A stretch of DNA of 64,000 bases from Squalus acanthias (GCA_030390025.1 CM059431.1:104844001-104908000); one strand, 5' to 3'; positions 1 through 64,000 are shown, counted from the first letter of the stretch. The notes: generated by a model from the letters alone, not told the origin. Numbers and translations are program-made.

Positions 1-320
1 AACAAAAATTTAATTTAAAAAGAATTAAATGTTTTTATGGGGCTAAAAATAAACTTACCTTTTTGAAGAGTATTTTAAATTTATCAGGAGTAAGAATTTC
101 ACAGGCATTCAGTGGGCGGAAGTTGGGCAAATAGCGTAACTCTCCACCCGCAGAGGCCCTTCTCCCACGGATGCGGAGGATCTGTCAAGCAGCTTCTTGA
201 CAGATCGCAAGTGCTGGGTTTCAGCGCATGCCCTTCGCATGCCTAAACCCGGAACTTGCGCGGCCCTTACGGGTGCGTGCGCACCTCGTATGCACCCGTG
301 GGGGTCGCAAAATACTGCCC
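1..320. mobile_element. Harbinger-type MITE, right part only (same family as 33998-34757 and 38822-39531)
   Basis: Ends in AAATACTGCCC. Shares cttgacagatcgcaag, cgcatgc and the AT-rich core with 39150-39531. Confidence 0.7.
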
Positions 321-692
321 AATGTGTTTCAGAAGCAGCATGAATTTGTAATAAGCTATTTGCTCTAGGATCTGACAATTAAACTAAGCACAGCGTCAAC
401 AGATGACAGGTGAGAAATGAAATGTGTCCCTGCCAAGATTAGGAGATGCATTTTAAGATGTTAGGTCAGTCAGTGGCTGTAAGGCAAATATGTATTTTAA
501 GTATCATATTAAATCTTTATTACTGTACAGTAAAATGTGCGTTTTTGAAAAGTGAGACATGTTTTCATTATCCTTATCTTAAAGCATTTTTTTCTTCTCG
601 CTGATCAGTCTGATCTGTCAGTTATTGGTAACTGGGCAGTCAGCCAGCTGACTGCGATGGTGGACGGCCATAGTTGTGCTGAGAAACATTTC

Positions 693-1509
693 GGGCTGGA
701 TTTTGTCAATGGGGACGTGATGGAGGCGGGACTCCCACTTTTTGGGTTGTAGTCCCGCCTCCATCGATTTGTGGCCAACCCACGCTACTTTCCCTTGATT
801 GACCTTGTTAAGCCCGCCCAGCGGGCTCAGCAGGCCAATTAAGGGACACCTGGATACTGGTGACGTCAGCGATTGACATTTCATCTGTCAAGAGCTTTTG
901 ATCTGTGAAGCTGTCAAACACTGACAATTTGTCTTCTAACTTGAGTCCTTCTACTCAGACTCAGTTAGAGAGCTTTCCAGACCAGAAAGCAGAGGCTGCA
1001 GCTTTTGACAGCTCAGCGGCCATTCTGCTTTCTGTGCCGGTGAGCTGAGGGACTCCCGAGAACTGAAGGGAGGAAGCCTGGAGGAGAAAGTAAAGGTAAG
1101 TAAAACTTATTAAAACACTTTACACACACCAAACACACTTACCTCTGCACTCATGCTCCCATCACCCACCTGTACACCAGACATCTCGACCCCTCCAAGT
1201 CCTGCAGACCGACGGTCCGCCTCGCTAACTTGGCGTGGTTTGGAGCCGTCGGGCAGCCCACACTTCAGGGCTAAAAATAGGGATTAGCCAAAAAACTGCC
1301 TGTTAACTACCTGTTAACAGGCAGTTAATCGGCACTAATCCCCTTCCCGCCTCGGGAGGCGGCTCCCAGCACAGGTCGGGTACCCGCCTCCTGGGACATT
1401 GGCATGGAGGCGGGTTGGGGGCGGGATGGGTATGTGCCCCACGAATCTGCAATTTTCCCACCATTCCCGCCTCCAAACCCGCCTCCACGGGGCTTGGAAA
1501 ATCGAGCCC
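693..1509. mobile_element. Non-autonomous PIF/Harbinger-type MITE
   Basis: TIRs GGGCTGGATTTT / AAAATCGAGCCC. 3-bp TSD TTC at 690-692 and 1510-1512. Related to 55494-56114. Confidence 0.85.
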
Positions 1510-1819
1510 TTCAAGTTCAAAATGCTTGTGAAAGATTTTGATCTGCAAGAGTGTCTTGTCTGCTTGTGCGCCTTCATTGCTGGGATATAGGCTCCAAATT
1601 CCCTGGCTCATACTTATGCAGAGGTTAACTCGAAACTTACGCTGGTTTCTGTGCCAATTTTGCTGATCGGAACTTAAGTTGAGATTTCCTGCGGAGCTCA
1701 TTTGCCTACACCGGAACGTAAAACCCAACGGAAAACAAGCACAGACGTAGCACCGCTAATTGTTGCCCATTTGTGTTGTGACTGTAGACATGAAAGTACT
1801 TTGTAAGCTACTTTTTAGG

Positions 1820-2159
1820 AGTGAGCCATTGGCGCAGTGGAAGCATTCCTGCCTCTGAGCCTAGATCGGTGCAGAGTTTCAAACCCCACTTGCGACAGTC
1901 CCGGGCGAGTGGGGTCAGAGGCTCCGGCTTTGAATTCTGGGTTAACATCCAGCGGGATGCTTGCGTCCAGTGTGGGTGTGGGTGGCCCTCCCCCCTCCTC
2001 ATGTGGGTAGCCCACAAATCCCTCCCGCTGTATCGGACTAACCACCCTCTCGGCTGGTATAACGTTGGTTACGGCCACAGAAGGAGAGTTAACGCAGCCA
2101 GTCAGACTGTTAGTCAGTCTGCAAATCACTTCACACGGAACAGCGAAAAGAAGAAGAAG
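1820..2159 (+). mobile_element. tRNA-derived SINE with (AAG)n tail
   Basis: A-box TGGCGCAGTGG at 1830-1840, B-box-like GTTTCAAACCC at 1876, 3' tail gaaaagaagaagaag, degenerate flanking direct repeat. Confidence 0.6.
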
Positions 2160-2334
2160 TTATTTTTAAAATTGTGTATTCCCCTCAGGAAAAAAACTTA
2201 CCGCGTGAGGGAAATTTTAACCAAAACCGATGAGTTCGAGTTCATTGCTGGTTTTACCCACCGTCCCCCCGCCTGATTTTACTCTCCATTGAAGTCAGTG
2301 GTCAGTGATATTGGGCAAGCTGTAAAACCAGCGT

Positions 2335-2690
2335 ATCGTTCTATTCCTTTCTCTCTCATGTACTTATCTAGCACTATTTAAATATATAGGTGTATTCATG
2401 TCAAATATACAAGTATAATCAGTATAAAAATCATGATCTCAATTACTTTCGAATGACTCCCAGGTTAAGTTTCCCCTTAAATGCATCTACGCTATCTGCC
2501 TCAACCACTCCCTGTGGTAGCGAGTTCCACATTCTCACCACTCTCTGGGTAAAGAAGTTTCTCCTGATTTCCTTATTGAATTTATTAGCGACTATCTTAT
2601 TTTTATGCCCCTTTAGTTTTGGACTCCCCGCGCCCCCCCCCCCCACAGCAAGCGGAAACATCTTCCCTACGCCTACCCTATCAATTGTCT
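2335..2690 (-). mobile_element. CR1 LINE 3' fragment
   Basis: ORF 2443-2751 contains RRNFFTQRVVRMWNSLP, the CR1 ORF2 C-terminus. Confidence 0.85.
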
Positions 2691-3570
2691 CTGGCAATTT
2701 GTTCTGATGTTTTACTTTTACATGAATCAAACCATCTAAATTTCTCAACAATCAGCTGGTCTGCGTAACCATGGAGCAGGAACAGAATGAAACTGCTCTG
2801 AGGAGAGTTAACCTTGGCCTAGCAGCTATCTTTCAGTAATGATGAAAACACATTAACCTACGAGTGACTAATGGGTTCATGTTTCAGACAGTTCCAGGGC
2901 TCAAAATTAGTGACCTCAACAACATGAAGAGAAGATCTTAACCAGTAAGGTACAAGGTTAATCGGTTTCCTTAACCTCTTTTTTTTTTGTAGACGGTGCC
3001 ATTTCTCTCAGGGTTTATACTGTGACAAATTGTCTCAAACTGTTAAACTATTTAAATATACAAGCATAATCATCATGATCTCGAGTACTTTCGAATGACC
3101 TCCAGGTTAGCGTAGCTGCACGGTATTCTATGTTTCATAGGAAAATTACCTGTGTGTGATACACCAGATGTAAAGGATAAAATCCTGGTGCCTCATTTAA
3201 AGGTTGTAGTGATTTTAAAACATCACAGGGGGCCTTAAATGGAACAGGGAGGAAATGCTCATCCAGCATTGGGGACGCAACTGGATGTCATTAAACAAGT
3301 CATTTTCAATGCACAGGACCCACAGCGTAAGAGGCATTTGTAAGTTAATGAGGTATAACAGTCTCAACCAGGTGTGATTGTATTTCTGCACTATTTAGTA
3401 AATGGGTCTATGTGTACAGTCAGGTCAAGTATATAATACAAAGTGCAGAAAAGCATCAAATATAGGGGACAAAATCATTCTGGAGGAAATATCTGATTAT
3501 GAGCTGGAATCACTGAGAAGCTGGTCACAACAAAAAATATGAGTTTGACATAATTACCACATGTAACCTT

Positions 3571-3826
3571 TAGAATCGTAGAATCATAGAATGGTAGGAG
3601 GTCATTCAGCCCGTCGAGCCCAAGCCGGCTCTCTGCAAAAGCACTTCAGCTAGTCCCACTCCCCCGCCCTTTCCCCATAGCCCTGCAAAAATTTTTCCTT
3701 CAGGTACTTATCCAACTCCCTTTTGAAAGCCGCGATTGAGTCTGCCTCCACCACCTTCTAGGCAGTGCATGACCAATCGCCGCGTAAAAAAGTTTTTCCT
3801 CATGTCGCCTTTGGATCTTCTGCCAA
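3571..3826 (-). mobile_element. CR1 LINE 3' tail
   Basis: (ATTCTATG)-type tail repeat, seen as tagaatcatagaat, plus the CR1 3' UTR. Confidence 0.75.
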
Positions 3827-3970
3827 TATCAACACAACAGGTCTGACACAGTGTCTGATGTCTAATAGGATGCCTATTTCCTAAAATAAAAGCACCTTTC
3901 TAACCCGACAAAGGCTACTAGAAACAAACATGAAACTACAACATTATCAAGATCCCACCTAAAACAAAAT

Positions 3971-4415
3971 AAAGAAAGACAACTTTCACGACCACCAGAC
4001 GTCCCAAAGCACTTTACAGCCAATGAAGTGTAGTTACTGTTGTAAAGTAGGAAACACAGCAGCCAATTTGCACACAGCAAGCTCCGACAAACAGCAATGT
4101 GACAATGACCAGATAATCTCTTTTTAGTGATGTTGATTGCAGGATAAATATTGGCCAGGTCACCAGGATAACCGCCCCCCTCCCTGCTCTTTTCGAAATA
4201 GTGCCATGGGATCTTTTACGTCCACCTGAGAGAGCAGACGAGGCCTTGGTTTAACGTCTCATCCGAAAGACGGCACCTCCAACAGTGCAGCACTCCCTTA
4301 GCCCTGCACTGTAGTGTCAGCCTAGACAGTTGTGGTTAAGTTCTTGGAGTGGGTCTTGAACCCACAACCTTCTGTCTCAGACGCAAATGTGCTACTAATT
4401 GAGCCACGGCTGACA
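3971..4415 (-). mobile_element. Deu-domain SINE (SacSINE1-like)
   Basis: tRNA-like head tgtcagccgtggctcaa, central Deu-like domain, L2-like tail. Matches several other copies in the window. Confidence 0.85.
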
Positions 4416-4971
4416 CTTACCAAACAATGCAATTCTGAATTTACCTTACACTAATAGCAGCCCTGCCACTTTGATGATTCATTGAGAAGTTATTTGCAAT
4501 TGCCTCTAGTTATATGGCAACTACTGGTGCATGCCTTTCATTGCTTACAACCAAGATATAAGTTAACATATTGGGATGTTGGACTTGTTGATTTCTTAGT
4601 TTCGTGACATGGTTAATGTATGTCAATTCATAATTAAAAGAAAATCATTATACACCATATATTATTCTAGACCTTTTGAAATTTTCAATTGACTCCCCAG
4701 CCTCAACAGCTTTTTAGGGAAGAGAGTTCCAGATTTCCACTACCCTTTGTGTGAAGAAGTGCTTCCTGACATCATTATACATTTCACATCATGTTGTGCA
4801 GTGCTTTCCAAAGATACACAAGGGCAGATTTCCCAGCTGTTAGACTCATTCTTGCTGGTGCAGAACAGATGTGCAAGGATCATGAAAGTAGGTGGGGACC
4901 CAAATCACAGCATCGCTGCTTAACTTGCGCTGCCCTCTAATTGGCCAAATGCGCAATAACTCAACCTTAAT

Positions 4972-5663
4972 AGAAACAGAAAATGCTGGAAATACTCAGC
5001 GGGTCAGGCAGCATCTGTGGAGAGAGAAACCGTTTCAGGTTAGTAATTTTTCGTCAGAACTGGAAAAGTTAGAGATATAACAGATTTTAAGCAAGTGCAG
5101 GGGCAGGGACAGGGTGGGGGGTGGGGGTGGGTGGTGGATAGAACAAAAGGGAAGGTCTGTGCTAGGGTGGAAGGCAGGAGAGATTAAATGACAAAAGGGA
5201 TGATGGTGCGAGGCAAAAGGAGATGGTAATGGGACAAGTAAAGAAACAAAAGATGAGTCTAGAAGAGGTGTAAATGGCAATGGCAGAATCATCAACAGCT
5301 GCCATGTGAAAAAATAGGGGCAGAGGTTATGGTGTGAAATTGTTGAACTCGATGTTGAGTCCAGAAGGCTGTAAAGTGCCTAATCGAAAGATGAGGTGCT
5401 GTTCCTCGAGCTTACATTGAGCTTTGTTGGATCAGTGTAAGAGGCCGAGGACGGAGAGGTCAGAGTGGGAGTGGAGCGGAGAATTAAAGTGACAGGCGAC
5501 CGGAAGCTTGGGGTCACACTTACGGATTGAACGGAGGTGTTCTGCAAACGGTCACCTATTCTGCACTTAGTCTCTACAATGTAGAGGAGACTGCATCGTG
5601 AGCAGCGAATACAGTATACTAAATTGCAAGAAGTACAAGTAAATCGCCATTTCACTGATTTTG
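4972..5663 (-). mobile_element. Penelope-like element 3' part (GIY-YIG endonuclease remnant plus terminal repeat)
   Basis: ORF 5380-5655 FTCTSCNLVYCIRCSRCSLLYIVETKCRIGDRL fits a PLE GIY-YIG motif. 15-bp TSD TAACTCAACCTTAAT at 4957-4971 and 5664-5678. Confidence 0.9.
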
Positions 5664-5864
5664 TAACTCAACCTTAATGTTGATTTTGAAGTAAATTACA
5701 TGGTAATTCCTCTTGGTGCAATCTCCTGGTCTGCACACCGTGCCATCAGCCCACATGAGTGAAAAGCCAGCCAAAATGAGTGTTGTTTGTGTCTATTCCT
5801 GGAGTGGTTACTTAAAGATAAGCTTTTGAATTTTGATCGCAGCAACCTAAATTCATAAAATGGG

Positions 5865-5966
5865 TAATAAAAAGAGAAAATGCTGGAAATACTCAGCAGG
5901 TCAGGCAGCATCTGTGGAGAGAGAGAAACAGAGTCAAAGTTTCAGGTCGATGACCTTTCGTCAGTT
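5865..5966 (-). mobile_element. Penelope-like terminal fragment with hammerhead core
   Basis: Minus strand CTGACGA-A-AGGTC-atc-GACCT-GAAAC. Same terminus as 4972-5060. Confidence 0.8.
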
Positions 5967-5977
5967 CTGAAATGTTA

Positions 5978-6287
5978 ACGAGTTCCACATTCTCACCACT
6001 CTCTGGGTAAAGAAGTTTCTTCTGAATTCCCCATTGGATTTCTTGGTGACTATCTTATATTGATGGCCTCTAGTTATGCTCTTCCCCACAAGTAGAAACA
6101 TTCTCTCTGTATCTGCTCTATCAAAATTTTTCATAATTTTAAAGACCTTTATTAGGTCACCCCTCAGCCTTGTTTTTTCAAAAGAAAAGAGACCCAGCCT
6201 GTTCATCCTTTCCTGATATGTATACCCTCGCATTTCTGGTATCATCCTTGTAAATCTTCTCTGCACCCTCTCCAGTGCCTCTATATG
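5978..6287 (-). mobile_element. CR1 LINE ORF2 fragment
   Basis: ALERVQRRFTRMIP...RLRGDLI...FFTQRVVRMWNSL. Confidence 0.9.
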
Positions 6288-8857
6288 CAGACCTGTCTTT
6301 GCAGCCTCCTCTTCACCAGGGAGGTTGTGACTGACTGGTTCCATTGGGTGAACCTGATCTTGCCAGGAGCAAGGATCCATGCGGACAGTACAGCCTCACA
6401 AAATGACCCTTTCAAGATAAAGAGTAGCTTCCCCTATGTTGTGGAGAGTGATTTAGTTATGTAATTGCGATACCTATTCATCTACTTGCAGTCGGTAAGG
6501 AAAGCAGTAATTCTCCAGGAACCAACGAATCAATGCTTCCTGCATTATTTCTGAGTTGTCCCACTACAAACATCTTTCCAACTTTTTTCAAGCGATATGT
6601 GGCACTTTTCCCCCAATTCTACACCCCAGAATACACCCAACCCCCTCCCCCCCTTGCAACAGCATAACCTCTCATTCATGCCAGGGCAGATTCCCCAGTT
6701 TCTTCAATATTGGGCATCAGCAAAAACAGCCCTTCAAAATAAATGACTTAAAAATTGTTGGAATTCCCATCGAAATGAATAGGAATTTATTCTACTTACT
6801 TAATAGTAATGATTTTTTTGTGCCAGTATGTTATGTGATTCAATTTACGTCCTTGAATTTCAACTGTCCAAATCTCAACCTAATCAATTTCACATTTGTC
6901 GCTCACACGTTTCACGGCCCTGTGTTTGTCAATTGCAGTTACTCAAAAATAAAGCAGAACATTATGTCTGGCAGGTGTAAATATAAATGAAATAACTGTA
7001 GTTTGGAAAGTGTGCTATGGTAAGTCATCCAATATATCACAAATATGCGACCAGTTTAACATCGGATATACGGCACAGAAACAGGCCATTCGGCCCAACC
7101 AGTCCATGCTGGTGTTTATGTTCCACTCGAGCCTCCTCCCAGCTTTCCTCATCTAAATCTATCAGCATAATCCTCTATTCCCTTCTCCCTCATATGCTTG
7201 TCTAGCCTCCCCTTAAATGCATCAATACTATTCGCTTCAACCACTCCCTGTGGTAGCGAGTTCCACATTCTCACCACTCTCTGGGTAAAGAGGTTTCTTC
7301 TGAATTTCCTATTGGATTTCTTGGTGACTATTTTATATTGATGGCCTCTAGTTATGCTCTTCCCCACAAGTGGAAACATTCTCTCTGTATCCACACTATC
7401 AACATTTTTCATAATTTTAAAGACCTCTATTAGGTGACCCCTCAGCCTTCTTTTTTCAAGAGAAAAGAGACCCAGCCTGTTCATCCTTTCCTGATAGGTA
7501 TACCCTCGCATTTCTGGTATTATCTTTGTAAATCTTCCAGTGCCTCTATATCCTTTTTATAATAGGGCGACCAGAATTGTACGCACTACTCTAAGTGTGG
7601 TCTAACCAAGGTTCGATACAGGTTCAGCATAACTTCCCCACTTTTTAATTCTATACCAATAGAAATAAACCCTAGTGCCTGGTTTGCTTTTTTTATGGCC
7701 TTGCTAACCTGTGTCGCAACTTTTAGTGATTTGTGTATTTGTACTCAGAGATCCGAGACTTAATGGCACAGTTTTAAAGAGTGTGTACGGAGAAAGGGAC
7801 CTGGGAGTTAATGTGCATAGGTCCCTGAAGATGGCAGGACATATTGAGAGAGTGGTTAACAATGCATATGGGATCTTGGGCTTCATAAATAGAAGTATTG
7901 AGTACAAAAGTAGAGAAGTTATGCTGAACCTTTATAAAGCGCTGGCTAGGCCACAACTGGAGTATTGCATCCAGTTCTGGTCACCACACTTTAGGAAGGA
8001 TGTGAAGGCACTTGAGAGGGTGCAGAGGAGATTTACCAGAATGGTTCCGGGGATGGTGGATCTTAGTTACAAGGACAGGTTGGAGAAGCTGGATTTGTTT
8101 TCATTAGAGCAAAGGAGGTTGAGAGGTGATTTGATAGAGGTGTACAAGATTATGACGGGTTTGGATAGGCTAGACGGGGAAAGGCTGTTCCCACTAGTTG
8201 ATGGTACAAGGACTAGGGGACACAGATTTAAGGTTTTGGGCAAGAGATACAGGGGGGATGTGAGTAATAACTTTTTTATGCAGCAAGTGCTGAGGACCTG
8301 TAACTCGCTGCCGACGGAAATGGTGGAAGCGGAGACACTCAATGATTTCAAGGGGAGACTGGATAGACACTTGAGGGAAATAAACATGCAGGGCTACGGG
8401 GATAGAGCGGGGGAATGGGACTGATTGGATTGCTCTACAGAGAGCTGGCACGGACTCGATGGGCTGAATAGCCTCCTTCTGTGCCATTATGACTCTATGG
8501 GGGAAAAATTAGGTCGCGCCCCGTTTGGGGCGCAAATATCGTCTGGACGCAAAAATTAGCGCCTGGCGCTAATTATTGACACTGACTGGAAACTTCACTT
8601 TTACCGCCCCGGGAGGTGAGTGGAGCGCTAAATCAGGCGCTGCACACCTGTCTTAAGGCGCAAAGGCCGAGCAGTGAGGCGCTAACTCAGCGCGCGAGCG
8701 CAGCGCAGGTGCTGCCAGTTAGCGAGGGAACACAGACACACTGGCGCCGGCCAGTTCTTAAAGGGTGGGGGGGGCAACTTGCTCCCCAGCCACACCCTGC
8801 TCATTGCAGCCTTGATCTCGGCCTGGAGAGACCTGTGAATCCATTTTGCTGCCAAGG

Positions 8858-10680
8858 ATGGAGAGGGTGAGAGAACGAGCTCAGCGCTTCACCGAGCGGG
8901 CCTTGGATGCTCTGGTTGGCGCGGTGGAGCACAGAAGATCTATACTCTTCCCTGAGAGTGGCAGGAGGCCTTTGCCACGCGAGTACAGAAGAGTGTGGAG
9001 GGAGGTGGCTCAGAGCGTCTCCTCCAGGAGCATGGTGCCCAGGACCCATGTCATGTCAATGCCGCAAAAAGTTCAACGACCTCACTCGGGTCGTCAGGGT
9101 GAGTGGCTTTTTCTCAATACCTCTCCATCCCTCCATCTCAACCTCACTCTATGGCCAGAGGGACTTAAAACCCCAATGCACAACACTCATCCAAACCTAT
9201 GGTCCTTTCATGAAACACACACACACATTCCACACTTTGCATACAGTAAGGGCTATTCACCTATGGGAGGCACATCAGGCAAGACCATGGCTGCATACAG
9301 TAAGGGCTATTCACCTATGGGAGGCACATCAGGCAAGACCATGGCTGTATATTTACTCAGATGCTGTCCTTTTTCTTGCAGGCCAAGCTGGCGCATAATA
9401 GGAGACAGCAGCAACGGACAGGTGGAGGGCGGCCTCAGATGCAACCCCTCAGCGATCTTGAGGAGCGCGTCCACAGGATTGTGGCAAGCCGGGTGATCGG
9501 TCCCTTCGCCACTGGAGACGCCGACCCCGTTCTGGACAGCAATGGTAAGGTCATCACATTTTTGTCCTCTGTCCTTCCACTTGTCCCTCACAACACCAGC
9601 CTTTGACACTTTCAATCCAACTTGCTAACTCGCTGCACTTATTCCTCCCTTACTGCCACCCTGTCCTCACGCTAAAGCCACTCTTGTACCTCCCTGCTTT
9701 CAGATGGTGATTCACCAGCTGAGGAGATGGGCCCTGAAGCTGCCAGTGGGAGTGAAGCTGCAGCCGAGGAGGAAGAGGAAGCCGGAGCATCAGTGCCACC
9801 CTCTCCCGAGGATGCCCATGCCCACACTGGGAACACGCCTTCCCTGGAGGGGAGCAGGGGGGAAGGGTCTGATGAGGGTGAAGCTCCAGGACCCAGCGGG
9901 CTGCAGCAACGCCATGGGGGTAGGGAATAACGGGGGCCTTCTCCCCAGAGGGAGAGTATGCCAGCGACTCCTACTGCAATGGACGCAGAGGAGGAGCGGC
10001 TGATCGCAGAAATGAACACCCAGGCGGTGGGCATGCACACTGAGCTCATGGGTGCAGTGGGAAGGGTGCCCGAATGCATTGAGTCACTGGCAAGGAGCGT
10101 GGAGCACTTCGCTGTAGCACAGGCGGATGCCACACTAAAGCTTAGTGCTGCAATTCAGTCACTGACTGCCGTGATCCCATCTCTGACTGCTCTCATGCAG
10201 ACTCAGATTGAGGCCACGCGAGCACTGACTGCTGCCAACCTCGATGGTTCGTTCACATGTCCCCGGGGCTCTCACCGCGCCGCAGCAGGCCAGCAATCTG
10301 TGCTCCAGCAGATTGCTCCGGATGCTTAAGTGCTGCCCCGTGGGAGTGCCAGTGTGTCGGTCGAGCAGGGAATTGCTGTCCTCTCTCACGATGACAGCAT
10401 TCCTGCTGCCAACACTGTCACTTCTCCACTGCACTTGCCACCGCCTGTAGGACAGACTGCTGCCGCCCATGCAGAGTTGGTGCAGTCTGCAGCTGGGCCC
10501 TCCAGGCCCAGAACTGGTCGAGGCCGTCCTTCAGGGGCATCTGCAGTGTCAGGGTCTGACAATCAGGAGCCTTCCACCAGCCTTGCTGCAGCCACTGAGG
10601 TCCCATTACGGAGGAGCAGTAGGGTTAGAAGGGGGGAAGTGCACAAGGGAAGGAGATCACCCTCGAAGGGCAAAAAGTAG
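8858..10680 (+). pseudogene. Harbinger Myb/SANT-like DNA-binding partner gene; exons 8858-9098, 9382-9544, 9704-10680
   Basis: RAQRFTERALDAL..W..VA..QCRKKFNDL trihelix motif, then AKLAHNRRQQQRTGGG. Canonical GT-AG introns with compatible phases. Frameshift near 9050 and in-frame TAA stops at 9928 and 10327. Confidence 0.88.
9238..9345. repeat. Perfect 54-bp tandem duplication in Harbinger intron 1
   Basis: tgcatacagtaagggc...gaccatggc, two copies starting at 9238 and 9292. Confidence 0.95.
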
Positions 10681-10993
10681 GAGGTGTGACAAAATGCTGG
10701 TCATTTTTTTATTAAAGGCCGAGGTTCGTGGTCCAACTTTTGTCTAGTGTTTTGGACATTATCTCCAGGTTGTGAGAACCAGTTATGTTAATGACTGTTT
10801 TTTTTTTGTTTATTTCTATGAGTTTGTCATGAGGAAATGACACACACAGAGTTTGTAAAATAAATAAGTTTTTGTATTCAAAATATACATGTTTGGTGTT
10901 TGGAATCATTGGTGCCTTGGCTGGCTTAGGGGTTGCGTGCTGGGTTCATTGATGTTGTTAGCAATGGCAGAAGCCATTTCCACAGCAGGGGCC

Positions 10994-12154
10994 CTAGAAG
11001 CGGCTTGCTATCAGCCGTTGACGGATGGCCCTTGCAGTTTCACCATTGTGGGCCGCCCTCCCGCCTTGGTGCTGCTGATGATCATCCTCCTCGTCCTCTT
11101 CCTCCTCTTCCTCCTCCTCCTCTGGTGGTGCTCCAAGGCCTGGTGGCATTGGCTGGGCCCTGACGATTGCCATGTTATGCAACATGCAGCACACAACTAC
11201 GAAGTTGGATACTCGCTCAGGCGAGTACTGCAGGGCTCCTCCAGAATGGTCGAGACAGCGGAACCGTTGCTTCAGCACGCCGATTGTGTGCTCAATGATG
11301 TTCCTGGTAGCTTGATGGCTCTCGTTGTACCGCAGCTCAGCAGGGGTGTTGGGCGTACGGAGCGGTGTCATCAGCCAGGTGCTCAATGCATACCCCTTTT
11401 CCCCGAGAAGCCAAACAACTGGCTAATGCGGTGCCTCGAAAAGTTCTGCCACAGTAGTCTGGCGCAGGATGAAAGCATCGTGGCAGCTGCCAGGATAGTG
11501 GGCATTGACAGCGAGTATCAGCTGTCTGTGGTCACAGACCAACTGAACATTCAAGGAATGGAACCCCTTTCTGTTCCGGAAATCCTCGGCATTCTCATGT
11601 GGAGCACGCAAAGCCACATGCGTGCAGTCAATGGCGCCCTGCAACATGGGGAAGCCCGCTATCCTCGCAAAGCCCAGAGCGCGGTCACGCTGCTTGTCTA
11701 GGGTCATGGGGAAAGAGATGAACTCTCGTCTCCTTTTAAAGAGGGCATTTGTGACCTGCTGGATGCAGCAATGCACCGCGAACTGGGAGATATTGGCGAG
11801 GTCCCCAGCAGCAGCTTGAAATGAGCCAGTAGCATAGAAGTTGAGAGCCACTGTGACCTTCACTGCCACCAACAGAGACGTCCTGGACCTCAGTTGAGGC
11901 TGCAGATCTGGCTGCAGCAGGTGGCAGAGCTCAGTGACCACCTCCTTGCTGAATCGCAGCCTTCGCAAACACAGCTCCTCAGACATATGAATGTAGGAGA
12001 GTTGTTCACGATATACCCTGGGAGGGTAAGCTCTCCTGTACAGACGCCTGTTGGCCCTCCTCCGTCTGGCCATCATTGCCACTCTCTCTCTGCGTCTCTG
12101 TGTCCTCCGATTCAGCTGGAGCAGGACGACGCCCCCATTCAGTGCAGCCCCCAT
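10994..12154 (-). pseudogene. Harbinger (HARBI1-like) DDE transposase, about 386 aa, one premature stop
   Basis: [59 protein letters not shown]. ORFs 11423-12223 and 10994-11386 are in one frame, separated by TAG at 11423-11425. Confidence 0.93.
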
Positions 12155-15100
12155 AGTCTCTTTGCAAGCAAAGTTATGAAGGACAGCAACCAAAGTACCA
12201 GCGAAGTTAGGATCAGTAGGCAAAACTACCTCACAAAGCGTTGACTCAATGCAGAAGTCTCTCTTTCTCTCTCTCCGAATCTCTCTCTCTCTCTCAGAAC
12301 GAGTGGTGCAAAAATGTCAACCACAGAAAAAGACAGGTAGAGGCCCCCTTTAAATAGCGCCCCCCCCAGCCCCACAGCGATTGATAGCGTTCCAGTCTTC
12401 CGGTCGTTGGATGCGCCAGGCGGTAAGGCAGGGGGCGCCACTCAATTTCCGCTCCGGGGCGCCACAAGGGCGTTGCACCATGGAATGACGTCACAATCTG
12501 CGCGCGCAGGTGGTCGCAGCGGTACAGTTTAGCGCCGCCGCACAATGTCTAGTTAAGTTCCCGAGCAGCGCAAACATCGCTGCGCCCGGGCACTAGCGGC
12601 TTTGCGCCCCATTAGTGCCCTCTTAAGGCGCTAACGGGAGGCGCAACCAACTGAATTTTTCCCCTATGACTCTATCCCTTTGTGCCTCTACCCCACCTAG
12701 ACTCGCACCCTCCAAGTGATAAGTGAACTCCCTATTCTTCCTACCAAAATGTAATACCTCACATTTATCTGTGTTGAACTTCATTTGCTAATTATATGCC
12801 CATTCGGCAAGTTTATTAATGTCCTCCTGTAATTTGTTGCAGTCTTCCTCAGTATTGACTATCCCCCCCAATTTGGTGTCATTCACAAATTTAGAAATTG
12901 TGCTTTTTATTCCAAAGTCTAAATCGTTAATGTAAATTGTGGACAGCAGTGGTCCCAGCACTGATCCTTATGGCACACCACTACCCACCTTCTGCCACAC
13001 TGAATAGCGACCCTTTATTCCTTCTCTCTGCTTTCTGTCCGGAAGCCAGCCAGCAATCCATTCTGCTACTTGTCCCCTGACTCCGCATTCTCTGACCTTG
13101 TTCATCAGTCTATTATGGGGTACCTTATCGAAGGCCTTTTGAAAATCCAGATAAATTAGATCTACTGCATTACCATTGTCTACTCTCTCTGTTACAACTT
13201 CAAAAATTCAATAAGGTTGGTCAAGCAAGACTTTCCCTTTTGAAATCCATGCTGACTATTCCTTATTATATTTTTCATTTCTAGATGTTCTATTCTCTCC
13301 TTTAGTAGGGATTCTATTATTTTTTTCTACCACTGATGTTAAGCTGACTGGTCCATAATTCCCTGGACATGTTCTATCTCCCTTCTTAAATATCGATATT
13401 ACATTAGCTATCCGCCAGTCCTCTAGCACTACACCATTTTCTAATGAATTATTAAATATGTCTCTGCTATCTCTTCTCTAGATTCTTTTAAAGTGCGTGG
13501 ATGCAATCCATCCGGACCAGGGGTTTTATCCTCTTTGAGTTTGATTATTTTATTTAATATATTTCCTTTTTTATTTTAAATGCACTTATCTCATTACTAA
13601 TCTCATCATTCAATGTCATGTCCACCTGTTCTATCTCCCTCGTAAATACTGAAGCAAAATAATTATTTAATATTTCTGCCATCTCTCTACTCTTACCTGT
13701 GGTATTATCCTCACTATCCCTTAATGGCCCTATTCCCATCCCAACCTTCCTTTTTTTATTGATGTGCCTATAAAATATTTTGTTTTATGTTTCTTGATAA
13801 TTTAATTTCATAGTTCCGCTTTGCCTCCCTAATTGTTTTTTTTTGACTTCTCTTCTAATCTTTTCGTATTCTCCCTTATCATGCACTCCCTTGCTGTCTA
13901 TGTACTTAATGTATGCCTCTTTCCTTACCCTCAATTGTTCCCTTATGGCTTTATTCATCCATGGAGTCTCATTAGTGTTTAGTTTGTTTTTTCCTTTTCG
14001 CGGAATATATTTTTCCTGCACTCTGTTGAACACCGTTTGAAATGTTCTACATTGTTGTTTGCCTATATTGTTGCCCATTTTTTTCCCCAAATTCTATTCC
14101 CAGCCCCTCAAAATGAGCTTTTCTCCAATCTATTAACCTGGTTTTCGTCATACTTATATCTTTCTCAATTATTATCTTAAAGCATATTATATTATGGTCA
14201 CTATTGCCTATATGTTCCCCTACTTTTACTTCTCTTATCTGCTCTGGTTCATTCCCCATTACTAGATCCAATAGCGAATCCTCCCTCGTTGGGCTTTTTA
14301 CATATTGGGTTAGAAAGGAGTCCTGTACACATTGTAGGAACTCCATTCCCTTATCCCCTTTACCTACCTCTTCTGTCCAATTAATATCGGGGTAGTTGAA
14401 ATCCCCCACGATTATTATTCTATGTTTTTTACTAATTTCCCTAATTTGTCTGCATATTTCTTCCTCCACCTCCCTTCCACAATTAGGTGATCTGTCGACT
14501 ATGCCTATTAGTGTGATTGATCCTTTATTATCTTTTATCTCTATCCATATGGATTCTATTTCTGTCTTGCTGATATCTGCGTCACTTTTTTCTACTGCCA
14601 TTATGTTATTCCTAATAATTTCAGCTACTCCACCTACCCTTTTTCCCTCCCTATCTTTTCTAAATATGTTATACGCTGCAATGTTTAAGTCCCAGTACTG
14701 ATTTTTCTATAGCCATGTCTCAGTAATCCCTAGTATGTCTGGTTTCTCACAACACATGATTGCCTCCAGCTCCCCTTTTTTATTTTGGACACTATGTGCA
14801 TTGCTGTACAGACAGTTTAACTCATTTTTAATAGGATTTCCTCTCACTTTATGTTTAACCATCTATTTATACTCCTGTTCTATAACTCTATTTATTCCCT
14901 TGCCATCAATGTCCTCCCTTACTTTATTCTTTCCTATGCTCTCTTTTCCTGTTTTGGTTATATTTAGGCGGGTTACATTTCTTGTAGATCCCTCCCCCCA
15001 TCTTACTAGTTTAAAGCCTTTGCCACCTCCCTATTTACCCTTTCCGCTAGAACACGGGTCCCATCTGGGTTCAGGTGGAGCCCGTCCCATCAGTACAGCT

Positions 15101-15683
15101 CCTTCCTGTCCCAGAACTGGTGCCAGTGTCCCATGAAAAGGAACCCCTCTTTCCCACACCAGCCATTTAGCCACGTGTTAATTCTCCTGATCTGTCTGCT
15201 TCTATGTCAATTTGCACGTCCTGCTTTTTAATTTAGAGCCTAACTCCTGATACTCTTTCAGCTTGACCTTCTCCCTGTTCCTACCTATGTCGTTTGTTCC
15301 AACATGGACCACAACAACTGGATTTAGCCCCTCCCTTTCCAAGCTCCTCTCCAGCTGCCGTGAGATATCCCTTACCCTGGTAGGCAACACACGCTTCAGG
15401 ATTCTCATTCTTGGCTGCAGAGGACGCTATCTAGCCTCCTAATTATAGAGTCCCTATCACTACCACATTTCTATTCTGCTCTTCCCCCACCTCCCCCCAC
15501 CTTGGACAGCCTTCTGAGCCACGGTGCCTTGGTCTGCATTGTGGCTGTCCTCCCTGCAATCTTTCTGCTTGTCCTCACAGGTAGTGAGTACATCGTACCT
15601 GTTGGACAGGACCAGTGTCTGCAGGACTTCCTTCTCAACCGCTCCTAAATCTCCGCTACCCATCTCCCTAACAGTCACACCCT

Positions 15684-17016
15684 TGTAAGGTTTCCAAAAT
15701 TTACAGATCCCCAAAACCTAAGGAAAAGGACTTTGGAACTACCTCAGAGTGATAAAAATGCATTTGGGCCTAACATAAGGAATTTAAGACCAAAAACCAA
15801 GTTTTGGCATTTTAAAAACATGTCTGGGCCTGTAAAGGGAGAAAAGGCTGTGAAGGAAGTTGGCATCGACCTCTGTAAAAGCAGTTTTGGTTATTGCAGT
15901 TAATTACACTGTCTGGGGAACCGGGATGACCCCACTCAAGCCCCAGCAGACATTAACATTTGAACAATAGACCCTGGGAGAAGACAGTCCCACCCAAAAT
16001 ACAGGCCCCATCAAAACCGTTTACAGAACCCATTAAAGACATGCATAAAGCAAATATTCTCTAGAAGTCCTAGACCCAGTCAAGAAACCCAAAACATGAG
16101 GACAATTCAAACTCCGCTTAAACAACAGATCGACAGGATGGAGCTATCCTGAAACCACTTCACACATTTACAAAACCAGTTAACACGCTAGTAAAGTCAT
16201 TACTGTTAACGAGGCCTCCAAAAATCTTACAAAGGTTTTGATAAGGAGGCTTCAATGGGTATAATTAAAGGCCCGTTCTCAACAGTTCTCCAGTAACAAC
16301 AGTTCAAGTTCAACAGAAGGCAGTTCTGCAGTTTCGAGTTCGATTGAAAGCCTGTTTTTCAGCAGAAGTCAGTGCTGGAGTTACAGAGTTCAGGAGAAGC
16401 AAGTTGAGCAGTTAAAGAAGACAGTTCAGTAAGAAGGGAGTTCTCCAGTTCTCCAGCACAACAGTTACAGTTCTGCAAGAAGGCAGTTCCACAGCTCGGA
16501 AGAAGACAGTTTAAACAGAGGCAGAGTTCAACAGAAAGAAGTTCAACAAAGAAGGCCAACAGCTCCAGAAGTAGGCCGACACGCAAGAAGAGACCAGAGC
16601 GACCGCCTCAGTGACCATCGGACACCTCGCGGCAACAAGGGCCTTACGAAACCTTTTACTCAGAAGACTCTAAACCCTAACTCTAAACTGTCAAGGATTC
16701 GTTTGGTGAGCATTATCCCTGGTTCTCCAGAGTCCAACCTAGCTAGTGAAGTGGGATTGGGAGGGGTGAAGTATTCTTCTAATGTTATTTCCCTCGCTTG
16801 TACCGAAGTGTTCCCTACCTTTTAGAGTGTTAAGAGTGTTTGTGTTGTGTTTTACTTTCTTGAATAAAGATCGAAGTTCTTTCATCAAACCCAGTTGTCT
16901 GCTGCACCTTTTATCACAACCCCCAAATAAGTCCAAGGTCTAGAACCAAGGGCGTGGGAGCAATTCGAACCGCTCAGAAGTCAGAGGTAAAGCTGACACA
17001 AAACACTCCCCCTACA
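15684..17016 (+). mobile_element. Solo LTR, family A, copy 1
   Basis: TGT...ACA ends, 4-bp TSD CCCT, TATAAT at 16260, AATAAA at 16863. Confidence 0.9.
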
Positions 17017-17496
17017 CCCTCCCTTTTCTGAACTTATGCTTTCCTTTGGGGTGTGACTGTATTGTCGATAAAACTGTCCAGAAATTCCTCCCCCTCCCTT
17101 ATGTCTCCAACTCGCACTCCAGCTCAATGACTCTGAGAAGGAGAGATTCGAGACGGAGACATCTCCTGCAGACATGTTCGCTCAGGACAGTCTCGCTGTC
17201 CACAAACTCCCACATACTGCAGTCCAGACACACAACCTGCCCTGCCATATCTTAGTCTAGCCTTATTTTATTTATTTAATTAGTTAAAGTCTTTATTCCA
17301 CAATTATTTATACTTACATTAATTAGTTTAACTAGTTAAGCTATAAATTTAATACAGTATGTTATAGTTTCCCGCTCCTAGTTTGAACCACTGTTTTAGT
17401 TTAGAGAGAAAAAAAAACCTTAATACTCACCAACCAATCACCTACCTGCTGTCCTGTGACGTCACACCTTATTTGTGGAAATCGTGGAAGCTTCTG

Positions 17497-17767
17497 CCGC
17501 CTCCGCTGCCTCCGATTAGGTCGGCGCTGTTCCTTCGCTCGCTCCTTTATGTCCCGCCGCCTCCGCCGCTGCCTCCGATTAGGTCGGCGCTGTTCCTCCG
17601 CTCTCTCCTTTATGTCCCGCCACCTCCGCTGCCTCTGATTAGGTCGGCGCTGTTCCTCCGCTCTCTCCTTTATGTCCCGCCGCCTCCTCCGCTGCCTCCG
17701 ATTAGGTCGGCGCTGTTCCTCCGCTCTCTCCTTTATGTCCCGCCGCCTCCGCCGCCTCCGATTGGGT
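17497..17767 (-). repeat. GC-rich 57-60 bp tandem monomers (about 4.5 copies) at the CR1 5' end
   Basis: Unit ccgcctccgctgcctccgattaggtcggcgctgttcctccgctctctcctttatgtcccg. Confidence 0.9.
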
Positions 17768-18949
17768 GATTATCTTTTTTGAGATGTCACGATTGGTAAC
17801 TGTATGCATGTCTGTGCATATATGTGTTTGGATAGAGGTGGAAGGATTATCATGTTAATAAATATATATGTAGATGGAATTCATTTCTAGAATAACCCTG
17901 AATTTAAAACAAAAACCTTTTCACAATAGCAATACAGGCAACGTAACTCCATCCTTATTAAAGTAAAGGTCAGCCAATATTTAGTGGATTTTATCAAGCT
18001 CGATTCATTTTCTGCTCCCTTCCCTCGAATCAGTCTCTATATAATTAGTTTATAGTAAGAAGACAACATGGTGCTACAGAGTACATTACCCTTTCATTTC
18101 CCTTGTGCATTCATCAAATCATGATAATGGCGATTAATAAAATCGCCAGAGACTTACAATACAGTGCCTGGCCATTCCTACTCATCCCAGCTGGGCACTT
18201 TCTGACCTTTCAGCACATTACCATTGAGTGGACCTAGCCCTTAATTCGCGTTATAGAAGTAACGTATCTATAAATTATTTAACAACCTTAAAATAAATAT
18301 GCTTTGAAAAGGGACATAAGTTACAACAAAATATTAAGAAACCATTCGTGTACTTCTTCCATGCCTTTGCACCATGACAGGAATCCTTGTTAAATTCTAC
18401 CTGCAAACCATGTATTTCCCATTGTAGCTGATCCGTACTGGAGTGACGGGCTCAATTGATGAATGACATAATGTGGTTATAAACATCATTTGACAAGGCA
18501 ATGTATGTTCTCAGTGCAGAGAAACTTAGAGCAGGACGCTGATGCCAGTCTACAATGTGTCAAGCCGTCAATTGGTATCATCAGCCACCTAATTTTTCAT
18601 TTTATGCCGCTTACTCCCACATCTTGAAGAGACACATCGAAAGTTATGAAATCCGTCTGTCGCAATAACTTCACTTAGTATTACATTTTGCGTTGACAAT
18701 CCCTCGATAGTCGAGTAAGGCTGTTTCTCCGCATACAAAAAAAAAGAGATTTGAGTATTCAGATTGTCCACGGCTTTTGGTGAGCATTTAGAGGGCTTCT
18801 TAAATCAATCTGAGAGAGACATATGTTGTACCACGAAACTGACATATGAAAGACAACCCAGTTCATGGTATAGTCACAGCAGACTCTGTCTTCTGTCTAC
18901 ATTTCTCCTCTTCTTTGGCAATGCTAGCTTCTTCAAACTCATGAACTCC

Positions 18950-19670
18950 CTGCATGCGCACTGATCACTCCACCATTGGCGGCCGTGCCTTCAGCTGCCT
19001 GGGCCCTAAGCTCTGGAATTCATTCCCCAAACCTCTCCGCCTCTCTACCTCTCTCCTCCTTTAAGACGCTCCTTAAAATCCTACCTCATAGTCATAGAGT
19101 CATAACGGCACAGAAGGAGGCCATTCTGCCCATTGAGTCCGTGCCGGCTCTCTGCAGTGAGTCAGTCCCATTCCCCCGCTCTATCCCTGTAGCCCTGCAA
19201 GTTTATTTCCCTCAAGTGCCTATCCAGTCTCCCCTTGAAAACATTGAGTGTCTCCGCTTCCACCACTTCCGTCGGCAGCGAGTTCCAGGTCCTCACCACT
19301 CGCTGCATAAAAAAACTTTTCCTCACATCCCCCCCTGTATCTCTTGCCCAAAACCTTAAATCTGTGTCCCCTAGTCCTTGTACCATCAACTAGTGGGAAC
19401 AGCCTTTCCCCGTCTAGCCTATCCAAACCCGTCATAATCTTGTACACCTCTATCAAATCACCCCTCAACGTCCTTTGCTCTAATGAAAACAAATCCAGCT
19501 TCTCCAACCTGTCCTTGTAGCTAAGATCCACCATCCCCGGAACTATTTTCACTAAGCTTTTGGTCACCTTTATGTGGCTTGGTGTCAAATTCTGTCTGAT
19601 AATAGCTCCTGTGAGGCTCCTTGGGATGTTTTTTCCTACTTTAAAGGCGCTAATTAATTGCAAGTTGTTG
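18950..19670 (+). mobile_element. L2-type LINE 3' end, interrupted by a CR1
   Basis: ccattggcggccgtgccttcagctgc...aaaggcgct...gcaagttgttg. Same as 60262-60580. Confidence 0.8.
19087..19546 (-). mobile_element. CR1 3' fragment, near-identical to 8043-8498
   Basis: PGMVDLSYKDRLEKLDLFSLEQR peptide and the same TATGACTC tail. Confidence 0.9.
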
Positions 19671-20239
19671 TGGATCAGCACAGTTTGCAGACTTGGATGC
19701 TATCCTCCCATGTTTTGATGTCAAGGCTCCCACCATAACGCCAGTGTGAGTCCAATGGGAACCCTGAGGGAAACAGCCATTTCCACTGTCTCCCTGGAGT
19801 TACGCTGGAACCTCCATCGAATGTTTTGCCCCTGTTTCTATGGCTGCATCTTACCACTGTTAAGAATTAGAATATTCACATTTTCTAATATAGCTGAACG
19901 CAGATTGATAATCGGAGAAATTTGCTTCCAAATTCATCTGTTTTGTTGACTACAATGAGAAATGATGTTGTGGCCCTAGATTTTCTGATGTCCCATTCTG
20001 TTGATGGATGTGCACTTCCACCGTGCCCTTGACCCCCCCTTGCTGATCCTGATAGATTTCCTGGCATCAGTCAGGTAGTGCGTGTTTTACTTGGCTCCCA
20101 ATGGAGACTTGCCTGGGTTTGGCTGCATGCTGCATGGCGGTCTGGAAATTGGCATACTGCTGTGGGATTTAAAGGGCTGCAGCAGATTAAATGGGAAGTG
20201 GCTGCAATTGCAGCATAGGAACAGAGCTGAAAAGTCACA

Positions 20240-20474
20240 GCAGTGAGAAGACTTGCAGCAAGAAGAGAGCTTCCAGCTTCACTGATGCTGAGAGGGAAGT
20301 ACTGCTGGATGCAACGAGAGCCAAATTGGGGCGCACTGGGGAAAGAGATCATCTCGTACAACTGTGAGAGCACAGTGGAGGGCGGTGGCTGAAGCAGTTA
20401 GTACCACCTTGACAATCCCCAGATCAGCAACTCAATGCTGGAAAGAATTTAATGACTTGACCAGAATGGGCAAG
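20240..20474 (+). pseudogene. Decayed Harbinger Myb/SANT exon 1 (third copy)
   Basis: QWRAVAEAVS..PRSATQCWKEFNDLTRMGK followed by gtaagt, at the same intron position as the other two copies. Confidence 0.7.
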
Positions 20475-21224
20475 GTAAGTGCACCACCCTCGCGGTTAAT
20501 GGTCCTCCATGCACCACCTTGTATGTTGGCCTCGCGGCACAATCAATATGTGAGTCGTGCATGTGCTGCCAGTGCAGGCACTGTGAAACACCAGTCGTCA
20601 ATTGATCGACACCCTGCTGGGCAGTAACAGCACTCCACAAGCCTCCCACTGAAATGGTCACTGCCAGGCCTCTGAGTGTCATAGTTATGAACCGTCCTGA
20701 ACATGGTGGGGGGAGCCGGGAAGGGCCAGTTTACAAACACACAGTGACACAGAACAGAGGGAGAGAGTACGTGCAGTCACAGGGTCCACTTCTGAATCCC
20801 CACAGGAACACAACGGGACTGACGTGTAACCTTTGGCTTGCATGGAAAGGCAGCACATAATACAAAAAAGAAGCCCATGGGGATGAGAAGAAATGACAAA
20901 TATACATAAGTTGACAGGCTATAAGGAGGTGTCAGGCACTCAGTGTTATCGGACACCCAGTGGCAAAAGCAGTTGGAGATGGAGAGCTTGGTGGCACCAA
21001 CAGGTTTGCACATAGATTAAATTTCCCTGACAATATGTGCCCTCAGCTAGGCTATGGCAATTTCTCTACACTCTTGAAGATTCATTGTAGCTCACTGTAA
21101 AACGGCTTCACGCTCATTTCTGTTGCTCTGTCCTCCCTCCAGATGAAACGCAGCCTGCTGAGCCTGATGAAGTGGAAGAGGAGGAATCCTCCCAGTCCGG
21201 CTTAATAAGACCATAAGAAATAGG

Positions 21225-21249
21225 CCATGATGTGGAGATGCCGGTGTTG
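21225..21249 (-). mobile_element. 25-bp Penelope-like terminal micro-insertion in a CR1 tail
   Basis: Reverse complement of caacaccggcatctccacatca (as at 29760-29778 and 41412-41430). 8-bp TSD GAAATAGG. Confidence 0.75.
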
Positions 21250-22194
21250 GAAATAGGAGCAGGAGTAGGCCAATTGGCCCCTCAAGCCTGCTCCGCCATT
21301 CAATAAGATCATGGCTGATCTGATCCTAACCGCCAATCTACTATCACAGAACCATGTCCTGAACCTAACAGAATTGGACACACGAAATAGGAGCAGGATC
21401 AGGCTACACGGCCCCTGGGCCCGCTACGCTACCCACAGGGCCATGACCGATCTGAACCTAGACTCCTGTCCAAATTCCTGCCCGCTCCCCGTAACCTTTA
21501 AGGCTTCTGCCCTGTCCGGACAAATTTATGCACACGGTCATTCATTCCATCACTTCCAAGCCCCAGCCCAGAGACAAGCACCCGGGGGCTTCAGACGAGC
21601 GATAGGGGCATCAGCGGTCACGCAGAGTTCAGGTTGCCAGGAGGAAGAGGAGGTCGAGGAAAGTGATCACGACAGCTCTGGCCAGATGGTCCAGAGGTGT
21701 CAGACTTTGCCTGAGGACCTTTGGGACTTAATTGTCACAGGACCTGCTTTCAAAAAAAAGAATACTAATGGAGCATCGAACCCATGTGCGAGTATTGCAG
21801 AATATCTCGCAAATCATGCTGCATAATCCTAGTCTGTTGGAGGAGTCCGTTGCCAGTACAGGAATCAGCATAGGGGAGCTAATTGTGTAAGGGCAGGGCA
21901 GAATCAATCATATTACTTTCCTCCATCTGCTAGTTTAACAGAGGCAGAGGCATTAACCTGGAGAGATAAATGTTATTTGAATGTGTTAAACATTTGTTCA
22001 CTGATATTGCCAACAGTAATTTCTAGCTTCATGTGACTAGTATGCTCTTCAAGGCTGCTAGTTTTCAATTTTCACAGACGAAAGACAGAATCTGTGACCC
22101 CCAAAATCCATAATCCCATGTAATAAAAACAAAATTTGTCTTAATCATTAAAGGCAAACTGGTGTCTTGATTATAGTAACACCAATTTATTAAT

Positions 22195-22325
22195 ACAAAA
22201 GCAAAATACTGCGGATGCTGGAAATCTGAAATAAAAACAGAAAATGCTGGAAATACTCAGCAGGTCAGGCAGCATCCGTGGAGAGAGAAACAGAGTCAAC
22301 GTTTCAGGTCTGTGACTCTTCGTCA
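22195..22325 (-). mobile_element. Penelope-like terminal fragment, truncated inside the hammerhead core
   Basis: Minus strand TGACGA-AGAGTC-aca-GACCT-GAAACGTT. TSD TTTATTAAT at 22186-22194 and 22326-22334. Confidence 0.85.
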
Positions 22326-22649
22326 TTTATTAATTATTGCCTGCAGAGTATATCTTGATTATAGTAACACCAATTTATTAATTATTGCCTGCAGAGTATA
22401 TTTTGTGTTCTGTAGTACAAGTTATTGATTTATATACAGTGGCATTTCTATACACTCCCTGTCACAGACAGGAAAATCCACTAGGAATTCTCCCAGCAAA
22501 CTGTCATAGCAACCCACACGGTGGCTTTGATGGTAACAGTGAGGTCATTCACATTCTCAGCGGACAAGCAGAAAGATAAGTGCAAGAGCACAAGTTTGTA
22601 GAACCTACTCCATAACTTCTAACATCCTTGCTAACACTGGGGAAATAAT

Positions 22650-24877
22650 GGGCAGGATCTTGCTGGAGCAGGGCACCTCGTGGTGTGCTCAGTTAGTTAG
22701 ACGTCTTTCTGCACCCTTCAGCTCGAAGAATTTTTGCCCTGTAACTTGCTGGGAGTGCGAGCTGATAACGGCGTGGCGAGGGCAACACGGCATCTGGGAC
22801 CTCGGTGAACGACGGGACCAACAGTCTATCTCCTTAACCCATGAGATTTAAGGATTGAGAAAGAATCCTAGGATCGACGGAGAAGGAAATCGGGCGAATT
22901 AGAGTCAAATCAGGTGCAGAAAGAGAAATAAAGAGAGGGAAAGAAAGATTGGATTAGGAGAGAAAGAGAGAAAAGAGACAGAAAGGAAAAGTAAGAAAAA
23001 AATTTAAAATTTGACATTTTTTAAATCTCTAACAACAATTGACTACATGCAGGTATGAGATTGAACAGTTTAAATTGTTCCCATTCTGGGCCAGAGAGGT
23101 TGATTGGCATTGCATCAACAATTATCATGTCATTAAAAAGGTACTTAAGTGCCCGCCCTAACTTTCTGTGGCATGTTTAATGGACAATTAATGTGCAAAT
23201 CCAGCAAGTGTAAGATTCTCAAAATTCACAGATCCCCCAAAACTCGAAGACAAACCCTAAGGAAAAAGACTTTGGACTCTTTTCTAGCTATTACAGAGTG
23301 GTGAAGTACATTGGGCCTAACCGAAGGACATTTTGAGCAAAAGCCAAGATTTTGATATTTTTAAAACATGTCTGGGCTTGTAAGGGAGAAAAGGCTGTGA
23401 AGGAAGGTTGGATCAACCTCTGTAAACCCAGTTTGGGTATTGGAGCTAATGGGAACTGTCTGGGGAACCGCATGGTCTCGCTGGAAGTTTAAATCGGCCC
23501 CTATCAGACATTAGCATCCTAACAATAAACCCGAGGAAAGACAGTCTCCACCCCAAGTTACAGAGCCCATTAAGACATGCATAAAACAGATTACTTCGGC
23601 CTACTCCATAGAAATCATAGGTCCAGCCAAGAAAACCCAAAACATAAGAACAATCAAACTCCGATTAAGTGGCAAATCGACAGGATGGGGGCCATCCCGG
23701 AACCACTTTGCACCTTAACAAACCAGTTACCATTAACGAGCCCGCCAAAACTAACAAAGACCGAGACCTGATTTGGCGTGCAGATAAGGGAGCTTCAATG
23801 GGTATAATTGAAGGCCCGTTCCCAACCTGAAAAAGAAGAAGAGGAAGGGAGAACAAGAAGACATCGACGGAGGCATTCTCCGCAACACAGTTCTAAAACC
23901 AACACCGTTCAGCGTTCCGTGTCCAGCCAGGAGGTCGACAGCTCAAAGGCCAGACCATCCAACAAAGTAGGCTGACACGAGAAGAAACCAGAACAACCGC
24001 CTCAGTGACCACTGGACACCTCGTGGCAACAAGGCCCTCACGAAACAACCAACCAAACACCAAGTATCAATATTTGGGCCAACGCGACCAAAGAAAACCA
24101 ACTCGAAGAAAACCCGAAGAACCGCAAAGTTTCCACTCTACAATCTACTCCTGACTTACCCCTGGGTAAGATTTTCCCTTAAAGAACTCTAAACCCTACT
24201 TCTAAACCAAAGAAAAGTGGGTACTCACCTGATAAATCCAATACGCACCTTACCGCATCAGCGGACTCGCGAAGACTGACCAGATACGCAGTTGAAGTCC
24301 TCTACCGCGTACGGGGTACGGCAGACACCAACTGACATATAGAGTGAACCCCAAAACCGCGAACTAACCCAACTGTCAAGGATTCTGGTGAGTATCATCC
24401 CTGGTCCTCTAGAGTCCAACCTAGCTAGTGAAGTGGGATTGGGAGGGGTGAAGTATTCTTCTAATGTTATTTCCCTCGCTTGTACCGAAGTGTTCCCCAC
24501 TTTTAGAGTGTTAAGAGTGTTTGTGTTGTGTTTCACTTTCTTGAATAAAGATCAACGTTCTTGCATCAAAACCAGTTGTCTGCTGCATCTTTTCATCACA
24601 ACCCCCAAATAAGCCCAAGGTCTAGAACCAAGGGAGTGGGAGCGATTCGAACCGCTCAGAAGTCAGAGGGGAAGCTGACACAAACCACCACCCACTACAC
24701 AAGTTCTTAAAAATAACGAAGAGGTTGAGGGCGAGATGTTGTTTGTGCAAAGCAAACGCTGACGCGGCGTAAATCGACCAGCAAGTTCTGGAGATTCACA
24801 ACTCATGTCATATCTCCTCATCCCCTGAACTTGCTGGCCGATTTGTGCATTAACATTTTTCCAGCAAGATCCAGCCC
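22650..24877. mobile_element. Harbinger-type MITE with a nested solo LTR
   Basis: TIRs GGGCAGGATCTTGCTGGA / TCCAGCAAGATCCAGCCC. Flanks AAT/ATT. Confidence 0.8.
23209..24699 (+). mobile_element. Solo LTR, family A, copy 2
   Basis: TGT...ACA ends, TSD CAAG, TATAAT at 23803, AATAAA at 24544. Confidence 0.9.
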
Positions 24878-25263
24878 ATTGCCTGTGGATTCTGTCTACT
24901 GCGACATTGTGAATGTGTACTTGAAGATCCCCTCTGTTTGCTATCACTAGCGAAATCATAAATAGGTTCGAAAAGAAGACATTTACAAACCGATCAATGA
25001 TGGCTGTTGGAGGCAAGTTCAGGGGTACTTCCCAAGATGTTGATGAAAGCAATCTCCTGGTAAGAAGATCTTTTCTGGTTATTATGTGTTAAGAACAACA
25101 TAGGCATCGGAAGATTTCCTGTGATTTCTATCTTTAACAAAGCCATAAACCTATTTTTTTTAGAATGCTTTCAAGATTTTGCTAGAAAAAATGAACATAG
25201 AACACATTCCTGGCATGTTTATAATATCACCAACACATAGTGATCAAAGGAAGAACCCACCCT

Positions 25264-25577
25264 CACAGAATCACAGAATCCCCACAGTGCAGATAGAGGC
25301 CATTTCGGCCCATCGAGCCTGCACCGACACATATCCCACCCTATCCCCGTAACCCCACGTATTTAATCCCCCCCTAACACTAAGGGTCAATTTATCATAG
25401 CCAAATCAACCTAACCCGCACATCTTTGGAAGGAAACCGGAGCACCCGGAGGAAACCCATGCAGGCACGGGGAGAATGTGCAAACTCCACACAGACAGTC
25501 ACCCGAAGGCCGGATTCGAATCCGGGTCCCTGGCGCTGTGAGGCAACAGTGCTAACCACTATGCCACCGTGTTGCCC
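25264..25577 (-). mobile_element. V-SINE (HE1-like)
   Basis: tRNA head gggcaacacggtggcatagtggttagc, V-domain tgtgtggagtttgcacattctccccgtg, CR1-type tail. Confidence 0.88.
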
Positions 25578-26674
25578 CTCTCCCCACTTTCCAGTTCTGT
25601 CATTTGCCTGGTGATTGTCTGGTGCCCGTACTCTTCCAAAGAGATGTTTGAATGAAGTACCATGGCTTCATGCCCATGGAGACAAGATGCTTTCTGTGCC
25701 TAACAGAGGGTCGAAGCCTTGCGTCTCTAGACTCTTGTTGTAAGTGAGAGGAAAAGGAGAGTGACAGACATGCAGGAAGATAGAGATCACGTGAGTAAAT
25801 GGCACAGAGTGGGAGACATCAAGTAAAAAGATGAGTTTAGGGGAAGGAGAGATTGAGAGACAAAGAGTGAAAGACAAAACGAAAGAGAGATAAAAGGGAG
25901 ACAGAAATACAAGACCGAGGGCAGAAGATAGAAATAATTAGAGCGTTGGAGATGAGCAGGTAGTCACAGGAAAAGAGCAACATCAAGGGATTTATAGATA
26001 TGTCATTTCAGTTTTCTTTTAAGAGAAGAGAAAGTAGGGTCAAGGGTTCTAATGCAGCACACCACCACGGTCGAACAGAGGAAAAGACAAGACAGGGTAA
26101 ATCAAAAAGTAGGTGATAACAAGTTTGGGTTTTCAAATCATGAAGATTGTTAAAGGGACAAAAGAGAGAGACATATGACTTGAGTTCCACAATTTTGAGT
26201 TTCCAAGTACACATGAGTTAGAGTAGGAGGCTGAGCAATAAGGCTTCATTTCATTGCAGTGGAGATTTAGGGAGGAGAAAAGCATACGGTATGGAAGAAC
26301 GCTTATAAGGAAGTAAGGAATGCTCCGAGGATACTAACTATAGTACTATCAATAAAACAAAGACAAGAAAGGTTGGAGGCCAGAAGTGAGCTATAACTTG
26401 AAAAACGTTCTCTTGTATCTTTTCCAGGCGTGTGAAGGAGATGCTAAAAATGTCTCCCCGGGTACAGAAGCAATGTTCAATCTTACACAGACTTGGGCTT
26501 TCGAGAGAGGTAAGAGTTACTGAGCAGAAAAAAAAAAATTGGCATGGAAAAGGAAACCAATGGAAGCAGCTTTGACAATGAAAATGTGGGAGGGCATTTG
26601 CGATCAGAGGGGATTGTGAGGCCAGGAACTTTGATAGATGAGAAAGGACAGAGCTGATAGAATTCAGGCCTTTG

Positions 26675-27123
26675 TGTCAGCTGTGGCTCAGTTGGTAGCA
26701 CAGCTGCCTTTGAGCCACTCCAGAGACTTGAACACAAACTCTAGGCTGACGCTCCCAGTGCAGTGCTGAGGGAGTGCTGCACTGTCGGAGGTGCCGTCTT
26801 TCGGATGAGATGTTAAACCGAGGCCCCGACTTCTCTCTCAGTTGGACGTAAAAGATCCCATGGCACTATTTCGAAGAAGAGCAGGGGAGTTATCCCCGGG
26901 TGTCCTGGCCAATATTTATCCCTCAACCAACATCACTCAAACAGATTGTCTGGTCATTATTACATTGCTGTTCATGGGAGCTTGCTGTGCATAAAATTGC
27001 CTGCCGCGTTTCCTACATTACAACAGTGTCTACACTTCAAAAGTACTTAATTGGCTGTAAAGCGCTTTGGGATGTCCTGAGGTCAAGAAAGGTGTTGTAT
27101 AAATGCAAGCCCTTCTTTATTTC
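26675..27123 (+). mobile_element. Deu-domain SINE (SacSINE1-like)
   Basis: Near full-length match to the other copies. Confidence 0.88.
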
Positions 27124-29350
27124 TTTTTATTTTACAATTTCCATTATCCATGATCACTGAAAAGGCATTTTCCATAGATAAGTCCGCAGCCCCTATGATT
27201 GGAAACCCCTTATGCCTGCTGTAAATAGGAGTCGTATGCTGCAGAATTGAAAATTGCCCTTTTACCGAGTTACTTTGCACCAGAGGTTTGCACAGGTCAC
27301 TCACCAATTACTCCTGTCATCTGCAAAAGATAGAAAACACCACGGTTTCAGACTGTATATTTCAGACCAAAAGTAGTAATCAAATTTATTGACTAGATTT
27401 ATAATTACACAGAAGCAAATGAAATACGGCACAGCAATACAAAATGGAAATCCTAACTTTCACATGAATGTTCCTCCAAAATTAGTGACATGAATCTTGT
27501 CATTCATGTGGAAATGACTCATGAAATAATACTGGGCGGCCTGCTGGTGGCGCTGTCCAGGAAGAGTATAAATACTCGGGCATGGGCCCAGCTTGCCCAG
27601 GACATTCTTTAACAGGAACTAGGAAGGACACAACTAAACCTCCATGTTGAAAAACAGTTGATTAAAGCTTTGTTTAACGCTTAGACCAAGTGCCTAGTAG
27701 TTTTCTTACGTCAATGAGAAAGTTTCCAAATTCTTAAAAGTTTTTCTCAAAATGTTTTAAAAGAATCTTTGGGTTTGTAGCATGGGTGTGACTTTGTCCC
27801 ATCTCGCTGCTGGGAAACAAATGGTTGACGCAGAGAACGTGGAAGTTAAGGAATGGCAAAAAATCTGTGAGCCACACCAAGAGCCTCTGAATGAAGAGCT
27901 GTCAATCTCTCAAAGCCATACAACGGCCGGAATTTTCCCGACTGAGTTGGGTCAGGTGCGTGCGGGTCGCGTAGCGGGTCGGTACCACGATGTATTGATC
28001 AGCCCACCCTTCATAGCGACTTTAGCGTGATGGCCCCATTAAGGCAGACATGCGGATTTCCCGGACCTATTAAATGGTGCGGGTCTGATGACATCATCGA
28101 TGACTCATTTCCAGCGAGGATATTTAAAGCAGCCTTGGCCAAATCGCATTTGAAGGTTCATGTAGGGGTGCGGAGGGAACATTGGAGAGGAGTGTCTTGT
28201 TGTTGAGAAATAGAAAAATGAGTTCACAAAGACACAGGGCTGCACCCCGCTTTTCCGATGAATAGCTACACATTCTTGTGGAGGGAGTCCGAGCACGCAG
28301 GGAGGTCCTCTTCCCTGCAGATGGGCAGAAAAGATCTCCCCAAGAGACCAATAGGGCCTGGCTCCAAATTGCTGAGGAGGTCAACAGCAGGGATGTCGTA
28401 AGGAGGACCTGGATACGGTGCAGCAAGCGCCTCAAGGATCTGATGAGATCAGGAAAGGTGAGTGCAAGGCCACACTCACCCTCATCCTGAAGTACCTGTC
28501 AACACCTCCCCATCACTTTGCCTTCCCAAGCCTACTCCTGCACATCATTACTCACACCAACATACCTAGCACGTCCACCCATCCCTCTCTCTCTATGTAC
28601 ATACTCACATCCCCATCTGACTAACCACCCCTCACACTCACACTCATGCTAATGCAATCATACCAACTAACAACACAGAAGGAGGCCATTTGGCATTGAC
28701 ACCACACTCCCTCATAGTCACCCTCTGCAGATGTAACCCACACAATCCTTACACTCATTCCATCAACTCTCACTCAAACTTCTCTTCTTTCCCTCCTTGC
28801 AGGAGGAGAGCGGACAACAACAGGAAGAGAGAGAGAACCGGAGGTGGCCCTCCATCCTTCAGTACTTTAACTGCAGCAGAGGAGGTGGCCCTGGAGGTCT
28901 CAAGAGTTGCAGAGCTGATGGCGGTGGGAGACGGAGAGAGGGGCACCTCTCAGCAAACTGGTGATAGAATTACAGCCACATGGCATACAGCAGTCACTCA
29001 TATGGTGACTGATGTCAACAGCCAGTGAATGTTCATCATGTGCAGAATTGTATCGTTACTCATTCTTAATATAACATTTCTAAATCATCTCTTTACTCTC
29101 CCACAGGTCCAGCAAGAACCACCCCCCCCCCCCCACCCCACTGTCCAGTTGGAGGAGGAAGACGACTCCTCAGAGGAACCTCCAGCCTCTCCGGGTGCAC
29201 CGTCAGCAAGCGCACCCAGCACCAGCGCAGATACGCAAACCTTGGCGGGTCCTATGCGAAATAGAGTAGTGTTGTCACCTGGTGTCTCACAAGTCACAAG
29301 TGTGAGAAGTTGTACAACACCAGGTTATAGTCCAACAGATTTATTTAAAA

Positions 29351-29388
29351 TTACAAGCTTTCGGAGCTGTCGCCCCTTCGTCAGGTAA
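29351..29388 (-). ncRNA. Minimal type I hammerhead ribozyme
   Basis: Exact reverse complement of 29658-29695. Confidence 0.85.
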
Positions 29389-29657
29389 AGGTACAATGAA
29401 GGAATCTACAATATTACACGGTATATAAACACAGAAACTGCAGAGATACAATCTTTCAGGGAAGCATTACTTCAAAGACACACCAGAGCACAGCCAAGAC
29501 AATGAGATGGATCACAGGGGGTCCAACGTGTCAAATCCTGCTGTCTGCAGTTGAGCTTTTAACTTTTTTTTAGTTTTTTTTTGTGTTTTGTGTTTTTTTT
29601 GTGTTTTTTTTAAAACTGAATATACCGTATAATATTGTAGATTCCTTCATTGTACCT

Positions 29658-29695
29658 TTACCTGACGAAGGGGCGACAGCTCCGAAAGCTTGTAA
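29658..29695 (+). ncRNA. Minimal type I hammerhead ribozyme
   Basis: TTAC-CTGACGA-A-GGGGC-gaca-GCTCC-GAA-AGCT-T-GTAA: stem I TTAC/GTAA, stem II, palindromic stem III AGCT. Predicted cleavage after 29691. Confidence 0.85.
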
Positions 29696-30837
29696 TTTTA
29701 AATAAATCTGTTGGACTATAACCTGGTGTTGTGCGACTTCTCATTGTCCACCCCAGTCCAACACCGGCATCTCCGCATCAAGTCACAAGTGAGCAAGAGC
29801 AGGTGGTGTTGACAGGGACAGCAGTGGAGACTCCTCGCCGGAGGGCGCAGGGCACTCCCAGCTCTGCTCAGCTGCATGCAGACGCTGAGCCTCGGGGGCC
29901 ATCCAGAAAGAGGGCGATCCTGGAGGGGCAGCAAGGCCTGCAGGAGGCTCTGGCAGCGTTTGCAGCCGCGATGTCTGAAAATGTGCAGAGAATGGAGGAG
30001 TCCATCTCCAACATGAGCACCACCATGTTGCAGGTGATGGCGACTGTAGGCTCTTCCATGGAAAAGATGGCCATCTGCGTGGAGCAGCTAATGCGCCACT
30101 CACATGAGCACATGTTAGCTATGGAGAATAGATGGCAGGGGCTCATAGACCTCCTCTCTAGGAGGGATGTAAACGTAGATGTGGGTCCTCGTGGCCCCAC
30201 TGATGTGCGGCAAGGTGCTCTCCAGCTCTTTGCTAGTAGGGAAGTGCGGGTGGCCCATGAGAGGGATGATGGTGAGAGGGGACATGCAAGTGGGGGCTCC
30301 TCTCAAAGCGCTCACACTTCTCTTTCATTGCCACCCCCCCCTTAGTCAGAGCCCCAGATGCTTCCTCGGATCGCGATGACCGAGTCTGCCCCTGCACAGT
30401 CGCAGGTGGAGCAGACTTTGGCGGGGCCATCACAGGCTCCAAAATCCAGAGGACGTCCGCCAAAAGTGTCAAAGCAGTCGCAGCAGGGCACTGAGCAGGC
30501 TGCCTCTACCTCTGCTGAAGCCACAGGGGGTGCACCTCGTAGAAGCACACGTAAAAGAAAAATGACACAAAAGTAGATTCACAAGGGTGAGCACATGGGT
30601 GTATAAAGAAGTGTTATTAAGGTTCCGTTACTGTTATGACACATATAAAAGTATTTATTTTCACCACTTTCCGGCCATGCCCATTTATGTCTGCTACTTT
30701 GGAAGTGGCTTTGTGAGTTGGAGTGAATGGTGAGACATAACGTAACCTCCAGCAATGGGGGTCAGTGTGAAAGGAATGGCTTGCTCATTGTAGGGATTCT
30801 TTCTGGTGTTGCTGAGGGTGGGGAATGGGTGGGGCGG

Positions 30838-30916
30838 AGCAGTGCCTCTGTACTGCACTGACGTGTTAGCCTCAGTCGTGTGCTCATATCTTTGGAGTGG
30901 GACTTGAATCCATGAT

Positions 30917-30956
<40 letters not shown>

Positions 30957-30963
30957 GCTGACA
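30838..30963 (-). mobile_element. Deu-SINE head fragment
   Basis: Reverse complement of tgtcagctgtggctcagtgggtagcac. Confidence 0.8.
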
Positions 30964-31009
30964 ATAAGAAGTTAAAGAGATAAGCTTTCTGATGTATGTT
31001 GTGAACATA

Positions 31010-31437
31010 GGGCAACACGGTGGCATAGTGGTTAGCACTGGTGCCTCACAGCGCCAGGGACCCGGGTTCGAATCAGCCTCGGGTGACTGTCTGTGTGGAG
31101 TTTGCACATTCTCCCCGTGTCTGCGTGGGTTTCCTCCGGGTGCTCCGGTTTCCTCCCACAGTCCAAAAATGTGCGGGTTAGGTTGATTTGGCTATGATAA
31201 ATTGACCCTTAGTGTTAGGGGGGGATTAAATATGTGGGGTTATGGGGATAGGATGGGATATATTAGGGGGAATTAAATAGGTGGGGTTACGGGGGTAGGG
31301 GGGGATATGTGTACTGTGGGGATTAAAGCAGGGACAGGGTACTGGATTTGGATGATCAGCCATGATAGTATTGAATGGTGGAGCAGGCTCGACGGGCCGA
31401 ATGGCCTACTCCTGCTCCTAGATTCTATGTTTCTATG
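31010..31437 (+). mobile_element. V-SINE (HE1-like) with CR1-type tail
   Basis: Same head and V-domain as 25264-25577. Tail ttctatgtttctatg. Confidence 0.88.
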
Positions 31438-32099
31438 AACAAACTTCCAAGGAGAAGGAAAGATGGACCGGGAGTTTTGATGACATGGCCGAGGAAAATT
31501 GTAAGTTCCATGCCTATATTTTACGTATGATGGAAGGATTGTGATCAGGACCAGGGATCTATTGCAGTTCTGGGAGCAGTGAACGCAAGCTACCTGGTTG
31601 GGACAAAGCATGAAGCCAATCATAGTGGTCAAAGAGAATGGGGGAATGGAACAAGGTTCTTTATCAGGATTATCAAGATTTGAGCCAGAGAACATAAGCA
31701 TTAGGAGCAGGAGTAGGCCATACGGCCCCTCGAGCCTGCTCCAAGAAGAAAAGCAAGCCATAAAGGTCAGTTTTCTCTTTAGGAAAGCGAGCAGTTGAAC
31801 CATCAGGAAGGCAGAGGGGTGGGAAGGAGGTTCATGGTAGTTACGAGAAACAGCAGTGGCAAGGGACCAGAAGGAGCAGCTGGTGCAAGGACACCTTGGT
31901 CGAGGCTGCTTTCCAATAATTTGTGTTTAACTGTTCTGATATTGGATTTACAGAAGTTATCGGCAGAGATAACGATGTTTTGGGATACTTCAGATTGCTC
32001 AAGGTGGTAGTTTGATTGGCAGAATTTTTAAAACAGGCATGATTGCAACAAGATGCAGTGCCAGATCTAACAGAACTCGAAGAGTGAGCTATGTCAATC

Positions 32100-32645
32100 C
32101 TTGATCATCTTGCCATATTGTGTGCCCTTCTGGGCACCACACTTTCAGAAGGGTGTCAAGGCCCCGGAGAGGGGACAGAGGAGGTTTACCAGGATGATAC
32201 CAGGGATGAGGGGCTTCAGTTATGTAGAGGGATTGGAGAAGCTGGGATTACTATCCTTAGAGCAGAAAAGGTTAAGGGGAGACCGAATAGAGGCGTTCAA
32301 AATGATGAGGGATTTTGATAGAGCAAGCAGGGAGAAATTATTTCCTCTGGCAAGTGGGTCGGTAACCAGAGGTCATAGATTTAAAATAATTGGCAAAAGA
32401 ACTAGCGGGGAAATGAGGAGAAATGTCTTCACAGAGAGCTTTGCTATGATCTGGAATGCACTACCTGCAAGGGCAGTGGAATCAGATTCCATCAGAACTT
32501 TTAAAAGGTAATTGGACATGTATTTGAAGAGGACTAATTTGCAGGGCTATGGGGAAAAAGCTGGGGAGTGGGATTAATTGGAGAGCTCTTTCTAACAGCC
32601 GGCACAGGCACGACGGGCCGAATGGCCTCCTTCTGTGCCGTAAGA
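32100..32645 (+). mobile_element. CR1 LINE 3' fragment
   Basis: ORF 32101-32511 encodes the CR1 ORF2 C-terminus. Confidence 0.88.
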
Positions 32646-33034
32646 TCGTTTTCTTGACGTTTCTCACTTTTTTCTCTTTGTTGGGAGGAGGTTAAGTTCT
32701 CTTTTTGTTTACCCTCTCCTACTTAGGTCAGCCTATGACATACCCAAAGCCTCTGCCGCTAACACTTTGTAACCCATCATTAGATACTACCCTGGGGGCC
32801 AGGGTGACTCATCTTCCAGGTTTCTCTCCCTCACTGGTCAATTGTGACCTTGTCTTCTGTTAGAATGTGAACTCACTTTTGCGGGGAATTGCGGTCACTG
32901 ATCCTTATTCAATTTTTTCATTCTGCATTTAATTGGCATGTCAATGCACTTGCCACAACACCACCTATTGTCCTACATGTTTCCTGGATATACCCTCAAG
33001 TGACAATTTACCATGAAATATTGGGGACAGTTAC

Positions 33035-33955
33035 ATAGAATTACATGGAACATAGATTCATAGAATCATTAAATAATACAGCACAGAGGAGGTCATTCAG
33101 CCCATCGTGTCCGTGCCGGCACTTTGAAAGAGCTAGCCAAGTCGTTTCACTCCCCTTCTCTTTCCCCAAAGCCCTGCAAGTTTCTCCTTTTCCAGTATAT
33201 ATCCAATTCCCTTTTGAAAGTTACTATTGAATCTGCTTCCACCGCCCTTTCAGGTATTACATTGCAGATTGTAACAACTCGCCGCATGGAAAAAAAAACT
33301 CTGCTCAATTTCCCGATGATCATTTTGCCAATTATCTTAGAATGTACAGCACAGAAACAGGCCATTCGGCCCAACTAGTCTGCGCCGGTCTTTATACTCC
33401 ACACGAGTCTCCTCCCTTTCCATCTGCCTCATCTCAGCCTTCCAGCATATCTTTCTATTCCCTTTTCTCTCATGTACTCGTCTAGTTTCCTTTTGAAAGC
33501 ATCTAAGCTATTCGGCTCAACCACTTCCTGCGGTCGCGAGTTCCACATTCTAACCACTCTCTGAGTAAAGACATTTCTCCTTATTTCCCTATTGGATTTA
33601 TTAGTAACTATCTTGTATTTATGGCCCCTGGTTTTGGGTTGTCCCACAAGTGGAGACCTTCTCTCCACATCTACCCTGTCCAACCCATTCATAATTTTAA
33701 AGACCTCTATCAGGTCCTAACCTAAGTCTTCCCTTTTCCAAAGATAAAGCCCCTGTTCAATCTTTCCCGATAGCTGTAATCTCTCGGTTCTGGTACTATC
33801 CTTGTAAATCCTTTTTGCACTTTCTCCAGTGCTTCTCTGTCCTTTTTATAGTACGGAGACCAGAACTGTACACAGTACTCTTGAGTGCGACCTGACCTGA
33901 CCAGGGTCCTATATAAGTTTAACATAACTTCTCTACTTTTGAATTTTATAGCCCT
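33035..33955 (-). mobile_element. Two adjacent CR1 3' fragments (about 33035-33320 and 33340-33955)
   Basis: ORFs 33147-33374, 33429-33692 and 33722-33925 carry CR1 motifs; two tails are present. Confidence 0.85.
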
Positions 33956-33997
33956 ATAAAACGTTTCTTAGAGTTTTCCAAAAAATAGTAAAGAAAT

Positions 33998-34757
33998 GGT
34001 GAAGAAATTCCGATTCCTACGGGTGTGTACGCGCTGTGTACTCACCCGTAGGGACATCGGAAATGCCGGTTTCAGGCATGCACTGCGCATGCGCTGGAAA
34101 CCGGCATTTCCGACCTGTCAAGAAAGCTCTTGACAGATCATCCGGCTGCCCGGGAGAAGGGCCTCTGCGGGTGGAGAGTTCCGTTTTTTGGAGACCCTCC
34201 GCCCGCAGAAAACCCTGACAATTCTTGCGCCTGGTAAAAGCAGGGGTAAGGCCTGCTTTTACCAGGATAAGAGCTGAAAAAAGTTTTTAAAAAATGTTTC
34301 CACTGATTTATCATTTAAAAATACTTTAAAGAAAGGTAAGTTTATTTTTAGCCCCGTTAAAAACTATAATTATTTTTTTCAAAAAATACAATTTTTGTTT
34401 AAAATACTTAATTTATTGTAATTTAAAGTCATTTTAAAAATGTGATTTTTTAAAAAAAAAATTATTTAAAGTTTTACTATGTTTTGGGGGTGATCTCCAT
34501 TCATATATTTGACAGGTCTTCCTGTCAAATGTATGAAGGGAGATTCCCTTCTCTGATTGGCTCCCCATGGCCCACGTGATCCCAGGGACGCTGCGAACCG
34601 CCTGTGCCTCTGAGATACGTGGGCCCTGCGCACCGGCAGTTTGGAGAGGCCCAGCAGCGGAACTCTGTGCCTCCCGGGAGCCCTCCGGTCCAGGCACAGA
34701 TTTTTCCAGATCGCAGCCCTCCGCCCGCGGGAGGCCTGCGATCGGAAGTTCTGGGCC
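33998..34757. mobile_element. Harbinger-type MITE, inverted relative to 38822-39531
   Basis: Ends GGTGAAGAAATT / AAGTTCTGGGCC. GC-rich arms around an AT-rich core. Homologous to 1-320. Confidence 0.75.
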
Positions 34758-36602
34758 ATTAATATTAATAATTAATATTAATATATTCTGCATCCCTTTG
34801 CCCGCCCGTTTTCAGACATTATCGAGGGCGGATGCAAGAGGGAAATGTGCCAGGGATCCATTCTGCCAGCTCCCACCACTTCCAGGATTACCCTCTGGAA
34901 GAGATGGTGGAGAGGTAGTGAAGATGCCCCTCTTGTTTGAACAGATCTATTGGAACCCCGTTAGCCAGAATTTCCGGCATTACTGGCAAGTTGTGCCAAA
35001 ATGTTCGCCAAAATTGACATCGATCTCGCCGTCGGCAAGTTACGCCGAAAGCTTCCTGCGAGTTTCATGAGCATAGGGCAGAACATTAAATCGGGCCTCA
35101 AGCAGGCAGAAATCAGCGATCAGGGTCCCGAGGAAAGCGTGGAACTTGTGCCATGTTCCTTCTTTAAGTCCCTTCCTTATGTATGAAAAATTAAAGTTTG
35201 AAGCCTCCAGGCTATCCTTTATGCACATTAGGCACAGACCATGTTCAAGAAAATGCAATCAAAGCAGCTTTTCAATTTTTAATGTAGCTCATTCTGATGC
35301 AAGTCATTCAAAGATGCAGAAAGTACAGCACAGGCCTCAGTGAGGAGAATTTTTGTTTAAAGTTACTTAAAAAAAAACCCCACCATAAAACAGCAGAGTC
35401 ATGACTTTGGGTCCTGCTTCACCTAACAATACAGGCATAAATTTTCAGCCTGTTCAGAACTGGCGTAAATGCTGGAAACTCACGTTGCAAGGTGTATGTG
35501 TGTGGAGGTGGGGGGAGGCGGGGGGTGGGGGGGTGGTGCGGAGGGGATGTAGGCAGAGCTATACGAACAATGACAGGCAGGTAAAGACCCTCTGGTCCCC
35601 CATCCAGCCTGTCCCACATTATTGTGACAATATGTACACTCTCCTCCTCACCCAAAAACCATGGGATCTCCTGGGAGAGGCGAAGAGCTAGATAAAAACC
35701 CAGGCCAATTTGGAGGGGGAAAAAATCTGGGAAATTCCTCTCCGACCCATCTCGGCGATGGAAACTAGTCCAGGAGATCACTCTGGCCCTGAATTCCCTG
35801 CAGTGCCTACCCTTCTGTAAGAGGTGATCTCCGCCCCAGCCAGAAACAGGTCCAGCTCTCGCTTGAAGGAATTCAGTGAATCGGCGTCCACCACACGAGA
35901 TGGCAGCCTGTTCCCGAGGTTCACTATTCTCTGGGAAAAGAACCACCTCTTGACATCTACGTTAATGAGTGGTGGAGTGTTTCAGCAGAGCTTTCAATGA
36001 CTAGGCACCAAAGATCGAGGAAACTCGGGCGTGTCGTAAAAAATGGGTTGAAGTCGCTTATGCCCAAATTTCCTCGATCTTCAGTGTTGAAAATCAGCAT
36101 TACGCCGTATCTACACCGCTGTTTCGGCACAAGTTTTTAGGAAATTCCGGGCCATATGTACTGCATGAACTACCCAGATGAATGTGTGAAGGATTTGAAA
36201 CAAGCTTCATACTTTTATGGATTCTAGACTGTATTAAAAACACAAACAGAAGCCAATGACTGAAGATCAGCACATCTATTGTGGAGAAACTAAGGCAGAC
36301 ACTGAAATAATACGGGTTTAACCCTGGAAATCAGTAAAATGGACTTTTGTTCCACAGTCATTTCTTTGGTTGAATGCTGAACAATGTATGCTGCACCACC
36401 ACAGCACAGGATTTGATGAAGTAGATCTGAGATTAGTGAGTGCAGTTAAAATGAAGCTGTGTGTTTTGGGGATGTGGCAATGAGCCTGTAAGAGGTTAGT
36501 CCACAGATTCGATGGTACAGTTCTCGTTAAACGTGGGACAGGTATTGCAAAAGCTTCATGGAATTTTTCTCCTGAGTTGAGGTAACAATGTAGCTTTGGA
36601 TT

Positions 36603-37470
36603 ACAACAACAACAACTTGCATTTATATAGCACCTTTAACGTAGTAAAATGTCCCAAGGCGCTCCACAGGAGCGATTATTAGACAAAATCTGAGACCGAG
36701 CCACATAAGGAGATATTAGGGCAGATGACCAAAAGCTTGGTCAAAGAGGTAGGTTTTAAGGAGTGTCTTAACGAAAGAGAGGCCGAGAGGTGGAGAGGTT
36801 GGGGTGGTGGTTTGGGGGGTTTGCATTCCAGAACTTAGTGCCTCGGCTGCCAATGATGGAGCGATTATAATCGGTGATGCGCAAGAGGCTGTTCTTTCAT
36901 CGTCGCTGGGTCAAAATCCTGGCACTCCCTCCCTAACAGCACTGTGGGAGTACCTTCACCACATGGACTGCAGCTGTTCAAGAAGGCGGCTCACCACCAC
37001 CTTCTCAAGGGCAATTAGGCATGGGCAATAAATGCTGGGCCTTGCCAGCGACGCCTACATCCCATAAACAAATTTTTAAAAAGGCCACAATTAGAGGAGC
37101 GCAGAGATCTGTGGGGGGGGGGGCGGGGGATTGTGGGGCTGGAGGAGGTTACAGAGATAGGGAGGGGCGAGCCACAGAGGGATTTGAAAACAAGGATGAG
37201 AATTTTTTTTTAATCGAGTCATTGCTCAACCGGGAGCCAATATAGGTCAGCGAGCACAGGGGTGATGGGTGAACGGGAATTGGTGCGAGTTAGGACACGG
37301 GCAGCCGAGTTTTGGATGAGCTCAAGCTTATGGAGGGTGGAAGATGGGAAGTTGGCCAGGAGAGCGTTGGAATAGTCAAGACTAGAGGTAACAAAGGTAT
37401 AGATATAGGTTTCAGCAGCAGATGAGCTGAGGCAAGGGCGGAGACGGGCGAAGTTATGAAGGTGGAAGTA
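36603..37470 (-). mobile_element. L2 LINE 3' fragment, containing another non-LTR 3' end at about 36890-37080 (plus strand)
   Basis: ORF 37219-37488 FVTSSLDYSNALL..LELIQNSAARVL..ITPVLADLYWLPV matches L2 ORF2. (CAA)n tail. Confidence 0.85.
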
Positions 37471-37650
37471 ATAGATTACTGGTTTCAACCAGCTGCCTTA
37501 AGCAACCACAAATAACACTGGCGCACTTCAAAAGCAGTCCACAGAAGGGCTTGAGATGTTTTGATGTGATGGGGCACTATATAAAAGAAAATATTACTAT
37601 TATACCTGACGATTAAATCAGCTTCTTGGCTGGCTAAGATTTAGACACAT

Positions 37651-37830
37651 TAGAAAGAACTTGCATTCATTTGGTGCCTTTCATGACCTTAGGACATGGC
37701 AACGCAATTCACAGCCAATGAAATATTTTTTGAAGTGTAGTCACTGTTGTATTGTAGGAAACGTGACAGCCAATTTACGCACAGCAAGGTCCCTCAAACA
37801 GCAATGAGGTAAGTGACCAAATAATGTGTT
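37651..37830 (-). mobile_element. Deu-SINE 3' fragment
   Basis: Matches the 3' half of the other copies. Confidence 0.75.
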
Positions 37831-38321
37831 GGTTAAAGGTTAAAAACACCGCTCCTCACCGGGAGCACCCGATCACGGACGCAGCCCTGATACGTGCTCC
37901 TGAAGCTTTATTTGGGCAGGGCATGATAAAGGCATAAATTTGCCCCAAGGACATGACACACAGTGCACAGAGAATTCTTAACTCGGAGCATTGGGTGCTA
38001 GAACAGGTGCAATGCAGTGCACTGCTGTAGATCGTTCAAGCATAACGACTGCTCCACAATCCTCTGTGACCTTTCTCGGTAAAAGATTTTTCTTGCCATG
38101 ATGCACAGACCTCAGCTAGCACTGCTGCTGTGGTAATTATCCACACCCACAAACTGAGCATCCAACTGCTGATATAGCTACTCGTCCAGTACGGTTCTTA
38201 CAGAGTGTTCACCGTACCAATCGTTAATTTGAAACTGTTGTAAATAAATTCTAGGATTACAAGGGCGAAACCACCACCAACACAAATATTAGATAGAAAC
38301 ACACATTTCATTCATTCACAG

Positions 38322-38780
38322 TGTCAGCTGTGGCTCAGTGGGTAGCACTCATGCTTCTGAGTTAGAAGGTTGTGGGTTCAAATCCCACTCCATAGGAACT
38401 TATAACACATAAATCTAGGCTGACACTGCCGAGGGAGTGCAGCACTGTCGGAGGTGCCGTCTTTCGGATAAGATGTTAAACTGAGGCCCCGTCTGCTCTT
38501 TCAGGTGGACATAAAAGATCCCAAGGCACTATTTTGAAGAAGAGCAGGGGAGTTATTCCTGGTGTCCTGGGCCAATATTTATCCCTCAATCAACATCAGA
38601 TTATCTGGTCATTATCACATTACTGTTTGTGGGAGCTTGCTGTGCGCAGATTGGCTGCTGCGTTTCCCGCATTACAACAGTGACTACACTTCAAAAAAGT
38701 ACTTCATTGGCTGCAAAACGCTTTGAGACGTCCGGTGGTTGTGAAAGGCGCTATATAAATGCAAGTCTTTCTTTCTTTCT
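38322..38780 (+). mobile_element. Deu-domain SINE (SacSINE1-like), full length
   Basis: Head, Deu domain and tail aaaggcgctatataaatgcaagtctttc. Confidence 0.9.
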
Positions 38781-38821
38781 GTGAACTCGTTGTTTTAAAG
38801 GTCTGCAAGACCTCAGATAAT

Positions 38822-39531
38822 GGGCTGGAAATTGCGGTCGGAGGCTTCCGAACCGCAAGTAAAGTACGCACCTACCTGGTGCCTCCCTACCTTCGGACTC
38901 TCGCGCTCCTGGGCCTGCGGGCGTACGCCTGCGTAAAGTCCCAGATGCGCAGGCGGTTCGCAAGTGTCCCAGGATCACGTGGGCCAGCCCAACCAATCGC
39001 AAAGGGGGGATTCCCATTGTGTTTATGGGGATTCCAGTTACGTACGGAATCACCATGAGTATAATAGGAATGACATAAAAAACACACTTTCACCCCAATT
39101 AAATAAAAATAAACCACCACATAGTCAAAATTAATCAAAATACAATTTAATTAAACATTTAAAACAAAAATTAATTTAAACATTTTTAAAGGGGCCAAAC
39201 ATAACCTAAACTAATTTTAAAGGTTTTTGGATGTTTAAATGATTTTAAAAAAATGTTTTAATATTTATTTAAATCCTTATGCTGGTAAAAGAAGGCCCTA
39301 CGCCTGCTTTTACCAGGCGTAAGAGGTTCGTGGACGTTCGCTGGGCAATAGTTGGGGCAAATTGCCCAACTCTCCGCCAGCGAATGTCCATTTCCTGCGC
39401 ATTCTGTCAAGCAGAAACTTGACAGATCGCAAGTTCCGGGTTTTCGCGCATGCGCGTCGCACACGGAGACCCGAGACTTGCGGGGCCCTTACGACCACGT
39501 ACGCCTTCATAGGCCCCGGAAAATCTGGGCC
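38822..39531. mobile_element. Harbinger-type MITE
   Basis: TIRs GGGCTGGAAATT / AAAATCTGGGCC. Flanks AAT/TAT. Confidence 0.8.
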
Positions 39532-39779
39532 TATATGTTTATGCTGCGATGTAGCTATTCCATATAATTCATGAACAGAGTCATTAACCTAAGCATTACT
39601 GTGTTACTGTGTTATGAAAACTGTAAACAGTATAAAAAAGATTAGTTCTTCACTCAAGAAAAACTCAGGACTTGTTTTCTGTCTTTTATATTGCACAAGT
39701 CTTTTGTCATCGAACCTCAGGGCAGGGCATTGAAATTCTGCACTCTCTGCTGCCATTACATGGATTCAGTCCTTGTCAG

Positions 39780-40660
39780 TGTGAAGTAGGACACTTTCCC
39801 AGTCTAACATAATAAGACACCATGAGATATTTCCGGACACGGCCAAACTCTACTTCAGCATTCCAAAGATACACTCTCCAACTGACCTGAAGCATTTGCC
39901 TGTTTGATTGAAATGTGACTTTACTTCTTCGGGATTCGAACTGGTGTCAGCCACTGCTTTGGACCAACACCTCGGTCACTTAAGAGCCACCTGTTAACAT
40001 GATCATCATCTTCAAACAAGGCTGGGTCACATAAATTGCGTGGAATAAGGGAACCTTGCAGCACTCAACTTACAGATATTCCACGTGCTGTACATTGAGA
40101 ACCATCCCCTTACAGTTGATGTGGCCAGAGAATTTTCAGAGGGTGCCTGGAAAAAAAAGAAAGAAAAGAAATTGCATTTGTATAGCGCCTTTCACGACCT
40201 CAGGACGTCCCAAAGCGTTTACAGCCGAAGAGGTACTTTTGAAGTGTAGTCACTGTTGTAATGTAGGAAACGAGGCAGCCAATTTGCGCACAGCAAGCTC
40301 CCACAAACAGCAATGACATAATTAGCAGATAATCTGTTTTTAGTGATGTTGGTTGAGGGATTAATATTGGCCAGGACACCAGGGAGAACTCCTCTGCTCT
40401 ACTTTGAATAGTGCCGTGGGATCTTTTATGTCCTCCTGATAGGGCAGATGGGGCCTCGTTTTAACGTCTCATCCAGAGAGATGGATATCAATATCCGTGC
40501 AGTCAAGCCCCACCCCCCCCCCCTGCTTCTGAAGACCCAGCAATAATACTGAACCTCTCGATGCTTTGACCTTTGTTCTTTTTCTGGAAATGAACGAACT
40601 GTAACAAAAGCCTCAGTCACCTTCTGAACACAGCTAGTCATTGTTGCTCTGGCCATCATT
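39780..40660 (-). pseudogene. Ancient Harbinger transposase relic, split by a SINE
   Basis: Frameshifted minus-strand peptides SCVQKVTEAF..SFP, IAG..LDCTDI, APSEN..INCKG..LNVQ, WLLSDRG..QWLTPVRIP and ECIFGMLK, collinear with the 10994-12154 transposase. Confidence 0.7.
40160..40476 (-). mobile_element. Deu-SINE, 5'-truncated
   Basis: Matches the 3' two-thirds of the other copies. Confidence 0.85.
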
Positions 40661-41308
40661 TTAGGGAAGGCTAAATGACAAAGTGCGCAGGTACGCTATC
40701 CTTTTAACACTGAGTTCTGGGATTCAATTTAGTTCCTGACTGATGGGCGTCTAAAGTTTCAGCTTCGAGGGCTGCCCGGACATCCAGCTCCTGTCGCAGG
40801 GACCTCGCACAGCTGGCAGTGACCTTCGAGTGACCGCGCCAGATACGCCAAGGACCGCCACCAGGAAGAATCTATTCTTTCCTGGGTCATCCTGCCCTCC
40901 AGCTTCAGTAGATCCTAAAAGTTTGCTCTACGGTTGCCTCCGACACATGAATCGGCAGCTGGCATCTCTAGCACCTCACCCAGCGCAACAAAAATCAGTC
41001 CAATTCTAGCCTCTTGCACATGCCCGAGTTCCTTCGCCGCTTCATTGGCGGCCGTGCTTTCAGCCGTCTAGGCCCTAAGCTCATAAATTCCCTCTCTAAA
41101 CTTCTCCGCCTCGCTACCTCTCTCTCTTCTCCTTTAAGACGTTCCTTAAAACCTTCCCTGACTGACCTGTTTGGACACCATCCACACCTGTGATTGCCGT
41201 GATTGTCTCTCTGCCGAGGTGTGATAAAGGGCAGTTAGAAAGATTAACTGTAATCATCTGGCAGTGTTCTCTGACTATATATGCTGTGCCCATATGTATT
41301 TCTTCACT

Positions 41309-41345
41309 TCACCTGACGAAGGAGCAGCGCTCCGAAAGCTTGTGA
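41309..41345 (+). ncRNA. Minimal hammerhead ribozyme in a PLE terminus (about 41200-41430)
   Basis: TCAC-CTGACGA-A-GGAGC-agc-GCTCC-GAA-AGCT-T-GTGA, followed by the same terminus as 29696-29778. Confidence 0.85.
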
Positions 41346-41430
41346 TTTCAAATAAAGCTGTTGGACTATAACCTGGTGTTGTGCGACTTTTCACATTTGT
41401 CCACCCCAGTCCAACACCGGCATCTCCACA

Positions 41431-41941
41431 CCAAATCAGATACAGAAAGAGAAATAAAGAGAAGGAAAGCGAGATTGGATTAAAAGAGATAAAAAAGAGA
41501 CAGAAAGGGAAAGTAAGGAAACATTTTGTTTAAATGCAAAACTTGACATTTTTTAAATTTCCTAAAATAATTCACAACCTGAAGGAATGAGACTCCACAC
41601 TTAGTTTTTGGTGCCAGAGAGGTTGATTTGCAGTTATTAACACTTATCACATCATTAAAAGGGTACTTACACTTGTAATTACTAGCCGTAAGGATCTGTG
41701 GTGAGTTTAGTTCATTTTTACCACGCAAATACAGCAACTTCACGCCGTTCAATGATGAGGCAGATAGCGCAATGCCGTTTTCCCAAAGCTAACAGCGGAG
41801 CAGTGCAACTCGCACAGCAACTTTTGATATTCGCGTTTAACCGTGCACCTGCCCCCTCGCCTGAAGTTTCTGTACCATTTACGCATAACTAATGGTGAGC
41901 GCCATTAGCCTCACCGCTATTTTGACAGCAAAATCTGGGCT
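41431..41941. mobile_element. Partial Harbinger-type MITE related to 22650-24877
   Basis: Shared agaaagagaaataaagag...gattggatt block. End CAGCAAAATCTGGGC. Confidence 0.65.
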
Positions 41942-42779
41942 AGAAATGAAAGGAAGCAAAGTTTACAACATAAATAAAAGTGAGAAAAAAAGCCGGTAAA
42001 TTTCTGAAAATCTGATGCAAAAATGGAAAATGCAGGAAATACACAGTGAGCCTATCAGCATCTGTGAAAAGAAAAGACAAGCTCATGTTTTGGGTGTAAT
42101 CCTTTATCGGAATCTCTCAGTTTTCAGGTTTCATGAAGGGATTGTGTGATATCTTGAGACACAGCATATATATACAACAGCACAACATGGCTTCCAGTAA
42201 GAACTGCACTGCATATGGCTTTATTATTATATACATCAGTAGTCTACCAGGTGGCCTTCGTACACTTCTCCCTTTTTATTGAAGAAGTTAATCATAGCAA
42301 ATAATCAATATACATGACTTGCTTGGTATACACAACTCTTGGTATACATTTCTTAAATGGAACCTGTTTTACGTTTCCAAATTCTACTATAGAATTCTGT
42401 ACCACAAACAAAGGATATGAACTTATTTTCCAGATTAAACTTAACCACTGGTTTTCTGTTTCGAAGAGGGTACCTTCTTTCTTGAACAGAACTTTCAGAT
42501 CTTGTTGCAGGACTTTGACTCATTCTAGGCTGAGCCTGCGGAGAATTTTTCTCCAAGGGCTGACCTTGATCTACATTTGGACTCTTTACACTTTCAGACT
42601 GTTTGTCTGCCTGACTCAGGCTCAGACTTAAATTCTGGCTTTGTCTTGGACTTGTTTCTGGTACGTCTGATGTAGGATTTGCTCCTGGTACTCTACTTGT
42701 AACAAGACTATCTGACTCATCAGAATAAATTTATTCATCCCAGCTTTCAACTCCTTCCACATCTGTAGGTAAGATATGA

Positions 42780-45700
42780 TCAATGTGAACAAACCTTTCC
42801 ATGATCAAACATCTTGACCAAATATGTGTGGGGGCCACATATCTTCCCTACTCTTCCTGGTAACCACTTTAACTATTTATGGTGATGGTTCTTCACTCTA
42901 ACCATCTGTTTCAACTTCACACTTCTTTCTCTAACTCTACCTTTATCATGACTCTCTTTCTGCCTTGATTGTTTCTCTTCTACGGACTGCCCCAAGTTTG
43001 GCTTTAACAACGAGAACCTGGTTCATGGCTGTCATTTGGAAACAACTCTGCTGGTTTTCTACCAGTAGTGGTATGAGGATTATTCCGATAGGTAATCAGA
43101 CAATTTGCCAGTTTGTGGTCCAACGACAACTGACGTTTCTTTGGATTTGGATCCAACATTTGTTTGATGAGGGCACATTTGACAATTTGTACTGTGCACT
43201 CTGCTGCACCTTTTGAAGCAGGGTGGTATGGTGGAACTTTGGTATGTTTCACACGATTTCTGCTCATGAACTGTGTGAACACTTCTGAACAAAATTGCGG
43301 CCCATTATCAGACACAATTTCTTCTGGGAGGCCGTATGAAGAAAACAATCTTCGCAAATTGTCTAGTGTTTTGCTTGTTGATATTATCCGCATCGGAAAC
43401 ACCTCTACACGCTTCGAGTGACTATCTATCACTATGAACAATTGCTGTCCTTCTAGCTCAGCAAAATCTACATGTAGCCTTTGCCACACTCTGGGAGGCC
43501 ATTTCCATGGCTGTAATGGTACTGATGGTGGTTTCTTGCTCACCGATTGACATGTTGTACACTGACTGACTATGTACTCTATCTCTTTATCTAAACCTGG
43601 CCACCATAAGTAACTGCGTGCAAAGCTCTTGGTCAAGCACATTCCTAAGTGCTGGTCATGAAGATCTCCTAACAGTTTAGACCTGAACCTATTTGGGATA
43701 ACCACTTTTGCTCCCCACATGATACAATCTTTATCCACTGACAATTCATTCCTATGAATGAAGTATGGATGGGTATCTTCCTCTGATACCTGGTTTGGCC
43801 ATCCATTTGCTATGTAATCCTACACCTTTGACATAATTGGGTCATGTTTGGTTGCCTCTACCAATCTCTTCAGCTGTGACTGGCAGCTCATCAATGTATG
43901 AGAAATAGAAAACTTCTTCCTTATTGGGTGTAACTTGTGATGGGGATGGCAACCTGGACATAGCATCAGCATTATTGTACTCAATGTACGCTGACAAAAT
44001 CAAAGCCCATCTCTGCATTCAGGCTGCAGCTAAGGTTGGAACTGGGGACGTTGGATGGAGGATTGCAGTCAGGGGCTTATGGTCAGTAACTATGGTAAAC
44101 TTATGACCAAACAAGTATTTGTGAAACTTCCTGACCCCAAATATCAATGTCAAAGCTTCCCTTTCGATCTGCGCATAATTCCACTCACTGGCACTGAGAG
44201 TGCGTGAAGCAAAAGCAATTGGTCTCTCCTCCCCACTATCTAGTACATGAGAGATCACTGCCCCAACTCCGTACGGAGAGGCGTCACACGCTAGCTTGAT
44301 CTCCTTAGATACATCATAGTGAACTAACATGGTACTCTCTACAACTGGCTTTTACACTCTTTGAATGCTGTGTTGCATTCTTTTGACCACTTCCAAGGGA
44401 CCTGTTTTCTCAACAGCTCATTTAGTGGATATAACAATGTAGCCAAGTTTGGGAGGAACTTTCGGTCATAATTCAAAAGACCCAAAAATGATCGAAGTTC
44501 AGAAAAATTCTTGGAAGTCGGTGCATTTCTGATTGCATCCAGCTTCCCCTTGGTTGGATGTAAACCATCTTTGTCTACTCTGTGCCCTAAGCACTCCGCT
44601 GAGTTTTGAAACAACTCACACTGGTGAGCTGTCACTCGTACTCCGTGCTTCTCTAGCCGTTTGAGCATTTCATTCAACACCTCATCATGGATTTGCCTGT
44701 TTGGTGCTGAAACGAGTATGTCATCCAAATAACACACTACCCCTTCAATCCCTTGTAAAATTTGGTTCATCACCCCCTAGAATATGTATGGGGCAGAAGA
44801 CACTCCAAATGGTAGCCTATTGAACTGATACAGGCCTCGGTGAGTATTTATAGTCAAGCATGACTTGGACTCTTCATCTAACTCATGTTCTAGGTAGGCG
44901 TTTGTTGGATCTAACTTCGAAAAGATCTGGCCACCTGTCAGCGTTGTGAACAAATCTTCCACATTTGGCAAAGTATTGGGTAGATTACACTCTAGAACCT
45001 GGTTTATGGTTACCTTATAATCACCACACAACCTTACCTTACCATCTGACTTAGGTACAACAACAATGGGTGTAGCCCAATTACTCAGATCTACCTTAGA
45101 GATAATGTTCTCAGTTTCTAGTCTTTTGAGTTCTTGCTCAACTTTCTCCTTGAGTGCGTATGGTACGGGACGTGGCTTGCAGTAAACTGGTCTTGCGTCC
45201 TTCTGCACTCTGACACTCACCTTGAAGTCTTGGATCGGACTGCCCATTTTGCTGAACACCTTCGGGTACTGCTTGATGACATCATCTTTCAATGCAAATT
45301 TCACTTCCACACGAACAATCTCATTCCAATCCAGCTTCAGTGATCCAACCAATTTCTACCTATCAAGGCAGGCTTGTCTCCTGCCACTACTATGAGAGAC
45401 AAGCTCTGAAACTGATCCTTGTATTTCACTGGTATGGTGACACTTCCTACTACAGGGATTTGCTCTCCTGAGTAGCCTCACAGCTCTACCTTCGATTTTT
45501 CTAGTCGATAATCATGTAACTTGTCGCGATATAGTGATTCCGTTACTACGTTCACGGATGCACTAGAGTTGATTTCTGTTTCCTACGACATCTACTTGGA
45601 TGACGATACCTCGCGAATCGCTGTTAGATACCTTCGTGCTGCTGATGACGTGAATCTCTAGAAACTCCTCGTCCTGCTGCTTCTCTTCAATGGCATTGTA

Positions 45701-47299
45701 AGAACCGGATCACAGACTCACACAACAGGGCTTTAGAAGTTGTAAAGCTTTTATTAAAGAGCTACAGTTTTAAAGCATAATCAGATATTACATATGGTTT
45801 AAGCTGAGTATAATAGAGATACAACCCGTGACAGTAGAGAGCGATCTACGACTCCCGAAGCGGAACGCCACGACCGTACGGACGGTTGGTTGGATGTCTG
45901 ATGAGGCAGCGTGGAGGTCTCGGGTCAGCGAGTCTCTGCAATCAGCGCAGCAGTCACTTCTGTTGATTCATCCCCCGGGCTGTTGGAGGTGTTAGGCATA
46001 AGCCAGCATTGATCCACCTCAGAGGCTAAACTTAGTCAAGGTGTTAGGCCTCAGGCAGCATTGATTTCCACCTCGAAGAAGCCTTTGGCCTTCGCTGTCT
46101 GATTCCCTCTCTCAGCCCTCGATATTTATAGTTATTTTGGTGGGCTGTGATCTATCTAGTGTCAATCATCTATAATCCAAGTGTGGTGCGGGAAGACATT
46201 TCTCACTGCCCCTTTCTGCATGGCTGACAAGGCCTTTCTCTTATCTTTCTGAGGAATGTTTTGTTATGTTTCTTTAAGGACATTTTATGACTTTTCGGCT
46301 TCATTTTGTCTAGCTATGGTACCACCACCTGTGTTGTCTTGCATTTTACGATCCCCTTATCACTTTCAGGCCTTTCGGTGTTTGTTATTTGACCTTGCTG
46401 ACACTTCCCCCATTTATTCCTGACTGCAGTTTTAATTTCTGTTCTAAGAGTCAAACTTCATCTATGAATCTAATAGCTGTTTCTTACAGTATGTAGTGTC
46501 TGACGATTTCTACTTCTAGCATTGCCAGTCGGTTTACTCTTCTGTCGGCACGCCTTCGCAAGATGCCCAGTTTTCTTGCAGTAGAAACACTCTGCCTTCA
46601 CATATGGACAGCTTTGAGCGATGTGTTGTCCCAGGCACTGATAGCATGATTTCAATGCACTGTTACCTTGGCCAGTTGCTGAAGTTTTGGGGCCCAACTG
46701 CCTTTTACTTTTAGCCTGCGGCCGATTCACCTCGGTTGTCTGACGACTGGAAATGGCGCGGAACTCTCGGGAATATCGGTCGGCCATATCCATCGACATA
46801 GCTGTCTGACAAGCTAAGTCAAAAGTCAAGTTAAGGCTTGTCAACAATTTACTTATGATACGTTCATTTTTCAACCCACAAACAAAGCGGTCACACAAAG
46901 CTCGGTCCTGAAAGTTTCCAAAATGACAGTGAATGGATGTTTTTTTTAAAGCTGCATACCCTCGTGATTTAATTGATCGCTTGTTCCAAAACGATAACTT
47001 TCAGCAATTTCCAGGGGCTCAGGATTGTAGTGCTGTTCTAACTTGGTTAGGACCTCCTTCAGTGGCGTGTCCTTCGGCTTGGAGGGAACAAACACATTTT
47101 TTAGGGTTTCATACACCTCAGGGCCTGCTTCAGTCAAAAAAAAAGCCCGTTTCATTTCTAAAACCGCCCGGTTACGGTTTACATCATCGGGGACTTTGAC
47201 GATACTATTTGCGGTGAAAAACATTTCTAGCCGCTCCACATATGCTCCGAAAGTCTCTCGGTCGCAATGGAACTCACCCAAGCAGCCTATTATTCCCAT
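42780..47299 (-). pseudogene. Gypsy gag-pol polyprotein, disrupted by frameshifts, stops and an insertion
   Basis: ORFs 46946-47299 and 46470-46898 (gag), 44777-45352 and 44339-44773 (RT), 44019-44330 (RNase H), 43004-43744 (integrase). Confidence 0.9.
45697..46488 (-). mobile_element. Solo LTR, family B, inserted in Gypsy gag
   Basis: TGTAAGAA...TTCTTACA ends, flanks GCAT/GTAT, minus-strand TATAAATA and AATAAA. The gag frame (QTLHAIEEKQQ) is restored on removal. Confidence 0.85.
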
Positions 47300-48509
47300 A
47301 GACCGGCCATCTGGATTCGGGCAACGTCGACAGTTCAGCCACGTGTGTTCGAAATTTACCTCGGATTTTTAAGTTTTTCTGCAAAACAAAGAACCTCTAA
47401 CAATCCCTCCGTCGGTTGGCAGGATTATCCTCCAACAAAAATTTCAGCTAGGGAATCCGCAATTGCATCCTCATCGCCAATTCTGTGATATCTTGAAACA
47501 CAGCATATATATACAACAGCAGAACATGGATTCCGGTAAGAACTGTACTGCATATGGCTTTATTATTATATACATCAGTCGTCCACCAGGTGGTTCTATT
47601 ACAGATTGCACACTCAGAACGCCACAAAATGTCTTTTGATTTACACATTCTAAGTGGCCTGCTGTGTGTTTTCAGTATTTGCTGTTTTAAAGTTCTTCGC
47701 ACGTTTGCACGAATAGTTCACAATGACATTTGCACGCGTGCTCTTTGCAGTTGTCCAGTGCTGCTATCAGTCAGTGGAAGAGGCTATGATCTGTTCTCTC
47801 TATTGCTTTGCTTGCAGGAACTCAACTGCGGACCCGAATAGGTTACTTTGGTGGAACGGAGACTATAATCCTCATCGAAAGTGAGACATGTTTTGTGATC
47901 TTACCGCTTGTCAGATATCGTAAGTGAGAAAAATCACACCTTGTTCTGTTGCTGCCAGAACTGGAAAGGCTGCGGCATTTCTGCTATCAGAAAGACGAGG
48001 ACCCGATATCAAAAGGGACTGGAAGGAAGCATCTGTGGTGCTGTGTGAGAGACTGTTAGGGGTATGCGTTGAAGGGCTGTCAAACTCATTATTACAACAT
48101 AGACCAACGCACAGTGTGCTCAAGCAAGACATTATTAATTTTGGTCCCTTTTTGTCAACACATAGCCGTCAAAATAGAAAAGGGTAATTTTCTCTCTTTG
48201 TGCTCCCTGTGTTCTTCAATGACAGCACATGTTGGAAATTCGAGTCTATGATGTTCCGACCATTAAATTAATTGCATCGCACGCACCTGTATTCGCATTG
48301 CGAGCTCTCGGTGGGTGCGGTTCACCCACTGGGAGCACAAACTCGGAAAAATGCAGACTGCCGGGAAAGATCATTTTATCCTTGTTAACTCGTGTTGCCT
48401 CTTGTTACAATTCGGGTGCGCTCCAGATACTTTTACTCCTGCCCAGTGCAAAGGGTCATCCTTCACAGGTACGTCCACGGGCTCCCTATTACCCACAATA
48501 TGAACTTAC

Positions 48510-49680
48510 AACAGCAACAACAACAACACCTCGCATTTATACAGCGGGACAGAGTTTCCGCTCCGGGCGCAATCGGCAATCCGGGCGCAAATTGCGCCAG
48601 TTTTCTGAATTGAACTTTGTGCTCGAGTTTCTGCTCAAATGCATTTGCATATCGCTGTACGTAAAATCTTCCATGAACCAGCGCCACCGGGCAGCGTTTT
48701 GAAACGTAATCATCTTTTATTTTCTTGCGTTAAAAAATATTTCTTGATGTATTTCAAGAGTGGTAACCAATGCTCCCGTTAAGCTGCGTGGCCGCACGGT
48801 CACGCAGCGCTCTGGAGGTCTCGGGCAGGTCATTCATCGCCTTTTCAATAGAAATAACCGTCCCCGTGCGAGAAATTGAAAGGGCCGCACAGCCAGTTAA
48901 AGGGCCCGCGCACCCAAATAAAATTACAGGGCGCATTGGTGGTAACCTGGTACAGTTTTATTAATACCGCTGAAAATGGGTTTATCACGAAAAATAAGCC
49001 GAGTCCTCCACCTGTGAGAAACCTCATCTTAAATCACTGAAAATGACTTAAAAAAACTGTACGGAACCATTTACTAGGCACACTGGTGTACAGTAGTCAG
49101 TTTCTTAGTAAATATTTTTTTTTTTAAATATTTAAAAGCTTTACAATGTTCCTATTAGTGTCCTTGTGCCTAAAAGAAACCAGCTTAATTTCTGGAGCCT
49201 CCTCGAAGGTCCGCAAACGCAATTAGCAGAAACTCGCCAATGGTCATTAATTCGACCTGGGGGGGTGTGGCCAGTTTTGTGGGTGGGGCCGGCTTCCAGC
49301 GCGATGTTTTTTTAAACCAGCGCAAAAAGATGGCGGAAACTCGATTTGCGCTGGACGCAACTTGCGCTTGAAATTCCTCGCTCTTTAGCGCTGGTTTGGC
49401 CGATTTAGGGCGGATCTATCGGAAACTCTACCCCAGCACCTGTAACGTAGTGAAATGTCCCAAGGCGCTTCACAAAATTTGAGACCGAGCAACATAAGGA
49501 GATATTTGGGCAGGTGACCAAAAGCTCGGTCAGAAAGGTAGGTTTTAAGGAGCGTCGTAAAGGAGGAGAGAGAGGTAGTGAGGCGGAGAAGTTTAGGGAG
49601 GGAATTCCAGCGCTTAGGGCCCTGGCAGCTGAAAGCGTGGCTGCCAATGGTGAAGCGATGAAAATCGGGGATGCGCATGA
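48510..49680 (-). mobile_element. L2 LINE 3' end, split by a MITE
   Basis: (CAA)n tail at 48510-48530. IGSHAFSCQGPKRWNSLP..FTTLLKTYL peptide. Confidence 0.8.
48546..49434. mobile_element. Harbinger-type MITE
   Basis: TIRs GGGACAGAGTTTCCG / CGGAAACTCTACCCC. TSD AGC on both sides. Confidence 0.88.
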
Positions 49681-49988
49681 AGTAAAACGGAAGTGTGGAC
49701 TACAATGTTAATGTTACTGCTGCGGTTTTCACTGCAATAAAGTACAAGTTACCACCAAATGCCCCGATCCCTCTAACTCACCGACGAATGATACTCTGGC
49801 AAACGGCATATCTCAGGCTGCAAAGTGTGAAACAGATTTATTAAAAAACAAAACTAGAACAAGAAAGATCCAAACAACAGCAACTGGATAAATCAGTGCT
49901 TTATAAAATCTGTAACAATAAAACATCTCGCTCTGGCTGTCCTCTGTAGTATTACACTTTAGCATTGGACCTGCAGATGATGCGATGA

Positions 49989-50420
49989 CAGTGGGTAGCA
50001 CTCTCACCTCTGAGTCAGAAGGTTGTAGGTTCGAGTCCCACTCCAGAGACTTGAGCACAAAAATCTAGGCCGACACTCCCAGTGCCAGTACTGAGGGAGT
50101 GCCGCACTGTTGGAGGTGCCATCTTTCAGATGAGTAGTTAAACCAAGGCCCCGTCTATTCTCTCAGGTGGACATATAAGATCAGTATTTTGAAGAAGAGC
50201 AGTGGACTTCTCCCCTGTCCTGGCTAATATTGGCTCCCCTTGTCCCTCAACCAGCATCACTCAAACCGATTATCTGGTCGTTTATTTAATTGCTGTTTGT
50301 GGGACCTTGTGTGCAAATTGGCTGCCGCATTTGCTACATTACAACAATAATTCATTTGCTGTGAAACACTTGGAGATGCCCTGAGGTCATGAAAAGTGCT
50401 TTATAAATGCAAGTCTTTCT
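49989..50420 (+). mobile_element. Deu-domain SINE
   Basis: Matches the other copies. Confidence 0.85.
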
Positions 50421-50689
50421 ATCTTTCATACATTTGAAATTGGATATTCACAGAGCGTTGCACTCGCCCAGCTCATTCGATGCTAAGTGAGCAGAGATTC
50501 ACAGAAGAAACTTTGAGGCGGAGCAACAGTTATACTTTCTTATAAAGTCCAAACTGAGACAAATGCAAACCAAAAGGATATCTTTCACGATTAAATAAAG
50601 CTGTCAATCCCAAATAGGTTTCCAAGGCACACTCTCTGACAAGCTACCAGCCATGCAATCCACATCGCTTTAGGATATAACAAGCTGTC

Positions 50690-51597
50690 ACTGCCTGAAA
50701 GGGTGGCAGAAACCCTCATCACATTTAAAAAGTACTTGGTTATGCACTTGAAGTGCTGTAACCTGCAAGGCTACGGACCAAGAGCTGGAAAGTGTGATTA
50801 GGCTGGATAGCTCTTTTTTGGCTGGTACAGACACGATGGGCCGAATGGCCTCCTTCTGTGCCGTAAATTTCTATGATTCTATGACTGCGAGAACCTGGTC
50901 ACAGGCTCCCTTGACAGAGATAAACAAGTGATGGCCTGGTCACCAATACTGGAAGGACTTGGCGACTGTTTACCAAAAGGTACAATCAACTATATTGTCC
51001 ATCAGGCTTCATTGTGTATTTTCACTTCCTTTTGCAGAGCTACAAGGACAACAGAGATTGTTCGGCATTGTTCTGGGCATCACACCTTAGGAAGGATATA
51101 TTGGACCTGGAGGGAGTGCAGCGTAGGTTTACCAGAATGATACCTGGACTTCAAGGGTTAAATTATGAGGAGAGATTACACAAAATAGGATTGTATTCCC
51201 TGGAATTTAGAAGGTTAAGGGGTGATTTGATCGAAGTTTTCAAGATATTAAGAGGAACAGATAGGGTCGATAGAGAGAAACTATTTCCGCTGGTTGGGGA
51301 TTCTAGGACTAGGGGGCATAGTCTGAAAATTAGAGCCAGACCTTTCAGGAGTGAAATTAGGAAACACTTCGACACACAAAGGGTGGTAGAAGTTTGGAAC
51401 TCTCTTCTGCAAACGGCAATTGATGCTCGATCAATTGTTAATTTTAAATCTGAGATTGATAGATTGTTGTTAACCATAGGTATTAAAGGATATGGGATAA
51501 AGGCGGGTAGATGGAGTTAGGTCGCAGATCAGCCATGATCACATTGAATGGCAGAACAGGCTCAAGGAGCTGAATGGCCTCCTCCTGTTCCTATGTT
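50690..51597 (+). mobile_element. CR1 3' fragments (about 50690-50885 and 51070-51597)
   Basis: ORF 51014-51520 encodes the CR1 C-terminus. Tails ttctatgattctatg. Confidence 0.85.
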
Positions 51598-51894
51598 CAT
51601 ATGCAGTAACCAATTAAGAGCGGCCACAACATTGACATAGCCACAACCCCCCTACAAATATATCGGCTGTGAAAATCCATTGGACTATCTATACCCAGAG
51701 AAGACACTTCCGCCCAACCATCCTCTTCAGTGCTGACCCTGACATAAGTCACATGATCAGCTTATTTACCTACTCACTGGCATTGACTGAGCGCAACGCC
51801 CGTGTAACCTGGCAACAATGGGTTGGGGGGTGGGGGAATTGGAAATTACAGGTATAGGCCTTTTAAAAGCCCAGAATGAGTGTGTTGCACAGTA

Positions 51895-53900
51895 TTTCCA
51901 GCACAGGAACAGGCCATTTGGCCCAACTAGTCTGTGTTGCCGGCGGTTATCCACCACACGGGCCTCCTCCCAGCCTACTTCATCTCACCCAATCAGCATA
52001 TCCTTCTATTCGTTTCTCCCTCATGTACTTATCTAGCTTCCCCTTACATGTGTCTACGCTATTCGCCTCAACCACTCCCTGTGGTAGCGAGTTCCACATT
52101 CCCACCACTCTCTGAGTAAGGAAATTTCTCCTGAATTCCTTATTGGATTTATTAGTGACGAGTGTGGGAGAAGGCTGTGAGAAGCAGCAGATACGTAGCA
52201 ACATTTTGCCGGCTCAAGGGGCCATATGGTCTACTCCTGCTGCTATTTCTTATGTTCTTAGGTGCTTATTAATACAAGGCCACACAGGAGTCCCTGCACC
52301 AAGATCCTACCCTGTGTAACTCTGCTGCAGCAGTAGCTCACTGCAAGTACATGGTTGTAAGAAAAATGTCAAAGCATGGAGCTCAATAACTGAATTGCCG
52401 AGATCATGTTGATACTGAGTGAACATAAGGACATAAGAAATAGGAGCAGGAGTAGACCATATGCCCTGCCTGCCATTCAATAAAATCATGGCTGATGTCC
52501 TACCTCAACTCCACCTTCCTGCACGATCCCCCTATCCCTTGATTCCCTTAGTATCCATAAATCTATCGATCTCGGCCTTGAATATACTCAGCAACTGAGC
52601 ATCCACAGCCCTCTGGGGTAGAGAATCCCAAAGATTCACCACCCTCTGAGTGAAGAAATTCCTCCTCAACTCATTTCTTAAATGGCCGACCCACTTATCC
52701 TGAGACTGTGACCCCCAGTTCTAGACTCTCCAGCCAGGGGAAACAGCTTCTCAGCATTTACCCTGTCAAGCCCTCTAAGAATTTTACATGTTTCAATGAG
52801 ATCACCTCTATTTCTTCGACACTCCAGAGAATATAGGCCCATTCTACTCAATCTCTCCTCATAGGACAGCCTTCTCATCCCAGGAATCAATTTAATGAAC
52901 CTTTGTTGCGCTCCCTCTAAGGCAAGTATATCCTTCCTTATGTAAGGAGACATAAACTGTACACAGTACTCCAGGTGTGGTCTCACCAAAGCCCTATATA
53001 ATTGCAGCAAGACTTCCTTACTCTTATACTCCAATCCCCTTGCAATAAAGGCTAATATACCATTTGCCTTCCTAATTGCTTGCTGTAACTGCATGCTAAC
53101 TTTGTGATTGGTATACAAGGACACCCAAATCCCTCTGAATACCAACATTTACTAGTCTCTCAACTTTTAAAAAATATTCTGCTTTTCCATTCTTCCTACC
53201 AAAGTGGATAATTTCACACTTCCCCACATTATACTCCATCTGTCACCTTCTTACCCACTCACATAGCCTGTCTATATCCCTTTGCAGCCTCTTTATGTCC
53301 TTCTCACAACTTACTTTCCCACCTAGCTTTGTATCATTAGCAAACTTGGATATATTACACTCAGTTCCCTCATCTAAGTCATTAATATAGATTGTAAATA
53401 GCTGAGGCCCAAGCAGTGATCCTTGCGACACTCCACTAGTTGTACCCTGCCATCCCAAAAATGTCTTGTTTATTCCTATTCTCTGTTTTCTCAGTTAACC
53501 AATCCTCAATCCATGCTAATATATTACCCCCTATCCCATGAGCCTTAATCTTGTGTAACAACCTCTTGCATGGACCTTATCGAATGCCTTTTGAAAATCT
53601 AAATATACTACATTCACTTGTCCCCTCTTATATAAACTGTTTGTTACACCCTCAAAAAACACTGATAGATTTGTCAAACATGATTTCCCTTTCATAAAAC
53701 TGTGTTGACTCTGCTCAGTCACATTGTGATTGTCCAAGTGCCCTGTTACCACATCCTTAATAATAGATTCTAGCATTTTCCCTACTATTGACATCAGGCT
53801 AACTGGTCCATAGTTCCCCGTTTTCTCTCTCCCTCCTTTCTTGAACAGTGGAGTTACTTTTGCTTCCTTCCAATCCACAGGGACCATTCTAGAATCTAGG
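51895..53900 (-). mobile_element. CR1 fragments (about 51895-52160 and 52420-53900, the latter with the RT core)
   Basis: YLDFQKAFDKV, SGVSQGSLLGPQLF, FANDTKL motifs. Confidence 0.9.
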
Positions 53901-53991
53901 ATAAGAGTGGAGGTGGAAACAAAAGCCATCAAGCAGTAGTTACACACATCCCAAACTAAAGTGCCAGCTGTGGCTCAGTGTGTAGCACTCT

Positions 53992-56634
53992 CTAGGTAGG
54001 AGGAGCTAAGAATGAGCAGGTGCTGCTGGGTGCTTGATTACTGCAGGGAGTTGGAGTGAGTTTGTAAAAAGTTGGTGGTGGTTTTTTCCCCCCCAGGTTT
54101 TAGGGCCTTTTTGGTCTTTTAACAGCAGCCAGATGGCTGCTGAGGGGCACGGAGTGCCGGGCCCCTCAGAGGACAATGTTCCCAGGATGAATTTAATCAG
54201 GGGAGAAAATGTTGGGGAGAGGGAGAATAAAAGGCACAAAGTTTTGGGCCGGGACACCAGGAGGTTTGCAAAAGAAAACACGGTGGTGGTTCAGTGCGAG
54301 GATAAGGAGATGCAAGGTTGGGATATTATCCAGGCGGTACATGAGGACTGCGGCGAGGGAAGCTGCTTTGCCTGCCAACCAAAGCCGAATGTTGGGTTTG
54401 AGGTGACTGTCAGTGGCTGAGAGGAAGTGGAAAGACTTTTACTGAGTGTGAAGGTTGGAGATAAGTTCTTAGAGCTATCTCTGCTATATTCTGAAGAAGT
54501 GGTGATCTCATTCTTAAACCTACCAGTTTATATTGAGGACGATGTGCTAATCAAAATGTTGGAGTCATGGGACATTAAAATTTGCTTGGCAATAAAGAAG
54601 AAATACTATCCAGGAACACGGGTAGTAGATGGAACCTGTTGTGTAACGGTGTGGTTCCCAGAGGGGGTGAAGTCATTACTGTACAGCATGAAATTTGAGA
54701 CAATGGAAGGAGTGCAGTACTTCCGGGTACTGCATGATAACCAAGTGAAGGTTTGTTATTATTGTCTTGGAGACGACCATCTTGTAAGAAGCTGTCCAGA
54801 CTTGTACTGTTATAACAGCAGCGAGTCTGGACACATCGCTCAGAGCTGTAAGGTGGAGAGCTGTGGGGTGTATCACAAAGGCCCCACATGCTGTGGGTAT
54901 GAGGCAGAAGGAAGCTCCTGGAGTGACGAGGAGATGGGAGAAGGAGTAGGAGGTGCGAGTGGAATGGCTAGAGAAGCGGAGCAGGTGGAGGACACAGCTG
55001 GTGAATGGAAGGAGGAAAGAGCGCAGGAAGAGACGGAAAATTGCGGAGCAGAGAACAGGATGGAGATGGTGGAAAACACATCAAGTACGGTGGAAAAGGA
55101 CAAAGACAGCAGCGGGCAGCACGGGTCGAAGGCAGAGTTGAGCCATAATACGCTCGGTTCTCCCTAAAGAATCTGGTGTCCATGAGGGGAGAGGAGGCGG
55201 GAGCGGGGTGCAGGGTAAGTGTAAGTACTCAAAAGAAAGATGGGGAGTCGGACATCTCGGGGAACAGGAGGGGGCAAGACAAGGAGAGGGTGCAAGAGGC
55301 AGGAGCCTTAAAAGGGCAACAGGACGGAAGCGGGGAGACAAAGATGCCAGAAGGGAGCAAGATAGGTACAGATCCACCACTGACCCAGAGAGAGAAGAAA
55401 CGGGGAGCAAGGGTGAGCGGTGGAGATCAAGCCGAAGGGAGTGGCACTATTGGAGAAACCGTGATAGCAGGAAGACTCTCTAAGGGAGATTATGGGCTGG
55501 ATTTTGATACTGGGGCGGGTTGGGGTCATGTCATCCACTTTTCGTGTTATCCACCCGACTGCAATTGGATGTGGGAGATTGATGCGATTTTCACCTAATT
55601 GGGCAATTGAGTTCCAGCATGTGGGAACCCATGACCCAATTAGTATTTTCAGTCTGAAAGTCGCCTCTGATGATGTCATCATTGCTGCTGTATTGAAGGT
55701 CTGCAAAGACTGCCTGGCCTTTGCTGTGAGAGGACCTGGATGCAAAATGAGCAGCAGCAGCCTGCTCCCAGATATTTTTGCACCACCACTCCCAGATATG
55801 TCATCCATCCAGCCGTGCTCCCGCCAGGTTTCACATTCGTGGTTCAGAACAGGCGTGCTTCATGTAGAATAGGGGTTAAAATCACAAAGGCCTTTCAAAA
55901 TGGCATTATAGAGGCAATTTAGTGCTTGTTAAGGGCCTTAACAGCCTATCCCGCCTCCTACAGGTGGGACGGAGGCGGGACCAGCAGACACGATTTAATG
56001 AAAATTGCGTGGAGGCGGGATGGAGGTGGGCTTGTGCCCGCCCGCCAGTTTTCGCAATTTTAACCCACCACACGCCTCCAAACCCACCTCCATGGGTCAA
56101 TGAAAATCCAGCCCTATGTATCTGCCGGGGAGCAGGGAGGAGAGGTTACACAAGAGCTTGAGAGTGAGGAGTCAGAGGGGGACAGAGACATGGAAGTGGG
56201 GGATGGGGTGGCATCGTGTGGAAAGGGAAAGGTTAGTGAGGGGCAGCTCCTCGGCCCAAAGCTAATGTAAGGAAGAGGCTAAAACTGCAGGGAAGGTTCA
56301 AACAGGAGGTGAAAAAGAGCCGGAGGCTGCAGGAGAAAGCAACAGCTGCCCGAAAAGTTGGGAAGGAGCAGGAGAGGAGGGAAGGGTGGAAATTAAATGA
56401 TGGAGGGATTATCAGGCACACTTCCCTTATTCGGAGCCATGATTACTGATCAATTTTTAAAGTACAATAGATTAGTATATGTTATGGGAGACAAATTAAA
56501 CTTCAGGTTTTGATGTTAATATGTGGTGGAGGAATGGCTGTGCAGAGCGGCGGAATGGATTTGTATGATACAATGGAATGATCATGCTGTTGTAAATGTT
56601 TTTAATGTTCAATAAATAATATATATATAAATAA
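53992..56634 (+). mobile_element. Tx1/L1-clade non-LTR element retaining ORF1 only
   Basis: ORF1 from ATG 54133 with VISFLNLPVYIEDD, RVLHDNQVKVCYYCLGDDHLVRSC and a second knuckle. No endonuclease or RT. AATAAA/TA-rich tail. Splits a Deu-SINE. Confidence 0.8.
55494..56114. mobile_element. Harbinger-type MITE nested in the Tx1 element
   Basis: Perfect TIRs GGGCTGGATTTT / AAAATCCAGCCC. TSD TAT. Confidence 0.9.
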
Positions 56635-57470
56635 AGTTGGTAGCACACTTGCCTTCTGAGTCAGAATGGTTGTGGGTTCAAGTCCCACTCCAGAGACTTG
56701 AGAACAAAAATCTAGGCTGACACTCCAGCGCAGTACTGAGGGAGTGCTGCACTGTCGGAGGTGCCATCTTTTGGATGAGATGTTAAGCCGAGGTTCTGTC
56801 TACTCCCATGGCGCTATTTTGAAGAAAAGCCGGAGAGTTATCCCTGGTGTCCTGGCCAAGATTTACCCCTCAATCTACGTCACTAAAACAGATTATCTGG
56901 TCATTATCACATTGCTGTTTGTGGGAGCTTGATGTGTGCAAACTGGCTGCCACATTTCCTACATTACAACGGTGACTACCCCTCAATAAAGTACTTAATT
57001 TGATATAAAGCGCTTTGGGACATCCGGTGGTCGTGAAAGGCGCTATATTGAGGAACAGCACCTCATCTTTCGATTAGGCACTTTACAGCCTTCTGGACTC
57101 AACATTGAGTTCAACAATTTCAGACTATAACCTCTGCCCCTATTTTTTCAGGCGGCAGCTGTTGATGATTCTGCCATCCCCATTTGCAAATTTAATCTCG
57201 CCTGCCTTCCACTCTGTCACAGACCATCCCTTTTGTTCTTTCCTCCCCTCCTCCCTTTCCCTGCCTCTGCACTTGGTTAAAACCTGTTACATCTCTAACT
57301 TTTTCCAGTTCTGACGAAGGGCCACAGACCTGAAACATTAACTCTGTACCTCTCTCCACAGATGCTGTCTGACCTGCTGAGTGTTTCCAGCATTTTCTGT
57401 TGTTATTTCAGATTTCCAGCATCCGCAGTATTTTGCTATTGTGCTATATAAATGCAAGTCTTTCTTTCTT
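56635..57470 (+). mobile_element. Deu-SINE body (its head lies at 53962-53991; its tail is split by a PLE)
   Basis: SINE consensus continues across both insertions. Confidence 0.88.
57049..57442 (+). mobile_element. Penelope-like 3' fragment with hammerhead at 57307-57343
   Basis: Homologous to 4972-5410. AGTT-CTGACGA-A-GGGCC-aca-GACCT-GAAACATT-AACT. TSD GCTATAT. Confidence 0.88.
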
Positions 57471-59498
57471 TAAGGACACTGGTGTTCCCTCCTCACATTC
57501 TAACCGATTCTAGCTGTGCTGGAAATGTATAGATTCTTCATATTTGATCAAATATATTATTTGCAGAGAATCCTAAGAAGCTTTGAATTTGTGTACAAAA
57601 CACGCTTAATTGCATTGTTAAAGCTTGCTCGAGTTAAACATAGTGAAATTGAAAGAACATTTCCTTGCGATGATTTCCCAGAATGTGTAGGTTTGGAGAA
57701 CTGCAGCAACCCTTTCTTTGCAGTTACTGATGAGATCACACACTGAATACTGCTTTAGAAATCTCACCAATAATTTAGTAGTTTTTAACCTGTGGAAGGT
57801 ATTGCTTCCTCGTTGAGCATAATATTGCACATTCCAGCCTGATATCATGCAGTAGAGTTAACTGCAATGCAAAACTTTCATAGTCCTAGTTTACAGAAAT
57901 AAGAGCTGTTCTTGATGCAATTAAGTTATTTTCAATTTATGAGCATAAAATTAATTTCCATAAGAACTGAAAAGAAATGTCAACGCTAATCAACATGATC
58001 TGCCAAAACAAATTGTATGCACTGATCATTTTAAAGGTCTGATGTAGGTATTTTTTTCCAAATTTTAAATATCATTTGAATGCCTTATTTGTTAACCATT
58101 TTCCCCCCTCTTTTAAGTCTTCTAACTGCCACATGTTATTTCTCAGCCTAGACATCCTCCTCTTACACATGATAACTTCTTCTCCTGTCTTCCTCCGCTC
58201 ACCCCATGGACAGAAATGTAGCCTACCCAGATGCCCAAAATAAGGAGCACAATTCAAGGTTAGTCCTTAACCCATGACACTTCCAATGACCCAACCAAAC
58301 ATGGTTGTGTTTTTTTCCCCCTTTTTTTTAATGCATGATTGCGTCTTGTTTGCAACCATGGGTGACTTTCAATGGGACTTCAATCTTTTCTTAAATGTAA
58401 TTCAGATCCTATTGCCACAGAAAATTCCTGCCATATCTTAAAGGAAATGCTACCCACCATCAGGAAACGTTAACAGTAGCCGGCAACACATTAGGTGGGT
58501 TTATCGATATTGGAGGATGACTTATTGCAGAAAGTGACTGTACTGTTTATTCACACATTATGAGAACTGCTCACTTGTATCAGCAGACCCATTCTTATTA
58601 AAGGTCCTGCTAGATTGGAAGATTTGGAAAATTGGGAACTGAAATCTATGATAAAGGTAATGATCTTTGAAAATTTACTCTAATGAGCAATTTGTGGCTC
58701 AGTGGATTTAAGGAGATTATTAGTTTTTTGAGATGGATTTTATCTGCTGAGAATTTAATGAAAATCATTAGTGCTGTGGAGAATGTACCAGTAGGTTTGG
58801 AATTCACAGAGGTGCTCTTTGAACTTCAATTTCCCACACAAATTATATGACTAATTTAATGTAATATGAAGAATATCTCATAAGTAAGCTTATCGTAATA
58901 GACACAAGGTTTTTGTACACTTAAAATAACATAAACACAGTGATAAAAAGGATATAACTGTGCCTTTATGGCAAAAAAAAAGCCATTTAGGCCTCAGAGT
59001 ATCTTGTGAATCTGTATATCTAATTCATTGTTAATGGCCGTTTCTGGGCACGTTTTGGCAAGACTAAAGCAAGAGTAGATGGGAATATGTCATTGTTTTT
59101 TCAGAGCAAAAATATAACAATATTATTTTTTTCATCAAGCAATTTACCACTTGATTAGCTGCTTGGAAAATATTCCTGCTAATTACAAGTACACAAACAA
59201 ATCTTTGAACACGTAACCTGGAGATTACCGTCACGCCACAGACACGTTCTGTTCCAAATTCCCCTCTCTGCCTCTTTAACGGAAGGATTAAGCCAGTCAA
59301 AATATAGGGTCAACAGCTGCCTTGAAATAGCAGGGAGAGGAGTTTGACGCCCATGTGTGGAGTGCTTCAGAAGATCACCTCTCTCACAGTAATTCCCAGG
59401 CTGGAGTGCCCCAAGGACAGAGTGGGACTCTTTCCTGTAATGCAAACTGATCTGCCCAATATTTCAAATTTTACTACAGGTTGATTTTTAATAAACTG

Positions 59499-59950
59499 TG
59501 TCAGCCCTGGCTAAGTGCGTAGCTCTCTTGCCTCTGTGTCAGAAGGTCATGGGTTCAAGTCCCACTCAAGAGACCCGAGCACAAAAATCTAGGCTGGCAC
59601 TCCCAGTGAGGTACTGAGGGAGGAGGGGTGTACTATCGGAGGTGGCGTCTTTCAGATGAGTTGTTAAAACCGAGGCCCCCGTCTGCTCTCTCAGGTGGAC
59701 GTTAAAGAGCACTATTTTGAAGAAGAGCAAGGGAATTCTCTCCAGTGTCCTGGCCAATATTTATCATTCAACCAACATCACTAAAACAAATTATCTGCTC
59801 AGTATCACATTGCTGTTTGTGGGAGCTTGCTGTGTGCCAATTGGCTACCGCGTTTCCTACATTACAACAGTGACTACACTTCATTGGCTGTAAAGCGCTT
59901 TGTGATGTACTGAGGTCATGAAAGGCGCGATAGAAATGAAAGTCTTTCTT
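59499..59950 (+). mobile_element. Deu-domain SINE
   Basis: Full-length match to the other copies. Confidence 0.88.
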
Positions 59951-60261
59951 GTGAATCCTGGCAATCTGAAATAAAAGCAGAAAATACTGAAAAAGCACAG
60001 CAGATGCTTTTTGAAAAAGAGAGATGGTTAATTTTTATGGGGTCACACTTCATCAAAACCTCTTTACTCTTTTCAGACATTACGATTCAAGAAAGAATTA
60101 ATTGGATCTGCTCAACCTCTGGAGGTCACACTACTGACTGGGTGCTCTGTATACTATGTTTACATTTAAACGCTTGTTCTATTTGTTTGAGCGTTATGGG
60201 ATAGAATTGTTTTGTGTGTTAGAACATGTCCATGTTCTAAATAAACATTAAAGTGTAGTCC

Positions 60262-60580
60262 TTCTCCAGCCCTACAACCCTCCGAGATCTCTGCCTTCCT
60301 CCAATTCTGCCCTCTTGACCATCCCTGATTTTCACCGCTCCACCATTGGCGGCCGTGCCTTCAGCTGCCTAATCCTAAGCTCTGGAATTCCCTCCCTAAA
60401 CCTCTGTGCCTCTCTGCATCTTTCTCCTCCTTTAAGATGCTCCTTAAAAGCTTTTTGAACAAGCTTTTGGTCACTTGTTCTAATATCTCCTTATGTGGCT
60501 CGGTGTTAAATTTTGCCTGTGACGCACCTTGGGATGTTTCACTACGTTAAAGGCGCTATATAAATGTAAGTTGTTGTTGT
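60262..60580 (+). mobile_element. L2 LINE 3' end
   Basis: Tail aaaggcgctatataaatgtaag(ttg)n. Confidence 0.85.
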
Positions 60581-61104
60581 AGTCATTTTTAGGGTTGGCA
60601 TGAATAGAGTAATTTCTAACCTTAGCCCATGCCCCTGGGAGTAAGTAGGTGTGACACACATTAACATGTTGGCACTGCCTCAACCATGTTTTTGCGTTTT
60701 GGGGGCGTGTTAAGGAGCAATTGATTTTACCATGAATTCCGAAGGATTGACTGTTAATGAAAATGGCTGTAAATGTGGCTTGCGTGACAAAAGTAGAATT
60801 TTCATAGTGAGGGTATAAATGCATATGTCAATGAACACTTACAAATCCTTGTCCTTTTTACCCTCTCCCAGGTGGAACCCCTTTCAAGTTATACACACGT
60901 TTTCTGTTACCTGATCCTGAATGAAATATCCTACATTTATCCATATGAAAATCCCCCCGCTCAACAAATTAATTGGTTAGAGTCTCTCTGAAGAGAATCA
61001 ATCTCCTTTTTACTCATTACCCAGCCAGATTGCTTTGTGTCATCTTTATTTAACAACACTTGCTAGACACCCTGTTCCATGTTACTTATAAATATAATGC
61101 ATCA

Positions 61105-61275
61105 TAGCTGCCTTGAAGGGGAAGCTAGATAAGCACATGAGGGAGAAAGGAATAGAAGGACATGCTGATAGAGTGAGATGAAGTAGGGGTGAGAGGAGGC
61201 TGGTGTGGAGCATAAACACCGGCACGGACCAGTTGGGCCGAATGGCCTGTTTCTGTGCTGTAGATTCTATGTAAT
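61105..61275 (+). mobile_element. CR1 3' tail
   Basis: gggccgaatggcctgtttctgtgctgtagattctatg. Confidence 0.8.
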
Positions 61276-61677
61276 ATTGTGACTGGCAAAGCTCCTAGAG
61301 CAGATCCCTGCAGAACTCAATTGATTACTTTTTCCCCAACAAAGCATTTTCTATTAATCAAAACCTTTTGTGTCATTGAGACAATTTTTAATCTTTCTAA
61401 ACAATTTCTCATTTATTTCATGAGCTGTGACCTTTCCTGCTAGTCTCACATGGGAAATTTTGCGAAAGGCTTTTTAAAATATGAGTAAATGACATCTATT
61501 GGATTACCCTCATCAATAACTTAGTTACTTCCTCAAATACATCCAATAGATTGAGATCCAATCTGGGCAGACGTACTATTAATAGCGCACAGCACAATTT
61601 CACTCCACTCAATGGCTAATTCATATCTACATTATATTAGCATTGCTACATGTCATGCCCTCACTGTGCAGATAGGT

Positions 61678-63750
61678 ACATAAGAACATAAAAAATTGGA
61701 GCAGGAGTCGGCCATTCGGCCCTTTGAGCCTGCTCCGCCATTCAATGAGATCATGGCTGATCTTCTGCCTCAACTCCATTCATCGGCCCTTTCGCCTGTA
61801 GGCTTTGCAAAATCCCCCAGAAACTTGAATAGAACCCTAAAGGGGGTGAGTTTTGGATCTTAACACAAATTTGGAATGATGGGACCTAAATGAAGGAATT
61901 TGAGGTCAAAACCTCAGTTTTGGACTTTAAGGATCAGGGGAAGAAAACCCTGAGGAAAAAGACTTTGGATAAGACTCCTTTTTAAAAAAGGGCCATTGGG
62001 TAAACCTGCAGTCACAGAAACACAGGCTGCGGGAAGGGGTGTGGTGAGGCAGTGGACAGCTTGTGGGTATTGGGACCGAGCCAAGCTGTCTGGGAAATGT
62101 TTGCACTGCAATCCAACCAAGGAGGAAGAGCCTCACCCAAAACCTCACAAACACATCCAAAAAAATGAATAAACCAAGACCCTTTTGAAATCCCTGGGTC
62201 CAAACAGAATTCCTAACAATAAAACGTCCAGCATACAGCCTCACAGCCCATCATCCCATCATCCCATCAAAAAACAATTAGCCAAGAAGATCGACAGGAT
62301 GCAAACCATCCCAAAAAAAAAAACCATTTGACACTTACAGAACCCATTAAAGACATGCATAAAGATAGGAGTCCTAGACCCAGTCAAGAAACCCAAAACA
62401 TGAGGACAATTCAAACTCCGATTAAACAACAGATCGACAGGATGGAGCTATCCGGAAACCACTTCACACATTTACAAAATCAGTTAACACGCTAGTAAAG
62501 TCGTTACTGTTAACAAGGTCTTACAATGACCGGGATTTGATTTGGGGTAGATAAGGCCACTTCAATTTAGTATAATTGAAGGCCCATCAAACAGTAAAAA
62601 CAGTTCAAGTTCAACAGAAAGCAGTTCTGCAGTTCAATCGAAAAGCCTGTTTTCAGCAGAAGTCAGGGCTGGAGTTACAGAGTTCAGGAGAAGCAAGGAA
62701 GAAGCAGCAAGGAGTTCCACAGTTCTGCAAGAAGGCAGTTCCACAGCTCAGAAGAAGACAGTTTAAACAGAGGCAGAGTTCAACAGAAAGAAGTACAACA
62801 AAGAAGGCCAGCAGTTCAAGAGACCAGAGCGACCGCCTCAGTGACCATCGGACACCTCGCGGCAACAAGGGCCTTACGAAACTTTTTACTCAAAAGACTC
62901 TAAACCCTAACTCTCAACTGTCAAGAACTGTCATTTGGTGAGCATTATCCCTGATCTTCTGGAATCAACCCTAGCTAGGCAGTGGGATTTGGGAGGGATA
63001 AGGGTTTTTGTATATTGTATTTCTCCCTCACCTGTACCGTGTGTTCCCCAACCTGTGTTTAAGCATTAAGTGTGTTTTAAGTTTGTTTTCTTTTTCTTTA
63101 ATAAAAGTCAAAGCTCTTTCATCAAAACCTGTTGTCTACTGCATCTTTGTTCACAACCCCCAAATAAGTCCAAGGTCTAGAACCAGGGATGTGGGAGCGA
63201 TTCAAACCGCTCACTGAGTCAGAGGTGAACCTGACCCCCACACACCACCCCCTACACGCCATATCCCTTGATGCCCTTACTAGTCAGAAATCTATCGACT
63301 TCTGTTTTGAATATACCCAATGACTGAGCCTCCACAGCCCTCTGGGGTAGAGAATTCCAAAGATTCACCACCCTCTGTGTGAAGAAATTTCTTCTCATCT
63401 CAGTCCTGAATGGCCTACCCTTTATCCTGAGGCTGTGGCCCCTGGTTCTAGACTTCCCAGCCAGTGGAAATATTCTCCCAGCCCTGTATCAAGCCCTGTA
63501 ATAATGTTGTATGCTTCAATGAGATCCCCTCTCATTCTTCTGAATTTAAGAGAATACAAGCCTAGTTTACACAATCTCTTCTCATACGACAGTCCCATCA
63601 TCCCAAGAATCAATCTCGTGAACCTTCGTTGCACTACCTCTATGGCAAGTATATCCTTCCTTAGGTAAGGAGACCAAAATTGTACAAAGTACTCCAGGTG
63701 TGGTCTTACCAAGGCCCTATATAATTGAAGTAAGACTTCTTTACTCCTTA
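61678..63750 (-). mobile_element. CR1 3' fragment, interrupted by a solo LTR
   Basis: ORF 63422-63811 carries CR1 motifs. Tail acataagaacata at 61678. Confidence 0.85.
61797..63256 (+). mobile_element. Solo LTR, family A, copy 3
   Basis: TGT...ACA ends, TSD CGCC, TATAAT at 62571, AATAAA at 63100. Confidence 0.9.
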
Positions 63751-63882
63751 TGGAGCTCACCCATGTTAAAATCACAGAATCATAGATTTGTACAGCACAG
63801 AAGGAGGCCATTCGGGTGCATCATGCCTGTGCCAACTTTTTGAAAGAACTACCCAATCAGCCCCACTCCGCTGCTCCCAGTT

Positions 63883-64000
63883 GTCAGCTGAGGCTCAGTT
63901 GGTAGCACTCTCGTCTCTGAGTCAGAAGGCTTTGGGTTTAAGTCCCGCTCCTGAGACTTGAGCACAAAAATCCAGGCTGACACTCCCAGGGCAGTGCGGA
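63883..64000 (+). mobile_element. Deu-SINE head (runs off the window)
   Basis: tgtcagctgaggctcagttggtagcac. Confidence 0.85.

Follow-up and report, generated by a model that had tools for sequence, protein, structure and literature searches.

A fold-back insertion in Squalus acanthias with a hammerhead motif on each strand is most likely a truncated insertion of a Penelope-like element

A 476-bp insertion in a Harbinger-type gene copy

We analyzed a 64-kb stretch of the Squalus acanthias genome (64,000 nucleotides; GCA_030390025.1 CM059431.1:104844001-104908000), which we call the window. All positions are counted from its first letter. Near the middle of the window is a copy of a Harbinger-type Myb/SANT gene (28218-30345, plus strand), assigned from a match to PF13873 and from its high-copy flanks. 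The match to PF13873 (Myb_DNA-bind_5, E=7.5e-9) is in the first exon, and the downstream part of the gene has one homolog among longer proteins (37% identity, from a shark and named myb-related). We take this gene to be a Harbinger Myb gene. A second pair of genes, Myb and DDE_Tnp_4, is identified by Pfam at 8816-12316, which backs the Harbinger reading of the host. In the host copy, codon 16 is an in-frame stop. Its inferred third exon is broken by an insertion that lies in the gene's sense direction, and the frame is open across the site once the insert and one copy of the target-site duplication (TSD) are taken out. The target site is not AT-rich.

The insertion (29303-29778) is 476 bp long and has a 13-bp TSD, CAAGTCACAAGTG, on both sides (29290-29302 and 29779-29791, both on the plus strand). 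Both copies are exact and no further extension is possible; the first two letters of the right copy (CA) also fit the continuation of the tail that is described below. A flanking match of 13 bp was reached by just 1 of 3000 random 476-bp intervals. Within the insert, the inverted arms at 29303-29426 and 29620-29743 are identical at 121 of 124 positions, and of the 20 inverted pairs listed for the window, with arms up to 3 kb apart, this one is the longest. The three differences (29311/29735, 29313/29733, and 29417/29629) are all C/T transitions. A six-frame scan of the insert found no ORF, and the longest stop-free stretch is 57 codons. An earlier reading of this DNA from the sequence alone (the sequence-only reading) had described a 476-bp insertion with a clean 13-bp TSD, near-perfect 124-bp inverted arms, and no ORF, and all of these descriptions were borne out.

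We compared the contigs of four public runs (X3, X1, X6, and X17, the last possibly from RNA) with positions 29100-30000, with 29557-29617 masked as a repeat. The best runs share only 46-47% of their words with the window, so the runs may be from a relative of the source species. The flanks of the insertion, within the host gene, are high-copy in these runs. The empty target, with 29289 joined to 29779 and 13 letters that fit both sides, was present in all four runs (3, 3, 2, and 2 contigs). Because of these empty-site contigs, we consider the 13-mer to be a true duplication of a target that was once present as a single copy. The empty sites are probably paralogous Harbinger copies rather than alleles. 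Loose ends at 29302 that run on into the sequence after the insert were found in 87 (X3), 113 (X1), and 135 (X6) cases. We also considered if the target resembles the element's own end, as the two share the 9-mer ACCTGGTGT, but 42 of 1046 random 60-nt stretches did equally well, so the resemblance is not significant.

Two head-to-head copies of one terminal repeat

The 193 nt between the arms are of two kinds. The first 130 nt (29427-29556) belong to the same repeat family as the arms: they align to a solo copy of the repeat near 41158-41275 with a score of 59.5, versus 28.9 +/- 5.2 for shuffled sequences (none of 1000 shuffles scored as well), and they are covered by many contigs in three of the four public runs. 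The other 63 nt (29557-29619) are a linker that is T-rich on the plus strand and A-rich on the minus strand, with T at 45 of 63 positions. The linker contains short (T)nGTG repeats and a palindrome, TTTTAAAA (29608-29615), that adjoins the inversion point. The spacer had been described as T-rich, which holds for these 63 nt of the 193 but not for the 130 nt of repeat-family sequence.

Adjoining the right arm is a 35-nt tail (29744-29778, plus strand), which the sequence-only reading did not mention and which is present at this end only. Its length fits the tail of 30-40 bp that is described in the available text of PMC8557442, and its limits coincide with clusters of loose ends in the public runs (see below). 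Each copy thus has a part with no counterpart in the other: 130 nt of upstream sequence on the left, and a 35-nt tail on the right. Because the 130 nt continue the left arm and the tail is on the right, we describe the insert as a long, tail-less copy of a PLE-type terminal repeat on the minus strand (29303-29556, 3' end leftward), head-to-head with a short, 5'-truncated, tailed copy of the same repeat on the plus strand (29620-29778, 159 nt, 3' end rightward). (PLE stands for Penelope-like element.) The outer ends of the insert are both 3' ends of one repeat family, and both face outward.

The linker may be native sequence of the parent element, as the cover of the family in the public runs reaches the masked edge at 29556. 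A smaller possibility is that the PLE reverse transcriptase made the linker reiteratively, in the manner of telomerase, and thereby bridged two cDNAs. An origin of the linker by stuttered copying of the arm's continuation was not supported, as 1100 of 2000 shuffles scored equally well. The linker itself occurs just once in the 64-kb window.

Other copies of the repeat are present in the window. A second copy of the same terminal-repeat type (41158-41432, plus strand) is solo, that is, not inverted, with about 89% identity across the 3' 125 nt. Near 21227-21251 lies a fragment of the family that consists of the tail only. The junction of the inverted insert is present once in the window, and no reverse transcriptase (RT) or GIY-YIG ORF is attached to this repeat family in the window. 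A second family in the window has four degenerate hammerhead-like copies, which were missed by our descriptor for minimal hammerheads. We presume that this second family, which also has an ORF remnant, is a PLE; two 39-aa pieces of the remnant had no GIY-YIG match in Pfam.

Hammerhead motifs are predicted to be masked in the hairpin

Each arm contains a minimal type-I hammerhead motif of 38 nt, and the two motifs are identical, with one per strand. As matched by the descriptor, the motif on the minus strand is at 29351-29388 (N17 at 29355), and the motif on the plus strand, which was also folded, is at 29658-29695 (N17 = 29691, with a predicted cut after 29691). The motif is built from stem I (UUAC/GUAA), the core CUGACGA with one extra A, a stem II of 5 bp, GAAA, GC, and UU. 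In the motif at 29658-29695, a palindromic AGCU replaces helix III. The descriptor matched at three places in the 64-kb window (41313 and both arms), and 100 dinucleotide shuffles gave no match, so the identical minimal hammerheads of the sequence-only reading are real matches at the right coordinates. In the hammerhead of the solo copy (41313), stem I is altered in a compensatory way (UUAC/GUAA versus UCAC/GUGA), and a G-U pair of stem II has become A-U. Rfam yielded no match to a hammerhead: it had nothing at the gathering score in the window, and over the element it had seven weak matches, far below their gathering scores.

By itself, the 38-nt motif folds with stems I and II, and its folding energy is unremarkable (z of about -0.8). 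If the antisense arm is left out, then a hammerhead-compatible fold costs 1.3-2.8 kcal/mol, and the probability of stem II is 0.76-0.9. The full hairpin has folding energies of -267 and -262 kcal/mol for the two strands (z = -32 for -267). In the full fold-back RNA, the hammerhead fold costs 72 kcal/mol, as against 68-69 kcal/mol in a nascent RNA that ends just past the motif, on either strand (the range over full and nascent fold-back RNAs is 67.9-72.0 kcal/mol). It had been suggested that the ribozyme competes with the 124-bp hairpin. The folding results do not support this: the hammerhead fold is predicted to be less stable by 68-72 kcal/mol, even in nascent RNA. Because of this cost, on both strands, we expect the hammerheads to be masked in the hairpin rather than to compete with it. 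Furthermore, since the arms diverge, the antisense arm would be transcribed first from either side, which should leave no kinetic window for the ribozyme.

Two free copies of the motif are predicted to co-fold via the palindrome AAGCUU, with both stem IIs kept, which fits a motif of the dimer type; each strand of the insert has just one copy. A second copy on the same strand would be needed to form helix III, and the hammerheads in the insert appear to be inherited passengers. In PLE-rich genomes, pairs of hammerheads on opposite strands should not be taken as ribozyme replicons of two polarities.

Could the hairpin instead have been co-opted for regulation, as a source of double-stranded or small RNAs by which the PLE family or the host gene is silenced? 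The predicted RNA is very stable (-267 kcal/mol, z = -32) and lies in the sense direction of a Myb-like gene, as such a role would suggest. However, the host copy, with its in-frame stop at codon 16, has many paralogues. Also, across 29303-29778 there is no signature of A-to-I editing among the differences between the arms: none of the three is A-to-G, and all three are C/T. We consider a regulatory role to be extremely improbable.

Family ends and fold-back junctions in public runs

In the public runs, the arms, 29427-29556, and the tail are all heavily covered, so the repeat family is very abundant. (Pattern scans for copies of the repeat had no matches in metagenome contigs, prokaryote genomes, or viral contigs.) Loose ends with mixed flanks, which mark the ends of family members, form two clusters: one is at 29743/29745 (74 and 75 contigs, agreement 0.41) and the other is at 29780 (126, 136, and 24 contigs, agreement 0.38-0.43). 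In the first cluster, the loose ends (29743-29745) open with about 10 common letters, which represent a longer variant of the family, and in the second (29780) with about 5. Because of these 10 or so common letters, we place the inner end zone at about 29743-29753, with the arm stopping at its edge. The two end zones are about 35 nt apart, and the insert's two ends fall at them.

Fold-back junctions were also found in these runs. Among the 15 joints listed of 166, eight are empty-site joints, two are flank deletions, one is an internal deletion, and four join an antisense arm to a sense arm. With one further joint of this type, at least five arm-to-arm joints have pivots other than that of the insert (29343→29697, 29348→29698, 29349→29648, 29385→29663, and 29391→29677). 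Fold-backs of this family are thus seen repeatedly, with pivots that differ, as independent insertion products should show.

For the pivot of the insert itself, the bin 29596-29626 has a mean depth of 7 in X3 and 0 in X1, X6, and X17; here the comparison took in about 55% of X3, 29557-29617 is masked, and the runs may be from a relative. The mirror bin, 29410-29440, has a mean depth of 281,695 (X3), 130,369 (X1), 0 (X6), and 1,239 (X17). The low depth at the pivot would lean against a high-copy family, but we give it no weight. X6 (organism B) has no contig cover over 29379-29657 at 88% likeness, and absence of contig cover proves nothing.

These junctions bear on the proposal that the insert is one copy of an amplified, non-autonomous, non-coding fold-back family (retrozyme- or MITE-like). 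In such a family, a PLE-derived hairpin RNA, with its hammerheads permanently masked, would be mobilized in trans by a PLE enzyme that recognizes the unpaired 35-nt tail of the plus-strand hairpin. The clean TSD and the high identity of the arms would be expected from such a family, and in the predicted plus-strand fold, the 35-nt tail does remain unpaired outside of the long hairpin. Some other pivots in the relative reach a depth of 46-166, versus 6-35 for most of the single pieces listed, so fixed fold-back junctions can recur. In addition, pLTRs alone can mobilize sequence in trans, according to the available text of PMC3846280. On the other hand, the junctions listed for the relative have five different pivots, and the window has no second copy of the linker. 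Both ends of the insert are 3' ends of the family, which fits a primary insertion, while a re-copied RNA should vary at its 5' end. Finally, retrozymes are defined by hammerhead copies on the same strand, and the insert has one per strand, so no monomer would be excised or circularized. The retrozyme-like family of the sequence-only reading lacks these defining tandem hammerheads and finds no positive support, and we view an amplified fold-back family as quite unlikely. If it were true, the insert would be the retrotransposing equivalent of a MITE, and it would supply double-stranded RNA that acts against the parent element as well. Our search of the openly accessible literature found neither an amplified fold-back PLE family nor a repeat of this shark type, and the available text of PMC6155905 contributed nothing about sharks.

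The public runs also show that the two arms have unusual letters in common. At 29420, the depth in X3 and X1 is about 100% A, and here the two arms have G/C; 29400 is similar. The letters that are rare in the family and common to both arms are thus at 29420/29626 and 29400/29646, with rarity judged against the family of what may be a relative. Because the arms share these letters, the templates for both arms are likely to have come from one source gene or one RNA. Later conversion between the arms is the other reading of the shared letters.

The shared letters also weigh on a different kind of explanation, in which two PLEs inserted independently and in opposite directions at one spot, or the DNA was rearranged after insertion, or the assembly is in error. 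The repeat family is very abundant and no contig spans the whole locus, which would leave room for such events. But a single TSD encloses both copies, with no inner duplication, and the arms share rare letters and yet differ at three positions. Because of those three differences, the arms are not a mirror artifact at the level of reads. We judge this explanation to be very unlikely.

A probable PLE inversion product and how it may have formed

We conclude that the insert is one ordinary, truncated insertion of a PLE, that is, an inversion product, with a probability of roughly 85%. Several features are those of EN+ PLEs: there is a minimal type-I hammerhead in the terminal repeat, a 35-nt tail at one end, an inverted and 5'-truncated copy that adjoins at the 5' end, and a single TSD around the whole unit. 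Because no RT or GIY-YIG ORF is attached to the family in the window, membership in the PLEs rests on the hammerhead, the tail, and the layout. A one-off PLE inversion was the first of two alternatives in the sequence-only reading, and it is supported by the layout, the tail, the length of the TSD, the type of hammerhead, and the variable pivots. The insert works like a truncated EN+ PLE insertion and most likely is one.

As to how the inversion arose, we lean toward a scheme with two primers, as one step within this ordinary PLE product. The PLE enzyme would cut the two strands of the target 13 nt apart. The top strand would prime at the inner start zone (without the tail) and copy at least 254 nt, giving the left copy, and the bottom strand would prime at the outer start zone (with the tail) and copy 159 nt, giving the right arm and the tail. 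The two cDNAs would then be joined through the A/T-rich linker. Each arm has sequence that is absent from the other, so neither arm is a pure copy of the other. The presence of arm-specific sequence in each copy favors two priming events over a simple fold-back and makes the insert a useful data point.

The available text of PMC8557442 describes how PLEs form inverted repeats and tails as undefined. A PLE protein from Anolis cuts and extends both strands of the target and is predicted to be a dimer, and its reverse transcription has two start sites, between which the tail lies (PMC11167929, available text). Our search of the openly accessible literature found no two-primer model for inverted PLE insertions.

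It is also possible, although we find it doubtful, that a PLE primed just once and that the second arm was made by fold-back or template switching (self-priming at TTTTAAAA, perhaps with antisense RNA), or that the arms were later homogenized by gene conversion. This alternative is itself one version of the ordinary PLE product, so it competes with the two-primer step and not with the PLE origin. The palindrome at 29608-29615 does adjoin the pivot, the arms have common letters that are rare in the relative, and the available text of PMC3846280 proposes self-priming on an antisense template and favors it for inverted junctions with palindromes. Against single priming, each arm has sequence of its own (130 nt upstream on one and a 35-nt tail on the other). 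As a simple fold-back of either cDNA cannot give both arm-specific parts, at least one extra switch would be needed. By itself, the insert is a small and clean fossil of a known process.

Comparison with known systems

The statements about other systems in this section are drawn from the available text of the papers cited. The closest match is to the complex insertions of EN+ PLEs (Penelope/Poseidon and Neptune; PMC3846280, PMC8557442). The published layouts are an inverted, 5'-truncated copy with a tail of 30-40 bp at one end (Craig et al. 2021, PMC8557442), or an inverted pLTR with a 31-bp tail and TSDs of 8-10 bp (Arkhipova et al. 2013, PMC3846280). As in those insertions, the insert has head-to-head copies with their 3' ends outward, one TSD, a tail at one end (35 nt, versus 30-40 bp), 5' truncation, and a palindrome near the inversion point. 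Unlike the insertions described there, our insert lacks any ORF remnant, its TSD is 13 bp instead of 8-10 bp, it has a 63-nt A/T-rich linker where those have an overlap at the pivot, and its tail is on the shorter copy.

The hammerheads are similar to the minimal type-I hammerheads in the pseudo-LTRs of metazoan PLEs (Cervera and de la Pena 2014, PMC4209133). Both have the core CUGANGA/GAAA, an extra nucleotide before stem II, G10.1-C11.1, a palindromic 15.2-16.2, a 4-bp stem I, and no helix III. The same paper describes dual minimal hammerheads on opposite strands, about 100-700 bp apart, and reports that minimal hammerheads have no activity as monomers and low activity as dimers. Stem II is 5 bp here, in contrast to 7-8 bp in the Schistosoma families (PMC4209133). 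Also unlike the metazoan PLE motifs in that paper, N17 is U here, and cleavage here is a prediction.

A more mechanistic comparison is to PAc, a Poseidon element from Anolis carolinensis (Frangieh et al. 2024, PMC11167929). In PAc, as in our family, two end points bound a tail that is 3' of the hammerhead, and cutting and extension of both strands of the PAc type would give the insert's layout. The Anolis hammerhead cleaves only with the protein and is dispensable for insertion in vitro (PMC11167929). PAc is described as preferring AT-rich targets and as having an ORF that begins inside the hammerhead, and neither is seen in the insert.

Animal non-LTR retrozymes (Cervera and de la Pena 2020, PMC7229834; bioRxiv 10.64898/2026.07.22.740005) are similar to the insert in being non-coding and PLE-related, and in having a type-I hammerhead, a GC content below 50%, and a TSD of more than 4 bp. 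As described in these two sources, a retrozyme consists of repeats arranged head-to-tail, carries two or more hammerheads on one strand, and releases a circular RNA; the insert has one hammerhead per strand, head-to-head. Of 9 Xenopus retrozyme dimers, 8 did not cleave (Li, Clavereau and Pollet 2026, bioRxiv 10.64898/2026.07.22.740005). We rejected the non-LTR retrozyme, as there is no pair of hammerheads on the same strand and TRF found no long tandem unit in 29200-29900. We also rejected an LTR retrozyme of the plant type, which has direct LTRs, a type III hammerhead, and a 4-bp TSD (bioRxiv 10.64898/2026.07.22.740005, available text): the insert's arms are inverted, its motif is type-I and minimal, and its TSD is 13 bp. 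A MITE or another class II fold-back element was rejected on two grounds. There are 35 nt between the right arm and the TSD, so the inverted repeats are not terminal, and the arms are a hammerhead-bearing repeat end that also occurs solo.

Only a fixed junction in multiple copies would make the insert something new. It is likely to be another example of a type of PLE insertion that has already been described, rather than a new kind of self-cleaving mobile element.

Further copies of the terminal repeat and fold-back pivots

Besides the two head-to-head arms of the fold-back insertion (29303-29778), the window holds a solo copy of the same terminal-repeat family on the plus strand at 41158-41432. 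Its alignable start corresponds to a position near ~29547 in the insertion, which is close to the boundary between the long copy and the A-rich linker, and judging from this alignment, the terminal repeat may have its 5' boundary there. We did not find a clear target-site duplication (TSD) around the solo copy (the best candidate is 6 bp). A fragment of about 25 nt that contains only the tail of the family lies on the minus strand at 21227-21251, within the 3'-terminal part of a LINE-like repeat, and by eye it is apparently flanked on both sides by the short duplication GAAATAGG.

The contig junctions listed for the related runs (public sequence runs, possibly from a relative) include two fold-back joints that pivot at or beside the hammerhead. 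The pivot of the joint 29385->29663 lies on the 5' border of the hammerhead core, and that of the joint 29343->29697 at a TTTAAA palindrome directly past the core. The depth at these two joints in the related runs was 46-166, hinting that these are preferred pivot sites for fold-backs.

A second hammerhead-like family and other repeats

A second hammerhead-like repeat family is represented by a minus-strand insertion at 4972-5663 with an exact 15-bp TSD (4957-4971 / 5664-5678). Stem II of its hammerhead looks decayed. This copy retains the broken end of an ORF, which we take to resemble the GIY-YIG domain of Penelope-like elements; Pfam gave no GIY-YIG match for two 39-aa pieces of the family's ORF remnant. 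There are three further truncated copies in the window: 57049-57442 (plus strand; candidate duplication of 7 bp), which lies within the end of another repeat; 5858-5977 (minus strand; 7 bp); and 22195-22325 (minus strand; 10 bp), which is followed by duplicated flank segments.

The window also contains a Harbinger-type element (8816-12316), in which a Myb/SANT gene (PF13873) and a DDE_Tnp_4 transposase gene (PF13359) are convergently oriented and each broken, and a tandem array of ~60-nt units (17401-17769) with open frames on both strands. Translation of the minus strand gave broken gag, RT, and integrase-like frames at 42353-47368, presumably from an LTR retrotransposon, and a frame at 54421-55167 that we take to resemble the zinc-knuckle ORF1 of Tx1/L1-type LINEs.
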